64,000 bases of DNA from Neisseria sp. Ec49-e6-T10. GTDB lineage: Bacteria; Pseudomonadota; Gammaproteobacteria; Burkholderiales; Neisseriaceae. The stretch is from assembly GCF_051132615.1 (NCBI RefSeq), contig NZ_CP152375.1, positions 1,278,859 to 1,342,858 of the forward strand, in the 5' to 3' direction. The position numbers and the translations under genes were made by a program. Positions 1 through 64,000 of the stretch are shown one piece after another. Numbering within the stretch: position 1 is the stretch's first letter; each line of letters begins with the position of its first letter. Below the pieces are notes generated by a model. It was not told the DNA's origin, did not search any database, and saw only the letters and a list, made by a program, of their open reading frames with translations.

Positions 1-2
1 TT

Positions 3-767
3 ATTGAACCGATATCATTAGATGAAGCTTATTTAGATGTCAGCGCATGCACTCAATTTAATGGATCAGCAACTTTAATTGCCAAAGATATTCGCAAGCA
101 AATAGAGCAAAACCTCCAATTAACAGCGTCAGCTGGCATTGCCCCAATTAAATTTTTAGCAAAAATCGCCTCAGACATCAACAAACCCAATAATCAATAT
201 ACCATTACACCAGAAGACATTCCGGCTTTTATTGCCACCTTACCTTTATCCAAAATTCCAGGCGTAGGCAAAGTAACCGCAATGAAACTAGAAAAACTGG
301 GGCTTTTTAATTGCACAGATGTACAACAATATGATCTACCTAAACTGATTCATCTTTTTGGTAAATTTGGCTATATCTTATATGAAAGATGTCATGGCCT
401 AGACCCAAGAGAAGTCAACCATCATCGATTACGCAAATCAGTTGGTGTGGAAAAAACACTTATAAATGATATTTACTCATGGGAAGAATGCCTAAATATC
501 ATGCAGACACTCTACCCTGAACTAAAAGAACGCCTCATTAAAGTCAGCCCCAATTTATTGATCACCAAACAAGGGGTTAAATTTAAGTTTTCTAATTTTC
601 AATCGACAACACAAGAACACAGTTGCCAACAATTGGACCAAGATTATCTCTTACAAATAGCCAAAAATACTTGGGATACACGCAGACAAAATAGAGGCAT
701 CCGATTGGTTGGTTTGCATGTTACCCTACCGAACACTGAATCACACAATCAGTTGTCTTTATTTTAA
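3..767 (+). CDS. dinB: DNA polymerase IV (DinB), 5'-truncated at window edge
   Basis: Open frame from window start continuous with ORF 282..767; translation IEPISLDEAYLDVSAC...SAGIAPIKFLAKIASD is the conserved Y-family polymerase palm/thumb region. Confidence 0.8.
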   Translation: MEPISLDEAYLDVSACTQFNGSATLIAKDIRKQIEQNLQLTASAGIAPIKFLAKIASDINKPNNQYTITPEDIPAFIATLPLSKIPGVGKVTAMKLEKLGLFNCTDVQQYDLPKLIHLFGKFGYILYERCHGLDPREVNHHRLRKSVGVEKTLINDIYSWEECLNIMQTLYPELKERLIKVSPNLLITKQGVKFKFSNFQSTTQEHSCQQLDQDYLLQIAKNTWDTRRQNRGIRLVGLHVTLPNTESHNQLSLF

Positions 768-890
768 ACCCTTTAATATAAAGCTATCTGGCTGTATCTT
801 GAGAAAATCAATTATAGTTTGCCATACTCAATGATTCATTTTCCAAGTACAATAACGACTTCATTGTAAAGACTCAACTGGAGACTAACT

Positions 891-2258
891 GTGCAAGACA
901 CTCTCAACATTGTTATTTTAGCGGCAGGGAAAGGGACAAGAATGTATTCTTCTTTACCAAAAGTGCTGCATAAAATCGCAGGACAATCTATGTTAAGCCG
1001 TGTCATTAATACCGCACAAAGTTTAACCCCTCAAAATATTATTGTTGTTTATGGGCATGGAGCAGAACTTGTTCAAGCACAAATAAAACAAGAAGTCATT
1101 TGGGCAGAACAAAAAGAGCAACTTGGCACAGGCCATGCATTGAAAATGGCTCTACCTCACTTAAGTCAAGAGGGCAAAACGCTGGTTTTATATGGAGATG
1201 TCCCATTAATCGGCACGCAAACATTACAAACATTACTGACATTAAGCCAAGATGGTATTGCTCTTTTAACAGATACATTGGCTAATCCAACGGGTTTAGG
1301 ACGGATCATACGGGCAAATGATCAAATTTTGGGTATTGTCGAAGAAAAAGATGCCACAGAAGAACAGAAAAAGATTCAGGAAATCAACACAGGCATCATG
1401 GTGATCCCTAATCAACATATTGACGCTTGGCTAGGGCAACTGCAAAACAATAATGCTCAAAAAGAATTTTATTTAACTGATATCATTGCCTTGGCAACAA
1501 AAAATAATGTACCAGTATATGGTTTATCTGTACATCACAGTGATGAAGCAACAGGAGTCAATAACAAACAGCAATTGGCCATGCTTGAGCGCTCATATCA
1601 AAAACAACAGGCACTTTATTTATTAGAAAAAGGCGTGACGCTTCTTGACGCCAATCGTTTTGACCTTCGAGGGACGCTCACACATGGTCAAGACGTGACC
1701 ATTGATGTCAATGTTGTTTTTGAAGGAGAAAACAGCTTAGGGAACAATATCAGCATTGGTGCCAACTGTGTCTTAAAAAATGTCACAATTGCGGACAATG
1801 TTATTATTGAACCATTTAGCCACTTAGAAAACTGTATCATTAAGCAGCACAGCAAAGTAGGTCCTTTTGCTCGCTTACGTACAGGTACAGAACTTTCAGA
1901 AAATACCCATATTGGTAATTTTGTTGAAGTAAAAAATAGCCAAATTGGACAAAACAGTAAAGTAAACCATTTAAGCTATATTGGGGACACCTCTATTGGA
2001 CAATCTACCAATATAGGCGCAGGAACCATTACCTGCAACTATGATGGTGTAAACAAATTTAAAACAAAAATTGGCGATCATGTATTTGTTGGTTCAGGCA
2101 CGATGCTTGTTGCACCCGTAACAGTAGAAAATGGCGCCACTATTGGTGCAGGATCAGTAATCACCAAAATTTGCTTATCAGATAAACTCACTTTAGCACG
2201 TAGCCCACAAGTCACCATTGACTCTTGGCTGCGTCCTCAAAAAGCAACAAAGGAATAA
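891..2258 (+). CDS. glmU: bifunctional UDP-GlcNAc pyrophosphorylase / GlcN-1-P acetyltransferase
   Basis: 455 aa; N-terminal LAAGKGTRM nucleotidyltransferase motif and C-terminal left-handed beta-helix hexapeptide repeats; GTG start with GGAG RBS 6 nt upstream; immediately precedes glmS. Confidence 0.9.
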
Positions 2259-2262
2259 ACAT

Positions 2263-4095
2263 ATGTGTGGAATTGTTGGTGCAGTCAGTACAAAAAATAT
2301 TGTCCCTTTTTTAGTCGATGGCCTTAAACGACTGGAATACAGAGGCTATGACTCTTCTGGTATCGCCATATTAACCGAAGGAAAAATTGAACGAGCCAGA
2401 AGAGTTGGTCGTGTCTCACTGATGGAGGCGGTTGCTCAAGAGAAAAACCTACAGGGTTCATTAGGGATTGGGCATACTCGGTGGGCAACCCATGGCGGTG
2501 TTACCGAACAAAATGCCCATCCAATTATTTCTAACGAAACAATTGCACTCATTCATAATGGTATTATTGAAAACCATGAAGAAGAACGCAATCGTTTAAA
2601 GGAACTAGGCTATACATTCGACTCTCAAACAGATACAGAAGTCATTGCCCACAGCATTCACCACCATTATAAACAACATGGTGATTTATTTTTGGCAACA
2701 CAAGAGGCCATAAAAACCCTTAGGGGTGCTTTTGCCATTGCTGTTATGGCTTATGATCAACCCAATACCTTATGTGTTGCACGTATGGGTTGTCCTTTAT
2801 TGATTGCATTAGGTGACAATGAAACATTTATTGCCTCAGATGTATCAGCCGTCATTGCTCAAACACGTAAAGTAGTGTTTTTAGAAGATGGTGATATTGC
2901 CAAGCTATCAACAAATGGTATTGATGTTTTATTGGATCGCAATAATCAGCCTGTTGTACGCAAAGAACAAACATCCAATGTTTCTTTAGCATCACTGGAA
3001 CTTGGCCCATATAATCACTATATGCAAAAAGAAATAGCAGAACAACCTTTTGCCATTACCCAAACAATTGAAAATATCTTGCATACTGGTTTTGTGCCTG
3101 AACTATTTGGCGAAAATGCCCAAGAAATTTTTCAAAAAGTAGACAGCATCAAAATTTTAGCCTGTGGCACCAGTTTTTATGCTGGGCTAACGGCACGTTA
3201 TTGGATTGAACATTTAGCCAAACTGCCAACAGACGTAGAAATTGCCAGCGAATACAGATACCGTGATGTCATTGCTAACCCAAACCAACTGATTATCACC
3301 ATTTCCCAATCAGGGGAGACACTGGATACAATGGAGGCGTTAAAACATGCAAAATCGTTAGGACATCAATATACTCTGTCTATTTGCAATGTTGCTGAAA
3401 GTGCCCTACCTCGGGAAAGTGAATTGGTATTTTATACCCGTGCAGGTGCAGAAATTGGCGTTGCCTCAACAAAAGCTTTTAGTACCCAATTAGTTGCTTT
3501 ATTTACCTTAGCCGCAACATTTGGGGTATTAAACAAGCACATCAGTGCAGCAACAGCCGAACAATACTTAGATGAGCTGCGCCATTTACCTAATAGTGTG
3601 CAACATGCACTGAACCTAGAACCCCAAATAAAAAGTTGGGCAGAACAATTTACAGGTAAAGACCATGCCTTATTTTTAGGTCGCGGCATACATTACCCGA
3701 TAGCTTTAGAAGGTGCACTCAAATTAAAAGAGATCAGCTATATTCATGCAGAAGCCTACCCTGCTGGAGAATTAAAACATGGCCCACTGGCATTGGTGGA
3801 TGAAAATATGCCGGTTGTGGTGATTGCGCCAAATGACAGCTTATTGGAAAAAGTAAAATCCAATATGCAAGAAGTCCGTGCGCGAGGTGGTGAACTGTTT
3901 GTATTTGCTGACTTAGATAGCCATTTTAGTGAATCAGAAGGGGTACATGTGATCAGAACCCCACGCCATGTTGGCCTTTTATCACCTATAGTTCATGTTG
4001 TCCCTGTTCAAATTCTGGCCTACCACACTGCACTTGTTCGTGGTACAGATGTAGATAAACCACGAAATCTGGCTAAATCAGTGACAGTTGAATGA
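2263..4095 (+). CDS. glmS: glutamine--fructose-6-phosphate aminotransferase
   Basis: Canonical MCGIVGAV N-terminal nucleophile start at the ATG at 2263 (the ORF-track start at 2218 is an upstream artefact); two SIS domains; ends ...KSVTVE. Confidence 0.93.
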
Positions 4096-4109
4096 TTGAA
4101 AGCTTGTTT

Positions 4110-4143
4110 CAAAAAAAGCTGCTTAAATTAAGCAGCTTTTTTA
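4110..4143. terminator. bidirectional rho-independent terminator between glmS (+) and alaA (-)
   Basis: A-run followed by the 8-bp stem AGCTGCTT / AAGCAGCT (loop aaatt), followed by a T-run. Confidence 0.7.
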
Positions 4144-5358
4144 TTACTGACGATAACCCGATAAAAACTGAGCGAATCGATTAATCGCCATTTCCAACTC
4201 ATCCTCATATGGTAAAGTAACAATACGAACATGATCATGATTTGGCCAGTTAAATCCTGTTCCTTGAACCAACAGTACTTTTTGTTGCAATAAAAAATCC
4301 AGTACCATTTTTTGATCATCATGAATATTAAAACGATTAATATCAATTTTAGGGAACAAATACAAAGCACCTCGAGGTTTGACACAAGACACACCCGGTA
4401 TTTGATTGAGCATCTCCCACGCTTTATGGCTTTGTTCGTATAAACGACCACCTGGTTGCGTAAACTCTTTAATACTTTGATAGCCACCAATAGCTGTTTG
4501 AATGGCATGTTGCATAGGTACATTGGCACATAAGCGCATGGAGGCGAGCATTTCTAAACCTTCAATATATCCTTTGGCATGTTGTTTTGGCCCATTTAAC
4601 ACCATCCAGCCTTGTCTAAATCCAGCAACACGATAGGTTTTAGATAAACCATTAAAGGTTACGGTCAATACATCAGGCGCTAATTGAGCAATAGAATAAT
4701 GCACCGCATCGTCATATAATATTTTTTCATAAATTTCATCTGCAAAAATAATCAGATTATGCTCACGTGCAATTTGTACAATATCCAAAAGCAATTGTTT
4801 ACTGTAAACCGCGCCAGTAGGGTTATTAGGGTTGATTACCACAATACCTTTGGTATTTGGGGTAATTTTACTGCGAATATCCTCTATATCTGGAAACCAG
4901 TCAGAGGACTCATCACACATATAATGAACAGCAGTGCCGCCAGACAAAGAAACAGCCGCTGTCCATAAAGGGTAATCTGGCGCAGGAATCAAAATTTCAT
5001 CCCCTGAATCCAGCAAAGCTTGCATAGACTGAACAATCAATTCGGACACACCATTACCAATATAAATATCCTCAACGGTAACATCACGCATCCCCTTGGC
5101 TTGATAATATTGCATAATCGCTTTACGGGCTGAAAATAAACCTTTTGAGTCACAATAACCTTGAGATGTAGGCAGATTTTTAATTACATCAACCAAAATT
5201 TCGTCAGGTGCTTCAAAACCAAATGGCGCTGGATTGCCAATATTCAATTTTAAGATTTTATGACCTTCTTCTTCTAAACGCTTGGCCTCTTTTGAAACGG
5301 GCCCACGAATATCATAACAAACATGTTCCAGCTTAGCTGACTTATCAATGGGAGACAT
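4144..5358 (-). CDS. alaA: glutamate-pyruvate aminotransferase (class I PLP aminotransferase)
   Basis: From MSPIDKSAKLEHVCYDIRGPV... onward it is near-collinear with enterobacterial AlaA along its whole length; true start is the internal Met at 5358, not the ORF-track start at 5385. Confidence 0.88.
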   Translation of the reverse strand: MSPIDKSAKLEHVCYDIRGPVSKEAKRLEEEGHKILKLNIGNPAPFGFEAPDEILVDVIKNLPTSQGYCDSKGLFSARKAIMQYYQAKGMRDVTVEDIYIGNGVSELIVQSMQALLDSGDEILIPAPDYPLWTAAVSLSGGTAVHYMCDESSDWFPDIEDIRSKITPNTKGIVVINPNNPTGAVYSKQLLLDIVQIAREHNLIIFADEIYEKILYDDAVHYSIAQLAPDVLTVTFNGLSKTYRVAGFRQGWMVLNGPKQHAKGYIEGLEMLASMRLCANVPMQHAIQTAIGGYQSIKEFTQPGGRLYEQSHKAWEMLNQIPGVSCVKPRGALYLFPKIDINRFNIHDDQKMVLDFLLQQKVLLVQGTGFNWPNHDHVRIVTLPYEDELEMAINRFAQFLSGYRQ

Positions 5359-5841
5359 TACTTTACCTTCTAAATAAATACACAAATAAAGTGTTTAATC
5401 TACTACGATTTAATTGGTTTTAAAAGAGAGGAAACCATTTAAAACAATAAACTGATCGAAATTTGTCACCACTACCGCATTTTTACCAAGAACACTATTT
5501 GTGCTTTATTGCAAAAATAGTCAAATTAAGTGCTCATTTTCTCCCTAAAAAAGCCAAAAAACATTTCGGTCTAAAAAATAATTTATCTGAGGTAATGACA
5601 CAATAAGAATGGCTTATTTTTTATTATTATCCCATATCCATCAGCATCCCGAACGATTAAAAAATTCAATAATCATACCTTAACCAAAAACAGTTATTAA
5701 AAAATTTAACAAATATAATCACTATACTCATTTTTTTATTTACTTTTTAATTTATATTTGCTACGTTTACTCACACAAACCAACAGTCAAGATTGGTTAA
5801 TAATGATTCAAAAAAATAAAACCTGACAAAGGAGAATTGTC

Positions 5842-6171
5842 ATGCAACATCAAGAGCAATTAAATCAACAATTAGTTGAAAAAATTGAACACAGCGCAAA
5901 ATTCAAAATGCTGGTCGAAAAAAAAACCAAGTTAGGATTAGGCCTAACACTGATTATGCTTGTTGTCTATTATGGGTTTATCTTGTTGTTAGCCTTTGCC
6001 CCAGATTTTGTTGGTACACCTCTGGCAGCAGGAAAAGCAACAACCTATGGTATCCCCATGGGGGCAGTTATCATTGTATTGTCTTTTATATTGACTGGTA
6101 TCTATGTACGCAAAGCCAATACCGAGTTTGACAGACTGAATCAAGAAATCATTGAGGAGGCGTCAAAATGA
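5842..6171 (+). CDS. yjcH: DUF485 inner-membrane protein (YjcH-like)
   Basis: 109 aa, two TM segments; 4-nt overlap (ATGA) with downstream actP as in the yjcH-actP operon; AAGGAG RBS. Confidence 0.75.
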
Positions 6172-7856
6172 GTCAACAAAAACATAAAGTGATTGCGATT
6201 GCCTTACTAACATGTATGGGAACCAGTGTATTTGCAGCAGACGCCATTACAGGTGCTGTGCAAAAACAACCTCTAAACTGGCATGCCATTATTATGTTTT
6301 TTGCCTTTGTCGCATTTACTATGGGGATCACTTACTGGGCTGCTCGCCGAACGAAATCGACAGCTGACTTTTATACAGCTGGAGGAGGTATTTCTGGATT
6401 TCAAAACGGTTTAGCCATTGCGGGAGACTACATGTCTGCCGCATCTTTTTTAGGTATTTCAGCCATGGTGTTTGACACTGGTTATGATGGCTTAATTTAC
6501 TCTATCGGCTTTTTGGTAGGTTGGCCTGTTATGCTATTTTTAATTGCAGAGCGCCTACGTAACCTTGGTAAATTCACCTTTTCAGATGTGGCCTCCTACC
6601 GCCTACAACAAACACCTGTTCGCTGTTTTTCAGCAACAGGCACACTCGTTGTTGTTGCCTTGTATCTCATTGCCCAAATGGTGGGTGCAGGGAAACTGAT
6701 TCAATTACTTTTTGGTATGAATTACACCTCCGCAGTGGTTCTAGTTGGGATATTGATGGTGATGTATGTTGCTTTCGGTGGTATGTTGGCCACAACATGG
6801 GTACAAATCATTAAAGCGGTCTTACTGCTTTCTGGTGCGACATTTATGGCCGTAATGGTTTTATACTATGCAGACTTTAGTTTTGAAAAACTATTTAGCC
6901 AATCTGTTGCCATACATGCAAAAGGCTCCGCGATTATGCACCCAGGTGGCCTTGTATCCAATCCTGTTGATGCAGTGTCTTTAGGTATTGCCCTTATGTT
7001 TGGCACAGCAGGTTTGCCACATGTATTGATGCGTTTTTTCACCGTTGCTGACGCAAAAGAAGCAAGAAAATCCGCCTTTTACGCAACAGGCTTTATGGGA
7101 TACTTCTATATTCTGACCTTTATCATCGGCTTTGGTGCCATTATGCTGGTGTTAAACAAACCAGAGTTTATGACAACTGTGATGAAAGATGGTCAGCCTG
7201 TTACCCAATTAATTGGGGGCAGTAACATGGCAGCAATTCATTTATCACATGCTGTCGGTGGCAATATCTTCTTAGGGTTTATGTCTGCAGTAGCCTTTGC
7301 AACCATTTTAGCGGTAGTGGCTGGTTTAACATTATCAGGCGCTTCTGCTGTGAGCCATGACATTTACTCAAAAGTAATCAAAAAAGGAGTTGCCAGCAGC
7401 CGTGATGAATTTAGGGTTTCTCGGATCACCACCTTTATATTGGGTATATTGGCCATCTTATTAGGGATCTTGTTTGAAAAACAAAATATTGCCTTCATGG
7501 TTGGCTTAGCCTTCTCAATTGCCGCATCAGCAAACTTCCCTGTGCTGTTACTTTCTATGTTCTGGAAAGGCTTAACCACAAGAGGCGCAGTAATTGGTGG
7601 TGGTTTGGGTTTGTTGTCTGCGGTTACCATGATTTTACTTGGCCCAACTGTTTGGGTAGATGTATTAGGGCATGAGCATGCACTCTTCCCCTATAAAAAC
7701 CCAGCCATTTTCTCAGTCACATTGGCCTTTGTCTCAATCTGGTTTTTCTCTATCACAGATAAATCAAAAAATGCTCAAGAAGAGCGCAGTAAATTTGAAG
7801 CACAATTTGTCCGCTCAATGACAGGCATTGGTATATCAAAAGCATCTGATCATTAA
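6168..7856 (+). CDS. actP: cation/acetate symporter, SSS family
   Basis: 562 aa polytopic membrane protein; N-terminal signal-like segment and sodium:solute symporter signature; translationally coupled to yjcH. Confidence 0.85.
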
Positions 7857-8572
7857 CAAATATAATGCTCCAATAATCAAACCAGCTAGAAATTAGCTGG
7901 TTTTGTTTTATCCAAACCATCATCCAATCAAATAAAAATGTGTCCAAATATTCAGAATAAACTCCGCCAAATCGGATACATTATTTCATATAGATAGAAT
8001 TCATTTCAGGTAGAGTTATAACTTACTTAGAACCACAAAAACAATAAAAACTGAAACGTTAATAGTCAGTAACCTAACGGAAATATTAAGGAATTTTTTA
8101 TTTTATAAAAAAAAAGAATGTTTAGAAAATAACTGATTACTCATTTATGCTAAACATTCTCGTTAAATTAGTGATATACTAAGGGAGCTTTTACGACCAT
8201 AAAGTATAAAACCTTGTTAACAAAAAACCTAAATAAGCCTTAAAACACATAACAAAACAAAGACTTTACTATATGATTATTTAGGGCGTGACAAGATATC
8301 TGCTTTTCACATAAGCGGAATATCTTCATGATAAAAATACATGTTTGAGATATGAATAATCTATGACAATAAATCAATCAACATGACAAACATAAATTTA
8401 TATCATGTACGCATAATAGTTGTAACCGTAAATTTTGTCAATAGGTTACAACGTATTTTTCAAAATTGATGTTGAGAAAATTTTAATCATTTGAAAACAA
8501 TATATTTTTATGAGTCGATAAAGATGAAACTTTTAGTTAACTATTTTAAAACCAATATAAAAAGTCTCAACT

Positions 8573-9331
8573 ATGGATTATCAACTCAGTGCCAGCGACC
8601 TATTCAAACTCAATCTATCTTGTTTGCCCAAGACTAGAGAAAGCATTGCCAGAAAAGCCAAGCAAGAGGCTTGGCCTTACAAAGAAGTAAAAGGCAAAGG
8701 TGGAAGAGGTGGTGTGAAACGTGTATTTAAACTACCCGATTATGTGATTAATGAAATCTACTACTTACAAGCACATCCATTGAACATGCCAAGTAAAGAA
8801 CCGATATTGAGTTATCAATTGGCTCAAAAATCACTGACAACCGAGCTACTTGAAGAATTTATCGGCGACTACAAACAATGGAGCCAACTTGTTACATTAA
8901 AGCACATCATTCCTGTTCGCATTTTCAGCCCCGAAAAAATACTGGCAAGTTACAACAGAAAATCAAGAAAAGAAAAAACTGAATTTATCCCTTTAAATCC
9001 ACAATTGATCACGGAAACATTGAAAGCAAAGCCTGAATATCTGATTGCTTTTCAGGAAAAAGGCGACTCAATGTCACCAACAATCAAACCGAATAGTTTG
9101 GTTATATTTGACACAAGTAAAAATCAATATGATTCAGAAGGTATTTACCTGATCAAACAAGGACAAGAATACCGAATCAAACGTTTACAAAAAGCCACCA
9201 TTTCAAAGTTATTGATCATCAGCGACAACGCTTCCATTTATCCAATCGTTGAACTGGATTTACTGAATACCAATAACAATGAATTTTGTATTTTAGGAAA
9301 ATATGTATTTGATTGCGGAGCAGCAAAGTAA
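8573..9331 (+). CDS. S24 peptidase (LexA/CI/UmuD-like) domain protein with novel N-terminal region
   Basis: C-terminal GDSMSPTI ... IKRLQK region matches the Ser-Lys dyad self-cleaving S24 fold; N-terminal 120 aa basic, no clear HTH; isolated inside about 900 bp of AT-rich non-coding DNA. Confidence 0.6.
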   Translation: MDYQLSASDLFKLNLSCLPKTRESIARKAKQEAWPYKEVKGKGGRGGVKRVFKLPDYVINEIYYLQAHPLNMPSKEPILSYQLAQKSLTTELLEEFIGDYKQWSQLVTLKHIIPVRIFSPEKILASYNRKSRKEKTEFIPLNPQLITETLKAKPEYLIAFQEKGDSMSPTIKPNSLVIFDTSKNQYDSEGIYLIKQGQEYRIKRLQKATISKLLIISDNASIYPIVELDLLNTNNNEFCILGKYVFDCGAAK

Positions 9332-9407
9332 TTATTTGAGAATACCTTTACAAACACACCAGAATTTGTAATACTTCGCCCCGACTAAAAAATTAGGAAA
9401 ACACTCA

Positions 9408-9496
9408 ATGTACCTGTATCAACAAAAATTTGTACTTTTGATCCCAGTGCTTTCTATTTTTTAGGAATATCCCCTTTTTTTAAGGGGATTTTTTTT
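9408..9496 (+). promoter_or_regulatory. pyrBI leader peptide (18 codons, 9408..9464) plus attenuator hairpin (9469..9489) and U-tract
   Basis: ATG at 9408 encodes [18 protein letters not shown]; stop abuts the 8-bp stem ATCCCCTT/AAGGGGAT followed by T7; T-rich pause region inside leader; 30 nt upstream of pyrB RBS. Confidence 0.5.
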
Positions 9497-9526
9497 GTCT
9501 TCATTGCAATAAATAAGGAACAATTT

Positions 9527-10450
9527 ATGGCAAATCCATTATATAAAAAGCACATTCTCTCTATTAATGAGCTAAGTGATACAGACATAGCGTCTGTATT
9601 AACATTGGCACAACAACTGAAAAATCATCCGCGAGACGATTTACTCAAAGGTAAATTGGTGGGCAGTTGTTTTTTTGAACCCTCTACTCGAACCAGATTA
9701 TCATTTGAAACAGCCATTCAACGATTAGGCGGTAATGTTATTGGATTTAGTGATGGTGCCAATACTTCTGCAAAAAAAGGCGAAACCATTGCAGACACAG
9801 TCAAAATCATCAGCTCTTACACTGATGCAATCGTGATGCGCCACCCAAAAGAAGGAGCGGCACGGGTTGCCAGTCAATTTTCATCGGTGCCGATCATTAA
9901 TGGGGGTGATGGCAGTAATCAGCACCCTACTCAAACCTTATTGGATTTATTCTCCATTTTAGAAACCCAAGGCACTTTATCTGGCTTAAAGCTGGCCTTT
10001 GTTGGTGATCTAAAATATGGCCGTACGGTGCACTCCTTAGCACAAGCCCTTTCACGTTATGGCTGTGAATTCTATTTTGTTGCACCTGAGCAATTATCTA
10101 TGCCAGACTATATTTGTGATGAACTGACCGAAAAGAATTGTCAATTTCATCTTGTTCAGTCACTGGATGAAATCATTCCGCTTGTGGATATTCTTTATAT
10201 GACCCGCGTTCAAAAAGAGCGATTTGACGAAGAAGAGTTTAAGAAAATTCAGGGTAAGTTTATTTTATCAGCACCTATGCTCGCCAATGCAAAACCTAAT
10301 ATGCGCATTTTACACCCACTACCCCGAGTAGATGAAATCACTACTGATGTGGACCATACCCCATATGCCTATTACTTTGAACAAGCACAAAATGGTGTGT
10401 ATGCACGCCAAGCATTATTATCGTTAGTGACAAATGAATCTATTATTTGA
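9527..10450 (+). CDS. pyrB: aspartate carbamoyltransferase catalytic subunit
   Basis: 307 aa; STRTR carbamoyl-phosphate binding motif and HPTQ / HPLPR motifs; AAGGAA RBS. Confidence 0.93.
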
Positions 10451-10473
10451 GTGATCAGTTAAAGGAAATGGTT

Positions 10474-10938
10474 ATGTCAGAACAAAAAATTTTAGTTGAA
10501 GCCATTAAAGATGGCACCGTAATCGATCATATCCCTGCTGGACATGGTTTAACAATTCTTCGATTATTTAAATTAGGACAATTAGGACACAGAGTAACCG
10601 TTGGCTTCAATCTCAGTAGCCACAATAATGTTGGAAAAGACCTGATTAAAGTGGAAAACATTCACTTTAGTGATGAACAAGCCAACAAACTTGCCTTACT
10701 GGCACCCAAGGCAACTGTTAATGTCATCGAAAACTATACAGTCGTCAAAAAACACCAATTGGAATTGCCAGATTCAATTGAAAGCGTTTTTTCCTGTCCA
10801 AACTCTAATTGCGCCTCTCATACAGAACCTGTTAATAGTTTCTTTTATGTTAAAAAGCGTAATTCTGAGACAAAATTAAAATGTAAATACTGTGAAAAAG
10901 CATTTTCTCAAGATATTATGACTGAAAGCCAAACATAA
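10474..10938 (+). CDS. pyrI: aspartate carbamoyltransferase regulatory subunit
   Basis: MSEQKILVEAIKDGTVIDHIP N-terminus and C-terminal Cys4 zinc site (CPNSNC...CKYC); start chosen at ATG 10474 with AAGGAAA RBS (the ORF-track TTG at 10447 overlaps the pyrB stop). Confidence 0.88.
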   Translation: MSEQKILVEAIKDGTVIDHIPAGHGLTILRLFKLGQLGHRVTVGFNLSSHNNVGKDLIKVENIHFSDEQANKLALLAPKATVNVIENYTVVKKHQLELPDSIESVFSCPNSNCASHTEPVNSFFYVKKRNSETKLKCKYCEKAFSQDIMTESQT

Positions 10939-10943
10939 TGAAT

Positions 10944-10978
10944 AAAAAAAGCCTGATGATGATCAGGCTTTTTTAACA
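10944..10978. terminator. rho-independent terminator after pyrI
   Basis: AAAAAAAGCCTGATgatGATCAGGCTTTTTT perfect hairpin followed by a U-tract. Confidence 0.75.
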
Positions 10979-10996
10979 CATCAAATGTATTCTGAA

Positions 10997-11464
10997 TCAC
11001 TTCTCTTTTACTAAAGGAGGCAAATTAAACACTTGCATCAGAAAGTTAGTAAAAGCTGGATTCTCGGGTTTATGCTTCAATTTGACCCAGCGCGTTTGCC
11101 ATTTTTCCAAATCTTGTTGCATCAGGGTTTGCGACTGTTCGGCAGAAATTTTGCCACTTTGTCGATCAACAGCAATACGTAAATAACTTGAAAATACAGC
11201 ATCATCCACTGCATTATGACCAACCAACTCTACACGATAGCGATCAAGTGATTGAGCAGCCTGAACACGGGTTAAAGAATTGGTATTCACCAAATTGGCT
11301 AACCGATTAGCCTCCACCAATATTTTATGAGATGATTCGCCATAAGTCTGAATACTTTGAGTGGCACCTGTTTTGTCTACTTTGATATCTTTTGGTTTAT
11401 ACGATGTTGCACAACCAGACAGAAAAGCAGCACTAAAAAAAATAATGATTAGGTAATTTTTCAT
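10997..11464 (-). CDS. hypothetical lipoprotein
   Basis: Signal peptide with lipobox LSGC; 155 aa; no recognisable family. Confidence 0.55.
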   Translation of the reverse strand: MKNYLIIIFFSAAFLSGCATSYKPKDIKVDKTGATQSIQTYGESSHKILVEANRLANLVNTNSLTRVQAAQSLDRYRVELVGHNAVDDAVFSSYLRIAVDRQSGKISAEQSQTLMQQDLEKWQTRWVKLKHKPENPAFTNFLMQVFNLPPLVKEK

Positions 11465-11542
11465 GGTGCTTAGTATAACTTAAGCACACGAAAAAAGCAC
11501 TCAAAGCCATTTGCTTTAGGTGCTTTTTTTTAAAAGTGTTGT

Positions 11543-12475
11543 TTATGCCAAATTTTCAAATAATGCAGTAGACAAATAACGTTCACCAAAATCAGGCACA
11601 ATCACCACAATCAATTTACCCGCATTTTCAGGTTTTTTGGCCAACTGCAAAGCACTCCATACAGCAGCACCAGCAGAAATACCAACCAATAAACCCTCTT
11701 CTTTTGCTAAAGCTCTTGCTGTTGCAAATGCGTCCTCATTACTGACTTTAATGATTTCATCGTATACTTCAGTATTAAGCACTTTGGGCACAAACCCTGC
11801 CCCAATCCCCTGAATAGGATGAGGTCCTTTAGGTTCACCTGATAACACAGCCGAAGCAGCAGGCTCTACAGCCACAACCTGAACAGAAGATTTTTTTGCC
11901 TTAAGCACTTCGCCAACACCAGTAACAGTACCACCTGTACCCACACCTGCAACAAAAATATCCACTTTACCATCCGTGTCGTCCCAAACCTCCTGAGCAG
12001 TTGTTGCACGATGTATTTCTGGATTAACTGGATTTTCAAATTGTTGCAACAAAACATGGGTGCTTGGGTTGGCTTCGACCAATGCATTTGCCGCGGCAAT
12101 CGCGCCCCCCATACCTTCAGCACCTGGTGTTAACACCAGTTCTGCACCATAAGCACGTAACAACATACGACGCTCTTTACTCATGGTCTCTGGCATGGTA
12201 ATGACTAATTTATACCCTTTTGCCGCACAAACCATAGCTAAACCAATACCTGTATTGCCGCTAGTCGGTTCCACTAAAACAGTATCTTTATTGATTTTGC
12301 CCGTTTTTTCAGCTTCTTGAATCATCGCTAAAGCAATACGGTCTTTGACACTATGAGAAGGATTAAACGATTCTATTTTTGCCACAACAGTGGCCACACT
12401 GTCCTTAGCCAAACGATTAATTTTCACCAAAGGTGTTTTACCTACTAAATCTGCCACACTATTATAAATATTCAT
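11543..12475 (-). CDS. cysK: cysteine synthase A (O-acetylserine sulfhydrylase)
   Basis: PLP-dependent fold with the PLP-lysine region SVKDR and the GNTG loop; start at ATG 12475 with AAGGAG RBS 5 nt upstream. Confidence 0.9.
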
Positions 12476-12650
12476 GCCCACTCCTTTGCATTAAACCAAG
12501 TTTTAATGAATCACATCATAAACCATTTTTTATATCTTTTAATGATAAAAAATTATTTAAACCAAACTTTTTATTATTTAAAAAACTGAAATATGCTGCT
12601 TATTATCTTAAAATAGAATGATTTATCAAAGCATTAATTGATTCACTCAA

Positions 12651-12682
12651 CAAAAAAACAGGCCATCATAGCCTGTTTTTCT
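12651..12682. terminator. hairpin terminator downstream of yidC
   Basis: AAAAAAACAGGCcatcataGCCTGTTTTTC. Confidence 0.65.
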
Positions 12683-12694
12683 TTATTTAAACCA

Positions 12695-14356
12695 TTAACT
12701 TTCTTTATGATGGGCAGGATGCGGATTTGCCTTCATTTTACGGTTAATCAACCATTGTTGTGTAATGGATAAAATATTATTCACAACCCAATACAACACC
12801 AAACCAGCAGGGAAGAAGAAGAACATAACCGAGAACATAATAGGCATAATCTTCATCATTTTTGCTTGTAATGGGTCAGGTGGCGGTGGATTCAAAAAAG
12901 TTTGAATAAACATGGTCACTGCCATCAAAATAGGCAATACATAAAATGGATCAGGACGAGCCAAATCATGAATCCACAAAACCCAAGGTGCTTGGCGTAA
13001 TTCCACCGATGCAAATAAAGCCCAGTACAAACCAATAAACACGGGAATTTGTAACACAATAGGCAAACAACCGCCTAATGGATTGATTTTTTCCTTTTTG
13101 TATAAAGCCATCATTTCTTGCTGTAGCTTCATTTTGTCGTCGCCACATTGCTCTTTTAACAATTGCAATCTAGGAGCAACAGCACGCATTTTCGCCATAG
13201 AACGATATGAGGCAGCCGTTAATGGATACAACACCAATTTAACAATAACGGTTAATAAAACAATTGCCCAGCCCCAGTTTTGTACCCAAGCATGCAACTT
13301 ATTCAATAACCAGAACAATGGTGTGGCAAACAAATACACTTTGCCATAATCTTTGGTTAGCTCCAGCTTATCTGCTACTTGAGTCACAATTTTATAGTCA
13401 GCAGGACCAGCATAAAGCGACATATTAAAGGTTTCTGATTTTTCAGGAGCAATGGCAGGTAATTGCACACGAACGCCTGAAGAATATAGACCATCTTTAC
13501 GTTTCTTGATTTCAAATTGACACGCATCTTTACCACAAACAGTTGGTTGCCCTTTGGGTTCCAACAACCATGTTGCAATAAAGTAATGTTGAATCATGCC
13601 TATCCAGCCAGTATTGGCACGGCGCACATAATCAACCGAATCAATTCCTTTACTAAAATCTTTATCTAAATCTTTAAAACTGACTTTTTCAAAAGAACCT
13701 TCTGGGGTGTACACAACTGGCCCCACATAAGTGGCAGCAAAATAACTTTCACCTTTAGGGGTTTGGTTATCACGCAACATAGAAAATACAGCACTTGGTG
13801 TCAGAGTTGCATCACTTAAATTATGCACAACATAACTTAACTCAATTTTATAACTGCCTTTGGTAAAAGTATAAATTTTATCAAGCGCAAAATTACCTTG
13901 TTTCGCAGTCAATTTAACTTGGAGTTGATCTCCTGTTAACTTATAACTATTTTGCTCTGCTACAAAAGGAATATCTTTGAATAGATATTGATTGTTTTGA
14001 TCCAACAACCCAGTTTGAGGCACATAAATATAATCATTTTTGTTACCAAACAAAGTCATGGTTTTTGATGCGTCTTCTGTTGCATCAAAATGAGTCAATG
14101 TTAAATTACGAATATCCCCACTGTCCGCATCAATCGTGCCACGAAAAACATCTGTTTCGAACTGAATTTGTTCCCCATTTTTTAAGACACTCTCGGTGAC
14201 TTTAACTGCACTTGTCTTGCCATTTGTTTGTGCACTTTGAGACTGTGTCGTCGCAGGTTTAGGCACAGGCGGTGGAAACATATAGTTCCACCCCACCATA
14301 ATGGCCAAGGAAACCACAAAAAAAGCGATAAGATTTCTTTTTTCCATAACACTCAA
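12695..14356 (-). CDS. yidC: membrane protein insertase YidC
   Basis: 553 aa; large periplasmic domain then 5 C-terminal TM helices; conserved position after yidD-rnpA-rpmH. Confidence 0.92.
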   Translation of the reverse strand: MSVMEKRNLIAFFVVSLAIMVGWNYMFPPPVPKPATTQSQSAQTNGKTSAVKVTESVLKNGEQIQFETDVFRGTIDADSGDIRNLTLTHFDATEDASKTMTLFGNKNDYIYVPQTGLLDQNNQYLFKDIPFVAEQNSYKLTGDQLQVKLTAKQGNFALDKIYTFTKGSYKIELSYVVHNLSDATLTPSAVFSMLRDNQTPKGESYFAATYVGPVVYTPEGSFEKVSFKDLDKDFSKGIDSVDYVRRANTGWIGMIQHYFIATWLLEPKGQPTVCGKDACQFEIKKRKDGLYSSGVRVQLPAIAPEKSETFNMSLYAGPADYKIVTQVADKLELTKDYGKVYLFATPLFWLLNKLHAWVQNWGWAIVLLTVIVKLVLYPLTAASYRSMAKMRAVAPRLQLLKEQCGDDKMKLQQEMMALYKKEKINPLGGCLPIVLQIPVFIGLYWALFASVELRQAPWVLWIHDLARPDPFYVLPILMAVTMFIQTFLNPPPPDPLQAKMMKIMPIMFSVMFFFFPAGLVLYWVVNNILSITQQWLINRKMKANPHPAHHKES

Positions 14357-14366
14357 CTTAATTTAA

Positions 14367-14576
14367 TCAAGGAACTGGGTCATAGCCACTGCCACCAAAC
14401 GGATGACACCGACAAAGACGTTTGACCATTAGAACACCGCCTTTTAAAGCACCGTGTTTCTTAATGGCCTCAATTGCATACTGCGAACAAGTAGGCGAAA
14501 AACGACAACTAGGCGCAAAGTATGGGCTAATACACAACTGGTAAAAGCGAATAAAATAAAGCATTATTTTGGCCAT
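14367..14576 (-). CDS. yidD: membrane protein insertion efficiency factor
   Basis: 69 aa with conserved CRF.PTCSQY and CRCHP motifs. Confidence 0.85.
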
Positions 14577-14579
14577 GCT

Positions 14580-14912
14580 TTACCTTTTCAGCAAAGAGGA
14601 TAAAGCAAGAATAGCCTCATTATGATGAGCTGCCTCAAATTTTTGCTTACTGCGGACAATATAATCAGCATGAACCAATTCATGTTTGTGACACCGAAAC
14701 CATTCACGAATGGTTCGTTTCATATAATTGCGCTCATGTGCCTTTTTTGCCACTTTTTTCGCTACTATTAACCCTAATCGAGGGTAATCTAGGTTATTTT
14801 TACCCCAGAAAACCTGAAAATAGGCATTGTTTTTGCTTCGACGAAACGCAAAAACGGATGAAAACTCATCCGCTTTTAGTAACCGATAACGTCGATCAAA
14901 ACCATTATTCAA
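14580..14912 (-). CDS. rnpA: RNase P protein component
   Basis: 110 aa basic protein, RNR-like motif KKAHERNYMKR; apparent TTG start 3 nt after the rpmH stop. Confidence 0.8.
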   Translation of the reverse strand: MNNGFDRRYRLLKADEFSSVFAFRRSKNNAYFQVFWGKNNLDYPRLGLIVAKKVAKKAHERNYMKRTIREWFRCHKHELVHADYIVRSKQKFEAAHHNEAILALSSLLKR

Positions 14913-14915
14913 GGC

Positions 14916-15050
14916 TTACACAGCCAAGCGCTTGCGGCCTTTGGCACGACGAGCAGCCAAAACAGCACGACCACCACGGGTTTTAGAGCGAACTAAAAAG
15001 CCATGAGTGCGTTTACGACGGGTAACTGAAGGTTGGTAAGTGCGTTTCAT
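14916..15050 (-). CDS. rpmH: 50S ribosomal protein L34
   Basis: Not in the ORF track (44 aa). Reverse-strand translation [44 protein letters not shown] is the canonical L34. Confidence 0.93.
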
Positions 15051-15140
15051 TTTAAATTATTCCTGATTCTCTAAGACAACATAAACTGCGCATTACACCC
15101 TGTTTATACTGATTTGTCAATGATTTTTAAGTAAATAGCC

Positions 15141-15149
15141 TGTGGATAA
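15141..15149. promoter_or_regulatory. consensus DnaA box (TGTGGATAA) in rpmH-dnaA intergenic / dnaA promoter region
   Basis: Perfect match to TTATCCACA (reverse orientation); only one perfect box seen in the 240-bp spacer. Confidence 0.6.
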
Positions 15150-15292
15150 GTAAGCAAAAATGCAGTAGAATGTATCTTTGGCGGAAAATTCGTGGGCACC
15201 AAGTTTATATCGATTCAAATATGATGTGATATAAATAGCCTGCTTATATATAATCAGCCGCCTTTTTAACCGCAGAATACCCCAAAACTTTA

Positions 15293-16720
15293 ATGAATGA
15301 TCACGTTGCAACTATGGATGTAAATAATTTCTGGTCAGCTTGTTTAGGCCAGCTTGAGGCAGATCTGTCTCCACAACAATTTAATACCTGGATTCGGACT
15401 TTAGCTGTCAGTGCTGATGACGAGAACTGGTTATTGTTGGTACCCAATCGTTTTATGTTGCAATTTATTAAAGAACGCTTTTTTGATCGCATTGATGCGA
15501 TTCGTGTTGAACTTGCCCCTACTTCACCCGAGCTTTTATTAAGGGTCAATGCACCACAAACACAAAGCAGTAAAACGGCAACAAACACAATTGCTCAAAA
15601 AAACAACAAAACCCAAGACAAGGCTGACATAAAAAAAAATCAGCCTCGGCCAACCCAAGAGCCTACATTGGGCAACTTACCTAAACGTAGCTTAGAAAAA
15701 GCACGTTTAAACCCTATTTACACATTTGATAATCTGGTGACAGGCAAAGGCAACCAACTGGCTCATGCCGCAGCATTACAAATTGCAGAAAACCCAGGTG
15801 ACAGTACCTACAATCCCATGTTTATTTATGGTTGTACAGGCCTAGGTAAAACCCATTTAATACAAGCAATTGGTAATAAAATCCATCAACTAAAACCTGA
15901 TGCGAATATTCGTTACATTCATGCTGAACGTTACGTGGCTGATATTATGAAGGCTTTTAGGGAAAAAGCTTTTGATGAATTCAAACGTTATTACCACTCT
16001 TTAGATTTATTATTGATTGACGACATCCAGTTTTTTGCAGGCAAAAACCGAACCATGGAAGAGTTTTTCTATGCGTTTAACGCTTTATTAGACAGCAAAA
16101 AACAAGTGGTCATTACCTGTGATACTTATCCTAGCCAAATTGATGGAATGGATGACCGCCTTAAGTCACGTTTTTCTTGGGGATTAACGGTTGAAATTCA
16201 ACCACCTGAATTAGAAATGCGGGTCGCCATTTTGCTGAAAAAAGCCATGGCAGAAAATGTTAAATTAGATAATGATGCGGCTTTTTTTATTGCGCAAAAT
16301 ATCCGCTCTAATGTGCGAGAACTAGAAGGCGCTTTCAAACGGGCGCTGGCAGTGAGCCGCTTTCAGTCAAAACCGATTACCTTAGAGTTAGCAAAAGAAG
16401 CTTTAAAAGATATTTTAGCTGTGGTACAAAGACAAATTACCATTGAAGGCATTCAAAAAACAGTGGCAGACTACTACCGTATTAAAGTATCTGACCTGTT
16501 AGGTAAAAAACGGACAAGAAATATCACCCGTCCGCGCCAGTTGGCAATGGCACTGGCAAAAGAATTAACCACACAAAGTTTACCAATGATTGGCAATGCT
16601 TTTGGGGGACGAGATCACACAACCGTGATGCACGCTTGCAAAACTATTGCTGATTTAAAACAAACCGATCCAAATATTGCACAGGATTTTGACACTTTGG
16701 TGTCTATCCTAAGAGATTAA
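15293..16720 (+). CDS. dnaA: chromosomal replication initiator DnaA
   Basis: AAA+ Walker A GCTGLGKTHL, C-terminal DnaA signature ...RPRQLAMALAKELT...GGRDHTTVMHA; start may be the second Met at 15314. Confidence 0.95.
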   Translation: MNDHVATMDVNNFWSACLGQLEADLSPQQFNTWIRTLAVSADDENWLLLVPNRFMLQFIKERFFDRIDAIRVELAPTSPELLLRVNAPQTQSSKTATNTIAQKNNKTQDKADIKKNQPRPTQEPTLGNLPKRSLEKARLNPIYTFDNLVTGKGNQLAHAAALQIAENPGDSTYNPMFIYGCTGLGKTHLIQAIGNKIHQLKPDANIRYIHAERYVADIMKAFREKAFDEFKRYYHSLDLLLIDDIQFFAGKNRTMEEFFYAFNALLDSKKQVVITCDTYPSQIDGMDDRLKSRFSWGLTVEIQPPELEMRVAILLKKAMAENVKLDNDAAFFIAQNIRSNVRELEGAFKRALAVSRFQSKPITLELAKEALKDILAVVQRQITIEGIQKTVADYYRIKVSDLLGKKRTRNITRPRQLAMALAKELTTQSLPMIGNAFGGRDHTTVMHACKTIADLKQTDPNIAQDFDTLVSILRD

Positions 16721-16749
16721 CTGGCTAAAAATTAAGAGGGAAACCTGTT

Positions 16750-17853
16750 ATGCTGATTTTACAAACTGAAAAAGACTCACTACTTAAGCCTTTAAAAACG
16801 GTAACAGGCATTATTGAACGCCGCCATACCTTACCGATATTATCCAATGTCTTAATTGAAAACAAAGGTGGTAAAACCTCTTTACTCAGTACCGACTTAG
16901 AAATTCAGATTCACACAACAGGGTTTGAATCGCAAGCGGAAGATTTTCGTTTGACCACAAATGCAAAAAAATTACAGGATATTTTGCAGGCTTTACCAGA
17001 CAGCTCTTTAGTCTCTCTTGATTTAGCCCAAGATCGTGTGACTTTAAAAGCAGGAAAAAGCCGCTTTAACTTACAAACATTACCAGCAGATGATTTTCCT
17101 TTATTGGCAGTAGATGACGAAGTATCAGCTTGTTTTAGCATCAACCAAAACGTACTCAAACAAATGCTCTCACAAGTGCAATACAGTATGGCGGTGCAAG
17201 ACATCCGTTATTACTTAAATGGTTTGCTGATGCAAGTTGAAGGCAATCGCTTAAACCTTGTGGCAACCGATGGTCATCGTTTGGCTTTATCCAGTGCCAC
17301 AATTGATGCCGACTTACCCAAAGCAGAAGTCATTTTGCCACGAAAAACCGTGTTGGAATTGTCTAAGTTACTGAGCCAACCAGATGAAGACATCACCATT
17401 GAGTTACTGAACAATCAGGTACGTTTTCGTTGTGGTGAAAGTGTGATTGTCAGCAAAATTGTGGATGGCAAATTCCCAGACTACAAACGTGTGATCCCAT
17501 TAGACAATGACAAAATTTTCTTGGTTGGTCGCACTCAGTTATTAAGCGCATTAGAGCGTGCCGCTATTTTAGCCAATGAAAAATTCCGTGGCGTACGTTT
17601 ACTGATTAAACCTGGTATTTTAAGCATTGTGTGTAGCAACAATGACCAAGAAGAAGCCCAAGAAGAAATCGAAATTGCCTATCAAGGTGAACCATTGGAA
17701 ATGAGCTTTAATATTGCATACCTAATGGATGTCTTGCGTAATGTCCCTGTGGACAACTTACAACTGGCTTTTGGCGATGCGAATCGCTCAAGTCTGTTCA
17801 CCATCCCTGAGTATGCAGACTTCAAATACATCGTGATGCCAATGCGCATTTAA
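16750..17853 (+). CDS. dnaN: DNA polymerase III beta sliding clamp
   Basis: 367 aa, three-domain clamp, ends ...MPMRI; AGAGGGA RBS. Confidence 0.93.
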   Translation: MLILQTEKDSLLKPLKTVTGIIERRHTLPILSNVLIENKGGKTSLLSTDLEIQIHTTGFESQAEDFRLTTNAKKLQDILQALPDSSLVSLDLAQDRVTLKAGKSRFNLQTLPADDFPLLAVDDEVSACFSINQNVLKQMLSQVQYSMAVQDIRYYLNGLLMQVEGNRLNLVATDGHRLALSSATIDADLPKAEVILPRKTVLELSKLLSQPDEDITIELLNNQVRFRCGESVIVSKIVDGKFPDYKRVIPLDNDKIFLVGRTQLLSALERAAILANEKFRGVRLLIKPGILSIVCSNNDQEEAQEEIEIAYQGEPLEMSFNIAYLMDVLRNVPVDNLQLAFGDANRSSLFTIPEYADFKYIVMPMRI

Positions 17854-17857
17854 CGAT

Positions 17858-17898
17858 AAGGGTTGGGCACCCCCAACCCTTTACTATTGTTTTTTTTG
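17858..17898 (+). terminator. GC-rich hairpin plus T8 between dnaN and gyrB
   Basis: AAGGGTTGGGcacCCCAACCCTT 10-bp stem, then tactattg then TTTTTTTT. Confidence 0.55.
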
Positions 17899-17910
17899 GA
17901 ATCGAGATAA

Positions 17911-20307
<2,397 letters not shown>

Positions 20308-20328
20308 TAGATATAACATCAAATAAAA

Positions 20329-20367
20329 ACAAGCCCATATTTATAATAGAATATGGGCGTTTTTTAT
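20329..20367 (+). terminator. rho-independent terminator after gyrB
   Basis: AAGCCCATATttataatagaATATGGGCGTTTTTT. Confidence 0.75.
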
Positions 20368-20570
20368 AAGTTGTTTCACATTAATGTTAAGCTAAAAAGC
20401 GTTCTTTTTTCCATCGTATAATGAAGCCAATGAAATGTATTTGCTTGCTGTTATCCAAAAGATCATCATGATTATTTTTAATTGCTTGTAAAACAAAATC
20501 GAAAAAGTCTTCAGATAAACTATTGGCATAAAAAATTATAAAATCTATTTCAAAAGAAGCTTCCTATAAT

Positions 20571-20882
20571 TCAGTTTTCAATATAACTTTCTGCGATATT
20601 AATATCTTTAGTCATATCCAACTCTGGAAATTTTTTATCTAATTTTCTCAAACAAGCGATGAATCGTTCACTTTGAAGTTTTTCAGAGATATCTTCAAAA
20701 ATTTCACTGATGAAATATAAATCATCTTCTTTACTTTCCTCAAGATAATGTATTGTCTCATCCTCATTTTGAGTTAATAATTCGGTCATGTCATTCCAAC
20801 ACTTTTCAATTCCAAAATCATCATTCAAACTCAAGCTTTTTCTCTTTTTTAAAATTGTTGCCATACAGTCTTTTAGTTCCAT
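20571..20882 (-). CDS. small acidic protein, candidate immunity protein for the upstream toxin
   Basis: 103 aa; starts 26 nt after the toxin stop on the same strand; acidic C-terminus (EDETIHYLEESKEDDLYFISEIFEDI); no homology recognised. Confidence 0.5.
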   Translation of the reverse strand: MELKDCMATILKKRKSLSLNDDFGIEKCWNDMTELLTQNEDETIHYLEESKEDDLYFISEIFEDISEKLQSERFIACLRKLDKKFPELDMTKDINIAESYIEN

Positions 20883-20907
20883 TTTTTATTCCTAACAATT
20901 TATTTTT

Positions 20908-23064
20908 TTATGGTTGCTTTGTTGTATCTGGGAAAATAGTTGCTAGCTTTCCATCAGTTTTTATTATTCCAATTCGAACGCCTCTATATTCTCCAAAAAC
21001 AGCCTCACCATCTTTTATATCTGCAAAGTTTGATTGGTTAGCGATATGTTGTCCTGCATTTTCGATATCCTTATTCGTCCAATTTTCAGGGAACCAAGAT
21101 TGATTATTTCCTGTTCTTTTCGCCTTAATTTTATGGTCTGGTACATTTCCAATCCTAACACCATTAGGATAAGTTTTTTCGATATTTACTTCCAACCCAT
21201 TTTCTTTGAGAAAATCAATGTTAGATTGACCATGACCTCCTCCTTTCATTTTAGATATTTCTCCTGTGGAAGGGTTGACAGTAAAATCTCCAATATCTGC
21301 ATGTTTTAAACTTTGCTCTGGAATTTCCACTTTAGCAATGACCCCACTAGCTTTTTCAACTGCACCTAATTTTCTTTCTAAGTTAATGGTATTGTTTGTA
21401 TCATGTAAGGCATCAGCAGCCTTAGATAAATTCTTAGCATTCTTAGTCATACCCAAAGGAGCGACAGCAGCTAATACCTCAAAGCCAATTTTGCCATCCA
21501 TTCTACCCGATTCATCATACTTTCCTGCCACTTTAAGCTGTTGTACCTGTTCCTGACGATCTGTCAACATCCCATTAACACCTTTTATGAATTCATCAGG
21601 ATGCGCTGAATAATACATCGTCTGACCTGTAGCAGAACCAGCTAAAAAGCCTACTGAATTGAACAGACTATTCATCCGTTCATTATTCCGATGAATACTT
21701 TCTCTGGCTGCTGTTTGGTCATATAAGCCACCTAACAGCGAATAACCTACTGTATTGAGGATATCCTTAGACAATAAATTAGCATCATTTACCATCTCTT
21801 TTAAGCCACTGAGCATAGACTCATTAGCCCCTTTACTATAGGCTGCTTGTTCTACTTCTGTTAACGGTTTACCCTCATAATTGGTCATTTTCATGATAGG
21901 CATCACGCTTGGTTGTGCTGTAAGAGGACGAATATTAGATAAAGGCACATTTTGGGCGGTATTGTTTACCCACTGTAATGCCTCTACTGTATTGATTGAT
22001 TTATCTGAACGATTAACAGCAGCCTGTAATGTTTCACTCTGACTGAATTTATGCATAGCAGCAACTGAAACACCTTTATTAATTAAACTGTGTTCTTGAT
22101 AACGAGATAATTGTTCTTTAATAACACTTTCTAGTTCTTGTTTACTTAAACCATTTGCCATATTGGGATTATTGGCTACTTGATTATTGATATTTTGAAA
22201 GAGTTGAGTTATTTGGGTTTGTTGCTGTAAGTTAGGATTTCGTTCTCTTTGTTCTTCTAATGCTTGAGCTCTAGCCAGATCAATATGTTCATTGGCTAGG
22301 CTTTGACCTGTAACAATTTGACGTCCTGCTTGTTCATTTTTGGCTTGTTGCTCTTCTGTATATTGGCTACGGTCATAGGTATATTCTTTATTGGGTTGAA
22401 TATTAGGAATAATGTGTTGATTGCCATCTTTGAGCTTGATGTCTTTTATCTGTCCTGATCGATACAAAACCCCTAAAGCTTCATATGGATGCTCTGAGTC
22501 TAATTTTTGCGCCAAACTCCAGCCAGTATCGCCTTTTTGGGCAATGATTTTATGTTCAGTATTTTCTGGTTCTAATTGTGTTTCAACAGGTTTTTTTATG
22601 CTGTCTTCTAATGGCTCTCCAGCTATAATTTTTGGTGTGGATAGATTGAACTGTTCATTCTGTTTCCCTAAATTAAGCTGAATTTCTTCTTGATTAATCT
22701 GTAACTGATTAATTTTAGGCGGATCACCAGCATAATCATGTGTAACAAATCCTACGGCTTCTTTTAAGATGTATTGTTCTTTTGGGGTAAATTCAGATAA
22801 TTGTTTGTCTACTTGATGATTGTTCATCTGTTGAACAATCTCTTTTAATCTTCCTTTAGGTGGATAGGAACGATTAAAATGTTCACTAATCAGCTCTTGT
22901 TCTTTGTTTAGTTTCTCAGGGGCTTTTTCTGGTGCTTTAGCTTGTAATAATTCTTTATCGACACTTAACCCATGTTTTGCTAGAGTTTCTTCTACATTTA
23001 CAAAGGCATATTTATTGTTGCCTATATTAGCCATTAAACAACCTGTTTGAGGGCTGTAATACAT
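20908..23064 (-). CDS. polymorphic-toxin-like protein with nuclease-like C-terminal domain; N-terminal region Gln-rich; upstream in-frame extension interrupted by TAA
   Basis: 718 aa; the C-terminal 130 aa (GGGHGQSNIDFL...PDHKIKAKRTG...SWFPENW...QHIANQ) has conserved His/Lys in an arrangement reminiscent of RNase-type (EndoU-like) toxin tips; followed by a small gene; same frame stays open upstream to ATG 23319 except for one TAA at 23218..23220. Confidence 0.6.
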   Translation of the reverse strand: MYYSPQTGCLMANIGNNKYAFVNVEETLAKHGLSVDKELLQAKAPEKAPEKLNKEQELISEHFNRSYPPKGRLKEIVQQMNNHQVDKQLSEFTPKEQYILKEAVGFVTHDYAGDPPKINQLQINQEEIQLNLGKQNEQFNLSTPKIIAGEPLEDSIKKPVETQLEPENTEHKIIAQKGDTGWSLAQKLDSEHPYEALGVLYRSGQIKDIKLKDGNQHIIPNIQPNKEYTYDRSQYTEEQQAKNEQAGRQIVTGQSLANEHIDLARAQALEEQRERNPNLQQQTQITQLFQNINNQVANNPNMANGLSKQELESVIKEQLSRYQEHSLINKGVSVAAMHKFSQSETLQAAVNRSDKSINTVEALQWVNNTAQNVPLSNIRPLTAQPSVMPIMKMTNYEGKPLTEVEQAAYSKGANESMLSGLKEMVNDANLLSKDILNTVGYSLLGGLYDQTAARESIHRNNERMNSLFNSVGFLAGSATGQTMYYSAHPDEFIKGVNGMLTDRQEQVQQLKVAGKYDESGRMDGKIGFEVLAAVAPLGMTKNAKNLSKAADALHDTNNTINLERKLGAVEKASGVIAKVEIPEQSLKHADIGDFTVNPSTGEISKMKGGGHGQSNIDFLKENGLEVNIEKTYPNGVRIGNVPDHKIKAKRTGNNQSWFPENWTNKDIENAGQHIANQSNFADIKDGEAVFGEYRGVRIGIIKTDGKLATIFPDTTKQP

Positions 23065-23655
23065 TAATTTAATATTGATATGATCACTACGCCCACTTTT
23101 AAGGGCAACATCTTGAGCTAAGCCTTCAAAGACAGCTTCTTTTTGTTCTGGATTTAATTTACTTAGATTGTGAGTATATTCGCTTTGATTAAACTCTTTT
23201 TGAACTTCTTGATTGGCTTAAGGCAATTTTCTTTGAGCCAGCTCTAAAGCTTCTTGCTCTTGCAATAGTCGTTGTCTCTCTTGAAACTCTTGATTAACAT
23301 CTAGCTGCAACTCTTCCATACACAAGCCAAATCAATATTGTTATGAAAATAGCAATTATACGCATAGTTGTAACACAAAACCATGAAATTTAATTTATTT
23401 ATTTCCAAAACAATATTGATTATTGTTATTTTTCGGAAAATTTGCTGGTTCATTCTAAAGCTGTTTATACAGTAAACTTGCTACGCAGATACTTTCAATC
23501 TCTTTATAAATACTGTTTTTATTATTTTAATGATAATGGTATATATTACTCAATACAGAATATGCTGTTTATCTTATTTTTATATTTCTTTGACTTGTGT
23601 GTTATATTAAATTCATTATCTATATAATGAATTTAATCAGTCATAACGAAGAAAA

Positions 23656-24282
23656 ATGATCAGAATGAATAAACTCAATAAACACATAGTGCACTTCTAC
23701 CTTTTAGGTTTATTTACCCTTTTATCTGCCTCAACACTACTGGCAGAATGTTTTATCCCTACGGGTCATTACCGCTTACACCCTCTTGCACAAAAACACC
23801 ATGCAGCAAAATCTTATCAGGAAGTGCTTCGTTTATTGGATGATGATGCACAAGATAACCATTTAGTTGTGCTAAAAAAAGGGAATAAATTATATCTACA
23901 AGTAAACACAGACAAAACAATTACATTAACCCCATTATCTAAAAACAATCAAGCAGGGTTAACCTATATTCAAGAAGATTTATTGTTGCCGCCAACAACA
24001 CAGGCAAGCAATCGTCCTGTTTGTGGGGTACAAATATCCACAACAAGTGACGATATGTTGATGTTGGTTAAACTGGACACGAGCCAAGCCAGTACATTAT
24101 CAGATGAGCAGAAAAATGAAATAAGAAGGATATTCCCTGCTGATTTTTCAACAGAAACACCTACCCCAAAAATTTGGACAACAGAAGAGCTGAGCCAATT
24201 TCAATATTTTTTGGTATGGCGCTTTTCTATTCCGACGGTAACAGGAGGTATTATTTTTGTGCCACTGGAAAAATTTAAATAA
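23656..24282 (+). CDS. hypothetical secreted protein
   Basis: 208 aa, N-terminal signal peptide (LLGLFTLLSASTLLA), no recognised domain; 5 nt upstream of dtd. Confidence 0.5.
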   Translation: MIRMNKLNKHIVHFYLLGLFTLLSASTLLAECFIPTGHYRLHPLAQKHHAAKSYQEVLRLLDDDAQDNHLVVLKKGNKLYLQVNTDKTITLTPLSKNNQAGLTYIQEDLLLPPTTQASNRPVCGVQISTTSDDMLMLVKLDTSQASTLSDEQKNEIRRIFPADFSTETPTPKIWTTEELSQFQYFLVWRFSIPTVTGGIIFVPLEKFK

Positions 24283-24293
24283 GGTTATTGATG

Positions 24294-24752
24294 ATGAAAG
24301 CTGTCTTACAAAGAGTGAGCCAAGCCCATGTAGAAATTGATGGCGAGGTTGTAGGCAAAATTGGCTATGGATTGTTGATTTTATTTTGTGCGGAACAAGC
24401 AGACACACAATTGGATGCAGATAAAATGCTCGCAAAAATTTTAAAGCTGAGAATTTTTTCTGATGATGATGGCAAAATGAACCGAAGCATCTTGCAACTA
24501 GATGGACAAGATAAAATGGGGGAACTGTTAATAGTAAGCCAATTTACTCTTGCCGCAGATGTGCGTAGTGGTAACCGCCCCAGTTTTACCAAAGCTGCCC
24601 CTCCCCAATTGGGTCAAGAATTATATGAATACTTTGTGGGTAAAGCCAAAGAAAGTATTGAGCATGTGGCTACAGGGCAGTTTGGCTCAGATATGAAAAT
24701 ACACTTGGTCAATGATGGCCCTGTCACGATTATTATGGATTCAAATGCTTAA
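24294..24752 (+). CDS. dtd: D-aminoacyl-tRNA deacylase
   Basis: MKAVLQRVSQAHVEIDGEVVGKIGYGLLILF... and C-terminal SQFTL...NDGPVT motif. Confidence 0.9.
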   Translation: MKAVLQRVSQAHVEIDGEVVGKIGYGLLILFCAEQADTQLDADKMLAKILKLRIFSDDDGKMNRSILQLDGQDKMGELLIVSQFTLAADVRSGNRPSFTKAAPPQLGQELYEYFVGKAKESIEHVATGQFGSDMKIHLVNDGPVTIIMDSNA

Positions 24753-24785
24753 ATCATTTATTTAAGTGCTTGAGACAACATCAAT

Positions 24786-25097
24786 ATGCAAGACTCTTTT
24801 CCTACTCGAGTTTATCAAATTCTAGCGGCAATTCCAAAAGGGAAAGTGGCCACATATGGCACCATTGCACGCTTGGCTTCTTCTCCAAGAGCCGCACGTC
24901 AGGTTGGGGGCATATTAAAACGACTACCTAAAGACAGCACGCTGCCTTGGCATCGGGTTGTGAATAGATTTGGTAAAATTTCAATGGAAGAATCTAACTA
25001 TATACGGCAAAAAGAATGTCTGTTAAAAGAAGGTATTTTATTTGATGAAAACGACTGTATTGATCTGACCCGATTCGGTTGGGCTGGTGATGATTGA
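24786..25097 (+). CDS. alkyltransferase-like (MGMT-family, Atl/YbaZ) DNA-binding protein
   Basis: 103 aa; the active-site PCHR of MGMT is replaced by PWHRVV, typical of Atl proteins. Confidence 0.8.
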   Translation: MQDSFPTRVYQILAAIPKGKVATYGTIARLASSPRAARQVGGILKRLPKDSTLPWHRVVNRFGKISMEESNYIRQKECLLKEGILFDENDCIDLTRFGWAGDD

Positions 25098-25421
25098 CAT
25101 ACGGTTTGAAATGACCACAGTATTTCATATCAACTGATGTTCTGTCTCACTTCATAAAGATTATATTCTGCTAAAACCTTATTACTCATGTTCTGAATGA
25201 TTTCATTTATGCCTGATTAAGGCTAAAAATTGATGGATTTAAGGCTAATTTTCTTAAATAAAACGCTTTATAATGTATTCATTACATCACTTTATTGAAG
25301 TTGGAATTGATTATAAACCATGAAGGCATTAATTACGACAACCCAAAAAGTGTTACAAGAAAGTAAGCAAGCACTGCCTTTTTCTGTATACGCTTCTATT
25401 CAGGAACAACATATTTGAAAT

Positions 25422-26141
25422 GTGCCTATTCTAAAGCCACAGTTAATATGCATACTGTCTGGCGTTAAAAAATTGGGAAACGAAAATGAAATAGTCTGTC
25501 CTTCAGGCAATTTTATTTTTTTATCAAATCATCCCACAATTGAGATGAGGAATATTCCTAATGATAAAGCGTATTTTGCGGTAGTGATCGAATTTGATTA
25601 TGCTGACTTTGATCAATTTAAACACACACAAAAGCAAACACAAAACTATTTGCAAGGTTCGATTAATGGCGTTTTAATAAAAGCACTACGTCAATATATT
25701 GAATGGGCAAGTGATGCCCCACCAGAAACATGGCATTTTCGTAGGCAAGAGCTTCTTCAACTAATCTATTTATCAGGCTATCAAGATATCTGCACTATGG
25801 TCAAACCGCCAAGCTTAAGCCATCAGCTACACAATATAATCAATCATAATATTGCAGATGAGTGGCCAGTTGAACGCTTAGCTGAACAATTAGCCATAAG
25901 CGATTCAACTTTAAGACGAAAACTAAAGGCAGAAGGAACCGATATCCAAACCATTCGCATTCAAGCAAAATTAAACCATGCGCTTTATTTGGTACAAACA
26001 ACAATGGAACCAATTGGCCGTATTGCCCAGCATTGCGGATATGATTCTCAATCGCGGTTTACGGAAAAATTTAAACAATTATTTGGTATGACCCCAACCG
26101 AACTGAGAAAAACGAATACTGAGCTAAAATCATTTGATTGA
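25422..26141 (+). CDS. AraC/XylS-family transcriptional regulator (N-terminally interrupted: upstream in-frame segment 25320..25415 ends in TGA at 25416..25418)
   Basis: C-terminal dual HTH (…AEQLAISDSTLRRKLK…IAQHCGYDSQSRFTEKFKQLFGMTPTELR); ORF restarts at GTG one codon after an in-frame TGA. Confidence 0.75.
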   Translation: MPILKPQLICILSGVKKLGNENEIVCPSGNFIFLSNHPTIEMRNIPNDKAYFAVVIEFDYADFDQFKHTQKQTQNYLQGSINGVLIKALRQYIEWASDAPPETWHFRRQELLQLIYLSGYQDICTMVKPPSLSHQLHNIINHNIADEWPVERLAEQLAISDSTLRRKLKAEGTDIQTIRIQAKLNHALYLVQTTMEPIGRIAQHCGYDSQSRFTEKFKQLFGMTPTELRKTNTELKSFD

Positions 26142-26182
26142 ATACAACACCATTTACCCCACCATTTTCAAGGAGCGTTTAT

Positions 26183-26842
26183 ATGAAAAATATAGCTGTT
26201 ATATTATCAGGATGTGGTTTTCTTGACGGAGCAGAAATCAGAGAATCTGTGCTCACACTTTTAGCCTTAGATACTGAAAAGGTTCAATATAAAATATTTG
26301 CTCCAAATAAGAATCAACACCATGTTGTCAATCATCTAACTGGAGAAGAGGTATCTGGTAGCAGCAGAAATATCTTGGAAGAGTCAGCCAGAATTGCACG
26401 GGGCAAAATTGAAGATATAAAAACCTTAAATATAAACGACTTTGATGCTTTGGTGATACCAGGTGGATTTGGTGTCGCCAAAAATCTGTGTTCATTTGCT
26501 TTTGATGGCAGCAAGGCTTCTGTCGATGAACAAGTTACAGCAACAATCAAAGGCTTTAACTTGGCCAATAAACCTATTGGTGCCATTTGTATTGCCCCAG
26601 CATTGGTGGCACTGACATTAGGCGCAAAACACCCTACTTTAACCATTGGTCAAGACGAAGCCACAGCAAATGAGCTGGAAAAACTGGGCGCAAAACACCA
26701 AGTGTGTGTGACCTCAGATTGTGTGGTAGATGAACAAAATAAAATCATCACCACACCAGCCTATATGGATGATCCAGAAAACTTGGCAGATGTTTATGCA
26801 GGCATTACAAAACTCATTAAAAATGTGATTAAACTGGCTTAA
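26183..26842 (+). CDS. elbB: DJ-1/PfpI-family protein (glyoxalase ElbB)
   Basis: MKNIAVILSGCGFLDGAEI... matches the ElbB N-terminus; AAGGAG RBS 7 nt upstream of ATG 26183 (the ORF-track start at 26138 is upstream in frame). Confidence 0.85.
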   Translation: MKNIAVILSGCGFLDGAEIRESVLTLLALDTEKVQYKIFAPNKNQHHVVNHLTGEEVSGSSRNILEESARIARGKIEDIKTLNINDFDALVIPGGFGVAKNLCSFAFDGSKASVDEQVTATIKGFNLANKPIGAICIAPALVALTLGAKHPTLTIGQDEATANELEKLGAKHQVCVTSDCVVDEQNKIITTPAYMDDPENLADVYAGITKLIKNVIKLA

Positions 26843-26855
26843 ACCTCCAGACATA

Positions 26856-26896
26856 GAGAATGGATACTTTATTTTTTAAAGTATCCATTCTCTGTC
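26856..26896 (+). terminator. hairpin terminator after elbB
   Basis: AGAGAATGGATACTTTattttttAAAGTATCCATTCTCT long inverted repeat. Confidence 0.65.
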
Positions 26897-27063
26897 ATTC
26901 AATTTATATTTCTCTTGTTCAATCATCCATCAGCTAAACCATTATTTACTCTTTGAATTTAATCCAAATCAAGTTATGTTTAGTTGTCTAGACAATCACT
27001 GTTTCTCTTTAATTTGAATATGCTATATTGAATTTATTCTCTTTTGGTACAAAGGTATTCATC

Positions 27064-27900
27064 ATGAAGTTAATCAGTTTTGAAGTAAAAGCACAATCAT
27101 ATCAAAGCTATGGCGTATTAACTGATGCAGGTATTGTGGATTTAGGTAAACCAACTGGTCAAACAGACATTAAAAGTATTTTACAGGTTGAACAGCTTAA
27201 AATTTTGCAACAACAAACCTTTAATACGGTTCATTATCAATTAGATGAAATTGAATTGTTGCCTGTTGTCCCCACTCCTGAAAAAATTTTATGCGTTGGC
27301 ATGAATTACGCCGATAAGTGTCAGGAATTTAATGTACAAAACACCAGCCCAACCATTTTTATTCGTTTTGCTGACTCTCAAGCCGCTCATAAAGAACCCT
27401 TAATCAAGCCAAAAATAGCCAATGAATTTGATTTTGAAGGTGAAATGGCGGTGATTATCGGAAAAACGGGACGACATATTAAGGAAGAAGATGCTCTTGA
27501 CTTTGTGGCAGGCTACAGTTGCTATATGGATGGTTCGGTTCGAGACTGGCAAAACAGCAGCATTACCGCAGGAAAAAATTGGCCTAAAACAGGTGCTTTT
27601 GGCCCATGTCTGGTCACAACCGATGACATACCTGACCCACATAATTTAACCATTCAAACATTCTTAAATGGACAAACCGTTCAAAGTGACCACACCAGTA
27701 ATATGATGGATAAAATTCCTTATCTATTATCTTATATCAGCACCTTTACCGAGCTGAACCCAGGAGATGTGATTTTAACTGGCTCACCAGGTGGTGTCGG
27801 CAAAAAAAGAACACCTCCTTTATTCTTAAAAAAAGGTGATGTCATTGAAGTAGAAATTGAAAAAATTGGCCGTTTAAGTAATATTATTGATGAGCAATAA
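27064..27900 (+). CDS. fumarylacetoacetate hydrolase (FAH) family protein
   Basis: 279 aa; FAH-fold motifs (…DFEGEMAVIIGK…GSPGGVG…); start at ATG 27064. Confidence 0.8.
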   Translation: MKLISFEVKAQSYQSYGVLTDAGIVDLGKPTGQTDIKSILQVEQLKILQQQTFNTVHYQLDEIELLPVVPTPEKILCVGMNYADKCQEFNVQNTSPTIFIRFADSQAAHKEPLIKPKIANEFDFEGEMAVIIGKTGRHIKEEDALDFVAGYSCYMDGSVRDWQNSSITAGKNWPKTGAFGPCLVTTDDIPDPHNLTIQTFLNGQTVQSDHTSNMMDKIPYLLSYISTFTELNPGDVILTGSPGGVGKKRTPPLFLKKGDVIEVEIEKIGRLSNIIDEQ

Positions 27901-27990
27901 GCTCATCAATAATATAGGCAGGGTAAATAACCCCTGCCCTTTTTAGCGCAATCATACAATCTGACAGACAATTAATTTGCTCTTAGAATA

Positions 27991-28812
27991 TTAAATATGC
28001 TGTAAAAGCGTGGATAAGCGTTTCAATGTTTCCCAAGCATGCGCTTTATCTTGCGGGTGACGCAGCAATCGAGCAGGATGATGGGTATGGAAAAAAGGAA
28101 TACCTGCATAATGCAAGCCTTCATCATTGACCTGAGCAAACTTAGGCATATCTTCGCCCAGAGCCAAAATGGCTTTAGGTTGAATAAGGCGAACCTGCGC
28201 ATCAAAATAGGCCTGACAGGTTTTTAAGCTGATCTTATCAACTTTCACATCAAAACTTGGGGCGCATTTTACTAAGGTAGTTTGATAAGTGTCTTCTATA
28301 GGAATATGAATGCTTTTAAGCATATTGCTCAGCAACACACCAACTTTACCTTCAAACAATTGATGGTTTAAATCATCTTCTGGGCTGGGGCTTAAGGAAA
28401 CAATCAACACATCCGCTTGACTGTTACCCTGCCCAAAAACAGGTTGAAGCCGACAACCACATAATGAACAGTTTTGGCAGTTTTGCGCCATTTGTTCCAG
28501 TTGTAACAAATTTTTGCCATCAGTTTGAATGGGTTGAGCATCTACTTGTGTTGGTTGGGCTGTTTTTTCTACAGGAGCCGTTTGTATCTGAGATTGGCTG
28601 ATAGGCTGTGAGGCTGTTTGTAACGGTTCGGCTACATATTGTGGCACACTTTCTGCGACAACAACCTGAGCGTTTATTTGCACATTAGAGGCGGGATTTT
28701 GTACTTTTTGCTCAGACGAAACCAAATGTGCACCTTTTTTTAGCCACATTTTTCCTAAGCCTAAAGCTTGATGTAATAACAGGTAACGCGCCTCTAACAT
28801 ATCATTATTCAC
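27991..28812 (-). CDS. uracil-DNA glycosylase superfamily (family 4-like) protein with Gln-rich N-terminal extension and degenerate motif A
   Basis: Cys cluster CQNCSLCGC then VFGQGN...LIVSLSPSPEDD (in place of GEGPG) and C-terminal HTHHPARLLRHP motif B; 78 nt downstream of rtcR on the same strand. Confidence 0.65.
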   Translation of the reverse strand: MNNDMLEARYLLLHQALGLGKMWLKKGAHLVSSEQKVQNPASNVQINAQVVVAESVPQYVAEPLQTASQPISQSQIQTAPVEKTAQPTQVDAQPIQTDGKNLLQLEQMAQNCQNCSLCGCRLQPVFGQGNSQADVLIVSLSPSPEDDLNHQLFEGKVGVLLSNMLKSIHIPIEDTYQTTLVKCAPSFDVKVDKISLKTCQAYFDAQVRLIQPKAILALGEDMPKFAQVNDEGLHYAGIPFFHTHHPARLLRHPQDKAHAWETLKRLSTLLQHI

Positions 28813-28889
28813 TATTTACTTAAGGATCAATGATATCATTGATCCAAGCGTCTATGCTCGTTTTATCCATCTAACTGAATACTTTTTAA

Positions 28890-30518
28890 TCAAGTTGAGT
28901 GTTGTTTGATTTTTTCCCAACTTAAATCGAATTTGGCCAAATATTTACGTAACCGATCTGAATCGTTACTCACTTGTTTGTGTGCTCTGGAGATAGCAAA
29001 TAACCGCCGCCCAGCTTCTGCCAAGGTAGGCGATTGCATGCACACATCTATCACCTGTTTAAGCTGACACTGATCAAATAAATCAAGTTGATCAGGTATT
29101 AATGCAGAGTATTGGGCTTTTATAGCGCCCTCTTCTTGCCAGTTTTGACTTAAACGCTCAATTTCTGTTTCAACCAATTCATTGGTAATATTATTGTGTT
29201 GTGCCAAAGTCGCCATTCTGGTGACAGATGCGGTTAATTCTCTAAAATTGCCTTGCCATAAGGCTTTATCCGAAGTGGCAAAGCGAAGATAGTGCGTTTT
29301 GGCCTCTTTATTAAAACGAGGCATTTTTTTATACTCTCGAGCAAAACGAGCCAGTTCATAATCTAGGTTAGGCTCTATGTCTTCTTTTCTTTGTGCCAAA
29401 CTTGGCAAAGCATAATGCCATAAGTTAATACGGGCAAATAAGTCTTCCCTAAAGAGCCCTTTACGCACTAAATTTTTTAGGCTTTTATGGGTACCTGCAA
29501 TAATTTGGAAGTCACTTTTAACTTCTTTATCGGCACCAAATGGATAAAATTTCTTCTCTTCTATGGCTTTAAGCAGCATGGCCTGTTCATCTAAACCAAG
29601 CTCGCCAATTTCATCTAAAAACAACATGCCTTTATCGGCTGACTTTAATAAGCCAGATCGCTCTTTTTCTGCTCCTGTAAAAGCCCCTTTTACATGCCCA
29701 AACAAAGTGGACATGGCACTGTCCCCACGCAAAGTAGCGCAATTGACTTCAACAAAAGGGCCATGTATTTGATGTTGTTGCACCTTTAATTCATAAATTC
29801 GTTTGGCTAAAAAGGATTTACCCGAACCTGTTGGCCCTTCTAATAAAATAGGTGCACACGAACGCTTAGCAACAATTTCTAATTCATCAATCAGTTGGTT
29901 GAATGTTCTATTTTTGGTGGCGATACCTGATTTTAAATAATCGGTTGCTTGAGCAGAGTACTGCTCAAAACGAGTGAAGATCTGATCATATCGATTTAGG
30001 TTTAAATCAATTTGGGTAATTTGCCCTAATGGGCATCGACTCATTATGTCCTCTTGTGTCTGTTCTTCACTAGACGCTTGGATCGCTTTGTTCGGGGGAG
30101 AAGCTTGTAATAATTTAGCGGGAAAAAAACGAGCCTCTGCCAATAAAAACCAGCAAATTTGTACCACATGAGTCCCTGTGGTGATGTGAATAGTGTATTC
30201 TTCTTGCTCTAAATTAAATGGGTAACGCTTAGCCAAATCGAATAAAACGGTATAAACCTGTTCAAAGTCCCAAGGGTCATCAATGGTCACTTCAATTAAA
30301 TTGATTTCAACATTAGGGGCAATATCTTTTATGTCTTCAACAACTCGGCGAGCCAATGCGGTGTCTTTACGGTGATAAAGCAATTCTAAACGATCAGCTT
30401 GTCCATGTTCTACTCGACAAATATCAATGGTTGGCCGCCAACGTAACCAGCGTCGTTTGCCTTTGCCTGTTTGATCTAAATTACTGCCTAAAAAACCAAA
30501 TATTACTTTTTTCATCAT
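28890..30518 (-). CDS. rtcR: sigma-54-dependent transcriptional regulator RtcR (CARF-like N-domain, AAA+ domain, HTH)
   Basis: 542 aa, collinear with E. coli RtcR (MMKKVIFGFLGSNLD..., GPTGSGKSFLAKRI, GAFTGA, ESELFGH-like region, C-terminal ...RLRKYLAKFDLSWEKI). Confidence 0.92.
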   Translation of the reverse strand: MMKKVIFGFLGSNLDQTGKGKRRWLRWRPTIDICRVEHGQADRLELLYHRKDTALARRVVEDIKDIAPNVEINLIEVTIDDPWDFEQVYTVLFDLAKRYPFNLEQEEYTIHITTGTHVVQICWFLLAEARFFPAKLLQASPPNKAIQASSEEQTQEDIMSRCPLGQITQIDLNLNRYDQIFTRFEQYSAQATDYLKSGIATKNRTFNQLIDELEIVAKRSCAPILLEGPTGSGKSFLAKRIYELKVQQHQIHGPFVEVNCATLRGDSAMSTLFGHVKGAFTGAEKERSGLLKSADKGMLFLDEIGELGLDEQAMLLKAIEEKKFYPFGADKEVKSDFQIIAGTHKSLKNLVRKGLFREDLFARINLWHYALPSLAQRKEDIEPNLDYELARFAREYKKMPRFNKEAKTHYLRFATSDKALWQGNFRELTASVTRMATLAQHNNITNELVETEIERLSQNWQEEGAIKAQYSALIPDQLDLFDQCQLKQVIDVCMQSPTLAEAGRRLFAISRAHKQVSNDSDRLRKYLAKFDLSWEKIKQHST

Positions 30519-30638
30519 ATATATTTTTATATATTAATAGATAAAATTATACAGTTTTCTCTTATCTTGATCTATCTATTTTTTATAAAAAAATTCAATA
30601 CCATTTAAAAACAATAAAATAACAATTTTTATATTTTT

Positions 30639-30654
30639 TGGCACAGTCATTGCA
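30639..30654 (+). promoter_or_regulatory. sigma-54 (-24/-12) promoter TGGCAC-N5-TTGCA directed toward the tRNA-like RNA / SPFH / rtcB operon
   Basis: Exact TGGCACagtcaTTGCA 120 bp upstream of (and divergent from) the rtcR start; AT-rich spacer between, suitable for IHF/UAS. Confidence 0.8.
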
Positions 30655-30785
30655 TATATACCCATGCCAACAAAAAAACAGTTTGGTTCAGTATACAAAG
30701 CTGACCGATGCATGGCGAATAGCTTAAGGTTATTTTCAAAATGTATGTCCTGTTGATTTGAAGGTATGCATCGCAAGATAAAAAT

Positions 30786-30833
30786 GGTAAAGCTCTGGTA
30801 TATACCAGTTTGCTTAGGTTCGAATCCTAATTT
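30786..30833 (+). ncRNA. partial tRNA-like module (hairpin plus T-arm-like TTAGG-TTCGAAT-CCTAA) immediately 5' of the full cloverleaf
   Basis: CTGGTATATACCAG palindrome followed by a T-arm consensus; no pairing acceptor stem found. Confidence 0.4.
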
Positions 30834-30909
30834 ATTTTGAATAGCTCAATAGGTAGAGCAGTTGATTATTAATCAACCTGTCATAGGTTCGACTCCTATT
30901 TCAAAAACC
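30834..30909 (+). tRNA. tRNA-shaped RNA element (76 nt perfect cloverleaf, anticodon AUU, encoded CCA); probably a Y-RNA/YrlA-like tRNA mimic in the rtc leader rather than a decoding tRNA
   Basis: Acceptor TTTTGAA/TTCAAAA (6 AU + 1 GC pairs), D arm GCTC-AATAGGTA-GAGC (A14, G18G19, A21), anticodon arm GTTGA-TTATTAA-TCAAC, 5-nt variable loop, T arm ATAGG-TTCGACT-CCTAT (T54 T55 C56 A58 C61), discriminator A, CCA; sits about 180 nt downstream of the sigma-54 promoter. Confidence 0.7.
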
Positions 30910-31208
30910 AAAATTGCCCTGTCTCGGCAAATGCTTAGGGTGCATTTAAAAGTAGTAAAAAAGCTGTACTACAGACTGACGCCGTGTTGTGGTAGGGAAC
31001 AAATGCCACAACAAGCACAAGAATACCGGTTATAGGTAACTGGATGATTGGCAAGCGAACAGATTGATATAGGTTCTTCTATATCGTGACATGAAGAAAA
31101 AATACGGTCATGAACAACTTATATCAGCTTTTGTTTCCCTTTTATTTCGTTTTATCACCCGTCATTTTTGTGTGGCTGAGGTCAATATTTTAAAAGGATG
31201 AATATAAA

Positions 31209-32792
31209 ATGTTACAAACAATCAAAGTAAAAAAAGATGAATTAGCGATCATTTATAAAGATGGTGAATTTAATGAAATTTTAAAAGCGGGGAAACATTA
31301 TTTATTTGGTTTGGGTACAAATAAAACAAACCAAATCATTAAACTTGACCAAAGCAATGTGGACACAAAATTAGCCGATTACTTAAGAAGTTTTCGCCAA
31401 GATATGATTAAAGAACACTGTATTGATGTGCAATTAAGCAAAAGCGAAATTGGTTTACGTTTTATAGACGAACAATTGGTTGAAATATTAATGCCTGAGA
31501 CCAAAACACTTTTTTGGCAAAGCCACATCAACCAAACGTTTGAAACCATTATGTTGGAAGATGATTATCGTATTCCTGAAGATATTGCCCAAAAATTAGT
31601 ACGAGCAAAAACAACTAAAGCAAAAATTATTGGTTTGGATCGTTTGATTATTGCACATATGACCAATGAACAAATCGGCTTATTGTTTATTGACAAACAA
31701 TTGGCTGCAATTGTGCCTTCTGGACAAAGTGTTGCTTATTGTGGCTATGTACATGAGGTGTTATTAAGCCAATATGCATTAGCAGAAAGCTTGATTCATG
31801 AAAAATTGGCAGAAGCAATCAGACAAACTTTACCTGAGCAATTGGATACCTATTGTTTGGAAATTGAAGTAGGTGCCAATGAAGCAGGGTTACGTTATGA
31901 AGATGATTTATTGGTCGAAATTTTAGCCCCTGGTTCTAAACGCTTGTATTGGAAAAACATGCGCAAACAACATTTGGTCAGCATTAATTTAAATAATGGC
32001 TATACTTTACCAAACACCATTGTGCAACAATTGGTTCAACCTCATTTGCGTCAACAAGGTGTGGTTGGGTATGAAAGTGTGTTGATTGCTCAAGTGCCTG
32101 CTTATTTTGTCGGTGTATTAAATGTTGATGGCAAAATACAGGGCTTATTGGATGCAGGTATCAGTGCTTACTGGCGTTTTAACCGTGAAGTCACTGTTGA
32201 GTTGGTGGATACCCGCTTACAAGCCATGGAGGTCACTGGGCAAGAAATATTAACCAAAGACAAAGTAAATTTGCGTGTTAATTTGGTTGCCAACTGGCGT
32301 TATCAAGATGTGTTATTGGCTTTTGAACGCTTATCGCGCCCAATGGAGCACTTATATAGAGAGTTACAATTGGGTTTACGTGAAGCCATTGGTACACGTA
32401 CTTTAGATGAGTTGTTGGAAAACAAAAACATCATTGATAAAGTGGTTTCGGCTCACGTGGCTGAGAAAATGCAGCAATATGGTATTGAAACAGCTTCTTT
32501 GGGGGTAAAAGATATTATTTTACCTGGAGACATGAAAGACATTTTGGCTCAAGTAGTTGAAGCGGAAAAATCAGCCCAAGCCAATGTGATTCGTCGTCGA
32601 GAAGAAACCGCGGCAACCCGCTCTTTATTAAACACAGCCAAAGTGATGGAAAACAACCCTGTTGCTTTACGTTTAAAAGAGATGGAAACATTAGAGCGTA
32701 TTGCTGAACGAATCGACAAAATTTCGGTAGTCGGTGGGTTAGACCAAGTATTACACGGTTTGGTGAATATTAGAAACATTGAAGCAAAATAA
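31209..32792 (+). CDS. SPFH/band-7 (stomatin/prohibitin-like) domain protein with long N-terminal region
   Basis: 527 aa; the C-terminal 200 aa match the SPFH fold (…GVKDIILPGDMKDILAQVVEAEKSAQANVIRRREETAATRSL…); AAGGA RBS; 39 nt upstream of rtcB. Confidence 0.75.
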   Translation: MLQTIKVKKDELAIIYKDGEFNEILKAGKHYLFGLGTNKTNQIIKLDQSNVDTKLADYLRSFRQDMIKEHCIDVQLSKSEIGLRFIDEQLVEILMPETKTLFWQSHINQTFETIMLEDDYRIPEDIAQKLVRAKTTKAKIIGLDRLIIAHMTNEQIGLLFIDKQLAAIVPSGQSVAYCGYVHEVLLSQYALAESLIHEKLAEAIRQTLPEQLDTYCLEIEVGANEAGLRYEDDLLVEILAPGSKRLYWKNMRKQHLVSINLNNGYTLPNTIVQQLVQPHLRQQGVVGYESVLIAQVPAYFVGVLNVDGKIQGLLDAGISAYWRFNREVTVELVDTRLQAMEVTGQEILTKDKVNLRVNLVANWRYQDVLLAFERLSRPMEHLYRELQLGLREAIGTRTLDELLENKNIIDKVVSAHVAEKMQQYGIETASLGVKDIILPGDMKDILAQVVEAEKSAQANVIRRREETAATRSLLNTAKVMENNPVALRLKEMETLERIAERIDKISVVGGLDQVLHGLVNIRNIEAK

Positions 32793-32831
32793 ACAAACCG
32801 CCTGTTTTTTAGGCGGTTTCAAGGATAAAAA

Positions 32832-34055
32832 ATGAGTAAATATCAAGTATTAAAAAATGAACAATGCAACCCCATTAAAATGTGGACAGAAGGCGTACCT
32901 GTTGAAGAAGATGCAAAACAACAATTATTGAACACGGCCTCTATGCCTTTTATATTTAGCCATATTGCGGTCATGCCTGATGTGCATTTAGGTAAGGGTT
33001 CAACCATTGGCAGTGTGATCCCGACTAAAAATGCCATTATTCCTGCAGCAGTTGGTGTGGATATTGGTTGTGGCATGATGGCTGTACGAACATCATTAAC
33101 AGCAAATGATTTACCTGATCATTTGTATGCCATACGCAGTGCCATTGAACAAGCGGTGCCTCATGGAAGAACCGTCAGCCGCAATACAAAACGAGACAAA
33201 GGCTCTTGGCAACAGCCTCCTCAGTTGATCGATCAATACTGGGCACAATTATTGCCTGGGTTTGAAAAATTAACCCAAAAACACCCTAGATTTAAAAATA
33301 CCAACCACTATAAACATTTAGGTACTTTGGGTACAGGCAATCATTTTATTGAACTGTGTTTAGATGAAAACGATCAAGTATGGGTGATGTTGCATAGTGG
33401 CTCACGCGGTGTAGGCAATGCCATTGGTTCTTATTTTATTGAGTTGGCGCAAAAAGACATGGAAGGCCATCTTGGCAACTTACCTGATAAAAATTTAGCG
33501 TATTTCCCAGAAGGAAGCGAACACTTTGATGACTATTTTGAGGCGGTCGGTTGGGCACAAGAATATGCCCGTTTAAATCGAGAAGCCATGATGAATCATG
33601 TGTTACTGGCGATAAAATCGGTGATTACCAAGCCATTTAAAACGGATTTAGAGGCGGTTAATTGCCATCATAACTATGTGCAAAAAGAAACTCATTTTTC
33701 AGAAGAAATTCTGGTCACACGTAAAGGTGCTGTTTCTGCCCAAAAGGGGCAATTGGGGATTATTCCTGGTTCTATGGGGGCAAAAAGTTATATTGTGCGT
33801 GGTTTGGGTAACGAGCAAAGTTTTTGTTCTTGTTCTCATGGCGCAGGCCGTGTAATGAGTCGAACAGCCGCAAAAAAACGCTTTACAGTGGCCGATCAAA
33901 TTGAAGCAACAGCTCATGTAGAGTGCCGTAAAGATGCTGCGGTGATTGATGAAATCCCCATGGCTTATAAAGACATTGATGCGGTTATGGCAGCACAAGA
34001 TGATTTGGTTGAAATTGTGCATCAGTTAAGACAGGTTGTGTGTGTTAAAGGGTAA
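32832..34055 (+). CDS. rtcB: RNA-splicing ligase RtcB (3'-phosphate/5'-hydroxyl RNA ligase)
   Basis: 407 aa, collinear with RtcB (…HSGSRGVGN…, metal-binding His/Cys, C-terminal CSHGAGR nucleotidyl-His region). Confidence 0.92.
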   Translation: MSKYQVLKNEQCNPIKMWTEGVPVEEDAKQQLLNTASMPFIFSHIAVMPDVHLGKGSTIGSVIPTKNAIIPAAVGVDIGCGMMAVRTSLTANDLPDHLYAIRSAIEQAVPHGRTVSRNTKRDKGSWQQPPQLIDQYWAQLLPGFEKLTQKHPRFKNTNHYKHLGTLGTGNHFIELCLDENDQVWVMLHSGSRGVGNAIGSYFIELAQKDMEGHLGNLPDKNLAYFPEGSEHFDDYFEAVGWAQEYARLNREAMMNHVLLAIKSVITKPFKTDLEAVNCHHNYVQKETHFSEEILVTRKGAVSAQKGQLGIIPGSMGAKSYIVRGLGNEQSFCSCSHGAGRVMSRTAAKKRFTVADQIEATAHVECRKDAAVIDEIPMAYKDIDAVMAAQDDLVEIVHQLRQVVCVKG

Positions 34056-34434
34056 TTTATCCACTAAAATGATCCGACACCACACAAAAACGAATAAAGA
34101 AAAATCAGTGGCAAACTTTAAGATACCGATATATGCATTTTACAAAAAAAATACTTTATAGACGTTTTAAGGTTTTGCCATTTAATTGAGCTTGGACGCT
34201 CACCAAAATAAACCATACGCATAAATAATTGTATTTTTTAATGTTCAGAATAAAAGATAAACTCTCATATAAAAATTTAAATATTTATTATATTAACATA
34301 TTGAATTTTAATAAAATATTGGTCATTTAACAACATTAAAAAATATTATACTTAATAATCAGTTAAATAATTTGCCACTAAAAACCTTTATCGCTAAAGT
34401 TATGAAGATTAGGATAAGAATCAGGCAAGTATCA

Positions 34435-37400
34435 ATGAAAAAATGCGATCGCTCTCTATTAAGAGGCGCATATATTAGTTCAAATTATGACGTTTCATCT
34501 GTAAAAACCCCCAAAAAAACCTTCAAAACCACCCAATATCTACTCAGTGGATTACTCGCAACAATTTTTATGTCGAATGGTTTTGCCGCAAGCTATGACC
34601 ATACAGGTTCGGTTATAACCAACATTACAGCCGAAAATGGAGACACCCATAATATATTAGGAGGCACAACAGTTACGCCACCTAATGGGCAGACAGGTAT
34701 TTTGGTTAAAGATGGCGGAACCGTAAATATTAATACCTCATCTAATGGCAACCTAACATCAGTCAATGTCAATGATGCTTACGCGGTACAGGTAAATAAT
34801 GGTGGTTCAATATCTATTGGCAACACGGCTTCAACTTCTACACTTGAGGCAAACTCAACAGGTACCAGTACAGCACCAAGTGCGGTAATTAGAGCAGCAG
34901 GCGCCAATTCAACAGTAACGATTCAACAAACCACCATCAATTCTATTGGTGATTATAATCACGCTGTTTATACCTCTAATAATATTCAGACCACGATAAG
35001 TGGTGGTATGGTTTCAAGCGTAGGAACGGGAAGCCATGGTGTCTATACCCGTAGCGGTAGTGAAGTAGTACTAGATGGCACAACAGTCTCCACGTCAGGC
35101 TCTCGTGCTCGAGGCTTACATGCTCAAGATAGAAACACAAAAATCACTGCTCACGGCATCACTGTAAACACAACAGGTAACGATGCTTATGCTGCTTTTG
35201 TATTTGATCAAGGCCATATTACCCTAGATGGTCACAGCAACCTCACGACCGAAGGTGCGAATGCTTATGGACTCACGGTAAATGGTGGAACCGCCTATGC
35301 AAAAAACACCAACATCACAACCAATGGCAATGATGCCAGAGGGGTAAATACGGTATCAAATGGTTCTGTTGTGCTTGATGGTGGGGTAACAATACATACC
35401 CATGGAACTAAAGCATATGGTTTATTTGCCTCAAATACAGGCGCCCTGATTACTGCGAACAGCACCCATGTCACCACAGAAAATATTGATGCTTATGGCG
35501 CTTATGCGGATACCGGTGGCAAGATTGAATTAATCGGTGCCAATCATATACTCACTCGTGGTAATGCTGCATATGGTTTACTTTCCAGTGGTATCAATGC
35601 TCAATTATTATCCAGTGGTACGAATAACTTAGTTGAAACCCAAGGCACAGATGCACACGGTGTGATGGTAAGAAACAGTGGTGCGGCAAACCTTATCGGC
35701 ACCAGCGTCAAAACAACAGGTTTAAATGCACATGCTTTAAACACACGCTCTTTAGGACAACTAAACTTTAATCTGACTGGCGGCCAATTAATTTCCATTC
35801 AGGGAACCAGCTTCTTTACCGAAGGTGGGATGATTGACGCCACCTTAGATGGTACTCAAGTGCTCAATAACGGTCAGTTGATTGATTCAGGCTCAGATGG
35901 CATATCCAATGGCGATATTCGCCTAACGGTAAAAAACACAACTTTAAACGGTAATATCACCGCTCAACAAGACAGTACTGCCAGCCTCAGCCTAGTTGGC
36001 ACCAATTGGCATGGTACGGCCACCAATGGTACAGATTTTGAATTAGACAATAACAGTGTATGGAATATGAGTGCAAGCTCAGACATCTCCACACTACACC
36101 ATGCAGGGCGTATTCATTTTAGTGCACCGGCAGGTAATCATTTTAATACATTAACCATACAAAATGATTATACAGGTAACGAAGGTACCTTTTATTTAAA
36201 CACAAAATTAGATGGCGATGGCTCACCAAGTGATCAACTAGTTGTGTCAGGGGACACCAATGGCAGCAGTCAATTACACATCACCAATGCAGGTGGGATG
36301 GGTGCTTTAACAGTGGCAGATGGTATTGAAGTTGTTCGTGTCCAAGGGCAATCAAATGGTACCTTTAAATTAACTAATCGTGTCACTGCTGGCCTTTACG
36401 AATACGAGTTATTTCAGCATGGCGTAGAAAGTAATGCAGCCAATGGCAATTGGTATTTACGCTCCTTATTGTTGCCAGATAATCAACCTGCTATACCAAC
36501 GGAAACAACCGTGTACTTGCGTAACCTCACGACAGCTTCCACAATGTTTTTGCATTCATTACACGATCGCTTAGGTGAACAGTCATCTAATCATGACAAT
36601 AAAATGGATGATCAAAATAAATCATCGGCTTGGATACGTGTTGCCAATAGTCATACCAATAGTAAAGGGGGTAATGGCCAAGTAAGTTTAGATACCGATA
36701 CCCATTTAATTCATTTTGGTGGTGATGTTGCCAGCTGGGCAAATGACCATCATCATTGGGCAATAGGTTTGATGGGTGCATATGGACACAGCACAATAGA
36801 TGCTTCAGCCAAAGAATTACCCACAACAACGAGTGGTCTTTCACGCAATGCAAAGGGTAAAATTGATGGTTACAGCGTTGGTGGTTATGCCACTTGGTAT
36901 CAAAACACAGACAAACCAACAGGCGCCTATATAGATGGCTGGCTACAATATGGTTGGTATAAAAATAAAGTTCAAGGCAACACCCAAGCTGAAGAACACT
37001 ATAACAGCCATAACTGGATGGCCTCTATCGAAGCTGGCTATGCCTTAATGGCCAGCGATCAAGACAGTTACCAATTATTCTTTGAGCCTCAACTCCAAGT
37101 CGCTTACACAAACTATCATGCCGATGATCACACGGATGCAGGTGGTACCCGCATCACCAATAATAACGCAGATAGTGTGGTGACAAAACTAGGGGTAAGA
37201 ATGTACAGCAAAAGTAAAAACAATAGCTTCATCCATTTTTTAGAAGCCAATTGGTGGCATAGCGATGCAAAAAACACTCTAGCTTTTGATGGTCAAACCA
37301 TGAGTGATGGAACGCCACATAGCCGTTATGAACTTAAAGCAGGTTTACAAGGCACCTTCTCTAAAAATTGGTCACTATGGGGACATGTTGGTGGACAATG

Positions 37401-37458
37401 GGGTGAAAACAGTTATAACCGCGTTGAAGGTATGATTGGCATCAAATATTTATTCTAA
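34435..37458 (+). CDS. autotransporter (type Va) adhesin-like protein with pertactin-like beta-helix passenger
   Basis: Extended signal peptide (…LLSGLLATIFMSNGFAAS); Gly/Thr/Asn-rich repeats (…AYGL…, …AHGV…); C-terminal 280 aa beta-barrel domain ending …GMIGIKYLF; start uncertain (34372 TTG / 34402 / 34435). Confidence 0.8.
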   Translation: MKKCDRSLLRGAYISSNYDVSSVKTPKKTFKTTQYLLSGLLATIFMSNGFAASYDHTGSVITNITAENGDTHNILGGTTVTPPNGQTGILVKDGGTVNINTSSNGNLTSVNVNDAYAVQVNNGGSISIGNTASTSTLEANSTGTSTAPSAVIRAAGANSTVTIQQTTINSIGDYNHAVYTSNNIQTTISGGMVSSVGTGSHGVYTRSGSEVVLDGTTVSTSGSRARGLHAQDRNTKITAHGITVNTTGNDAYAAFVFDQGHITLDGHSNLTTEGANAYGLTVNGGTAYAKNTNITTNGNDARGVNTVSNGSVVLDGGVTIHTHGTKAYGLFASNTGALITANSTHVTTENIDAYGAYADTGGKIELIGANHILTRGNAAYGLLSSGINAQLLSSGTNNLVETQGTDAHGVMVRNSGAANLIGTSVKTTGLNAHALNTRSLGQLNFNLTGGQLISIQGTSFFTEGGMIDATLDGTQVLNNGQLIDSGSDGISNGDIRLTVKNTTLNGNITAQQDSTASLSLVGTNWHGTATNGTDFELDNNSVWNMSASSDISTLHHAGRIHFSAPAGNHFNTLTIQNDYTGNEGTFYLNTKLDGDGSPSDQLVVSGDTNGSSQLHITNAGGMGALTVADGIEVVRVQGQSNGTFKLTNRVTAGLYEYELFQHGVESNAANGNWYLRSLLLPDNQPAIPTETTVYLRNLTTASTMFLHSLHDRLGEQSSNHDNKMDDQNKSSAWIRVANSHTNSKGGNGQVSLDTDTHLIHFGGDVASWANDHHHWAIGLMGAYGHSTIDASAKELPTTTSGLSRNAKGKIDGYSVGGYATWYQNTDKPTGAYIDGWLQYGWYKNKVQGNTQAEEHYNSHNWMASIEAGYALMASDQDSYQLFFEPQLQVAYTNYHADDHTDAGGTRITNNNADSVVTKLGVRMYSKSKNNSFIHFLEANWWHSDAKNTLAFDGQTMSDGTPHSRYELKAGLQGTFSKNWSLWGHVGGQWGENSYNRVEGMIGIKYLF

Positions 37459-37464
37459 AAGACA

Positions 37465-37497
37465 AAAGGCAGAAATAATTTCTCTGCCTTTTTGCCC
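37465..37497 (+). terminator. terminator after autotransporter gene
   Basis: GGCAGAAATaattTCTCTGCC hairpin followed by TTTTT. Confidence 0.6.
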
Positions 37498-37568
37498 TCT
37501 GAATGCAAACGCAAATCATGTAATTTGGTGTTAAAAATAACCTCTTTATTTCTCAACCATATCCACCA

Positions 37569-39539
37569 TTATGCCTTTTTACTAGGCAATGTTTGTTTTA
37601 CCTGATCTAAAGACATGGTTGCAACCACGCTCCCTGACAAAGGCATCTTCAATACATGATTTTTAATTTTACCCCATACCTGCATTTCACAAGGTTTACA
37701 ATCAAACTTAAGTGTCAGCGTTTCATTTTCGTGTATCAGTTGCATCGGTTGCGCATTATTGCGTACACCTTGTACTCCCTTAGCTTGTTTAGGGCATAAA
37801 TTAAACGCAAAACGCAAACAATGTTTGGTAATCATGACAGGCACATCACCCTTTTCTTGATGTGCTTCATAGGCTGCATCAATCAACTTCACCCCATAAC
37901 GATGATAAAAATCTCTGGCCTTTTGATTATAAACATTGGCCAAAAAAGTTAAGTGACTCTCTGGGTAAACAGGAGAAGGCTCAGCAACTGCTTTTCTTAT
38001 GCCTTTTTGTGCACAATAGTGTGCCAAACGTTGTTTGGTTAACTCATCAATCACATCTCGGCGTAACTGGTTTATTTGTGAACCCGCAACAAAATAAATA
38101 TCGGTTAAACACACTTCAATATGCGTGGCAACATAATCTGTTTGCCCAAGTTTGGCTAAACTCTCTTTAAGAGTGTGTAATGCTTTTTCACCTTGCTTGG
38201 CGATTTCAAAAGGCCCCAATAAATTTTTCTGGGCAACCACGCCCTCTTCACTGACCACTTGTAACGTTAATTGATGTTCATTGCCTGTTAAAAATAGCTG
38301 TACTGATATTTTTCTCTGGCTGGATGTTTTTAATAATGACTGTTGCCATTGATGATCTAAATTCCGATTCAGTGGATGAGAAGGTCGAATTTTTTGTAAT
38401 TGTGGCAACATCTCATTAGGATAAACCTTATACCAGAATGAATCTATTTCCTCGACCATATTGGCTCTAAACCCAACGATCTCCCGTTTAATCAAAACAT
38501 TTAACCCATCGCCATTGCTTAATGGTTCAGTGGTTTTTATTTCTAGGTAATCTTTCCCCACTTTCAGTATCTCACCTATAGGCAAACCAATAAATTTAGG
38601 GGAATCAAAGGCACCAATATCTATTTTACGATCTTGAACAAAATAATCAGTATTGCCACGATGAAACGTTTTATCAGGTTCTGGCACAAAAAAATGTTGA
38701 GAGCGGCCACTGGAAGCGGTCGTTAAATCAGTGCGTCTGGTTAAAATAGCATCCAGTTGTTGACGATAAAAAGCTGTGATGTTTTTCACATAACTCATGT
38801 CTTTGTATCGACCTTCTATTTTGAAAGAACGCACCCCTGCATTAATTAATGCTTCTAAATTGGCACTTTGATTATTGTCTTTCATCGACAATAAATGTTT
38901 TTCATAAGACACCACACGCCCTTGATTGTCTTTCAAGGTAAAAGGTAAACGGCAAGCTTGAGAACAATCCCCCCGATTGGCACTGCGCCCTGTTTGGGCA
39001 TGGGAGATATAACATTGTCCAGAAAACGCCACACACAAGGCACCATGAATAAAAAACTCAATATTGGCATCTACCTGTTGGCTGATTTGGGTGATTTCAT
39101 TTAAATTTAATTCCCTAGCCAACACCAATTGGGAAAACCCCACATCAGATAAAAACTTGGCTTTTTCGACGGTACGAATATCAGTTTGTGTACTGGCATG
39201 TAATTCAATAGGTGGAATATCCAACTCTAAAATACCCATATCCTGCACAATTAGGGCATCTACCCCAGCATCGTAGAGTTGCTGAATCAACAAACGAGCG
39301 CCTTCTAATTCATCATCATGCAAAATGGTATTCAATGTCACAAAAATTTTGGCATAAAAACGATGGGCAAAAGCCACCAAATCAGCAATATCTTTTAGAC
39401 TATTACCTGCATTGTGGCGTGCGCCAAAACTGGGGCCACCAATATAAACAGCATCAGCGCCATGTAAAATCGCCTCTTTGGCAATATGCACATCGCGTGC
39501 AGGGCTTAATAATTCTAGTTGATTGGATAAAAGAGTCAT
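37569..39539 (-). CDS. peptidase U32 family protein, long form (RlhA/YdcP-like)
   Basis: 656 aa; N-terminal U32 core (…ELLSPARDVHIAKEAILHGADAVYIGG…, Cys-rich motif) with the approximately 250-aa C-terminal extension typical of the 23S rRNA hydroxylation factor RlhA. Confidence 0.75.
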   Translation of the reverse strand: MTLLSNQLELLSPARDVHIAKEAILHGADAVYIGGPSFGARHNAGNSLKDIADLVAFAHRFYAKIFVTLNTILHDDELEGARLLIQQLYDAGVDALIVQDMGILELDIPPIELHASTQTDIRTVEKAKFLSDVGFSQLVLARELNLNEITQISQQVDANIEFFIHGALCVAFSGQCYISHAQTGRSANRGDCSQACRLPFTLKDNQGRVVSYEKHLLSMKDNNQSANLEALINAGVRSFKIEGRYKDMSYVKNITAFYRQQLDAILTRRTDLTTASSGRSQHFFVPEPDKTFHRGNTDYFVQDRKIDIGAFDSPKFIGLPIGEILKVGKDYLEIKTTEPLSNGDGLNVLIKREIVGFRANMVEEIDSFWYKVYPNEMLPQLQKIRPSHPLNRNLDHQWQQSLLKTSSQRKISVQLFLTGNEHQLTLQVVSEEGVVAQKNLLGPFEIAKQGEKALHTLKESLAKLGQTDYVATHIEVCLTDIYFVAGSQINQLRRDVIDELTKQRLAHYCAQKGIRKAVAEPSPVYPESHLTFLANVYNQKARDFYHRYGVKLIDAAYEAHQEKGDVPVMITKHCLRFAFNLCPKQAKGVQGVRNNAQPMQLIHENETLTLKFDCKPCEMQVWGKIKNHVLKMPLSGSVVATMSLDQVKQTLPSKKA

Positions 39540-39987
39540 AATAAAGTGTGTTGTGAATATATTTATTGAGGGAAAAGACGCATCAACGTAGAATAACTAA
39601 CCACATTACTCTCAAGAAGATTAGCACCATTGTTATTTTAGTTAGTGTACGGTATTCTATTTTACCCAAACTCTCAACGGTAATCTACAATATCAACATC
39701 TACAAATCCATATAAACACATTTAATGTAATCTAAACCTGAACATAAGAACAGAATATCTGAATTGTGTGTAAAACCTTGCTTTAGACCTAGTTATATAG
39801 GATGCTATACTTCACACATAAAGTCTATATAATAGTCATCCGTGTACAAAAATAACCAAATACAATAAAATTTCAATTATTCTTTAATAAATAGGAATAT
39901 TCAACCCAAAATCTAGTTAAGTACAAATGAGTTTTTTGTCCAATCTTTTTATGGTTAAACCATAAAAAGGAAGAAGAAAGGTAAAGA

Positions 39988-40266
39988 ATGATCCAAAAAG
40001 CAATCTTTAGTGTCCTTATCATTATTTTCATTTTGTTGATTACTATCTTTGAATTTAGCATGTTAATGTTAATGACGATACTTCATGGAGTTAATCATCA
40101 ATTATATTATCATTCATGGATTGTTTTCATTCTTCTGCGATTAGTTTCATTGATTATCTTGGGAGTATCATACTTTAAAGAATGGAAAATCAGCTTTAAG
40201 GTCTCATTATCCTTATTTATATTTTCATTCCTAATTACTGTCATTATAGGTAGTGTATATATCTAA
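39988..40266 (+). CDS. hypothetical small membrane protein (3 TM)
   Basis: 92 aa, highly hydrophobic, AAGAAAGG RBS; inside a 450-bp AT-rich spacer. Confidence 0.35.
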   Translation: MIQKAIFSVLIIIFILLITIFEFSMLMLMTILHGVNHQLYYHSWIVFILLRLVSLIILGVSYFKEWKISFKVSLSLFIFSFLITVIIGSVYI

Positions 40267-40296
40267 AAAAATCATATAAAACAAAAATATTCCACA

Positions 40297-40755
40297 TTAG
40301 ATGTAATTAACAATAGATTTAAATTGCGTTAGCTTCATCACCAAAGCATCTTCAAACCCCGTACCTAAGTGATAATAATTTTTACGATGCCCAATAACCT
40401 CAAACCCCATTTTTTCATAAAGCCTTTGAGCCGCTATATTACTTTGCCTTACTTCCAAAAAAATGGATTCTAGCTGCTCTTGTTGGCAAACACTCAACAT
40501 TTTATTGAGTAACATTTGCGCTAAATGTTGACGCTGATGTTCTGGCGCAATAGCAATATTATAAATTTCTGCAACCCCCGCACAAATATGCCACAACAAA
40601 AAGCCTGCTATTTTATCCCCCTGTTTGACAACCCATAAGTGTTGTTTATTGTGCAGGGCGCTTAAGTATTGCACTTTTGACCAAGCAGATGGATTAACCA
40701 TTGCATCAATAGCCACAATGGCATCAATATCGTCTTCTGTTGCCTCTACAATCAT
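40297..40755 (-). CDS. rimI: ribosomal-protein-alanine N-acetyltransferase
   Basis: 152 aa GNAT fold; 4-nt overlap with upstream tsaB, the conserved tsaB-rimI arrangement. Confidence 0.85.
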   Translation of the reverse strand: MIVEATEDDIDAIVAIDAMVNPSAWSKVQYLSALHNKQHLWVVKQGDKIAGFLLWHICAGVAEIYNIAIAPEHQRQHLAQMLLNKMLSVCQQEQLESIFLEVRQSNIAAQRLYEKMGFEVIGHRKNYYHLGTGFEDALVMKLTQFKSIVNYI

Positions 40756-41411
40756 TTTTGGGCTTTTCTTTGTGCTTGCTCTGTTGCAGTCAGTGCTATT
40801 TTATTACGCACATATAAAAGCTCCGCTTCTTGAGCTTTTAACTGTGGATAATTTCCCGATAAAGCCAAGGGCAAAAAATCAGCTGCAGTAGGCATGGTCA
40901 CCATACCCTTTACAGGCAAATGATCATACACAGCAAAGGCGTTACCAATACCCATGGCACTTTGGCAAGGCATTGGCAAGGTAATACTGTCAGGTTTGCC
41001 CACTTGATAATCACTTAATTTTTTTTGATTTTTTGTATCATACCAAGCAAAAAACACTTCCCCCATTCTGGCATCAATTGCACATAAAACCTGTTCATGC
41101 TTTGGTGCCAATGATGAAAGCACATCCAAAGTGGGCACGGCCACTAATGGCGTATCATGCGCCAACGATAAGCCCTGCGCCACACCCGCACCGATACGCA
41201 AACCAGTAAAAGAACCTGGGCCTTGTGCATAAGTGATTAAATCCAGTTGATTAAGCTGGATATCGTGTTTTACCAATAATTCTTTTAAAGTTGGGAAAAT
41301 CAGCTCCGCATGTTTTTGCTCAGCCGCAACATGAACCAAATCCTGTTTAGTATCAATTTGCAGAGCTAAAGATAAAAATGAAGTAGATGTATCAATACTT
41401 AAAGCAAACAT
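40752..41411 (-). CDS. tsaB: tRNA t6A37 biosynthesis protein TsaB (YeaZ)
   Basis: 219 aa, inactive Kae1/TsaD paralogue N-terminus (…IDTSTSFLSLAL…GPGSFTGLRIG…). Confidence 0.85.
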   Translation of the reverse strand: MFALSIDTSTSFLSLALQIDTKQDLVHVAAEQKHAELIFPTLKELLVKHDIQLNQLDLITYAQGPGSFTGLRIGAGVAQGLSLAHDTPLVAVPTLDVLSSLAPKHEQVLCAIDARMGEVFFAWYDTKNQKKLSDYQVGKPDSITLPMPCQSAMGIGNAFAVYDHLPVKGMVTMPTAADFLPLALSGNYPQLKAQEAELLYVRNKIALTATEQAQRKAQK

Positions 41412-41460
41412 AGTTTAAATTATCGTAAAATAAGCCTTTATTATAACCCAAGCGTTACTC

Positions 41461-42348
41461 ATGAGTGTATATATCGGCCGTTTTGCACCAAGCCCAACAG
41501 GAGCTTTACATTTAGGTTCATTGCTGGCCGCTTTAGGTAGCTTTTTAGATGCCAAAAGCCATCAAGGCAAATGGCTTGTCCGTATTGAAGATGTAGACAC
41601 TACAAGAACCGTTAAAAATGCAGATACTCAAATTCTAAAGACATTAGAAGCCTTTGGTTTACTGTGGGATGACCAAGTAGTTTACCAAAGCCAGAGGACA
41701 GAAGCTTATCAGGAAGCACTGACATACTTACAGCAACACCAACAAGTTTACCCTTGCTTTTGTTCCCGTAAAAAAGTCAAAGAAGAGGGCAAAGAAGGCA
41801 TAGATGGCGCAATATATTCTGGGCATTGTCGTCTTTTCTTATCAAACGATTTCACTCAACCACACTCTTGGCGATTTTATGTGCCCAAAGGCGTATTCGG
41901 CTTTGAAGATAGAATTCTGGGCACATATAACCAAAACGTGCACGAGCAAATTGGCGATTTTATCTTAAAACGAAGAGACCACTTATGGGCGTACCAATTG
42001 GCTGTTGTAGTAGATGATGCATGGCAAAATATTACCCATATTGTTCGCGGGCAAGATTTACTAATCTCCACACCAAGGCAAATTGCCTTGCAACAAGCCT
42101 TAGGCCTTCCTACCCCGCAATACGCTCACTTGCCCCTTTTGGTCAATAACCACGGGCAAAAGCTCTCCAAGCAAACCTTGGCACCCGCTTTAAACCTGCA
42201 TGAAACTTTAACCTTACTCAAAAAAGTGCTCCCCTTTTTAGGACTTCTACCCCCTAACGGTATTGATACAATTGATGATCTTCTACAATGGGCGATTACC
42301 CATTGGCATATCACCCAAGTACCCAAACAAGCTTTTGAAATCCGATAA
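41461..42348 (+). CDS. gluQ: glutamyl-Q tRNA(Asp) synthetase
   Basis: 295 aa truncated GluRS catalytic domain without anticodon-binding domain; GRFAPSPTGALHLGS (HIGH) and KLSK motifs. Confidence 0.88.
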   Translation: MSVYIGRFAPSPTGALHLGSLLAALGSFLDAKSHQGKWLVRIEDVDTTRTVKNADTQILKTLEAFGLLWDDQVVYQSQRTEAYQEALTYLQQHQQVYPCFCSRKKVKEEGKEGIDGAIYSGHCRLFLSNDFTQPHSWRFYVPKGVFGFEDRILGTYNQNVHEQIGDFILKRRDHLWAYQLAVVVDDAWQNITHIVRGQDLLISTPRQIALQQALGLPTPQYAHLPLLVNNHGQKLSKQTLAPALNLHETLTLLKKVLPFLGLLPPNGIDTIDDLLQWAITHWHITQVPKQAFEIR

Positions 42349-42433
42349 AGTATGCTTGTATATTCTGTCCGTTCACACTAGAATTATCTTAACTGTCTTT
42401 ACGGCCTAACCCAACTTAAAAGCAAAATTCAAA

Positions 42434-43537
42434 ATGACTAATCAAACCGTTTATAATTTTTCTGCTGGCCCTGCTGTATTACCAAAAAGTGTTTTATTAC
42501 AAGCACAAGAAGAAATGCTCGATTATCAAGGCTCAGGCATGTCTGTTATGGAAATGAGCCATCGTGGCAGCATTTTTATGGATATCCTCACCACAGCTGA
42601 ACAAAATTTACGCGACTTAATGGGTATCCCATCCAATTATAAAGTACTGTTTTTACAAGGGGGAGCTTATACCCAGTTTAGTATGGTACCACTGAATCTA
42701 GCTGGTGGTTTTGAGACAATGGACGCAGTGGTTTCTGGCACATGGAGTTTAAATGCCAGCAAACAAATGGGGTACTTAAGCGAAGCAAAAGTACATATTG
42801 CCGCCAACTCTATCCAAAATAACCAGTTTTCCTATGCACCATTACCCGAAAATTGGCAAATAAGCCCTAACAGTGCATTTACACACTTTGCCTCAAACGA
42901 AACAGCCAATGGCTTACAATACCAACAATTGCCTTCTTTTCCAAAAGAAACGACATTAGTATGTGATATGTCCAGTGATATTCTTTCTCGTCCCATCAAC
43001 GTCAATGATTTTGGCTTGATTTATGCAGGGGCACAAAAAAATATTGGTGCTGCTGGTGCAACTATTGTGATTATTCGAGAAGACTTATTAGACAGAACCC
43101 GAAACGATGTGCCCGATATATGGCGTTACCAAAGCTTTATCAAAAAACAAGGGATGTACAACACCCCTTGTACTTATGCAATTTATATAGCAGGTTTGGT
43201 ATTTAAATGGTTAAAAGCCCAAGGAGGCGTACACACCATTGAACAACTGAACCAACAAAAAGCAACTTTATTGTACGAGATGATAAACCAAAGTGAAGGA
43301 TTCTATCGCAACCCTATTCAAACAGATTTTCGCTCTAAAATGAATGTGGTTTTTTATACCCCTAATGAACAACTTGATGCTTTATTTGTGCAAGAAGCTG
43401 AAAAACAAGGGCTCAAAGGATTAAAAGGCTATGCCAGTATGGGAGGAATGAGAGCAAGCATTTATAATGGTATGTCGCTTAATGGGGTACAAATTTTAGC
43501 TGATTTTATGAAAAATTTTCAGCAAAAACACCAATAA
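42434..43537 (+). CDS. serC: phosphoserine aminotransferase
   Basis: 367 aa; NFSAGPA N-terminus, class V aminotransferase fold. Confidence 0.92.
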   Translation: MTNQTVYNFSAGPAVLPKSVLLQAQEEMLDYQGSGMSVMEMSHRGSIFMDILTTAEQNLRDLMGIPSNYKVLFLQGGAYTQFSMVPLNLAGGFETMDAVVSGTWSLNASKQMGYLSEAKVHIAANSIQNNQFSYAPLPENWQISPNSAFTHFASNETANGLQYQQLPSFPKETTLVCDMSSDILSRPINVNDFGLIYAGAQKNIGAAGATIVIIREDLLDRTRNDVPDIWRYQSFIKKQGMYNTPCTYAIYIAGLVFKWLKAQGGVHTIEQLNQQKATLLYEMINQSEGFYRNPIQTDFRSKMNVVFYTPNEQLDALFVQEAEKQGLKGLKGYASMGGMRASIYNGMSLNGVQILADFMKNFQQKHQ

Positions 43538-43652
43538 TGGTGCGACAAAAAAGCTGGGATTCATTAAACATTTAATGAATCCTTGCCTCTAACAGAAAAG
43601 ATTCATACAATCAAGTCACATGTCCCTTTTTTGCATATGACAAAAGTCGATT

Positions 43653-44051
43653 ATGAACAACCTGATTTTTCGAACCCAACAAGAATTAGACGCGTTGGCA
43701 ACTGACCCCGCTCATGGCAATAAGGGCGTAGATAAAAAAGGGATTGCTGAACGTGAAGTTGGCTTAGCTTTAGAAGCCAAAGGAGAAGTATGTGGCTTAA
43801 TCAGAGACCCATCAGGGCTTGCTGACTTCATTGATCAAACAGGACAAAAATGGGATGTTAAAGGTTTTCGCTCTCAGCACTCAGTAGAAAAATACTCTTT
43901 AGAAATGGCTTTAGCACATATTCAAAAAAGTATTGATCAAAATGAATATGTAATGCTGGATACGCGTGAAATGGTAGAACATGATATTCAGGAATTAACC
44001 AATGAACTCATCCATAGAGGCTTGATTAACAAAGTCAAAATATGGCCTTAA
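43653..44051 (+). CDS. hypothetical protein (132 aa), no recognised family
   Basis: Solitary ORF between serC and secB; no signal peptide; moderately charged. Confidence 0.45.
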   Translation: MNNLIFRTQQELDALATDPAHGNKGVDKKGIAEREVGLALEAKGEVCGLIRDPSGLADFIDQTGQKWDVKGFRSQHSVEKYSLEMALAHIQKSIDQNEYVMLDTREMVEHDIQELTNELIHRGLINKVKIWP

Positions 44052-44237
44052 CTGATTAATTTTCAGGATAACAAACCCAATATAAATCTGGTTCATGAAA
44101 AAACAAAACGAACACATCTATCACCTTCTTATGCAATTGACTCTTTAATCTAAACTTCCAACAACATGAATTTACTAGGTTAGAAACAAAAAAGCCACTG
44201 ACAATCAGTGGCTTTAACAATAAGAACCAAACGATTA

Positions 44238-44699
44238 TTATTGTACAGTTTGTCCTTCGTTTTCTTTATTCATTTCCAATCTTTGCAAATACATGGCTTC
44301 AAAATTAATAGGAGCCAATAATACAGGCGCAAAACCCGCACGAGTAGTAATGTCTGATACAACTTCACGTGCATATGGGAATAAAATATTAGGGCATGCA
44401 ACAGCCAAAATAGGCTCTAACTCTTCTTCAGGAATATCTTGAATACGGAATACCGCTGCTTGTTTCACTTCACAAACAAACATTGCCTTGCCATCAGGTA
44501 ATTTTGCCGTAATGGTCACACCAATAGTGCAATCAAAAAAACCTTCTTCAATTTGTTTGCCTTCTGTGGTCACTTGCATATCCACTTCAGGTTGTTCCTG
44601 ATTCAAAAAAACTTGAGGAGCGCTTGGCACTTCTAAAGAAATGTCTTTAGTATAAATTTTTTCGATTCCAAATACGGGTTGTTTTTGCTCTTCGCTCAT
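44238..44699 (-). CDS. secB: protein-export chaperone SecB
   Basis: [23 protein letters not shown]… matches SecB; start at ATG 44699 with AAAGAG RBS; acidic C-terminal tail. Confidence 0.9.
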
Positions 44700-44756
44700 T
44701 ATTGACTCTTTCAAATAATAGAAAAGGGGGTTCCCCCTTTATATGTTTACCAAAAC

Positions 44757-45014
44757 TTAATCTGCTAATAAAGTATCCAATTTACCTGCTTGATTCAACG
44801 CATTTAAATCATCAAATCCACCAACATGTGTCTCGCCTATAAAAATTTGAGGTACGGTTCTGCGGCCTGTAATTTGCATCATATGATCCCGTTGAGTAGG
44901 ATCCGTATCAATACGAATTTCCTCTACAGCACTGACCCCTTTTTGAGCCAATAACTGCTTTGCTCTCATACAATATGGGCATTGGGCTGTTGTGTACATT
45001 TTAACGGGTTTCAT
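44757..45014 (-). CDS. grxC: glutaredoxin 3
   Basis: 85 aa, CPYC active site, conserved grxC-secB arrangement; GGGGG/CCCCC hairpin between the two genes. Confidence 0.9.
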   Translation of the reverse strand: MKPVKMYTTAQCPYCMRAKQLLAQKGVSAVEEIRIDTDPTQRDHMMQITGRRTVPQIFIGETHVGGFDDLNALNQAGKLDTLLAD

Positions 45015-45249
45015 TGTTTATTCCTCTCTATTTTATAGCTGTGATGTGTGTTTATATTGGGTAACTTCAGTCATTTTCAACTACTGAGTATTATTTTACC
45101 ATTAATTTTATGGTCTTTATCCAAAAACTATCAGCCTATTTAGGTACATTTTATGCAAACGACTCAATTATTTTATTGATTTGACTTGCTTCAAAATAAA
45201 ACGGGTGTTAAAACATCACACTAACGACAGATTTTCATTACATCATACT

Positions 45250-46572
45250 ATGAATAACCCTAATGCTCAGTTTATTGCCCTTTTCCGTGAAGCGGCACCT
45301 TATATACACCAATTTAGAGACAAAACATTTGTTATTGGTTTAAGCGGTCATACTCTGCTGGATAAAAGCATTGAGCATATTGCCCAAGATATTGGTTTAT
45401 TAGCCAGTTTAGGGGTACGCCTTGTGTTGGTACATGGAGCCAGACCACAAATTGAAACCGCATTACAAGCGCATCAAATAGCCAGCGTGGTACACAAACA
45501 TACTCGAGTCACAGACCTGCCCACTTTAAGTATCATTAAACAGGTTTTTGGTGCAGCACGCTTTGATATTGAAGCAAACTTATCTATGGGTATGCCCAAC
45601 TCACCCATGTATGGAGCAGGCATTAAAACAGCATCAGGTAACTTTATTACAGCAAAACCTTTAGGTGTGCTTGATGGTATTGATATGCAACTTTCTGGCA
45701 CGGTACGCAAGGTTGACAAACTGACGATTCAAAAACGCTTAGATGAAGGCTGTGTCGTACTGGTTAGCCCATTAGGCTACTCTTTGTCAGGGGAAACATT
45801 TAATTTAAAGATGGAAGAAGTCGCCAGTCAAATTGCCCAATCACTACAAGCCGAAAAACTGATTTACCTGATTGAAGGCCAAGGTTTATTTACTCAAGAG
45901 CAGACATTAATCAGCTCATTAAGTGCACAAGAAGCGCAAGCAGTTTTACACAATACCCCTCAAGCACAAGATGTGACCATTGCCTTGCCTTTTGCCATAA
46001 AAGCCCTAAACAATGGTGTTAGTCGTGCCCATCTCCTATCCGCTAAGCAAAATGGCGTACTTTTGAGCGAATTATTTACCCGTACAGGCTCTGGTACTTC
46101 TATTGCGAGGTCGGCTTTTGTACAAATAAGGGAAGCGACCATTGATGATATTCCATCAATCATGGCCATTATTCAGCCTTTAGAAGAAGCAGGCATTTTA
46201 CGAAAACGCAGCCGCGAGACCATTGAAAACCATATTCAAAGCTATTCGGTTCTGGTCAATGACAATCAAATTTATGGTTGTATTGCCATTAAAACATTTG
46301 CCAAAGAACCCGATATGGCTGAACTTGCCTGTTTAGCCGTTGCACCCATTACGCAAGAAAGTGGCTATGGTCAACTGTTAGTCAATCATTTGGAACAAAA
46401 AGCATTCAAAATGGGGGTGCGTAAATTGTTTTTACTGACCACCCAAACCGCCCATTGGTTTATTGAGCGTGGTTTTAAAGAAGCCACCCTAGCTGACCTA
46501 CCCAAAGAGAAGCAAAAGCTTTACAATTACGAAAGACGTTCAAAAATACTGATGAAAAACTTAGTCAATTGA
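45250..46572 (+). CDS. argA: amino-acid N-acetyltransferase (N-acetylglutamate synthase)
   Basis: 441 aa; AAK kinase-like domain followed by GNAT domain; N-terminus …FREAAPYIHQFRDKTFVIGL… aligns with ArgA; start at ATG 45250. Confidence 0.9.
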   Translation: MNNPNAQFIALFREAAPYIHQFRDKTFVIGLSGHTLLDKSIEHIAQDIGLLASLGVRLVLVHGARPQIETALQAHQIASVVHKHTRVTDLPTLSIIKQVFGAARFDIEANLSMGMPNSPMYGAGIKTASGNFITAKPLGVLDGIDMQLSGTVRKVDKLTIQKRLDEGCVVLVSPLGYSLSGETFNLKMEEVASQIAQSLQAEKLIYLIEGQGLFTQEQTLISSLSAQEAQAVLHNTPQAQDVTIALPFAIKALNNGVSRAHLLSAKQNGVLLSELFTRTGSGTSIARSAFVQIREATIDDIPSIMAIIQPLEEAGILRKRSRETIENHIQSYSVLVNDNQIYGCIAIKTFAKEPDMAELACLAVAPITQESGYGQLLVNHLEQKAFKMGVRKLFLLTTQTAHWFIERGFKEATLADLPKEKQKLYNYERRSKILMKNLVN

Positions 46573-46596
46573 CTATAAACACAAGGAAAAACACAC

Positions 46597-46866
46597 ATGG
46601 GACATATGGTTCAATGCGTTAAGCTAAAAAAAGAAGCAGAAGGTTTAGACTTTCCACCTCTGCCAAATGAATTGGGTAAAAAAATTTACGAAAACGTATC
46701 GAAAGAAGCATGGAAAGGCTGGTTGGGTTTTCAAACCATGTTGATTAATGAAAACCGTTTAAGCCTAGCTGACCCACAAGCCCGCCAATACTTAGCCACT
46801 CAAATGGAAAACTACTTTTTTGGTGAACAACAAGGCATGCCCGCTGGATACACTCCACAACAATAA
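46597..46866 (+). CDS. yggX: Fe(2+)-trafficking protein YggX
   Basis: 89 aa; …[35 protein letters not shown]… is the YggX signature. Confidence 0.88.
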
Positions 46867-46879
46867 AACTCAGTAATAA

Positions 46880-46910
46880 AAAGGCCTGAATCAACAGGCC
46901 TTTTTCTCAT
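46880..46910. terminator. bidirectional terminator
   Basis: AAAAAGGCCTGaatcaaCAGGCCTTTTT. Confidence 0.7.
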
Positions 46911-46918
46911 TTTAATGT

Positions 46919-47659
46919 CTATTTTGTCCATATTTCTGAATTTTTATTCCAAATACTGTTCGGATCAGTCATCAATGTTTTGATGTTACCGATCAAATCA
47001 ATAGGGGTATTTCCAAAAGATAAAGCTCGACCAGTTAAAAAAGACACCGCATATTCAGACCAACTACCATATCGATCCTGAGCCATTTTGCGTGCTGTTT
47101 CCAAATATTGACTGGCCTCTTTTGCGGTTAAAAAACCAGCTAAATAACTGTATCTGGCAATCACTGCAATACGTTCAATATCCCAAGCATCAATATTTTT
47201 AAAATTTTTGGCTTCTTCTTCAGAAAACCCCAAAGTGTCTACCATTGCGCGACGATACGCAATCACATCCGCTTCTTCGTCAATACCGTCATCCAATAAC
47301 ATCATAATATTTGGTTCTGAACGATGCCCTTTATTTACCAGCCAATCCAATTGTTTTTTCGCTGTTGCGGCATCCGTTACATCCCAATTATGGGCTAATA
47401 CAGATTGCACATTGGCCTCATCATACGCCTTGCCCATATTTAACTCATCAATATGTTCAGCAGGCAAGACAATGGCACCAAAAGCCAAAAGCGAAGCATC
47501 AATTGCTTCAGCTGGCGCTTCAGTATGTTGTTGCGCTGGTTCAGAAACAACAGTTTTGGTATCGGTAGAAGGAGACGGTTGTGGATCATCACCACAACTG
47601 CTCAAAAATGCCGAGCTTAAAATAGCCATCACAGCCAATGCAATTGTTTTATTTCTCAT
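46919..47659 (-). CDS. hypothetical lipoprotein
   Basis: Lipobox LSSC after signal peptide; 246 aa; Thr/Pro-rich linker then globular domain. Confidence 0.6.
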   Translation of the reverse strand: MRNKTIALAVMAILSSAFLSSCGDDPQPSPSTDTKTVVSEPAQQHTEAPAEAIDASLLAFGAIVLPAEHIDELNMGKAYDEANVQSVLAHNWDVTDAATAKKQLDWLVNKGHRSEPNIMMLLDDGIDEEADVIAYRRAMVDTLGFSEEEAKNFKNIDAWDIERIAVIARYSYLAGFLTAKEASQYLETARKMAQDRYGSWSEYAVSFLTGRALSFGNTPIDLIGNIKTLMTDPNSIWNKNSEIWTK

Positions 47660-47805
47660 TTTATTATATTCCAGAATAAATTTTAGTTTTCTGTCATCAA
47701 ATGTTTCATCGCCATATTGTACTGAATTGTAATCGTTTCGTATATAAAATCAGAGAAACGGTATCATAAAAAGATAAAGCTGGAGTATTTTTGAGATTTT
47801 TTTGG

Positions 47806-47910
47806 GAAGGTGGCGAGCCTAACCCTCGGCACTAACAAACTTAACTTGGGCTGCTTGCTTCCGCACCTGACCCGTTGAGCTAAACTGCTATGCGAGGAGA
47901 CCCGCCATTG
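47806..47910 (-). ncRNA. ffs: signal recognition particle 4.5S RNA
   Basis: Reverse strand contains GGTCAGGTGCGGAAGCAAGCAGCC, the SRP RNA domain IV consensus; terminal helix UGGCGGGUCU/AGGCUCGCCA; GC-rich island in AT-rich spacer. Confidence 0.85.
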
Positions 47911-48061
47911 AGATTGGCAAATATACCAGCATTTACCTTATTCGCCAAGCGTTTTATCGTAAAAAGAGACAGCATAGTCAAAAACCACTCAAAAAACCGA
48001 CAATTTAATATTTATTACATTAAATAATATCAATCACAATTAATATATAAAAATAGTGGGT

Positions 48062-48871
48062 TCAAATATTTTGATTCATGTCTAGAGCAGGTGTTTGTTT
48101 TGGGCTATTGGCAACCACACGAGCAGGCACCCCAACCACAGTGGAATAAGCAGGCACATCTTCCAACACCACACTGCCAGCGCCAACCTTAGCACATTCA
48201 CCCACTGTAATATTGCCTAAAATGGACGCATTTGCCCCAATTAACACACCCTCTTTAATTTTCGGATGACGGTCCCCACTGGCTTTACCCGACCCACCTA
48301 AAGTGACCCCATGAAGCATCGACACATTGTCTCCAATAACGGCTGTTTCACCCACCACAACGCCCGTACCATGATCGATCATAATGCCTTTGCCTAGCTT
48401 AGCAGCAGGGTGAATATCCACCCCCATCACTTCTGAAATACGGTTTTGTAAAAAATAGGCCAAACTGTCATGCCCTTTATGCCAAAGCCAATGCGTGACC
48501 CTTTGGCTTTGAATGGCATGGAAACCCTTAAAATATAAAAGAGGCAAAGAATAATAGTCACAGGCAGGGTCACGATCATAACAAGCAATAATATCAGCAT
48601 GCATCGCATGGCTAATTTGCGGATCTTCTTTTAATGCTTCTTTAAATAATTCTTGTAATGCTCGAGCATCCATCACTTGGCTGGCCAACTTACTGGATAA
48701 ATGAAAAGCCAACACGTCATCCAAACTTTGATGACGCAATACCGTCAAATGAATAAAGCTGGCCAAAAGCGGTTCGACTTTAACAGCCTGTTCCGCCTCA
48801 AAAAAAATGGTACGCCATAAATCTTCTGCAACAATATCCGCTTGTATATCATGTTGCTGAGTATCCATCAC
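48062..48871 (-). CDS. cysE: serine O-acetyltransferase
   Basis: 269 aa; N-terminal SATase helical domain plus C-terminal hexapeptide beta-helix. Confidence 0.9.
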   Translation of the reverse strand: MMDTQQHDIQADIVAEDLWRTIFFEAEQAVKVEPLLASFIHLTVLRHQSLDDVLAFHLSSKLASQVMDARALQELFKEALKEDPQISHAMHADIIACYDRDPACDYYSLPLLYFKGFHAIQSQRVTHWLWHKGHDSLAYFLQNRISEVMGVDIHPAAKLGKGIMIDHGTGVVVGETAVIGDNVSMLHGVTLGGSGKASGDRHPKIKEGVLIGANASILGNITVGECAKVGAGSVVLEDVPAYSTVVGVPARVVANSPKQTPALDMNQNI

Positions 48872-48880
48872 TTTTACTCC

Positions 48881-50392
48881 TTACAATAAAACCACATCGA
48901 ATTGCTCTTGAGTATAAGTGCTTTCTACTGCTAAGAAAATAGGTTTCCCCACAAAATCAACCAGCATCGCCAACGATTGTGACTCTTCATCTAAAAACAT
49001 CTCAATCACACTTGGCGCGGCCAAAATTCTGAATCCTTTAACATCATACCGTCTGGCTTCTCGCACAATTTCTCGTTGAATCTCATAACAAACCGTAATG
49101 GCTGTTTTGACTCTGCCCCTGCCTACACAACACGCACAAGGTTCACACAATACATGCGACAAACTGTCCCTTGTGCGTTTACGGGTAATTTCAACCAAAC
49201 CTAAACTGGTAAAACCATTTACCGTTACACGGGTACGGTCAAAACTTAATGCTTTGGTTAACTCCTGCATCACAATTTGTTGGTGTTCTTCATTTTCCAT
49301 ATCAATGAAGTCCACAATAATCATGCCACCCAAATTTCTTAAGCGTAACTGCCTAGCCAGCATATGCGTGGCTTCTAAATTGGTTTTGAATATCGTTTCG
49401 TCAAAACTACGGTTGCCGACAAAACCACCTGTATTAATATCAATGGTGGTCATCGCTTCAGTTTGATCAATAATTAAATAGCCTCCAAACTTTAAACTTA
49501 CCTTTGGCTGCAAAGCTTTATTGATTTCCCCTTCAACCCCAAACATTTCAAAAATCGGGCTCTCCCCTGCATGGTGTTCAATTTTAGGATATGCCGAATG
49601 AACATACTGTTCAGCAAACTCACGCATTTTATTGTAGTTCTCAGTAGAGTCCACAATAATTTTCATGGTCTTTTGCCCCGTCATATCGCGTAAAACACGT
49701 AAGCTCAAAGGTAAATCCTGAAAAATCATGGTTTCTGGTGCAGCCGTTTTAGCTTTTTCCTGAATATCCGCCCACAATTTGGTCAAAAACAATACATCTG
49801 AAGCCAACTCTTCATCCGTAGCCGTTTCTGCACTGGTGCGAATAATATAGCCACGAGAACCACCTTCAGGCAGCACCTTTTCTAAACGCTCTTTTAAAGC
49901 CAAACGCTCTTCTTCTATTTCAATGCGTTGTGAAATACCAATATGACCATCTTGAGGTAAATGCACCAAAAAGCGGCCAGCCAATGAAATTTGCGTACTT
50001 AAACGAGCCCCTTTGGTATTAATAGGGTCTTTAATCACCTGAACTAAAATCGTTTGACCTTCAAACAATACATGCTCAATACGCTGAGGAACAATCACCT
50101 CTTCCTCATTTCTTGGCTCAAGCCTCGGTTCAAATACATCAACAATATGCAAAAATGCCGAACGTTCCAACCCTATATCAATAAACGCACTTTGCATACC
50201 AGGCAATACTCGCTTGACCAAGCCAAGATAAATATTACCCACCAAACCATGGCTGCTTTCGCGTTCAATGTGGATTTCTTTAACCACCTCTTCTTCAAGA
50301 ATCGCAACCCGTGTTTCTTGGGGCGTAATATTGATTAAAATATTTTCTGGTGGACGATCAATATCTTTTAATAATGGAATTGCTTGTAACAT
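48881..50392 (-). CDS. rng: ribonuclease G (RNase E/G family)
   Basis: 503 aa; S1 domain, DNase I-like and Zn-link (CEPCACC) region; conserved maf-rng order. Confidence 0.88.
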   Translation of the reverse strand: MLQAIPLLKDIDRPPENILINITPQETRVAILEEEVVKEIHIERESSHGLVGNIYLGLVKRVLPGMQSAFIDIGLERSAFLHIVDVFEPRLEPRNEEEVIVPQRIEHVLFEGQTILVQVIKDPINTKGARLSTQISLAGRFLVHLPQDGHIGISQRIEIEEERLALKERLEKVLPEGGSRGYIIRTSAETATDEELASDVLFLTKLWADIQEKAKTAAPETMIFQDLPLSLRVLRDMTGQKTMKIIVDSTENYNKMREFAEQYVHSAYPKIEHHAGESPIFEMFGVEGEINKALQPKVSLKFGGYLIIDQTEAMTTIDINTGGFVGNRSFDETIFKTNLEATHMLARQLRLRNLGGMIIVDFIDMENEEHQQIVMQELTKALSFDRTRVTVNGFTSLGLVEITRKRTRDSLSHVLCEPCACCVGRGRVKTAITVCYEIQREIVREARRYDVKGFRILAAPSVIEMFLDEESQSLAMLVDFVGKPIFLAVESTYTQEQFDVVLL

Positions 50393-50411
50393 AAAAACCT
50401 ACTTTTTATTT

Positions 50412-51032
50412 TTAATCATTCTTTTCCTGATCCAACTGGCTCATATCGGGCAGATGGATTTTGCATTGTTCAAGTAATTGTGCCGTTTCAAAAATGGGCA
50501 GCCCCATCACACTGGAGTAGCTACCGGCAATATGCGTCACAAACAAGGCACCCAAGCCTTGAATACCATAAGCCCCAGCCTTATCAAGCGGCTCTCTGGT
50601 ATGAATATAAGCATCAATGCTTTGTTCTGTTAATTGTGTTAAAGTAACTTGACTTATTTGTTCTTTTTGTAAAAACTGCCCTTCATAAACCACACACACA
50701 GAACTGATCACCTGGTGGGTTTGTCCAGACAAAATACCCAATATTTCCTTTGCCTGTTCTGGATCCTTGGGTTTACCATAAATGGTATCATTTAATGAAA
50801 CAATGGTATCAGCCACGATAATTGGCGCTTTTGGCAACATAAGCTGTTTTTTACGCTCCACAGCAGCATGCGCCTTAAGTAAAGTGACCCTTTTTACATA
50901 TTCTTCTGGCAACTCAGCGTCTTTTGGGGTTTCATCGATAGTCATCAGTATTTTTTGAGGGTTCAGCCCCATTTGTTTAAGTAATTCAAAGCGACGCGGA
51001 CTACCTGAAGCTAAATACACCAGAGGTTTCAT
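50412..51032 (-). CDS. maf: Maf-like nucleoside triphosphate pyrophosphatase
   Basis: 206 aa, LASGSPRR N-terminus. Confidence 0.88.
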   Translation of the reverse strand: MKPLVYLASGSPRRFELLKQMGLNPQKILMTIDETPKDAELPEEYVKRVTLLKAHAAVERKKQLMLPKAPIIVADTIVSLNDTIYGKPKDPEQAKEILGILSGQTHQVISSVCVVYEGQFLQKEQISQVTLTQLTEQSIDAYIHTREPLDKAGAYGIQGLGALFVTHIAGSYSSVMGLPIFETAQLLEQCKIHLPDMSQLDQEKND

Positions 51033-51643
51033 AAAACAGACCTTACTCTATTGCTTGATTGTCAAAAAAACACAACTATAATTTTCCTATATTACCTGAA
51101 TAAGGATATTTTTGTCCGCTAAAATAACTTTATATTTAATAAAAATAGATTATTTTACCAAATAATTGACCTTGTCATTTTCAACAATATAATTAAACAA
51201 TAAGATAAAAACAAAAAAATTAAACAATAAATTAAAAATTAATTTTTAAAAAATAAATATATCTAATGATTAGAATAAAATATATTTTTGTAATTTAATT
51301 TTAAAAATTTATTTATTTTTACTATTTTTGATTTTTAAAGTCAGTCAATCAAACTCAACATTTTTTAATTATTTTGTTGTATGATTAAATACTTTTGGGA
51401 ATTTAACATATTTACGCTTTTATTTAGCAATGTTTTTTGCCTAACAACATCATTTTAACTTTCCAGAACATCATTGTTATTCACAAAAAATGAATACTGT
51501 TTTTTTAATTTCATTTATATTTCCCTTAACCGACGGTAGTCCCTTTATTATGCTATTTTGTGTATAAGGGATCATCCTAGTAAGGATTGCTTAATCTGAT
51601 AGACTACATTTCTGTATTTTTTAGTACAAACTGATCAGACTCA

Positions 51644-52180
51644 TCATTCATGATTTGCATTTATTTTTAATTGACTTGAAAGCGTTCGCTTACGAATTAG
51701 AGAGTTTTGTGGATCTGACTTAAGAAAACGAATAGGAATATATATTGGGAAATCAGCTATTGCGATCTTACTTTGGGTATCAACAATATCAGACCCTTCA
51801 TAATCTTGTCGCCGATACTCAAATTGATATGTTACGGTAAATGCTTTTTGCTCATCATCAATATTTTCAACTTCAATAGATACAACCTTTGCCTCAGTAT
51901 TGGTACCTAGTTTTTTCATTAGCTCTCTATCTCGATAGTACAAAATACTGGAATAAATCGTTGTGATACCAATTACTGCAAGCAAGATCCCTACCGCAAT
52001 AAAAATTACCCCAAGAATAATCACCAAAAAATTGCTTCTCAAAAAGAGTAATAAGACACCAAGTCCAATAAATGAAGTAGACAGCACACAAAAAACCATT
52101 ATTATCGAAGTATGTTTTTTGAAGGATTGTTTTAATGCATCATATTTATGCTTAGCGTTCTTTTTTTCTAACTCATCCAT
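51644..52180 (-). CDS. DUF3592-like small membrane protein
   Basis: 178 aa; two TM helices then beta-rich domain; located immediately after the truncated Rhs orphan (possible orphan immunity gene, speculative). Confidence 0.5.
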   Translation of the reverse strand: MDELEKKNAKHKYDALKQSFKKHTSIIMVFCVLSTSFIGLGVLLLFLRSNFLVIILGVIFIAVGILLAVIGITTIYSSILYYRDRELMKKLGTNTEAKVVSIEVENIDDEQKAFTVTYQFEYRRQDYEGSDIVDTQSKIAIADFPIYIPIRFLKSDPQNSLIRKRTLSSQLKINANHE

Positions 52181-52288
52181 TATTTATGTATAATTTCTCA
52201 AGCCTGTAATTTCTTGGAGAAACATCTTTTTACGTGAAGAATATCTTACTGAAATATTTTGTCGCTTCACACTCCACGACGAGACGGA

Positions 52289-54004
52289 TCACCCCATCAG
52301 ATTAGGCGCATACTGATAAAGATTATCCCCACCCAATAATCCAATAGGATCCTGATTACTAAACCGTCCACTATCCGCATCATAATAGCGCATTAAATTA
52401 TAATGCAATCCCGTCTCAACATCATAATACTGATTTTGAAACCTAAACGGTTGATGACCTTGATGTAGGTTATGCTCTTCGGCTATTTTTCCCCAAGTTT
52501 GGTATTTCGCATACCAAATCAACTCCCCTTTTTCATCGGTTAACTCTTTGGGTAAGCCTACTTGATCTGTATGTAGGTAATTAATAACTATATTTTCACC
52601 AAGACTAATAAATGCTAAGGGAACAAAATTTTCTAATGATCTATCAGTACCTGCTACAGAAATCTCACTACCATAAATATATACAACGCTTCTTTCATAA
52701 CTTCTCTCTTGCAGTAACCGTGCGCCATCCCAAACAAATTCAGTTTTGTTTTCTAGGGTGTTCTTGCTGATTTGTTCTTTTCTGATTCTGCGTCCAAATA
52801 CATCGTAAATGTATTGCCAGTTTTCTTTTGTGCCTTTTTTATCAGTAATAGTGGCTTGTTGTAACTGTTGATTCAGGTTATAACTTAGCTCTAAGGTTCT
52901 ATCCTTCGCTTCTTTCCTCACCATATTACCCAGCTCATCATAATGGTAGGCGATCCCTTGATATGTTTGCACTCGGTTGGCGTGTTTGTCTATGGGTGAG
53001 ACTCCTGGGTCATCTTTTAATGGTGACCATGTCGGGTCACTGAGCATTTGCTCATAATAAGCTTTGTCTTTTATGGGTTGTTTGGGCTTAGGCTGGCTGT
53101 TTTCTTGCGCATCAATAATATTATGCGCTGGGTCAAAGGCAAATAGCTCTTGCCCTGCTTGGGTAATACGCCCTATTTTGTCATAAACGTATTGTAGACT
53201 GCTGCCTCTATTGTCTGACATTCGGGTTAAGTTACCCGCTTTATCGTATTGGTAGCTACGTTTAACGGGGCCACTGGCAATCAGCAGCTTATTTTTGTTT
53301 TTAAGGTCTAAATCTTGTTCAAATGAGGCAACTTGTTGTTTGATGCGCCCCATTGGGTCTAAATCGTAGAAGCTGGTTAGTTTACCTTGGCTGCGGCTGA
53401 TTTCTCGATGTAAGTCGTCCCGCTCAAAATCGCTGATCACTTTGCCGTCTATATTGATTTGGTGTAAATGGCCGCTACCGTAATAGAGGTAATTGATGGT
53501 TTGCCCTGTGGGCAATACGGTGGCAATACGGTTGCCTAACTCATCGTAAAAGTATTGCACTGTTTTGGCGGCGTTGGGGTCTAAAAAGGTTTCTTCTACG
53601 AGGGTTTGTGGGTCTAAATCGTAAGTGCGCTCACAAATCAATTGCCCTAATGGGTCATAATCCAGTTGTATCAGGCTATGTTCGTTTTTGGCTTGAATCA
53701 GTTGATTCAGTTCATTGTATTGGAATGTACTGTGTAGCTCCTGCGCACTTTGGCTGTCATGGGCATTTTTGGCGGTCAGTTGCCCTAAAGCATCACGCTC
53801 GTAGGTTTTTTGGATCAAGGCATTCAATTGGGTTAAATCGACATTGGGGTGATTGACTTGCCCGTAGAGTTTTTCTTGTACCAGTTCTGAGGCTAAGTTG
53901 TAATGGTAGCCGGTGGCTTTGCCATCAAAGCCAATTTCGCCAATTAGGTTATCCAGTATATCGTATCGTAGTGATATTGTTCGGTACTGCTGTAATAACA
54001 ACAA
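52289..54004 (-). CDS. orphan Rhs/YD-repeat fragment (no N-terminus, toxin tip deleted: ends …QYAPNLMG*)
   Basis: 571 aa of YD repeats; about 340 aa identical to residues of the main rhs gene; stops inside the PxxxxDPxGL core so no toxin domain. Confidence 0.8.
   Translation of the reverse strand: MLLLQQYRTISLRYDILDNLIGEIGFDGKATGYHYNLASELVQEKLYGQVNHPNVDLTQLNALIQKTYERDALGQLTAKNAHDSQSAQELHSTFQYNELNQLIQAKNEHSLIQLDYDPLGQLICERTYDLDPQTLVEETFLDPNAAKTVQYFYDELGNRIATVLPTGQTINYLYYGSGHLHQINIDGKVISDFERDDLHREISRSQGKLTSFYDLDPMGRIKQQVASFEQDLDLKNKNKLLIASGPVKRSYQYDKAGNLTRMSDNRGSSLQYVYDKIGRITQAGQELFAFDPAHNIIDAQENSQPKPKQPIKDKAYYEQMLSDPTWSPLKDDPGVSPIDKHANRVQTYQGIAYHYDELGNMVRKEAKDRTLELSYNLNQQLQQATITDKKGTKENWQYIYDVFGRRIRKEQISKNTLENKTEFVWDGARLLQERSYERSVVYIYGSEISVAGTDRSLENFVPLAFISLGENIVINYLHTDQVGLPKELTDEKGELIWYAKYQTWGKIAEEHNLHQGHQPFRFQNQYYDVETGLHYNLMRYYDADSGRFSNQDPIGLLGGDNLYQYAPNLMG
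52289..54004. repeat. Rhs core repeat copy A (paralogue of about 57150..58870; exactly identical block about 53120..53830 = 57981..58691)
   Basis: Identical antisense ORFs 53608..53856 and 58469..58717 prove at least 249 nt identity; by-eye alignment extends perfect identity to about 710 bp with 90-95% flanks. Confidence 0.8.
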
Positions 54005-54078
54005 AATCTCTCCGAACGTTAATAGACCAACTTTAAACCATAGCTTTCCTCAATTATCAACAATAATAGTAATCGAAT

Positions 54079-54660
54079 TTATTCGATTACTATTTTAAAA
54101 TTAGAATTATTTCTACAATATTTTAAAAAACTAATACTACTTTCTCTATCATTATTAAGAGCAATACATCCAAACCCTGTATCATCATGAGGATACACTG
54201 CAATATTAAGCTCAGGATTAATATAAAAACAAACCTGCCCGATAATACCAGAATGACTCATCATGAGTTTAGAAAGCATAATAAAATGATCATAATTAAA
54301 ACTAAAATCTAATGAACTAATTGGTAAAGAGCTATCACCATATAAATAGCTCTCAAAACTATCACTCATTGTTTTTAAGATTCCATTTTTTATAAAAAAT
54401 AAAAATGCATCATTATATTCTGCGAGAATTTCAGGATCACTCTCCGTTTTATCATCAAAAGATAATGCTGTCATGATAAAGAAATTATTATACTTACCAA
54501 AATAATCATCAAACATACTTACAGATTCTTGTACAATTTCAGAAGAATAACCATTTAACCGTTCAAAATATCCCACCCATCCTTTAGATGTACTGAATCC
54601 ATCGAAATTAAAATCCTCGAGTGAAACTTTTTTATCTATCAATTTTAATAATTTTTCCAT
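54079..54660 (-). CDS. immunity protein cognate to orphan Rhs toxin tip 2
   Basis: 193 aa, overlaps the 3' end of the orphan rhs fragment by 29 nt, as is typical for rhs toxin/immunity pairs. Confidence 0.6.
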   Translation of the reverse strand: MEKLLKLIDKKVSLEDFNFDGFSTSKGWVGYFERLNGYSSEIVQESVSMFDDYFGKYNNFFIMTALSFDDKTESDPEILAEYNDAFLFFIKNGILKTMSDSFESYLYGDSSLPISSLDFSFNYDHFIMLSKLMMSHSGIIGQVCFYINPELNIAVYPHDDTGFGCIALNNDRESSISFLKYCRNNSNFKIVIE

Positions 54661-55866
54661 CGCTTATCCCTACAGTTATCTTTTTGCTTTTATTAGGTGC
54701 AGACTTACCTATACCAACTTTCCATTCACCTGCTTTATCAGAGTGTGTAGTATGACTTTTACTCCATATTTCATTTGTGTGTTTATTTTTCCAATTTCCT
54801 TTATTTGCACGAGTAAAATCAGAAGGATGGGAAGTTGGTGTTCTCACAACATCGCCGACATTAGCATTATTAACTTTCTTTTTAGGATCGTCTAAATAAC
54901 ATTTAAACCCCCAAGGATCAATCCACCCCATCGGATTAGGCGCATACTGATAAAGGTTCGTCCCACCCAACAACCCAATCGGATCCTGATTGCTAAACCG
55001 CCCACTGTCCGCATCATAGTAACGCATTAAGTTATAATGCAGCCCTGTCTCAGCATCGTAATACTGGTTCTGGAACCTAAACGGTTGGTGACCTTGGTGT
55101 AGGTTATGCTCCTCGCTTACTTTACCCCAGGTCTGATATTTTGCATACCAAATCAACTCACCTTTTTCGTCGGTAAGCTCTTTAGGCAAACCGACTTGGT
55201 CTGTATGCAAGAAGTTTATTTGTGGCTCTTCTTGCTCTGGCTCTAATACGATTTGCGCTAAGGGTTCAAATCCTTCCTCTCGATAAATATAAGTAAAGGT
55301 TCGTTTATCGGTGCTTTCTTGTAATAACCGTGCACCATCCCATACAAATTCGGTTTTCTTTTCTATGACGTTATTGCTGATTTGTTCTTTTCTGATCCTG
55401 CGTCCAAAGACATCATAGGTATATTGCCAGCTTTCTTGTTTCTCTATTTTGCTATTGTGCGTTATATTCGCTGTAATTAATTGCTGGTTAAGGTTATAAC
55501 TCAGCTCTAAGGTCTTATCCTCCGCCTCTTTCCTCACCATATTACCCAGCTCATCATAATGGTAAGTAATCCCTTGATAGCTTTGCACTCGGTTGGCGTG
55601 TTTGTCTATGGGTGAGACTTCGGGGTCGTCTTTTAACGGTGACCATGTCGGGTCACTGAGCATTTGCTCATAATAAGCTTTGTCTTTTATGGGTTGTTTG
55701 GGCTTAGGTTGGCTGTTTTCTTGCGCATCAATAATATTATGCGCTGGGTCAAAGGCAAAGGTTTCTTGCCCTGCTTGGGTAATGCGTCCTATTTTGTCGT
55801 AAACGTAGCGTAAATTGTTGCCTCTGATGATATATCTATTATTTTTAAAACCCCATCTTTCACACC
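54632..55866 (-). CDS. orphan Rhs C-terminal fragment with alternative toxin tip (DPWGF-KCYLDDPKKK…); 5'-truncated, no start codon (first Met at 55663)
   Basis: Frame open from 55866; homologous to the main rhs 3' region (…RYVYDKIGRITQAGQ… …DPIGLLGGTNLYQYAPNPMGWIDPWGF) then a unique 100-aa C-terminus. Confidence 0.75.
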
Positions 55867-55896
55867 TCTAAACTTGGTCAGTATGCAGGTAATTTA

Positions 55897-56289
55897 CTAT
55901 ATTACTCCAAAATCCAATTCATCATAAACACATATACACCACGTTTCTTTCTTTCCAAGTAGATAGTTTTCTCCAGGATAATCCGTTAAAAATTTAAGAA
56001 CCAGCCTCAAAGCTGAAAAATCAATTAAATATCCTTGCTCGAAATCATAGCCAAATAAAATAATTTGCTGAGTGTCATTTATAGGGTACAATTGTTGAAT
56101 CATAAAGTAAAATTCGTCTACCTCAGCAATATTTTTCCTTTCATGTAAACTTAACTGACTCCAAGCAATTCTAGAACCCACAAAAGGAAATTTTTCCATA
56201 TTTGTATACCCATCAATTTCGTCATCAGCTAGAATAGAAAAAGTAATTCCCTCTCGTTCAGCAAATTCTATAAATTCTAAATCGTACAT
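55897..56289 (-). CDS. orphan immunity-like protein
   Basis: 130 aa acidic protein flanked on both sides by short rhs remnants (56340..56395 and 55860..55896). Confidence 0.5.
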   Translation of the reverse strand: MYDLEFIEFAEREGITFSILADDEIDGYTNMEKFPFVGSRIAWSQLSLHERKNIAEVDEFYFMIQQLYPINDTQQIILFGYDFEQGYLIDFSALRLVLKFLTDYPGENYLLGKKETWCICVYDELDFGVI

Positions 56290-56521
56290 ATTAACCTCTA
56301 ACGTCCAAATCTTCTCTGAATTTTTGTAACAGTTTTTGTGGTTTTTACCACTTCGGTTTTGTTTTCTATAGCGTTATTACTGATTTGTTCTTTTTTATTA
56401 AATTGTTGATTACTTATTTAAGAAAAGTATCCAATTTAAATTTTAATCGAACCTCTTCTATATTTTTAAGCACAATATTTCAAAAGGACTATTTTTGTTG
56501 TAACAAGGGCTTATCAAGTAA

Positions 56522-56854
56522 TTAATTTTCTATATGATCCAGCATTAACATAATTTCATTTTTGGATTTATCGTAAGGAGGCTTCCATAGTTGGCAATCC
56601 TCTTCTAACCAATCATCATATTCAGATGGAGAGATATTTTTTTGCAGTTCTTTATACAATACTTTTCTGGTAAAGGATAATTTATCTAAAACTTTTTTCT
56701 CTTTAAAAAATAATAAAAGTGCCATGGACATGGTTTCCCTATCTAAGAAACCAGAAGCAATTTTATCTACTACTGTTACAATTTCTTCAAGATATAAGGT
56801 TGAAGTTTTAACATCATTAATGTTTAATTTATTATCATTTTTCAATTTAGCCAC
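56522..56854 (-). CDS. immunity protein cognate to main Rhs toxin
   Basis: 110 aa, start overlaps the rhs stop by 8 nt. Confidence 0.6.
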   Translation of the reverse strand: MAKLKNDNKLNINDVKTSTLYLEEIVTVVDKIASGFLDRETMSMALLLFFKEKKVLDKLSFTRKVLYKELQKNISPSEYDDWLEEDCQLWKPPYDKSKNEIMLMLDHIEN

Positions 56855-59800
56855 ACCTTTTCACAAATTTAGTTGTTTTTTCATCTAATTCAACATCACC
56901 TTTTATTTTATACTCTTCTACGCCTAAATCATTCTTCCTAAACTCTACTCTGTTTTCATCTATGTCAAAATCTATATAATTTCTAGCGTGATTTTGTTTT
57001 ATTTTAAATTTATCTGCAGCATCAGCCATACTGAAGGGCTTTCCTTTTGCTTTTGTTGCAAAAACAGCATTTTGATCACCAGCCTTAATCACCATACTTT
57101 GTTTTATTCCTTCAAATCCCTTATTACTTGTATAGTGTCTTAATCTAATTAGAGCAAGTCCAAAAGGATCAATCCACCCCATCGGATTAGGCGCATACTG
57201 ATAAAGATTCATCCCACCCATCAACCCAATCGGATCCTGATTACTAAACCTTCCACTATCTGCATCATAGTAACGCATTAAGTTATAATGCAGTCCTGTC
57301 TCAGCATCGTAATACTGGTTCTGAAATCTAAACGGTTGATGACCTTGGTGTAGGTTATGCTCTTCGGCTACTTTTCCCCAAGTTTGGTATTTCGCATACC
57401 AAATCAACTCCCCTTTTTCATCGGTTAACTCTTTGGGTAAGCCTACTTGATCTGTATGTAGGTAATTGACTTGTGGTTCTTCTTGCTCTGCCTCTAATAC
57501 GATTTGTGCTAAAGGCTCAAAACCCTCTTCTCGATAAATATAACTAAAGGTTCGTTTATCTACTTTTTCTTGTAATAATCTTAAGCCATCCCAAATAAAT
57601 TCAGTTTTATTTGTAGATGCATTATTGTGGATTTGTTCTTTTCTAATCCTGCGCCCAAACACATCGTAAGTATATTGCCAGTTTTCCTGTATGCTTTTTG
57701 TGTCAGTAATGGTAGCTTGTTCTAACTGTTGATTCAGATTGTAACTTAGCACTAAGGTTCTATCCTTGGCTTCTTTCCTCACCATATTACCCAATTCATC
57801 ATAATGGTACGTAATCCCTTGATAGCTTTGTACTCGATTGGCTTGTTTGTCTATAGGGGAAACTTCTGGGTCGTCTTTTAACGGTGACCATGTCGGGTCA
57901 CTGAGCATGTGCTCGTAATAGGCTTTGTCTTTTATGGGTTGTTTGGGCTTAGGTTGGCTGTTTTCTTGCGCATCAATGATATTATGCGCTGGGTCAAAGG
58001 CAAATAGCTCTTGCCCTGCTTGGGTAATACGCCCTATTTTGTCATAAACGTATTGTAGACTGCTGCCTCTATTGTCTGACATTCGGGTTAAGTTACCCGC
58101 TTTATCGTATTGGTAGCTACGTTTAACGGGGCCACTGGCAATCAGCAGCTTATTTTTGTTTTTAAGGTCTAAATCTTGTTCAAATGAGGCAACTTGTTGT
58201 TTGATGCGCCCCATTGGGTCTAAATCGTAGAAGCTGGTTAGTTTACCTTGGCTGCGGCTGATTTCTCGATGTAAGTCGTCCCGCTCAAAATCGCTGATCA
58301 CTTTGCCGTCTATATTGATTTGGTGTAAATGGCCGCTACCGTAATAGAGGTAATTGATGGTTTGCCCTGTGGGCAATACGGTGGCAATACGGTTGCCTAA
58401 CTCATCGTAAAAGTATTGCACTGTTTTGGCGGCGTTGGGGTCTAAAAAGGTTTCTTCTACGAGGGTTTGTGGGTCTAAATCGTAAGTGCGCTCACAAATC
58501 AATTGCCCTAATGGGTCATAATCCAGTTGTATCAGGCTATGTTCGTTTTTGGCTTGAATCAGTTGATTCAGTTCATTGTATTGGAATGTACTGTGTAGCT
58601 CCTGCGCACTTTGGCTGTCATGGGCATTTTTGGCGGTCAGTTGCCCTAAAGCATCACGCTCGTAGGTTTTTTGGATCAAGGCATTCAATTGGGTTAAATC
58701 GACATTGGGGTGATTGACTTGCCCATACAGTTTTTCTTGTACCAGTTCCGAGGCTAAGTTGTAATGATAGCCTGTGGCTTTACCATCAAAGCCAATTTCA
58801 CCAATCAGGTTATCGAGGATGTCGTACTGAAAATAGTAGTTGTCTTTGTTTTCATTGGTCAGGCGATTTAAACGTCGAGCCAAATCATAATGGTAATGAA
58901 ACTGATGCCCTAATGCGTTGGTACGCATAATGGGTAAACCATCTTGGCTATATTGGTATTCAGTCGGGTTGCCTAATCCATCTAAATGTTGAATCAGCCG
59001 CCCAGCTTCATCGTAATGATATTGTTCGGTACTGCCGTCAGGGTAACTGATTCGGGTTAAATGGTTTTGCTCATTATATTGGTAATGAGTGTTGTAGCCT
59101 AAGGCATCAATCACACGTATCAAATTGCCTTTGGCATCGTAATTAAGTTCTGTACGTTTTTGCGAACAATCGGTTAAGGCAATAAGTTGATGCTTATGAT
59201 CATATTCTAGCTGGGTTTCACCACCTTTGGCGTTTTGGATCACCACAGGTAAACCTAGGTGGTTATACTGGTATTCCGTCACATTTTTTTTGCTATCGGT
59301 AACAGTCAGCAGGTTGCCTTTTTCATCATAGGTGTAATCGGTGCTGTTGCCTTGTGCATCAATGACTTCTTGCAACTGGTATTGTTCATTGTAGGTGTAA
59401 TTGGTGGTTTGCCCCAAAGCATTGGTGATGCTGTTAATTTGTCCTTCTAAGGTATAGGTATAGCGGGTCTCTCGCCCTAAAGCATCTGTTTCCAGTAAAA
59501 CGCGACCATAATTATCCCGTTCTGTCTCGATCAATACATCATCATAGCGTTTATGGGCAATGATTTCTCGATTAAAGTCATACACAAAGGTTTCTTCGCG
59601 CCCTAATGGGTCGGTCACAATGGTATGCCCAGGTTGATAATCAAAATACCAGTGTTCGTCTAAACTGGTAAAGTTATGCAGTACCCTGCCTTCTTTGCTG
59701 TATTCATCATATTCATATTGCGATACATAACCTGCTGCATTTTGGTGTTTGATCATCACATGATTGCGATACGCAAATTGCCGTGTCACCACCCCTTGCG

Positions 59801-60899
59801 CATTTTCTACGGTAATTAAGTCACCTTCTTCGCTGTAACCATAGCGAACCAACAGCGCACCTTTACCTTTTTGGTTTGGGTCTGTGCTGTAATACTCTTT
59901 CCACGTAATTTCGGTCAAACGCCATAAAGGTGCACTCAGTTGTTGCTTCAGTTGATCGTTGTATTTGGTAATATCACTAAAATGAAATTGAATCACCCGC
60001 CCACTGCTGTCAATCAACTCTTTTAATTGTTGGGTGTATTCATCGTAAATCAAACGTTGATGGTGTTCATTGCGGTCAACCATTGCCACTAAGGGTAAAT
60101 AATGGCTGTTCTCTCCTTGTGGGTCATGTTGATCTAGCCCAATAGGGGCAAACCAAAGTTTAACACCCTGATCGACACTGGCAATTTCGTATTTGCCATT
60201 ATCCAGCCTTTTAAACCAAATTTGTTCGGTGGCATGATAAACGGCTTCTTCATCCTCTTCCATAAAGGGGAGGGATATTTCTCGACCTTGTTCGTCTATG
60301 TAGGTAAATCGATCTTCTTTACGAATCAATCGTGTACTGTAAAATACCGACCAGCCTTGCCCTAACCAGCCATTGCCCTCTTGATCAGAATAATAACTAC
60401 GGCTCCAGTTAAGGGGCATTGGCCCATCAAAGTTAAAGTCTTGTTCCCCTGGTAAGAGTTTAATACCCAATATCGGGTTAACAGGTGCCCCCTTCATTTC
60501 ATTATTTTTACAAGAGACACATTCATTGTAACTATCGTTAACACGCCCGCCACTTCGATTATTCATCCAAAATATATCACCTGTTCGGACAATATATTTA
60601 CCGCCAATTTTGACAGTAAAACTATGTAAGAGAGAAAAACATGTTTCCTCTTTTGTTGCTGTTGCTAATCCAGCCTTTGCGGGCTGATCCCCCTTTACGC
60701 CTTTTGTCGCACTCTCTCCATGCACAAAAGCGGGTTTACCATTAAGCAAAGTATTCTCTGCAACACCTTTAGAATCACCTAAATCAATAAAAACGAAAAA
60801 AGGAACAGGATTGGGAGCAGGTGGTGCCCAACAAAAATCAGGGACATTACAAATTACTTTATAAGATTTATCCTTACGAGCTGCTTTCATTACGGCCAT
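56847..60899 (-). CDS. rhs: Rhs-family T6SS effector: N-terminal PAAR-like domain, YD repeats, RHS core (DPxGL), C-terminal toxin tip of unknown activity
   Basis: 1350 aa; N-terminus …ICNVPDFCWAPPAPNPVPFF… resembles PAAR-like (DUF4150) modules; dozens of YD repeats; …YDADSGRFSNQDPIGLMGGMNLYQYAPNPMGWIDPFGL followed by a 107-aa variable C-terminus; directly downstream of tssH. Confidence 0.88.
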   Translation of the reverse strand: MAVMKAARKDKSYKVICNVPDFCWAPPAPNPVPFFVFIDLGDSKGVAENTLLNGKPAFVHGESATKGVKGDQPAKAGLATATKEETCFSLLHSFTVKIGGKYIVRTGDIFWMNNRSGGRVNDSYNECVSCKNNEMKGAPVNPILGIKLLPGEQDFNFDGPMPLNWSRSYYSDQEGNGWLGQGWSVFYSTRLIRKEDRFTYIDEQGREISLPFMEEDEEAVYHATEQIWFKRLDNGKYEIASVDQGVKLWFAPIGLDQHDPQGENSHYLPLVAMVDRNEHHQRLIYDEYTQQLKELIDSSGRVIQFHFSDITKYNDQLKQQLSAPLWRLTEITWKEYYSTDPNQKGKGALLVRYGYSEEGDLITVENAQGVVTRQFAYRNHVMIKHQNAAGYVSQYEYDEYSKEGRVLHNFTSLDEHWYFDYQPGHTIVTDPLGREETFVYDFNREIIAHKRYDDVLIETERDNYGRVLLETDALGRETRYTYTLEGQINSITNALGQTTNYTYNEQYQLQEVIDAQGNSTDYTYDEKGNLLTVTDSKKNVTEYQYNHLGLPVVIQNAKGGETQLEYDHKHQLIALTDCSQKRTELNYDAKGNLIRVIDALGYNTHYQYNEQNHLTRISYPDGSTEQYHYDEAGRLIQHLDGLGNPTEYQYSQDGLPIMRTNALGHQFHYHYDLARRLNRLTNENKDNYYFQYDILDNLIGEIGFDGKATGYHYNLASELVQEKLYGQVNHPNVDLTQLNALIQKTYERDALGQLTAKNAHDSQSAQELHSTFQYNELNQLIQAKNEHSLIQLDYDPLGQLICERTYDLDPQTLVEETFLDPNAAKTVQYFYDELGNRIATVLPTGQTINYLYYGSGHLHQINIDGKVISDFERDDLHREISRSQGKLTSFYDLDPMGRIKQQVASFEQDLDLKNKNKLLIASGPVKRSYQYDKAGNLTRMSDNRGSSLQYVYDKIGRITQAGQELFAFDPAHNIIDAQENSQPKPKQPIKDKAYYEHMLSDPTWSPLKDDPEVSPIDKQANRVQSYQGITYHYDELGNMVRKEAKDRTLVLSYNLNQQLEQATITDTKSIQENWQYTYDVFGRRIRKEQIHNNASTNKTEFIWDGLRLLQEKVDKRTFSYIYREEGFEPLAQIVLEAEQEEPQVNYLHTDQVGLPKELTDEKGELIWYAKYQTWGKVAEEHNLHQGHQPFRFQNQYYDAETGLHYNLMRYYDADSGRFSNQDPIGLMGGMNLYQYAPNPMGWIDPFGLALIRLRHYTSNKGFEGIKQSMVIKAGDQNAVFATKAKGKPFSMADAADKFKIKQNHARNYIDFDIDENRVEFRKNDLGVEEYKIKGDVELDEKTTKFVKRCG

Positions 60900-60950
60900 T
60901 TTTGCTCTCCTTCACACCTTATCTAAAGCCAAACAGGTTACAACCATTAT

Positions 60951-63674
60951 TTATTGATATTCATAGGTAAAATCATCGTCTTTTACATCAATAAAAATCG
61001 ACGATATTGTTTGCTCTTGGGTCGAAGCCAAAAGCAACTGATAACTGATTTTGGGTAAAATTGCATTGGTCAATATGGCATAAACCATACGTCCACCAGA
61101 CTCAATTTCGGTACAACGAGACACAATTAAAGACACAACCTGATCCGAATATTTTAATGTAATATTATGATTATCAAAGATACGATCAACAACTCGTTGT
61201 AATTGTAACCGAACAATCGCCCCCAACATTTCATCAGAAAGCGGGTAGTAGGGAATCACTTGCATTCTGCCCAATAAAGCAGCAGGAAAGACCTTAAGCA
61301 TAGGTTCACGCAAAGCATAACCCAAAGCTTCTGGTTCTGGCATCAACTCTGGATCCTGACACATATCCATAATTAACTCTGTTCCCACATTGGTGGTCAA
61401 AATAATGATGGTATTTTTAAAGTCGATATAACGACCTTCTCCATCTTCCATCCAACCTTTATCAAACACTTGGAAAAATACTTCATGTACATCTGGATGG
61501 GCTTTTTCAACCTCATCCAATAAAATCACACTATAAGGGCGTCTACGCACTGCTTCAGTTAAAACGCCACCTTCACCATAACCAACATAACCCGGAGGCG
61601 CACCTTTTAAGGTAGACACAGTATGAGCCTCTTGGTATTCACTCATATTAATGGTAATGACATTTTGCTCACCACCATATAACGATTCAGCCAAAGCCAA
61701 AGCAGTTTCTGTTTTACCTACCCCTGAAGGGCCTGCCAACATAAATACACCAATAGGTTTATTTGGGTCATCCAATGAAACACGAGAAGTTTGAATTCGA
61801 CGCACAATAGCATCCAGACCATGACGCTGCCCAATCACTCTTTGATTTAAAGTGTCGGCTAAAGTTAAAACCGCTTCAACCTCATCTTTAACCATTTTAC
61901 CCACTGGAATGCCTGTCCAATCTGCAACCACTGTTGCTACGGCATGCGCATCCACAACCGATAAAATCAATGGCTCTTTTGCTTGCAACTCTTCCAATTC
62001 TTGATTCAATACGGCAAGTTGCTCAGCTAAGGCTTCACAATCAAAATTAGGCTCATCAGTTGTCACCTGTTCCACTGCTTCTTGTTGTTCTATTTGCGCA
62101 CCAGTATCAACTGACGATAAGTTTTGTTCTTCTGATTCAACTTTATCCATCAACCGAGCACGTAATCGCAAAATTTGCTCAACCAGTTGCTTCTCTTCTT
62201 GCCAACGTTGATCCAAAAGCCCAAGCTGACTTTGTGCTTCTGCTAAGCTTTCTTCTATAGAAGCCAAACGTTCTGGTTGGCCAATATTAAGGTTTAATTC
62301 ACGCGAAACAATTTCTTTTTCAAGCGCCAACGATTCAATTTGCCGCTGCAAATACTCTATTTGGCTAGGTGTAGCATATTGACTAATCGCCACTCGTGCA
62401 CAAGCAGTATCCATTAAACTAACGGCTTTATCAGGTAATTGACGGGCAGGGATATAACGATGAGATAACCGAACAGCCGCTTCAACAGCTTCATCCAAAA
62501 TGAGAATTTTATGATGTTGCTCTAGGTTATATGCCAAACCTCTTAACATCAAAATGGCTTGGTCTTCACTGGGTTCATGTACTTGTACTACTTGAAAACG
62601 TCTGGTTAAAGCAGAATCTTTTTCAAAATATTTTTTGTACTCTGCCCAAGTTGTTGCACCTATGGTTCTTAACTGCCCTCGAGCCAACGCAGGTTTTAAT
62701 AAATTGGCTGCATCAGCCGTACCTGCTGCACCACCGGCACCAATAAGTGTATGAATTTCGTCAATAAATAAGACAACAGGCACAGGGCTAGATTGTACTT
62801 CATCAATTACTTGCCTTAATCGAGACTCAAACTCCCCAGAAACACTTGCCCCAGCTTTTAATAAGCCAATGTCCAACAAAATCAACTGCACATTTTTAAG
62901 TATAGGTGGCACATCTCCAGAAGCCAAACGTGTTGCCAATGCTTCAACCACAGCCGTTTTACCCACACCTGCCTCACCTGTTAAAATAGGGTTGTTTTGT
63001 CTACGGCGCATTAAAATATCAATAATTTGACGTATTTCTTCTGAACGTCCCGAAATAGGGTCAATTTCACCTTTTTTGGCTTTTTCAGTTAAATTCACCC
63101 CATATTTTTGTAAAGCACTTTCTCCATTTTGCATAGAATGGTTAACCAGAGAATGAACAGCTCCTTGCTCTAAACTACCTTGTTCTGCACTTTGCGATTC
63201 AACTGAATGCACAACAATAGTGGATAATTCTTGCGCCAATACATCAGGGGTAACCTTGTTAAACTCGGCAGAAATATTCAATAAAATACCTTTTAAAGGA
63301 CTTGTTTTTAGCATGGCATAAATTAAATAAGCTGAGCGAATTTTATTATCTTGAAATTTTAATGAACCATACGTCCACGCCTGCTGAACCGATGTTTCAA
63401 TATGCTCAGACAAATCTGAAACCGAACTAGCACCAGCAGGTAACAGATCTAAACCAATAATAATATCTTCTGCCAGTGCTTCCATATTGACATTAAACCG
63501 TTTCATCACCCATTCAAAATCGGTATTTTGAACATGCATCATCTGATGTAACCAATGCACTAATTCAACATAGCTGTTTCCTCTTAACTTACAAAAAGAA
63601 GTCGCATTTTGTAATGATTTATAAAGCGTTGGATTTAATTTTCCAAATAATGCTGCACGGCTAATTTCTGACAT
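60951..63674 (-). CDS. tssH: type VI secretion ATPase ClpV/TssH
   Basis: 907 aa ClpB-family protein with two Walker A sites (GEAGVGKTAVVEALA, GPSGVGKTETALALAE) and a ClpV-type N-domain; no long ClpB M-domain. Confidence 0.9.
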   Translation of the reverse strand: MSEISRAALFGKLNPTLYKSLQNATSFCKLRGNSYVELVHWLHQMMHVQNTDFEWVMKRFNVNMEALAEDIIIGLDLLPAGASSVSDLSEHIETSVQQAWTYGSLKFQDNKIRSAYLIYAMLKTSPLKGILLNISAEFNKVTPDVLAQELSTIVVHSVESQSAEQGSLEQGAVHSLVNHSMQNGESALQKYGVNLTEKAKKGEIDPISGRSEEIRQIIDILMRRRQNNPILTGEAGVGKTAVVEALATRLASGDVPPILKNVQLILLDIGLLKAGASVSGEFESRLRQVIDEVQSSPVPVVLFIDEIHTLIGAGGAAGTADAANLLKPALARGQLRTIGATTWAEYKKYFEKDSALTRRFQVVQVHEPSEDQAILMLRGLAYNLEQHHKILILDEAVEAAVRLSHRYIPARQLPDKAVSLMDTACARVAISQYATPSQIEYLQRQIESLALEKEIVSRELNLNIGQPERLASIEESLAEAQSQLGLLDQRWQEEKQLVEQILRLRARLMDKVESEEQNLSSVDTGAQIEQQEAVEQVTTDEPNFDCEALAEQLAVLNQELEELQAKEPLILSVVDAHAVATVVADWTGIPVGKMVKDEVEAVLTLADTLNQRVIGQRHGLDAIVRRIQTSRVSLDDPNKPIGVFMLAGPSGVGKTETALALAESLYGGEQNVITINMSEYQEAHTVSTLKGAPPGYVGYGEGGVLTEAVRRRPYSVILLDEVEKAHPDVHEVFFQVFDKGWMEDGEGRYIDFKNTIIILTTNVGTELIMDMCQDPELMPEPEALGYALREPMLKVFPAALLGRMQVIPYYPLSDEMLGAIVRLQLQRVVDRIFDNHNITLKYSDQVVSLIVSRCTEIESGGRMVYAILTNAILPKISYQLLLASTQEQTISSIFIDVKDDDFTYEYQ

Positions 63675-63691
63675 AATATCTACCCAAATAT

Positions 63692-64000
63692 TTATTTATA
63701 TGTTGCGGTTAAATCAAGTATCAAAGCGTTTCCATCTTGGTCAAGTTTTCCTAACCAAGTAGCCAAACCTAAAGGTAACGACTGACCTAACGTTAATTGA
63801 GGTACTTCTTTTTGAGACAAAATTAACTGAACGTCCCAATCAAACTCTAAATTTGTATATAAGTTCACCCAGTCAATTAAACGCTGAGCATTGAAACCAC
63901 CACGAAAAAAAGAAACATATTCTGACCAGCTTAACGGGCCAATAATTAATCTAAATTTATTCTGTAAATCAAAAGCCCGACGACCCAACATGGGAGAATC
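63692..64000 (-). CDS. tssG: 3' end of a T6SS baseplate gene, probably tssG (continues beyond window)
   Basis: C-terminal 99+ aa …LGRRAFDLQNKFRLIIGPLSWSEYVSFFRGG… resembles the TssG C-terminus; 17 nt upstream of tssH. Confidence 0.45.
   Translation of the reverse strand, partial: DSPMLGRRAFDLQNKFRLIIGPLSWSEYVSFFRGGFNAQRLIDWVNLYTNLEFDWDVQLILSQKEVPQLTLGQSLPLGLATWLGKLDQDGNALILDLTATYK

Follow-up and report, generated by a model that had tools for sequence, protein, structure and literature searches.

A single copy of a narrowly distributed Gram-negative polymorphic toxin family, which appears to serve interbacterial antagonism, lies between gyrB and dtd in the 64-kb stretch of Neisseria sp. Ec49-e6-T10 DNA that we analysed (here called the window). 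The fullest explanation we can offer is that the toxins of this family are recruited by a type IV coupling protein, that the window copy carries an EndoU tip and immunity gene from Firmicutes, and that this copy is crippled; we give this explanation as a whole a probability of roughly 45%. Polymorphic toxins influence bacterial coexistence, and the known families are each defined by an N-terminal region that fits a secretion machine. The locus contains the following features:

Ending at 20307: gyrB
20333..20358: bidirectional terminator-like hairpin, common to gyrB and the toxin/immunity pair
20387..20563 (-): start-less 58-codon open frame, 25% GC
20569..21354 (-): tip and immunity cassette also present in Firmicutes loci, by nucleotide and protein identity
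20571..20882 (-): probable cognate immunity protein, 103 aa, with homologs that follow an EndoU tip in Listeria and Carnobacterium
20908..23064 (-): the 718-aa ORF of the initial annotation
20908..23319 (-): full ancestral toxin gene, 803 codons, the translation of which aligns with paralogs P0002-P0007 from the first codon
20926..21264 (-): EndoU_bacteria nuclease domain (Pfam PF14436), residues 601-713 of the 718-aa ORF
21355..22371 (-): helical linker, partly Q/N-rich, ending in a PT-TG-like pre-toxin junction (~21385..21552)
22372..22551 (-): most conserved segment of the family, where the invariant columns cluster (ORF residues 172-231)
22624..22857 (-): module B (gene residues ~155-232), ααβββ with an additional short helix, complete in the 718-aa ORF
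22975..23172 (-): module A, gene residues ~50-115, helix-helix-three strands-helix and XVIPCD-like in the AlphaFold2 model
23218..23220 (-): in-frame TAA at codon 34, which is Glu in the paralogs ('QKAPE' / 'QKLPE')
Between the toxin locus and dtd: 208-aa ORF without a family match
24288..24752: dtd

On sequence grounds, the N-terminal ~650 aa define a newly recognised and very rare polymorphic toxin family, with 13 representatives found by an exhaustive HMM search among 1.84 billion representative proteins. This region is restricted to two species and two metagenome contigs, yet Neisseria sp. Ec49-e6-T10 alone carries ~16 dispersed copies (three of them short fragments). The other members are three in Zophobihabitans entericus and the two on metagenome contigs. 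Scans of viral and metagenome contigs for the family gave no relatives, and a tblastn search of plasmids with the paralog P0006 matched only its HNH tip. The N-terminal ~650 aa recur in all of these paralogs, but the tips behind them are unrelated (EndoU, Endonuclea_NS_2 (Endonuclease_NS_2), WHH/Colicin-DNase, HNH and others that are unassigned). Gene order around the paralogs was deduced from consecutive GenBank protein accessions, an approach validated with gyrB and with the immunity and toxin genes. A common N-terminal region, variable tips and a downstream immunity gene that travels with the tip are the hallmarks of a polymorphic toxin. From N to C terminus, the family architecture comprises a long helix, two to three tandem ααβββ modules of ~70 residues, a LysM-like segment, a predicted helical linker ending in a pre-toxin junction, and a swappable C-terminal toxin, with the immunity gene immediately next.

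The same logic is found in MafB, CdiA-CT and Rhs toxins, which combine a conserved delivery region with a variable C-terminal nuclease tip and a downstream immunity gene, and which also exist as numerous paralogs or orphan copies that recombine with one another. MafB and CdiA toxins, too, can have EndoU tips. In contrast to these toxins, the window toxin has no signal peptide, as the initial annotation had stated and inspection of the sequence confirms, and its N-terminal region has the narrow distribution described above (two species and two metagenome contigs). Since EndoU was the only Pfam family above its cut-off, none of the domains that define MafB, CdiA and Rhs toxins (MafB, TPS/FHA/VENN, Rhs, PAAR) was detected, and we rejected membership in those families. 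The previously reported absence of PAAR, Rhs, VENN and TPS domains therefore holds at the Pfam threshold, and the same is true of MIX.

The tip of the window copy is predicted to be a toxic ribonuclease of the EndoU family. An RNase-type tip, possibly EndoU, had been proposed, and the Pfam search gave exactly this family for residues 601-713 (E=3.1e-16, 60.3 bits vs a cut-off of 25.3, profile positions 11-128 of 129). The His/His/Lys set noted earlier in the C-terminal domain is present as His611 (in GGGHG), His644 and Lys645/647/649; these residues are conserved in Firmicutes homologs and are candidate catalytic residues. The 103-aa protein, which had been described as acidic, has a pI of 4.43 and contains 26 D+E vs 14 K+R. 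It has 79 homolog clusters, nearly all from Listeria, Enterococcus, Carnobacterium and Bacillus. In the loci L004, L006 and L007 the homolog lies 18 nt 3' of the EndoU-tipped gene, compared with 25 nt in the window. In toxin loci of Listeria and Carnobacterium, homologs directly follow the gene with this EndoU tip, which matches the suggested immunity position, and the 103-aa ORF very likely encodes the immunity protein of this tip, which it would neutralise.

Tip and immunity gene were transferred together, as a single 786-bp segment. Over 761-790 bp, this low-GC cassette is 82% identical in nucleotide sequence to loci of Listeria (L006 and L007) and Carnobacterium (L004), and the encoded proteins are 76-85% identical to their counterparts there. 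Such DNA identity to LXG (type VII secretion) loci indicates transfer between phyla, and the tip and immunity gene were acquired as one cassette from the LXG toxin pool of Listeria, Enterococcus and Carnobacterium. This is a clear case of a toxin cassette moving between Gram-positive and Gram-negative bacteria, and of its re-use behind a wholly different delivery region. The LXG/PT-TG toxins of Firmicutes resemble the window copy in the pre-toxin junction and the position of the immunity gene as well as in the cassette. However, the window toxin has no LXG domain (no Pfam hit at E<=1), its host is a Gram-negative bacterium without a type VII system, and its N-terminal 570 residues are unrelated.

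We also examined the bounds of the toxin gene. The initial annotation had described a minus-strand pair of 718 aa (20908..23064) and 103 aa (20571..20882), and we recovered both frames, with a gap of 25 nt. The longer one is not the entire gene; it is the remainder of an 803-codon gene, with the first 85 codons missing. In-frame homology to the paralogs continues upstream to an ATG at 23319, crossing the TAA at 23220..23218, and tblastn alignments run as a single piece to 23316/23319 through this TAA, which is known from one assembly. There is no in-frame ATG, GTG or TTG between the TAA and Met86 (23064). The NCBI annotation gives the toxin as 708 aa starting at 23034, and P0001 aligns to 99% of the 718-aa query without a mismatch (100% identity). 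Because both of these starts fall within module A, the whole module cannot be produced here; with the TAA at codon 34 and no start before Met86, it is broken in the window copy. At best, the nonsense codon would leave a product without module A. The gene is also a mosaic: residues 81-520 are 100% identical to the paralog P0002, a sign of recent gene conversion, and the 5' 255 nt diverge from every paralog. Both the stop codon and this mosaic structure are direct observations, as are the domains, the family and the origin of the cassette. The N-terminal half had been described as Gln/Asn-rich and of low complexity, which is true of ORF residues 251-300 (36% Q/N) and not elsewhere; outside this stretch are conserved domains, modelled with confidence.

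The window copy is probably crippled or decaying, while still conferring immunity. We see an even chance that it has gone further and is a non-functional relic, in which the nonsense codon inactivated export. What still matters would then be the immunity gene, perhaps along with the cassette as a recombination reservoir, and any delivery route for the intact paralogs would fit. The TAA, the missing start before Met86 and the broken first ααβββ module all agree with a relic, as do the possible gene remnant downstream and a 5' end that diverges from all paralogs although the core is identical to P0002. On the other hand, the 718-codon frame is fully open, with module B, junction and toxin intact, and the identity of residues 81-520 to a paralog could mean that the copy is recent. 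Translation may also begin internally, or the TAA may be a single-base sequencing error.

The AlphaFold2 model shows two ααβββ modules with a mean pLDDT of 82.9, module B being a repeat of module A. The conserved segment at ORF residues 172-231 has a β-α-α-β pattern (pLDDT 77-84 in the first model). We tentatively call it LysM-like; its sole sequence match is a weak one to the NCBIfam LysM protein YneA (E=0.31), and Pfam LysM did not match the toxin protein. The linker is modelled as helical with low confidence. Its pre-toxin junction aligns weakly to the pre-toxin region of a Listeria LXG toxin, and Pfam PT-TG, with a cut-off of 23.5 bits, narrowly misses the Zophobihabitans relative P0008 (23.4 bits). 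Searches of PDB sequences with the toxin and with the immunity protein gave no meaningful match, and Foldseek with the first 660-aa model (pLDDT 51) returned only noise. When PDB sequences were searched with profiles built from the N-terminal modules, the matches were at chance level (tautomerase, tubulin-tyrosine ligase, ferritin) and included no XVIPCD sequences.

Effectors of antibacterial type IV secretion dock on the coupling protein VirD4 through a domain called the XVIPCD, which in known cases lies at the C-terminus and requires a C-terminal tail. Our N-terminal modules resemble this domain most, from which we infer that a type IV coupling protein recruits full-length members, which would be injected into neighbouring bacteria on contact. 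A type IV system thus seems the best-supported delivery route, although it is unproven. The ααβββ arrangement is the published topology of the XVIPCD (PMC8740702), and antibacterial X-T4SSs have been documented in Neisseriaceae (PMC6536674). The two solved XVIPCD-bearing structures come first and third among the structural matches to the window modules. The link to XVIPCD is weak, however: Foldseek gives E=1.5 for 7mu9. The Pfam profile X-Tfes_XVIPCD found the equivalent module of P0006 and P0009 at E=7e-4 and 20.4 bits, below its cut-off of 24.9; these two closely related paralogs were its only matches, and the window copy had none. In Zophobihabitans, one member lies 3.4 kb 3' of a traD coupling-protein gene in a PFGI-1-class ICE, and a second adjoins an integrase and a remnant of that same ICE gene, although this adjacency may be mere cargo carriage. 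The 64-kb window itself contains no type IV secretion genes.

The X-Tfe effectors of Xanthomonadales-like antibacterial T4SSs (XAC2609, TfcB, TfdA) are among the closest parallels. Like our family, they are antibacterial, have an adjacent immunity gene, are dispersed over the chromosome and contain an ααβββ module; TfdA is also a nuclease effector, and its long central region has no known function. However, X-Tfes have an N-terminal toxin and a single C-terminal XVIPCD followed by a Gln-rich tail, whereas here the modules are in tandem near the N-terminus (gene residues ~50-232) and the toxin comes last. In sequence, the two are less similar than the Pfam threshold requires, and in a rough by-eye comparison most conserved XVIPCD residues are not evident in our modules. 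It is conceivable, though the odds are somewhat against it, that the family represents new T4SS-delivered polymorphic toxins of inverted architecture, with N-terminal tandem XVIPCD-like modules and tips from the LXG pool, and partly ICE-borne. If so, conjugation-type machines would carry a set of interchangeable toxins able to pass from one phylum to another. If the modules are coupling-protein docking domains, they would represent a second, modular architecture for antibacterial type IV effectors and, once confirmed, a concrete handle for finding more of them.

Delivery as a cargo effector of a type VI secretion system (T6SS) seems unlikely. The novel N-terminal region would then bind VgrG, Hcp, a PAAR protein or an adaptor, a role played by MIX, FIX and RIX domains in other orphan effector/immunity operons, and orphan effector-immunity pairs distant from the T6SS cluster are common. 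The window does contain tssH/clpV (60951..63674), as well as orphan Rhs fragments and an Rhs toxin that is PAAR-like and has an ADP-ribosyltransferase as its tip. However, the T6SS genes are unlinked to the toxin locus and more than 30 kb from it, the marker domains (PAAR, VgrG, Hcp, MIX, Rhs) were not detected with Pfam in any family member, and the three Zophobihabitans copies are in ICE or integrase contexts, with T6SS genes not nearby.

It is less probable still, and quite improbable overall, that the protein is a diffusible bacteriocin similar to colicins or S-pyocins, which would leave the cell with no secretion signal of its own. Receptor binding and translocation would then fall to the N-terminal and central regions and nuclease activity to the C-terminus, and the immunity protein would be bound in the producer. 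The missing signal peptide, the long helical central region, the nuclease tips (one of which is a Pfam Colicin-DNase match) and the tightly linked gene for an acidic immunity product are all bacteriocin-like. This reading has difficulty with the Pfam search, which detected no colicin or pyocin receptor or translocation domain, and with the lack of a small lysis ORF at the locus; ~16 paralogs in one genome and a PT-TG-type junction are instead what is usual for polymorphic toxins that depend on contact.

It is very improbable that the pair acts inside the cell, as a toxin-antitoxin or anti-phage abortive-infection module, and is not a weapon for export: the two-gene toxin/antidote layout, predicted RNase toxin and AT-rich, island-like DNA would suit it, but the conserved 650-aa N-terminal region with swappable tips would have no role there, the same cassette tips secreted LXG toxins in Listeria, and neither protein matches a PADLOC family, leaving anti-phage defence unsupported.

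The locus lies, as first described, between gyrB, with the terminator-like hairpin at 20333..20358, and dtd at 24288..24752. Compared with shuffled sequence, the region has no excess of promoter-like sites. Although the start-less 58-codon frame had no match in any fetched locus, it may be a remnant of an additional cassette gene. GC content falls from a window average of 38% to 25-29% across the immunity gene and the sequence 3' of it.

The toxin locus lies between gyrB and dtd, in the following arrangement:

gyrB, ending at 20307
20333..20358, bidirectional terminator-like hairpin between the gyrB end and the small ORF
20387..20563 (-), open frame of 58 codons without a start codon (25% GC), separating the immunity gene from the gyrB terminator
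20571..20882 (-), small ORF of 103 aa, 25 nt past the end of the 718-aa ORF
20908..23064 (-), toxin ORF, read as 718 aa
208-aa ORF without a known family, between the toxin locus and dtd
dtd, starting at 24288

The 718-aa ORF of the initial annotation is present at 20908..23064 (-), but it is not the whole gene; the frame extends upstream of its first codon (Met86 of the full gene) to an ATG at 23319. This extended frame is interrupted only once, by a TAA at codon 34 (23220..23218). The paralogs align from their own first residue across this TAA, with a Glu at the codon-34 position, and no in-frame ATG, GTG or TTG was found between the TAA and 23064. The locus is therefore an 803-codon gene broken by a nonsense codon, of which the NCBI annotation covers only a 708-aa product. 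A protein could begin no earlier than Met86, which leaves the first N-terminal module (module A) incomplete; the second (module B) is intact, as are the junction and the toxin. The odds are about even between a working weapon and a relic still supplying immunity and a recombination template, and the interruption may also be a single-base assembly error.

The C-terminal tip had been proposed to be EndoU-like, with an immunity gene behind it, and both proposals hold up. Residues 601-713 match EndoU_bacteria in Pfam (E=3.1e-16; 60.3 bits, cut-off 25.3), and His611, His644 and Lys645/647/649 are present. The 103-aa protein is acidic (pI 4.43) and has no matches in Pfam, NCBIfam, PDB or PADLOC. Its 79 homolog clusters (60-85% identity) are nearly all from Listeria, Enterococcus, Carnobacterium and Bacillus, and homologs of the tip are distributed in the same way (60-84% identity).

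Tip and immunity gene form a cassette (20569..21354) sharing 82% DNA identity with Listeria and Carnobacterium loci across 761-790 bp, from about residue 571 of the ORF to the immunity stop codon. The Listeria copy forms the tip of an LXG / PT-TG / EndoU toxin, and the 103-aa gene follows 18 nt downstream. The Carnobacterium copy is an orphan cassette within an LXG toxin/immunity array. That tip and small gene stay together across phyla is good support for the 103-aa protein as the cognate immunity protein. GC content, ~0.40 in gyrB, falls to 0.25-0.29 in the immunity gene and the sequence that follows it. This low GC, with the overwhelmingly Firmicutes distribution, points to the Firmicutes pool as the donor. 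The 58-codon frame may be a remnant of another cassette gene; it had no matches in the fetched loci. Outside the window, the HNH tip of one paralog (P0006, residues 612-754) shares 57-63% identity with sequences on Anoxybacillus and Persicobacter plasmid records, so more than one tip of the family may come from distant phyla.

With the whole ORF as query, a search of 5.8 billion proteins retrieved only seven relatives, six of them in Neisseria sp. Ec49-e6-T10 itself. These share the N-terminal ~650 residues and differ in their tips, which include two further EndoU tips, Endonuclea_NS_2, WHH/Colicin-DNase, an HNH type and others without assignment. The N-terminal profile, run exhaustively as an HMM against 1.84 billion representative proteins, gave 13 representatives in total, corresponding to ~16 loci in this strain (three of them short fragments). 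Zophobihabitans entericus, a bacterium of insect guts, has three more loci, and two others are on short metagenome contigs; viral contigs, plasmids and JGI metagenome contigs yielded no relatives. Judging by GenBank accession order, which was confirmed for gyrB and for the toxin and immunity genes, the copies are scattered around the chromosome with some small clusters.

Mosaic structure is evident in the window copy: its residues 1-80 share 60-72% identity with each paralog, residues 81-520 are 100% identical to the paralog P0002, and past residue 520 identity decays into an unrelated tip. This pattern indicates recent gene conversion between paralogs, which, together with the variable tips, marks a polymorphic toxin system. 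The locus would work like MafB, CdiA, Rhs and LXG systems; Pfam detected none of their defining domains here. The toxin tip is ordinary; the delivery region is not, being extremely rare and expanded within one genome. The near-intact move of a tip/immunity cassette out of the Gram-positive LXG pool is likewise unusual.

A first model, covering 660 residues, was poor overall (pLDDT 51), with residues 1-360 moderately confident; a model trimmed to residues 43-242 of the window copy reached pLDDT 82.9. The latter predicts two modules of similar build, in which a pair of helices packs against an antiparallel sheet of three strands and a short helix comes last. Profile-profile comparison identifies modules A and B as repeats (76.6% probability, E=2e-5, 65 columns), and some paralogs have three. 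The segment that follows is the most conserved of the family, with a β-α-α-β pattern and a weak, tentative LysM-like signal. Next come a linker, helical and in part Q/N-rich, and a final junction resembling the PT-TG pre-toxin region; this junction aligns weakly with the Listeria toxin, and the Zophobihabitans relative scores 23.4 bits against PT-TG (cut-off 23.5).

For delivery, we favour type IV secretion, at a probability of roughly 0.4-0.45; the signals are independent, and each is weak. Module A of the paralogs P0006 and P0009 matches X-Tfes_XVIPCD, the domain docking antibacterial effectors (X-Tfes) on VirD4, at E=0.007 in the whole protein and E=7e-4 in isolation (20.4 bits, below the cut-off of 24.9). 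This was the only Pfam family matched by more than one of 20 isolated modules. In Zophobihabitans, traD, which encodes the coupling protein of a PFGI-1-class integrative conjugative element (ICE), has one family gene 3.4 kb downstream; a second family gene adjoins an integrase and a fragment from this ICE gene set, and the third is next to an integrase and genes of defence type. X-T4SSs with antibacterial action, and the effectors they deliver, have been described in Neisseriaceae (PMC6536674). Against this route, Foldseek gave only E=1.5 for 7mu9, module profiles retrieved no XVIPCD from PDB sequences, and the window copy itself has no Pfam XVIPCD match. In addition, the known XVIPCDs are C-terminal. 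As the family fails two defining features of X-Tfes, the profile threshold and the C-terminal position, we do not assign it to that class; X-Tfes are its closest mechanistic model.

Export as type VI secretion cargo seems unlikely: tssH and a PAAR-like Rhs toxin are present in the window, but unlinked to the toxin locus. A bacteriocin-like route is less probable still. The Rhs toxin (56847..60899, -) lies directly downstream of tssH and carries an ART-HYD1 ADP-ribosyltransferase tip. It is followed by two orphan fragments of Rhs C-termini (54632..55663 and 52289..54004, -), the whole stretch running over 52289..60899; the small ORFs between these fragments may be immunity genes.

The three Zophobihabitans family genes are all preceded (directly in L001) by genes for a ~145-aa protein family (L001 9412..9855; L002 6666..7103; L003 7402..7839 and 8065..8502). 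This family has no Pfam or PADLOC matches and no homologs in the window; its role could be that of chaperone, adaptor or orphan immunity protein.

The origin region (15293..20307) has the order dnaA-dnaN-gyrB, without recF between dnaN and gyrB. The GC content of the window is 38%, well below that typical of Neisseria, and the strain is possibly from a different genus of the Neisseriaceae. A tRNA gene at 30835..30910 (+; Rfam 68 bits; tRNA-Asn by ARAGORN, anticodon ATT, loop ttATTaa) sits with the divergent rtcR (28890..30518) on one side and, on the other, an SPFH/Band_7 gene and then rtcB (32832..34055). Given this placement, the tRNA may head an RNA-repair operon under RtcR control, possibly a single one with the SPFH/Band_7 gene and rtcB. 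A second T-arm-like sequence lies just upstream of the tRNA.

Follow-up and report, generated by a model that had tools for sequence, protein, structure and literature searches.

A tRNA-like leader RNA, a slipin-family SPFH protein and RtcB in a probable RtcR/sigma-54-controlled RNA-repair operon of Neisseria sp. Ec49-e6-T10

Organisation of the locus

The window analysed here, a 64-kb stretch of DNA from Neisseria sp. Ec49-e6-T10 (GCF_051132615.1, contig NZ_CP152375.1, positions 1,278,859-1,342,858 of the forward strand), contains between positions 28890 and 34055 a predicted stress-inducible RNA-repair operon, in which a long leader carrying a tRNA look-alike precedes the genes for a slipin, predicted to be soluble, and for RtcB; all coordinates are positions within the window. 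The regulatory gene rtcR (28890-30518, minus strand) is divergent from the operon and encodes a CARF domain joined to a sigma-54 AAA+ activator, as judged by matches to Pfam RtcR/CARF (232 bits) and Sigma54_activat (170 bits), to the PADLOC RtcR model (806 bits) and to the NCBIfam equivalog NF038308 (RNA_repair_RtcR; 771 bits, cutoff 650). The facing sigma-54 (-24/-12) promoter on the plus strand, TGGCACAGTCATTGCA (30639-30654), is the sole zero-mismatch match to TGGCAC-N5-TTGCW in the 64-kb window, a pattern which taken alone is weak evidence, one-mismatch matches being expected by chance. In each of the 75 related rtcR-slipin intergenic regions an equivalent TGGCAC-N5-nnGCA element occupies the corresponding place; nearly all of these elements retain 10 of the 11 consensus positions, and three retain 9. 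The arrangement is that of an RtcR/sigma-54-regulated rtc operon, with RtcR divergent from its promoter, as a preliminary description of this DNA had proposed. The frequency of sigma-70-like sites at the locus is not above chance.

Downstream of the promoter lie, on the same strand, the leader with its complete cloverleaf, the gene for a 527-aa SPFH protein (31209-32792) and, after a spacing of 39 bp, rtcB (32832-34055), in the order originally reported. On the plus strand no intrinsic terminator is predicted to separate the tRNA-like element from the slipin gene, in agreement with co-transcription of the RNA and the genes. The short space between slipin and rtcB is occupied by a GC-rich hairpin with a 9-bp stem (32795-32819, plus strand), which is not a classical terminator, since a U-tract is lacking on the plus strand. 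In Betaproteobacteria the space between slipin and rtcB was considered as the site of an extra noncoding RNA; it yielded only weak T-arm-like matches and an additional ORF.

The product of rtcB, the 3'-phosphate/5'-OH RNA ligase, matches Pfam RtcB with 448 bits and is 73% identical to RtcB of E. coli K-12. The next gene is an autotransporter ORF (from 34372, its likely ATG at 34402 or 34435). Searching by tblastn with E. coli RtcA returned nothing in the 64-kb window, while the same query finds rtcA in 12 related loci; RlaP is likewise missing from the 64 kb, and no TROVE/Ro60 domain is present in any window ORF of at least 300 aa, so that the absence of rtcA and of rsr, asserted at the outset from the sequence, is upheld on this scale. 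The window therefore presents the minimal form of the system, consisting of the RNA, the slipin and RtcB, from which the RlaP and RtcA of many relatives are missing. Elsewhere in the window (20908-23064) an EndoU-type RNase toxin is encoded.

A modular leader with tRNA-like elements

The leader, some 540 nt long, has in its 5' part hairpins (30684-30773, plus strand) that form a diverged counterpart of a hairpin domain, P1-P2, of other loci. In the minimum free energy fold CGAUGCAU (starting at 30706) pairs with AUGCAUCG (ending at 30773). The covarying P1-P2 domain is widely conserved elsewhere, scoring 46-70 bits with its model, R2, in 70 other loci, with compensatory changes at 20 of its 21 pairs, but is weak or strongly diverged in the window, where the model reaches only 19 bits (30684-30753, E 0.3). 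No Rfam family matched the P1-P2 domain, and none matched the leaders of Enterobacterales at either gathering or permissive thresholds.

Directly 5' of the cloverleaf is Element 1 (30776-30834, plus strand), a reduced tRNA-like unit that has a T-arm of its own, a stem-loop at 30814-30830 (GGTTCGAATCC), and that gives a partial match of 17 bits (30776-30830) to R1, the family model of the cloverleaf built in this analysis. This second, partial tRNA-like element had escaped the preliminary description. A T-loop motif is present in the leader of 72 of the 75 regions; the window, the betaproteobacterial loci and four other loci have it twice, at a spacing of about 70-75 nt.

The cloverleaf itself (30835-30910, plus strand, 76 nt) is separated by 298 nt from the slipin start downstream. 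It is called by ARAGORN as 'tRNA-Asn, anticodon ATT', matches the Rfam tRNA family over its full length (68.3 bits, E 9e-13) and scores 87.6 bits with R1; its 'anticodon' is AUU and its encoded 3' end reads ACCA. Counting the window, 25 sources have a full cloverleaf at this point of the leader (R1 70-91 bits), the other 24 being related loci. In a 22-sequence alignment 11 of 19 pairs show compensatory changes, and the acceptor stem and the D and T arms are conserved, with anticodon loops that vary in both sequence and length, several of them departing from 7 nt; the 'anticodons' of the orthologous elements read aat, atc, cgg, agg, cag, acc, aac, ggt, cat, caa, gaa and gtt. The element thus has the canonical cloverleaf of a decoding tRNA without a conserved, decoding-usable anticodon, and because this 'anticodon' is hypervariable, even though the pairs show compensatory changes, it is not a decoding tRNA. 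Moreover, many lineages dispense with the full cloverleaf, Enterobacterales keeping only an acceptor/T-arm minihelix with no anticodon arm, and hence the system cannot depend on a complete tRNA shape.

A Y RNA in disguise was also considered. The leader matches YrlA (Rfam RF02553) with 27.4 bits, well below the gathering score of 69, and this weak match arises because the Element 1 T-arm precedes the D-arm of the cloverleaf; with YrlA scores of 27 and 21 bits against the gathering score of 69, the identification was rejected.

The 3' part of the leader (30911-31208, plus strand) includes, at about 31135-31163, a block of conserved sequence (TTCCCTTTTATTTCGTTTTATCACCCGTC) that aligns with leaders from Orbales, Ventosimonas and Neisseriaceae, and a possible ORF of 37 codons (31093-31206). 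Across clades no small peptide is clearly conserved: ORFs are not consistently kept, and the conservation is that of a nucleotide block only.

The slipin-family protein

In the profile comparison suggested in the preliminary description, the 527-aa protein matches only Pfam Band_7 (109 bits, confined to residues 295-466) and not TROVE; it carries the NCBI name 'slipin family protein'. Its N-terminal part is a tandem duplication of a module of about 140 aa (total length 527 aa, against about 375 aa elsewhere), and the SPFH domain that follows is succeeded by a long C-terminal helix. The SPFH core and long helix resemble those of stomatin, HflK/C and prohibitin, which form cages or rings, and the major vault protein was also matched. 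The eukaryotic vault particle, in which the major vault protein (MVP) with its SPFH-like shoulder is associated with vault RNA and the TROVE-domain protein TEP1, is counted among the closest known systems.

As in the membrane SPFH scaffolds (stomatin, HflK/C, flotillin), an oligomerising helix follows the SPFH domain, but the N-terminal membrane anchor or hydrophobic hairpin of those proteins is not predicted here. No transmembrane segment is predicted, the highest Kyte-Doolittle mean over 19 residues being 1.43, and the most hydrophobic stretch (residues 284-304) falls in a beta-strand region. The protein is accordingly predicted to be soluble, and the designation 'membrane-scaffold', under which it was first described, is not supported.

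Distribution among related genomes

In a scan of species-representative genomes 80 loci were kept; rtcR is divergent from a slipin gene in 75 of them, and the slipin gene is linked to rtcR, rtcB or rlaP in 78. Across the 80 loci slipin-rtcB-rlaP is the most frequent layout (26 loci), followed by slipin-rtcB as in the window (20), slipin-rlaP (17) and arrangements that also include rtcA (12). Orthologues of the window proteins are encoded in the same order in dozens of these loci, with identities of about 46-66% for the slipin and 70-77% for RtcB. About 30% of complete E. coli genomes carry the P1-P2 domain and the minihelix with no adjacent rtcR, and the E. coli slipin retains its sigma-54 leader even there. 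The combination of slipin, tRNA-like RNA and RtcB is widespread in Proteobacteria.

The E. coli slipin copy abuts P2-like tail genes. An origin from phage or from a defence island was rejected, as none of the phage records searched encodes slipin and PADLOC gave no matches for slipin, RtcB or RlaP.

Relation to known RNA-repair systems

A later preprint (bioRxiv 10.1101/312249) credits Burroughs and Aravind 2016 with linking RtcB to a Band-7 protein encoded beside it and to a predicted noncoding RNA, the 'b7a-tRNA', with a strong resemblance to a tRNA; the preprint also describes the Band-7/b7a-tRNA pair as interchangeable with Rsr/YrlA in some genomes and the b7a-tRNA as experimentally unvalidated. 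Both hallmarks recur in the window, where the Band-7 gene adjoins rtcB and a tRNA-like noncoding RNA lies beside the Band-7 gene; the window differs in the lack of RlaP and RtcA, in the duplicated slipin N-terminal module and in its diverged P1-P2 hairpins. Furthermore, according to a 2026 paper the rtc locus of P. aeruginosa includes an SPFH protein, PaFlo8 (PMC13086221). The supposition that the locus is an undescribed variant must consequently be abandoned, given the 2016 prediction as relayed in that preprint, the P. aeruginosa report and the 75 of 80 loci sharing the rtcR-slipin arrangement. It is a further example of an already predicted arrangement and adds no new concept.

The PA14 rtc locus of P. 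aeruginosa, likened here by its description (PMC13086221), shares an SPFH protein within an RtcR-regulated locus but also carries RlaP (PMC12776372) and RtcA, neither of which is found in the window. When the homologue was deleted in P. aeruginosa, standard assays revealed no phenotype. With the Salmonella rsr-yrlBA-rtcBA operon the locus has in common RtcR/sigma-54 control, a putative RNA-binding scaffold, a tRNA-mimicking noncoding RNA and RtcB; the TROVE/Ro60 protein and RtcA of that operon are missing, and in place of a Y RNA with a Ro-binding stem the window has a cloverleaf that is complete and not permuted. Similarly, the E. coli rtcR/rtcBA system shares the RtcR equivalog, the divergent sigma-54 promoter and an RtcB of 73% identity, whereas in the window rtcA is lacking and the structured leader and slipin gene precede rtcB; the entire rtcR-rtcB intergenic region of E. 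coli K-12 amounts to 188 bp.

Interpretation and alternatives

The reading we favour, to which we assign a probability of roughly 85%, is that the locus constitutes one RtcR/sigma-54-controlled RNA-repair operon of the Band-7 (slipin), b7a-tRNA and RtcB type predicted earlier by comparative genomics, a type that stands as a sister to the Ro60(Rsr)-Y RNA-RtcB operon. Sequence analysis speaks neither for nor against the roles first suggested for the RNA, those of an autoregulatory ligand, a decoy or an RtcB substrate.

Two accounts assign the RNA a different role. In one, which we consider unlikely, the tRNA-like RNA would serve as bait for anticodon nucleases, such that its 5' half, ending in a cyclic phosphate, binds the RtcR CARF domain in a positive feedback, or the nuclease is simply titrated, the hypervariable anticodon loop then reflecting an arms race with ribotoxins. 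Such a role is in keeping with an otherwise conserved cloverleaf whose anticodon loop is different in almost every lineage, and with the EndoU-type toxin encoded in the window. Yet the variability of the loop, including the several loops that are not of 7 nt, is equally compatible with an absence of constraint, and the Enterobacterales versions have no anticodon arm at all. Nor can the RNA be the primary sensor, because it is made only once RtcR is already active. In the other account, likewise improbable in our estimation, the 5' UTR would act solely in cis, giving rise to no stable trans-acting RNA, and sites for RNase P or RNase E, or a protein- or tRNA-binding switch, would set how stable the slipin-rtcB mRNA is or how it is translated. 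The location of the elements between promoter and first gene with no intervening terminator, the strongly covarying P1-P2 domain in 70 loci and the conserved block just upstream of the slipin start codon would all suit a cis-acting leader; against it, the operon-encoded Y RNAs of the homologous Rsr system are stable and act in trans, and the complete cloverleaf, its conserved acceptor stem and the CCA encoded in this clade resemble a processed product.

That the slipin is a conventional membrane-microdomain scaffold of the stomatin or HflK/C type, devoid of any role in RNA metabolism and linked to rtcB incidentally, is very improbable: the SPFH fold, the C-terminal helix and the NCBI name would fit, but neither a transmembrane segment nor a hydrophobic hairpin is predicted, no NfeD partner was found among the flanking ORFs scanned, the gene is linked to rtcR, rtcB or rlaP in 78 of 80 loci, and the E. 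coli slipin keeps its sigma-54 leader without rtcR beside it. Finally, generic tools do score the cloverleaf as a tRNA, but an ordinary or decaying tRNA gene next to the operon by chance is scarcely credible, since the element sits inside the sigma-54 leader, the 24 other loci hold about a dozen 'anticodons', non-canonical loop lengths and a shared acceptor stem, and an AUU anticodon with A34 is not known as a normal bacterial decoder.

How, then, might a Band-7, b7a-tRNA and RtcB operon operate? In Salmonella the CARF domain of RtcR is activated by RNA damage that yields tRNA halves with 2',3'-cyclic phosphate ends (PMC7790460). From the parts, their order, their conservation and the RNA covariation we infer a working model in which damage to RNA would similarly generate such halves and activate RtcR, which would then drive the sigma-54 promoter to produce a single transcript comprising the structured leader, the slipin gene and rtcB. 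The tRNA-processing enzymes might release the tRNA-like units from the leader, and the released RNA could join an oligomeric, soluble slipin scaffold, helping RtcB to find or handle broken tRNA-shaped substrates, whose breaks RtcB would reseal. Such a ribonucleoprotein scaffold is proposed by analogy with the association of Y RNA with Ro60.

The co-occurrence of the P1-P2 domain and the minihelix in Enterobacterales and Betaproteobacteria invites a more speculative and rather doubtful elaboration, in which the leader is a modular noncoding RNA precursor with the P1-P2 domain and the acceptor/T-arm minihelix as its widespread core and the b7a cloverleaf as a lineage-specific addition. A freely evolving anticodon loop might then act as anticodon-nuclease bait, the resulting halves feeding back on RtcR, and P1-P2 might be a slipin-binding site comparable to the Ro-binding stem of Y RNAs.

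Significance

The system is common; E. coli, Klebsiella, Proteus and also P. aeruginosa are among its carriers. The Neisseria locus offers a compact, natural minimal version, which, together with the map of its leader, could guide work on the roles of SPFH proteins and tRNA-like RNAs in RtcB-dependent repair.

Organisation of the locus

The feature is real, and its boundaries were correctly drawn in the preliminary description. The rtcR gene (28890-30518, minus strand) encodes 542 aa with Pfam RtcR (CARF) and Sigma54_activat domains, its product scoring 771 bits as an NCBIfam RtcR equivalog (cutoff 650), and it lies beside the sigma-54 promoter TGGCACAGTCATTGCA (30639-30654, plus strand), the sole perfect match to TGGCAC-N5-TTGCW in the 64-kb window. 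The leader, which runs from this promoter to the slipin start codon, contains a complete cloverleaf, as had been claimed (30835-30910, plus strand); it is the single tRNA-shaped gene called by ARAGORN across the whole 64 kb ('tRNA-Asn (ATT)') and scores 68.3 bits (E 9e-13) as an Rfam tRNA. Downstream on the plus strand follow the gene for the SPFH protein, here termed slipin (31209-32792, 527 aa; Pfam Band_7, residues 295-466 only), and rtcB (32832-34055, 407 aa; Pfam RtcB), with a Pfam-identified autotransporter ORF of ~1,000 aa starting at 34372. Between the tRNA-like element and these two genes no plus-strand terminator is predicted, and sigma-70-like sites do not exceed their chance frequency. 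A perfect 8-bp GC-rich hairpin without a U-tract, AAACCGCC...GGCGGTTT (32795-32819, plus strand), occupies the 39-nt slipin-rtcB gap and may have a role in the processing or stability of the mRNA.

The asserted absence of rtcA and of rsr, encoding Ro60, was likewise borne out, since tblastn with E. coli RtcA finds nothing in the window and no window ORF of at least 300 aa has a TROVE domain, the 527-aa protein matching Band_7. Nor is RlaP, a nucleotidyltransferase often encoded after rtcB and the subject of a 2025 biochemical preprint (PMC12776372), found within the window. The slipin is 100% identical to the database entry 'slipin family protein [Neisseria sp. Ec49-e6-T10]' and carries a tandem duplication (residues 46-184 and 191-328; 30% identity, E 5e-23); the common 375-aa form, for example that of E. 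coli, has a single copy of this module, and the long Xenorhabdus slipins also duplicate it, at a different alignment point.

Distribution of the arrangement

Scanning species-representative genomes with the 527-aa protein gave 194 encoding stretches. Among the best 80 of these loci, rtcR adjoins slipin-rtcB-rlaP in 26, slipin-rtcB, the form of the window, in 20, and slipin-rlaP in 17; 12, mostly from Betaproteobacteria, also contain rtcA, and five have no adjacent rtcR. A TGGCAC-N5-nnGCA element is present in all 75 rtcR-slipin intergenic regions of this set, its distance from the start of rtcR being ~100-275 nt and in most cases 135-185 nt. The neighbourhood survey proposed earlier thus upholds the association of slipin with rtcR and rtcB or rlaP and removes the claim of an undescribed variant: the arrangement is widespread, and the system type had already been described by Burroughs and Aravind in 2016, as summarised in a citing preprint (bioRxiv 10.1101/312249). 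The earlier interpretation is therefore only partly right. According to that preprint, the tRNA-like RNA of Band-7 systems (b7a-tRNA) is a predicted ncRNA, at that date without experimental validation, and b7a-tRNA and the Y RNA YrlA are occasionally exchanged between Rsr and Band-7 contexts. In P. aeruginosa PA14 the SPFH protein PaFlo8 lies inside the rtc locus, its deletion giving no phenotype in standard assays (PMC13086221, 2026).

Of 5,426 complete E. coli genomes, 1,632 contain the leader and slipin gene, with annotation covering the CDS only. In the E. coli loci examined, slipin is followed by rlaP without adjacent rtcR or rtcB, and the sigma-54 promoter and leader are kept (promoter, P1-P2 hairpin domain and T-arm minihelix at 5686-5830 of locus L001), which implies that RtcR encoded at the separate rtcBA locus controls them in trans. 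This slipin-rlaP pair adjoins P2-like prophage tail genes; none of the phage records encodes the slipin protein, and PADLOC holds no model matching slipin, RtcB or RlaP. Some betaproteobacterial loci are enlarged (L063, 7137-7896 and 9118-12215; also L042, L045 and L046), slipin and rtcB being separated by 350-770 nt in which an additional 139-aa ORF and weak T-arm-like matches are found; further ORFs (465 and 282 aa) lie around rlaP, ahead of rtcA.

A modular leader

With 22 elements (alignment A2) as the basis of a covariance model, full-length cloverleaves of 70-91 bits are found, at a constant leader position, in 25 sources: the window, loci of Orbales, Ventosimonas and Betaproteobacteria, and a few MAGs. 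Compensatory changes occur at 11 of 19 RNAalifold-predicted pairs; the D arm, T arm and acceptor stem (UUUGRA/UYCAAA) are conserved, and the window's copy, like those of several Orbales loci, has ACCA as its 3' end. The T-loop motif GGTTCGAnTCC is present in 72 of the 75 leaders, in two copies ~70-75 nt apart in the window, the betaproteobacterial loci and four others. Where there are two, the first copy belongs to a reduced tRNA-like unit directly 5' of the cloverleaf (in the window 30776-30834, plus strand; T-arm 30814-30830). Orbales leaders have the cloverleaf without this unit, and those of Enterobacterales, Proteus and Xenorhabdus only an acceptor/T-arm minihelix of ~45 nt. Matches to YrlA were sub-threshold and are explained by the succession of first T-arm and cloverleaf D-arm.

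Between promoter and first T-arm most loci contain a P1 hairpin and a long bulged P2 hairpin (CCGGYGC...GYRTKCCG), a ~70-nt domain scoring 46-70 bits in 70 loci (for example L037, 5727-5794, and L044, 5503-5573; alignments A8 and A9). Once the alignment is fitted to the model, compensatory changes are seen at 20 of 21 pairs, and the share of paired cells is 91%, compared with 43-52% in slid controls. The domain matches no Rfam family and is possibly an RNA motif not described before, provided that the 2016 paper does not cover it. Its counterpart in the window is diverged (19 bits), with analogous hairpins still folding, and it is undetected in Orbales. Towards the 3' end, Orbales, Ventosimonas and Neisseriaceae leaders share a nucleotide block (TTCCC..TTTCGTT..CCCGT; 31135-31163 in the window), which precedes the slipin start codon by ~45-75 nt. 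In the window it is overlapped by a 37-codon ORF (31093-31206) ending at the slipin ribosome-binding site and without clear peptide conservation among the related leaders compared; the block may reflect either an encoded peptide or a signal in the RNA or DNA.

Other features of the window

Endoribonuclease toxins of the EndoU type cleave RNA to leave cyclic phosphate ends, and ends of this class are RtcB substrates. At a distance of about 8 kb from the operon, a 718-aa ORF (20908-23064, minus strand) with a C-terminal bacterial EndoU domain (Pfam, 60 bits) looks, from its sequence, like a polymorphic RNase toxin. A cluster of RHS-repeat ORFs (52289-63674, minus strand; 571, 343 and 1350 aa), the largest with a PAAR-like N-terminus and a Tox-ART-HYD1 ADP-ribosyltransferase tip, adjoins a 907-aa ClpB/ClpV-like double AAA+ ATPase and resembles a type VI secretion effector region. 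The window also includes the small SRP RNA (47809-47906, minus strand; Rfam, 67 bits) and the chromosomal origin neighbourhood (yidC, dnaA, dnaN, gyrB; 12695-20307).

Proposed mechanism

Beyond the parts, their order, conservation and RNA covariation, we infer that RtcR would be activated by tRNA 5' halves with a cyclic phosphate end, by homology with Salmonella RtcR, which responds to such halves (PMC7790460), and would then fire the sigma-54 promoter, one transcript yielding leader-derived tRNA-like RNAs, slipin and RtcB. By analogy with Ro60 and Y RNA, the SPFH protein, as a soluble oligomer, would join with the RNA to provide a scaffold or cofactor for RtcB acting on broken tRNA-like substrates. 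That the cloverleaf is instead a decoy or sensor appears unlikely, and a leader acting purely in cis is to our minds equally improbable. Very improbable is a slipin that serves as an unrelated membrane scaffold: its highest 19-residue hydropathy mean is only 1.43 and no membrane anchor is predicted, so that the earlier 'membrane-scaffold' designation is not sustained. Least credible of all, with the data strongly against it, is an incidental tRNA gene, a decoding tRNA being ruled out because the anticodon loop varies in sequence and length (~12 different 'anticodons' plus several irregular loops by ARAGORN) and the window copy has A34. The remaining interest of a tRNA-like leader coupled to slipin and RtcB lies in a system without experimental characterisation, whose modular leader architecture is mapped here.

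Follow-up and report, generated by a model that had tools for sequence, protein, structure and literature searches.

A tRNA-shaped, very probably non-decoding element of the b7a-tRNA type in the leader of an RtcR/sigma-54-type Band-7/rtcB operon of Neisseria sp. Ec49-e6-T10

A predicted tRNA gene with the anticodon AUU lies between the regulator gene rtcR and an RNA ligase operon in Neisseria sp. Ec49-e6-T10. This locus raises the question of whether the gene encodes a tRNA that decodes, the remnant of one, or an RNA that uses the tRNA shape in another way. We analyzed a stretch of 64,000 nt around it (NZ_CP152375.1, positions 1,278,859 to 1,342,858 of the forward strand; hereafter the window, numbered from its first nucleotide) and compared it with related loci. 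The best explanation overall, which we consider probable on balance, is that the element is a non-decoding tRNA mimic, transcribed as a module of an RtcR/sigma-54-induced leader and acting as a cofactor in a ribonucleoprotein (RNP).

ARAGORN reported a single tRNA across the 64-kb window, at 30835..30910 on the plus strand (Asn, anticodon ATT). The Rfam tRNA model (RF00005) and a covariance model built in this work (R1, see below) recognized the same interval, a full cloverleaf with A73 and an encoded CCA; the Rfam score was 68.3 bits, where the gathering score is 29 (E 9e-13 for the 64-kb window). The tRNA covariance-model search that the initial annotation had suggested thus came out above the threshold. 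The 76-nt cloverleaf that it had placed at 30834-30909 exists, but those coordinates are one base too low. When the 76-mer was folded in isolation with RNAfold, the cloverleaf was both the minimum free energy (MFE) structure and the centroid. Direct reading gave the layout UUUUGAA-UA-GCUC-AAUAGGUA-GAGC-A-GUUGA-UUAUUAA-UCAAC-CUGUC-AUAGG-UUCGACU-CCUAU-UUCAAAA-A-CCA. The D stem (GCUC/GAGC), the anticodon stem (GUUGA/UCAAC), and the T stem (AUAGG/CCUAU) contain zero mismatches, the acceptor stem (UUUUGAA/UUCAAAA) consists of seven pairs, six A-U and one G-C, and the 3' end is formed by the discriminator A73 and the encoded CCA. The anticodon loop, UUAUUAA, is of the canonical 7-nt type, has U33 and A37, and presents AUU as its 'anticodon'. 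The core nucleotides U8, A14, G18, G19, A21, G46, G53-C61, U54, U55, C56, and A58 were all found. The sole departure from the textbook core is the Levitt position, which is A15/C48 instead of the canonical G15:C48 or A15:U48. Apart from this nuance, the four mismatch-free stems and conserved tertiary positions described in the initial annotation were borne out, as were the anticodon AUU and the six A-U pairs of the acceptor stem.

The gene context is that of an RNA-repair operon. The rtcR gene (28890..30518, minus strand) encodes a sigma-54 enhancer-binding activator with an N-terminal RtcR/CARF domain (Pfam RtcR, 4.4e-69; Sigma54_activat, 3.7e-50). It is divergent from an operon consisting of a gene for a 527-aa Band-7/SPFH (slipin) protein (31209..32792, plus strand; Pfam Band_7) and, as its last gene, rtcB, which encodes the RtcB 3'-P/5'-OH RNA ligase (32832..34055, plus strand; Pfam RtcB, 7e-134). 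A sigma-54 promoter, TGGCACagtcaTTGCA (TGGCAC-N5-TTGCA), was read directly at 30639..30654 on the plus strand, and transcription presumably starts near 30665. The tRNA-like element is located about 170 nt downstream of this promoter, inside a leader of about 550 nt, and 298 nt upstream of the Band-7 gene, which is then followed by rtcB. The positions of rtcR, the promoter, and the two operon genes agree with the earlier placement of the element in the rtc leader. Neither a sigma-70-like promoter on the plus strand nor a terminator was found flanking the element. A Pfam scan of all 23 window ORFs of at least 300 aa (default cutoff or E<=1e-5) gave no match to TROVE (rsr) or to the RtcA family, and no rtcA follows rtcB, the operon being Band-7 and then rtcB only. 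On the 3' side of rtcB, an autotransporter gene follows after an AT-rich spacer. A toxin gene of the EndoU family is located at a distance of 8 kb.

Using alignment of Band-7 homologues against contigs of one genome per species, we collected 80 rtcR/Band-7/rtcB-type loci from beta- and gammaproteobacteria, which together with the window make 81 sources. Most of the 80 loci have the same layout, with rtcR divergent and a leader preceding Band-7 and rtcB, and in most of them ARAGORN detected a tRNA-like element 250-400 nt upstream of the Band-7 gene. The covariance model R1 was built from 43 aligned elements, including the window sequence, and it detected homologous tRNA-like elements in 62 of the 81 sources with 64-91 bits, at a constant relative position of about 270-370 nt upstream of the Band-7 gene. 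The window element, itself a training sequence, scored 81.9 bits, and relatives outside the training set scored 67.9-82.4 bits. At its gathering threshold, Rfam missed elements (e.g., those of L001 and L004) among 15 loci scanned that were seen by both ARAGORN and R1, and it was therefore not used for counting. The strict sigma-54 pattern TGGC-N8-TGC missed most promoters, whose -12 variants included TAGCA, TCGCT, and TGGCA; with a relaxed pattern, a sigma-54 motif was found 131-211 nt upstream of the tRNA-like element in 52 of the 62 sources.

In the alignment of the 43 elements, the mean column identity was 74%, and the D arm, T arm, and variable loop were near-invariant. All four helices covaried, with 93.5% of cells paired and double changes in 15 of 21 pairs. 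The covariation score was 0.441, compared with 0.173 for shuffles (none of 500 reached the observed score) and 0.06-0.12 for slid controls. The most conserved parts were the elbow and the core, not the anticodon loop. Of the two outer acceptor pairs, one was open in 26 and the other in 18 of the 43 sequences, and in most lineages the acceptor stem has only 5 bp and lacks the CCA. The full 7-bp stem is kept in the window, Gilliamella, Snodgrassella, Entomomonas, and locus L084, and the ACCA end is kept in the window and both Gilliamella loci. U3-A70 is the commonest pair, U4-A69 is nearly invariant, and the window element has UUUUGAA in common with Gilliamella, Snodgrassella, and Entomomonas. 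Judged from these relatives, the A-U-rich acceptor stem is a trait of the clade and the family and not a sign of decay. These results show, at the level of sequence comparison, that selection maintains the D arm, the T arm, the variable loop, the five inner pairs of the acceptor stem, and, at the anticodon arm, no more than a hairpin. The odd anticodon, the A-U-rich acceptor stem, and the degenerate copy that adjoins the element (see below) might suggest a functionless tRNA pseudogene that decays in the space between rtcR and the operon, but such a remnant would hardly occupy one fixed place in 62 of 81 sources that span two classes of proteobacteria, nor show compensatory substitutions and loops that barely vary. 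Covariation and synteny effectively refute this reading, and we regard it as scarcely tenable.

The anticodon arm behaves differently from the tRNA body. The anticodons assigned by ARAGORN across the loci varied widely, and many were non-canonical 2- or 4-nt 'anticodons'. The loop is a tetraloop in 28 of the 62 elements (GAAA, GCAA, GCGA, UUCG, CUUG; GNRA/UNCG-type) and may have any sequence in the other 34. The 5-bp anticodon-type stem covaries across orthologues, and the arm is conserved as a hairpin only. Even among near relatives of the window element, with its AUU, the loop anticodons are CAU (L082), CAG (L084), UCG (L086, Entomomonas), AGG (Gilliamella), and CCA (Snodgrassella). Because the anticodon loop is not conserved and is often a tetraloop, the element is very probably a non-decoding tRNA mimic of the b7a type introduced below. 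The initial annotation had favored a tRNA mimic over a housekeeping tRNA-Asn, and this view is supported, the decisive point being the comparative data, in which the tRNA body is kept with compensatory changes and the anticodon is free. Its other suggestions, a decoy or suppressor tRNA, gained no support, and the suppressor reading was rejected.

A specific comparison with tRNA-Asn gave the same answer. The identity set of E. coli AsnRS is G34, U35, U36, and G73, whereas the element has A34 and A73, and among E. coli tRNAs its body most resembles tRNA-Thr and tRNA-Lys rather than tRNA-Asn. We know of no bacterial tRNA with the anticodon AUU, and to our knowledge A34 is essentially confined to tRNA-Arg(ACG) in bacteria. 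An elongator tRNA-Asn would be expected to keep its anticodon, and the orthologues have varied anticodons and 28 tetraloops among 62 elements. With the anticodon varying among the nearest relatives, A34/A73, and a body nearer to tRNA-Thr and tRNA-Lys, a housekeeping tRNA-Asn was rejected. A broader version would be a genuine stress-induced decoding tRNA, tRNA-Asn(AUU) or one of another identity, which supplements or recodes translation while RtcR is active. The perfect cloverleaf, the 7-bp acceptor stem, A73, the encoded CCA, and the canonical 7-nt loop with U33 and A37 are in its favor; in addition, related loci without rtcR hold canonical tRNA arrays in the same operon, and Anabaena has stress-induced tRNA operons. 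Nevertheless, we consider it very unlikely, given an anticodon that is unconserved even in the nearest relatives, loops that often have 4-6 nt, the mismatch of A34/A73 with the G34/G73 of AsnRS and the restriction of A34 mentioned above, the likeness of the body to tRNA-Thr and tRNA-Lys, and the A15/C48 Levitt position.

If the element is a tRNA mimic, to which class does it belong? In their 2016 abstract, Burroughs and Aravind reportedly list, as cognate partners, SPFH/Band-7 modules and 'a novel tRNA-like molecule'. [quoted passage not shown] There, the b7a-tRNA is described as apparently interchangeable with YrlA/Rsr, occasionally adjoining Rsr just as YrlA occasionally adjoins Band-7; the b7a-tRNA/Band-7 pair is proposed as the counterpart of the Y RNA/Ro60 pair, and the b7a-tRNA is called a prediction not validated experimentally as of 2018. 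The window element shares the characters given there: it adjoins a Band-7/SPFH gene linked to rtcB, it strongly resembles an authentic tRNA with a full cloverleaf (ARAGORN, Rfam 68.3 bits, MFE), and it is homologous to tRNA-like elements at the equivalent position of other Band-7/RtcB loci. No feature that contradicts the class was found; its definition is taken second-hand from Wang et al. (2018). We conclude from these sequence characters that the element belongs to the b7a-tRNA class, a sister class of YrlA. The class itself was already predicted in 2016. A full-text literature search for 'b7a-tRNA' returned the preprint of Wang et al. alone, and a paper on RNA processing in P. aeruginosa does not mention the locus; within the literature searched, the class appears never to have been examined experimentally. 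The window element is an unusually tRNA-perfect member of it, with a 7-bp acceptor stem, A73, an encoded CCA, and a canonical loop.

YrlA is a tRNA-like Y RNA that is bound by bacterial Ro60/Rsr and encoded in rsr-yrlBA-rtcBA operons (Chen et al., 2014, PMC4201824). The initial annotation had compared the element with a YrlA-like module, and the comparison holds for the kind of RNA: both are tRNA mimics co-transcribed with rtcB under RtcR/sigma-54 and proposed as cofactors of RNA repair or decay, and their D-arm and T-arm sequences are near-identical (GUAGCUCA..GGUAGAGC and GGUUCGA). It does not hold for family membership, which we rejected, as the Rfam YrlA model (RF02553) matched 30783..30888 with only 27.4 bits against a gathering threshold of 69. 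YrlA is permuted, with the order T arm, acceptor hairpin, and D arm on a 5'/3' stem that binds Ro60, and lacks an anticodon arm, whereas the window element is an unpermuted, complete cloverleaf with a covarying anticodon-type stem and has no rsr neighbor. The sub-threshold match arose because the T arm of the upstream module (see below) and the D arm of the main element stand in the YrlA order. In the scan of 15 loci at the Rfam gathering threshold, no YrlA was found in Enterobacterales-type leaders.

The element is not the only structured part of the leader. A 5' domain (30663..30768, plus strand), which would comprise about the first 105 nt of the transcript, folds into nested outer stems around a hairpin A, followed by a stem B (AUGCAU/AUGUAU) with its own hairpin (MFE -28.7 kcal/mol, z -2.4). 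Its counterpart in 27 GC-rich loci contains the near-invariant sequence CCGGUGC...GYAUGCCGCC, with double changes in 16 of 22 predicted pairs. Between this domain and the main element lies a degenerate upstream tRNA-like module (30775..30834, plus strand) with a short acceptor-like stem, a hairpin (CUGGU-AUAU-ACCAG, 30795..30808), and a T arm (UUAGG-UUCGAAU-CCUAA, 30814..30830), which R1 matched at 30776..30830 with 16.9 bits. The partial T-arm/hairpin module noted 5' of the cloverleaf in the initial annotation is therefore real. A perfect upstream T arm ending 4-15 nt 5' of the main element was found in 45 of the 62 sources. In Pseudomonas, the upstream module is a complete second tRNA-like element that abuts the main copy (43-66 bits with R1), and locus L082 has three tandem tRNA-like copies. 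The upstream module is lost in Gilliamella and Snodgrassella. In Enterobacterales, Xenorhabdus, and Providencia, the Band-7 gene is kept and the tRNA-like part is reduced to a T arm, which suggests that the full tRNA shape is not indispensable to the system.

Downstream of the element, the two hairpins noted before at 30911..30928 and 30975..31003 exist at shifted positions, 30914..30930 and 30985..31013, and a third is located at 30953..30973, all on the plus strand. The first (UUGCC-CUGUCUC-GGCAA) begins 3 nt after the CCA and is the positional counterpart of a CUGYC...GRCAG hairpin elsewhere; across loci, this first helix of the 3' domain has four pairs, all of them double-changed (RNAalifold). 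The hairpin at 30953..30973 (GUAGUA/UACUAC) contains the conserved motif AGUAGUA, and both it and the hairpin UGUUGUGG/CCACAACA at 30985..31013 were taken from the centroid structure. An AGUAGUA / GCAGUACCCGCCGG block is conserved across loci in this domain, and a further conserved block, UUUCCCUUUUAUUUCGUUUUAUCACCCGUC (31134..31163, plus strand), lies about 45 nt before the Band-7 start codon; the latter is near-identical in Gilliamella and Snodgrassella, and YCCCCGC stands at the equivalent place in GC-rich loci. The RNAalifold consensus for the whole 3' domain was weak (-5.2 kcal/mol, 14 pairs), so that what we take as established there is limited to the first hairpin and the conserved blocks of sequence. 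The MFE fold of the whole leader (z -3.37) mixed the modules and did not reproduce the cloverleaf, and it was used for the z-score only. The 5' and 3' leader domains gave no match to any family of Rfam 15 (window leader, L012 leader, and 15 loci). Matches to Plastid-ycf2, CRISPR-DR21, RAGATH-35, and STnc280 in the window and L012 leaders were dismissed as chance or as reverse-strand echoes of the tRNA. As judged from conservation and predicted folding, the b7a-tRNA is one module of a conserved, structured leader of about 550 nt that comprises a 5' domain, one to three tRNA-like elements, and a 3' domain.

This arrangement could mean that the element acts purely in cis, recruiting RNase P or other tRNA-processing enzymes, or providing a stable fold, to process or stabilize the mRNA or control its translation, and yields no trans-acting RNA. 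The leader is conserved and structured on both sides of the element, most lineages have a 5-bp acceptor stem without CCA and with a hairpin directly after it, and no terminator separates the element from the genes. RNase P-processed tRNA-like elements are known to define RNA ends, for example in MALAT1/mascRNA. Such a role is, in our view, improbable, since the conservation of the D arm, T arm, and variable loop far exceeds what a processing signal needs and the modules occur in one to three copies. In addition, the type of element tracks the protein partner, Band-7 or Ro60, according to Wang et al. (2018, bioRxiv 10.1101/312249).

We propose the Band-7 protein as the partner of the tRNA mimic. 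An AlphaFold2 model of this protein (mean pLDDT 82.5) has four beta-rich repeats of about 70 residues each (residues 1-290), an SPFH domain, and a helix of about 65 residues; reading the sequence by eye, we noticed no transmembrane segment. A Foldseek search of the model against the PDB gave stomatin (E 2.6e-13) and major vault protein (E 5e-12), the latter with alignments of about 600-690 columns. Large rings or cages are characteristic of SPFH proteins, solved examples being the assemblies of stomatin, HflK/C, prohibitin, and flotillin (PDB). Given the repeats, the SPFH 'shoulder', and the long helix, the predicted architecture of the Band-7 protein is vault-protein-like. The vault particle, which consists of major vault protein, vault RNA, and TEP1, likewise joins a protein made of beta repeats at the N-terminus, a shoulder of the SPFH type, and a long helix to a small structured noncoding RNA; the alternative partner of such RNAs in bacteria is the TROVE protein Ro60, and vault TEP1 is also a TROVE protein. 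However, the likeness is one of fold and architecture only, at 11-14% identity, and vault RNAs are not tRNA-shaped.

A more far-reaching version of the partnership is that the tRNA-like element is a module of a single RtcR/sigma-54-induced noncoding RNA of about 550 nt, which would build with Band-7 a bacterial RNP of the vault kind, serving to house or direct RtcB. The tandem modules would be an evolutionary intermediate toward the permuted tRNA domain of YrlA. In this scheme of YrlA origin, the YrlA domain would be made up of the first copy's T arm, acceptor strands fused to each other, and the second copy's D arm. We consider this version unlikely. Three features were not found described in the literature reached, namely the tandem arrangement of the modules, the conserved domains on either side, and a partner resembling a vault protein, and they are the more novel leads.

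For the role of the tRNA mimic as an RNP cofactor, the following mechanism can be proposed. RtcR would activate the sigma-54 promoter, and only then would the tRNA mimic be transcribed, within the long leader that precedes Band-7 and rtcB. [quoted passage not shown] With this precedent, the 7-bp acceptor stem, A73, and encoded CCA suggest that the element is likely an RNase P substrate in the window lineage. There, RNase P cleavage and 3' trimming would release a tRNA-sized RNA of about 76 nt from the leader, and this RNase P cleavage would at once detach the 5' domain from the mRNA. A comparable tRNA-shaped module within a longer transcript is found in MALAT1 (mascRNA) and in bacterial tRNA-mRNA co-transcripts of the tufB operon type, where recognition by RNase P would likewise free a small RNA and set the ends of the RNAs on either side; for the window element, the comparison is an analogy of mechanism only. 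The released RNA may then bind the presumably cytoplasmic and oligomerizing Band-7 protein as YrlA binds Ro60, and the resulting RNP may assist or target the RtcB-dependent repair of cleaved tRNA or rRNA, as a scaffold, a substrate-shaped adaptor, or a protective cofactor. This mechanism has in our estimate slightly less than an even chance of being correct. In most lineages, the 5-bp stem and the lack of CCA suggest that excision as a free RNA may be restricted to some clades and that the element may act inside the leader.

The known biology of RtcR suggests another use of a tRNA shape. The mimic might be cleaved by tRNA-damaging anticodon nucleases, and its cyclic-phosphate fragments or nicked form might bind the CARF domain of RtcR and sustain induction, or it might serve as a nuclease decoy. 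The CARF domain of RtcR binds tRNA 5' halves with a terminal cyclic phosphate, and Hughes et al. suggest YrlA's tRNA-like domain as a competitive nuclease inhibitor (PMC7790460); nicked tRNAs are proposed as RtcR ligands in another source (PMC10159003). In the window, the loop is of the canonical 7-nt type, the EndoU-family toxin gene is at 8 kb distance, and the differences in the loop among close relatives could reflect an arms race. On the other hand, about half of the orthologues carry GNRA/UUCG tetraloops, which are poor mimics of an anticodon loop, conservation peaks in the elbow and core rather than in the loop, and in Salmonella the nuclease that triggers induction does not cut YrlA (PMC7790460). 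Besides, the element is made only after induction and so cannot be the primary sensor. We therefore judge a sentinel or decoy role improbable, and retain the RNP-cofactor reading.

These results bear on what RtcB repairs in bacteria and on why repair operons carry tRNA-shaped RNAs, YrlA with Ro60 and b7a-tRNA with Band-7. The comparative set reveals selection on the elbow, the core, and the inner part of the acceptor stem but not on the anticodon, as well as the tandem modules and the structured, conserved leader, and it opens the hypotheses of RNase P excision, Band-7 binding, and an RtcB-assisting RNP. A tblastn search of one phage collection gave no match to the Band-7 protein, so that phage carriage is without evidence in that collection. 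It should be mentioned that gene finders call such elements tRNAs with exotic anticodons, which are not to be read as decoding or suppressor tRNAs: the ARAGORN call was Asn-ATT for the window element and Pro-AGG, Gly-ACC, and a 'Stop' tRNA for its relatives.

Three tandem tRNA-like modules were found at 772..991 of L082 (48, 57, and 68 bits with our covariance model R1), a metagenomic relative that carries both rtcR and rtcB and whose Band-7 protein is 66% identical. The module copy number therefore ranges from one to three, varying between lineages. With the Rfam YrlA model (RF02553, threshold 69), sub-threshold matches were obtained at 30783..30888 of the window and at 3631..3681 of L012, another related locus, because the T arm of module 1, the acceptor strands, and the D arm of module 2 follow one another in this order. 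The parts of the permuted tRNA-like domain of YrlA are arranged in the same order, and a speculative possibility is therefore that YrlA arose through truncation of a tandem pair of tRNA-likes.

The leaders of Enterobacterales, Xenorhabdus, Providencia, and P. soli retained Band-7 and the sigma-54 promoter (for the promoter, direct observation in L007 and L037), but in place of the full tRNA-like they had a lone T arm of about 14–19 bits or no detectable remnant (L007–L010, L025, L033, L037, L040, L041, L043, L046, L048, L058, L059, L063, L066, L075, and L080). The YrlA threshold was reached in none of the six leaders of this group that were scanned with Rfam. A homologue of the enterobacterial leader with its lone T arm, ~530 nt long and unannotated, precedes a slipin gene at a site in E. 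coli (L081, NZ_CP045712.1, 3290..6705). This 375-aa slipin was present between yjbD and lysC in 1632 of the 5426 complete E. coli genomes. Downstream of it lie a gene with a nucleotidyltransferase domain and a convergent zeta-toxin gene; the site has neither rtcR nor rtcB.

Arrays of two to six canonical-looking tRNA genes were found in Band-7/RtcB loci that lack rtcR (L067, L049, L070, L076, and L078). In L067 (1145..8366), the tRNA array was followed in turn by an HNH endonuclease ORF, the Band-7-associated tRNA mimic, Band-7, RtcB, and a protease-like ORF of the AAA+/HEXXH kind; an XRE/cI-like repressor ORF lay in divergent orientation. The same gene set makes up the TrcR regulon of Anabaena, which comprises rtcB, slipin, and HNH together with the tRNA operon trn (PMC10272220).

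Within the window, 39 nt separate the stop codon of Band-7 from the start codon of rtcB, and most of this spacer is taken up by a 9-bp G+C-rich hairpin, AAACCGCCU-GUUUUUU-AGGCGGUUU (32795..32819). On the plus strand its U run is only short, and the hairpin could serve as a partial terminator or as a signal for processing or stability.

A 718-aa ORF on the minus strand (20908..23064), located about 8 kb from rtcR, resembles a polymorphic toxin and has a bacterial EndoU nuclease domain at its C terminus (Pfam, 3.1e-16); it is probably the ‘upstream toxin’ to which the initial annotation referred. EndoU enzymes generate 2',3'-cyclic phosphate ends, the same chemistry that RtcB repairs. An Rhs/PAAR-like toxin cluster (52289..63674, minus strand) contains two shorter Rhs fragments besides a 1350-aa Rhs protein that bears a Tox-ART-HYD1 tip. 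It adjoins a ClpB-type double-AAA+ ATPase (ClpV-like), an arrangement that would fit an effector locus of type VI secretion. The window also contains a bacterial small SRP RNA (47809..47906, minus strand, 67.1 bits) and the genes for YidC, DnaA, and GyrB (12695..20307), which place it near the chromosomal replication origin.
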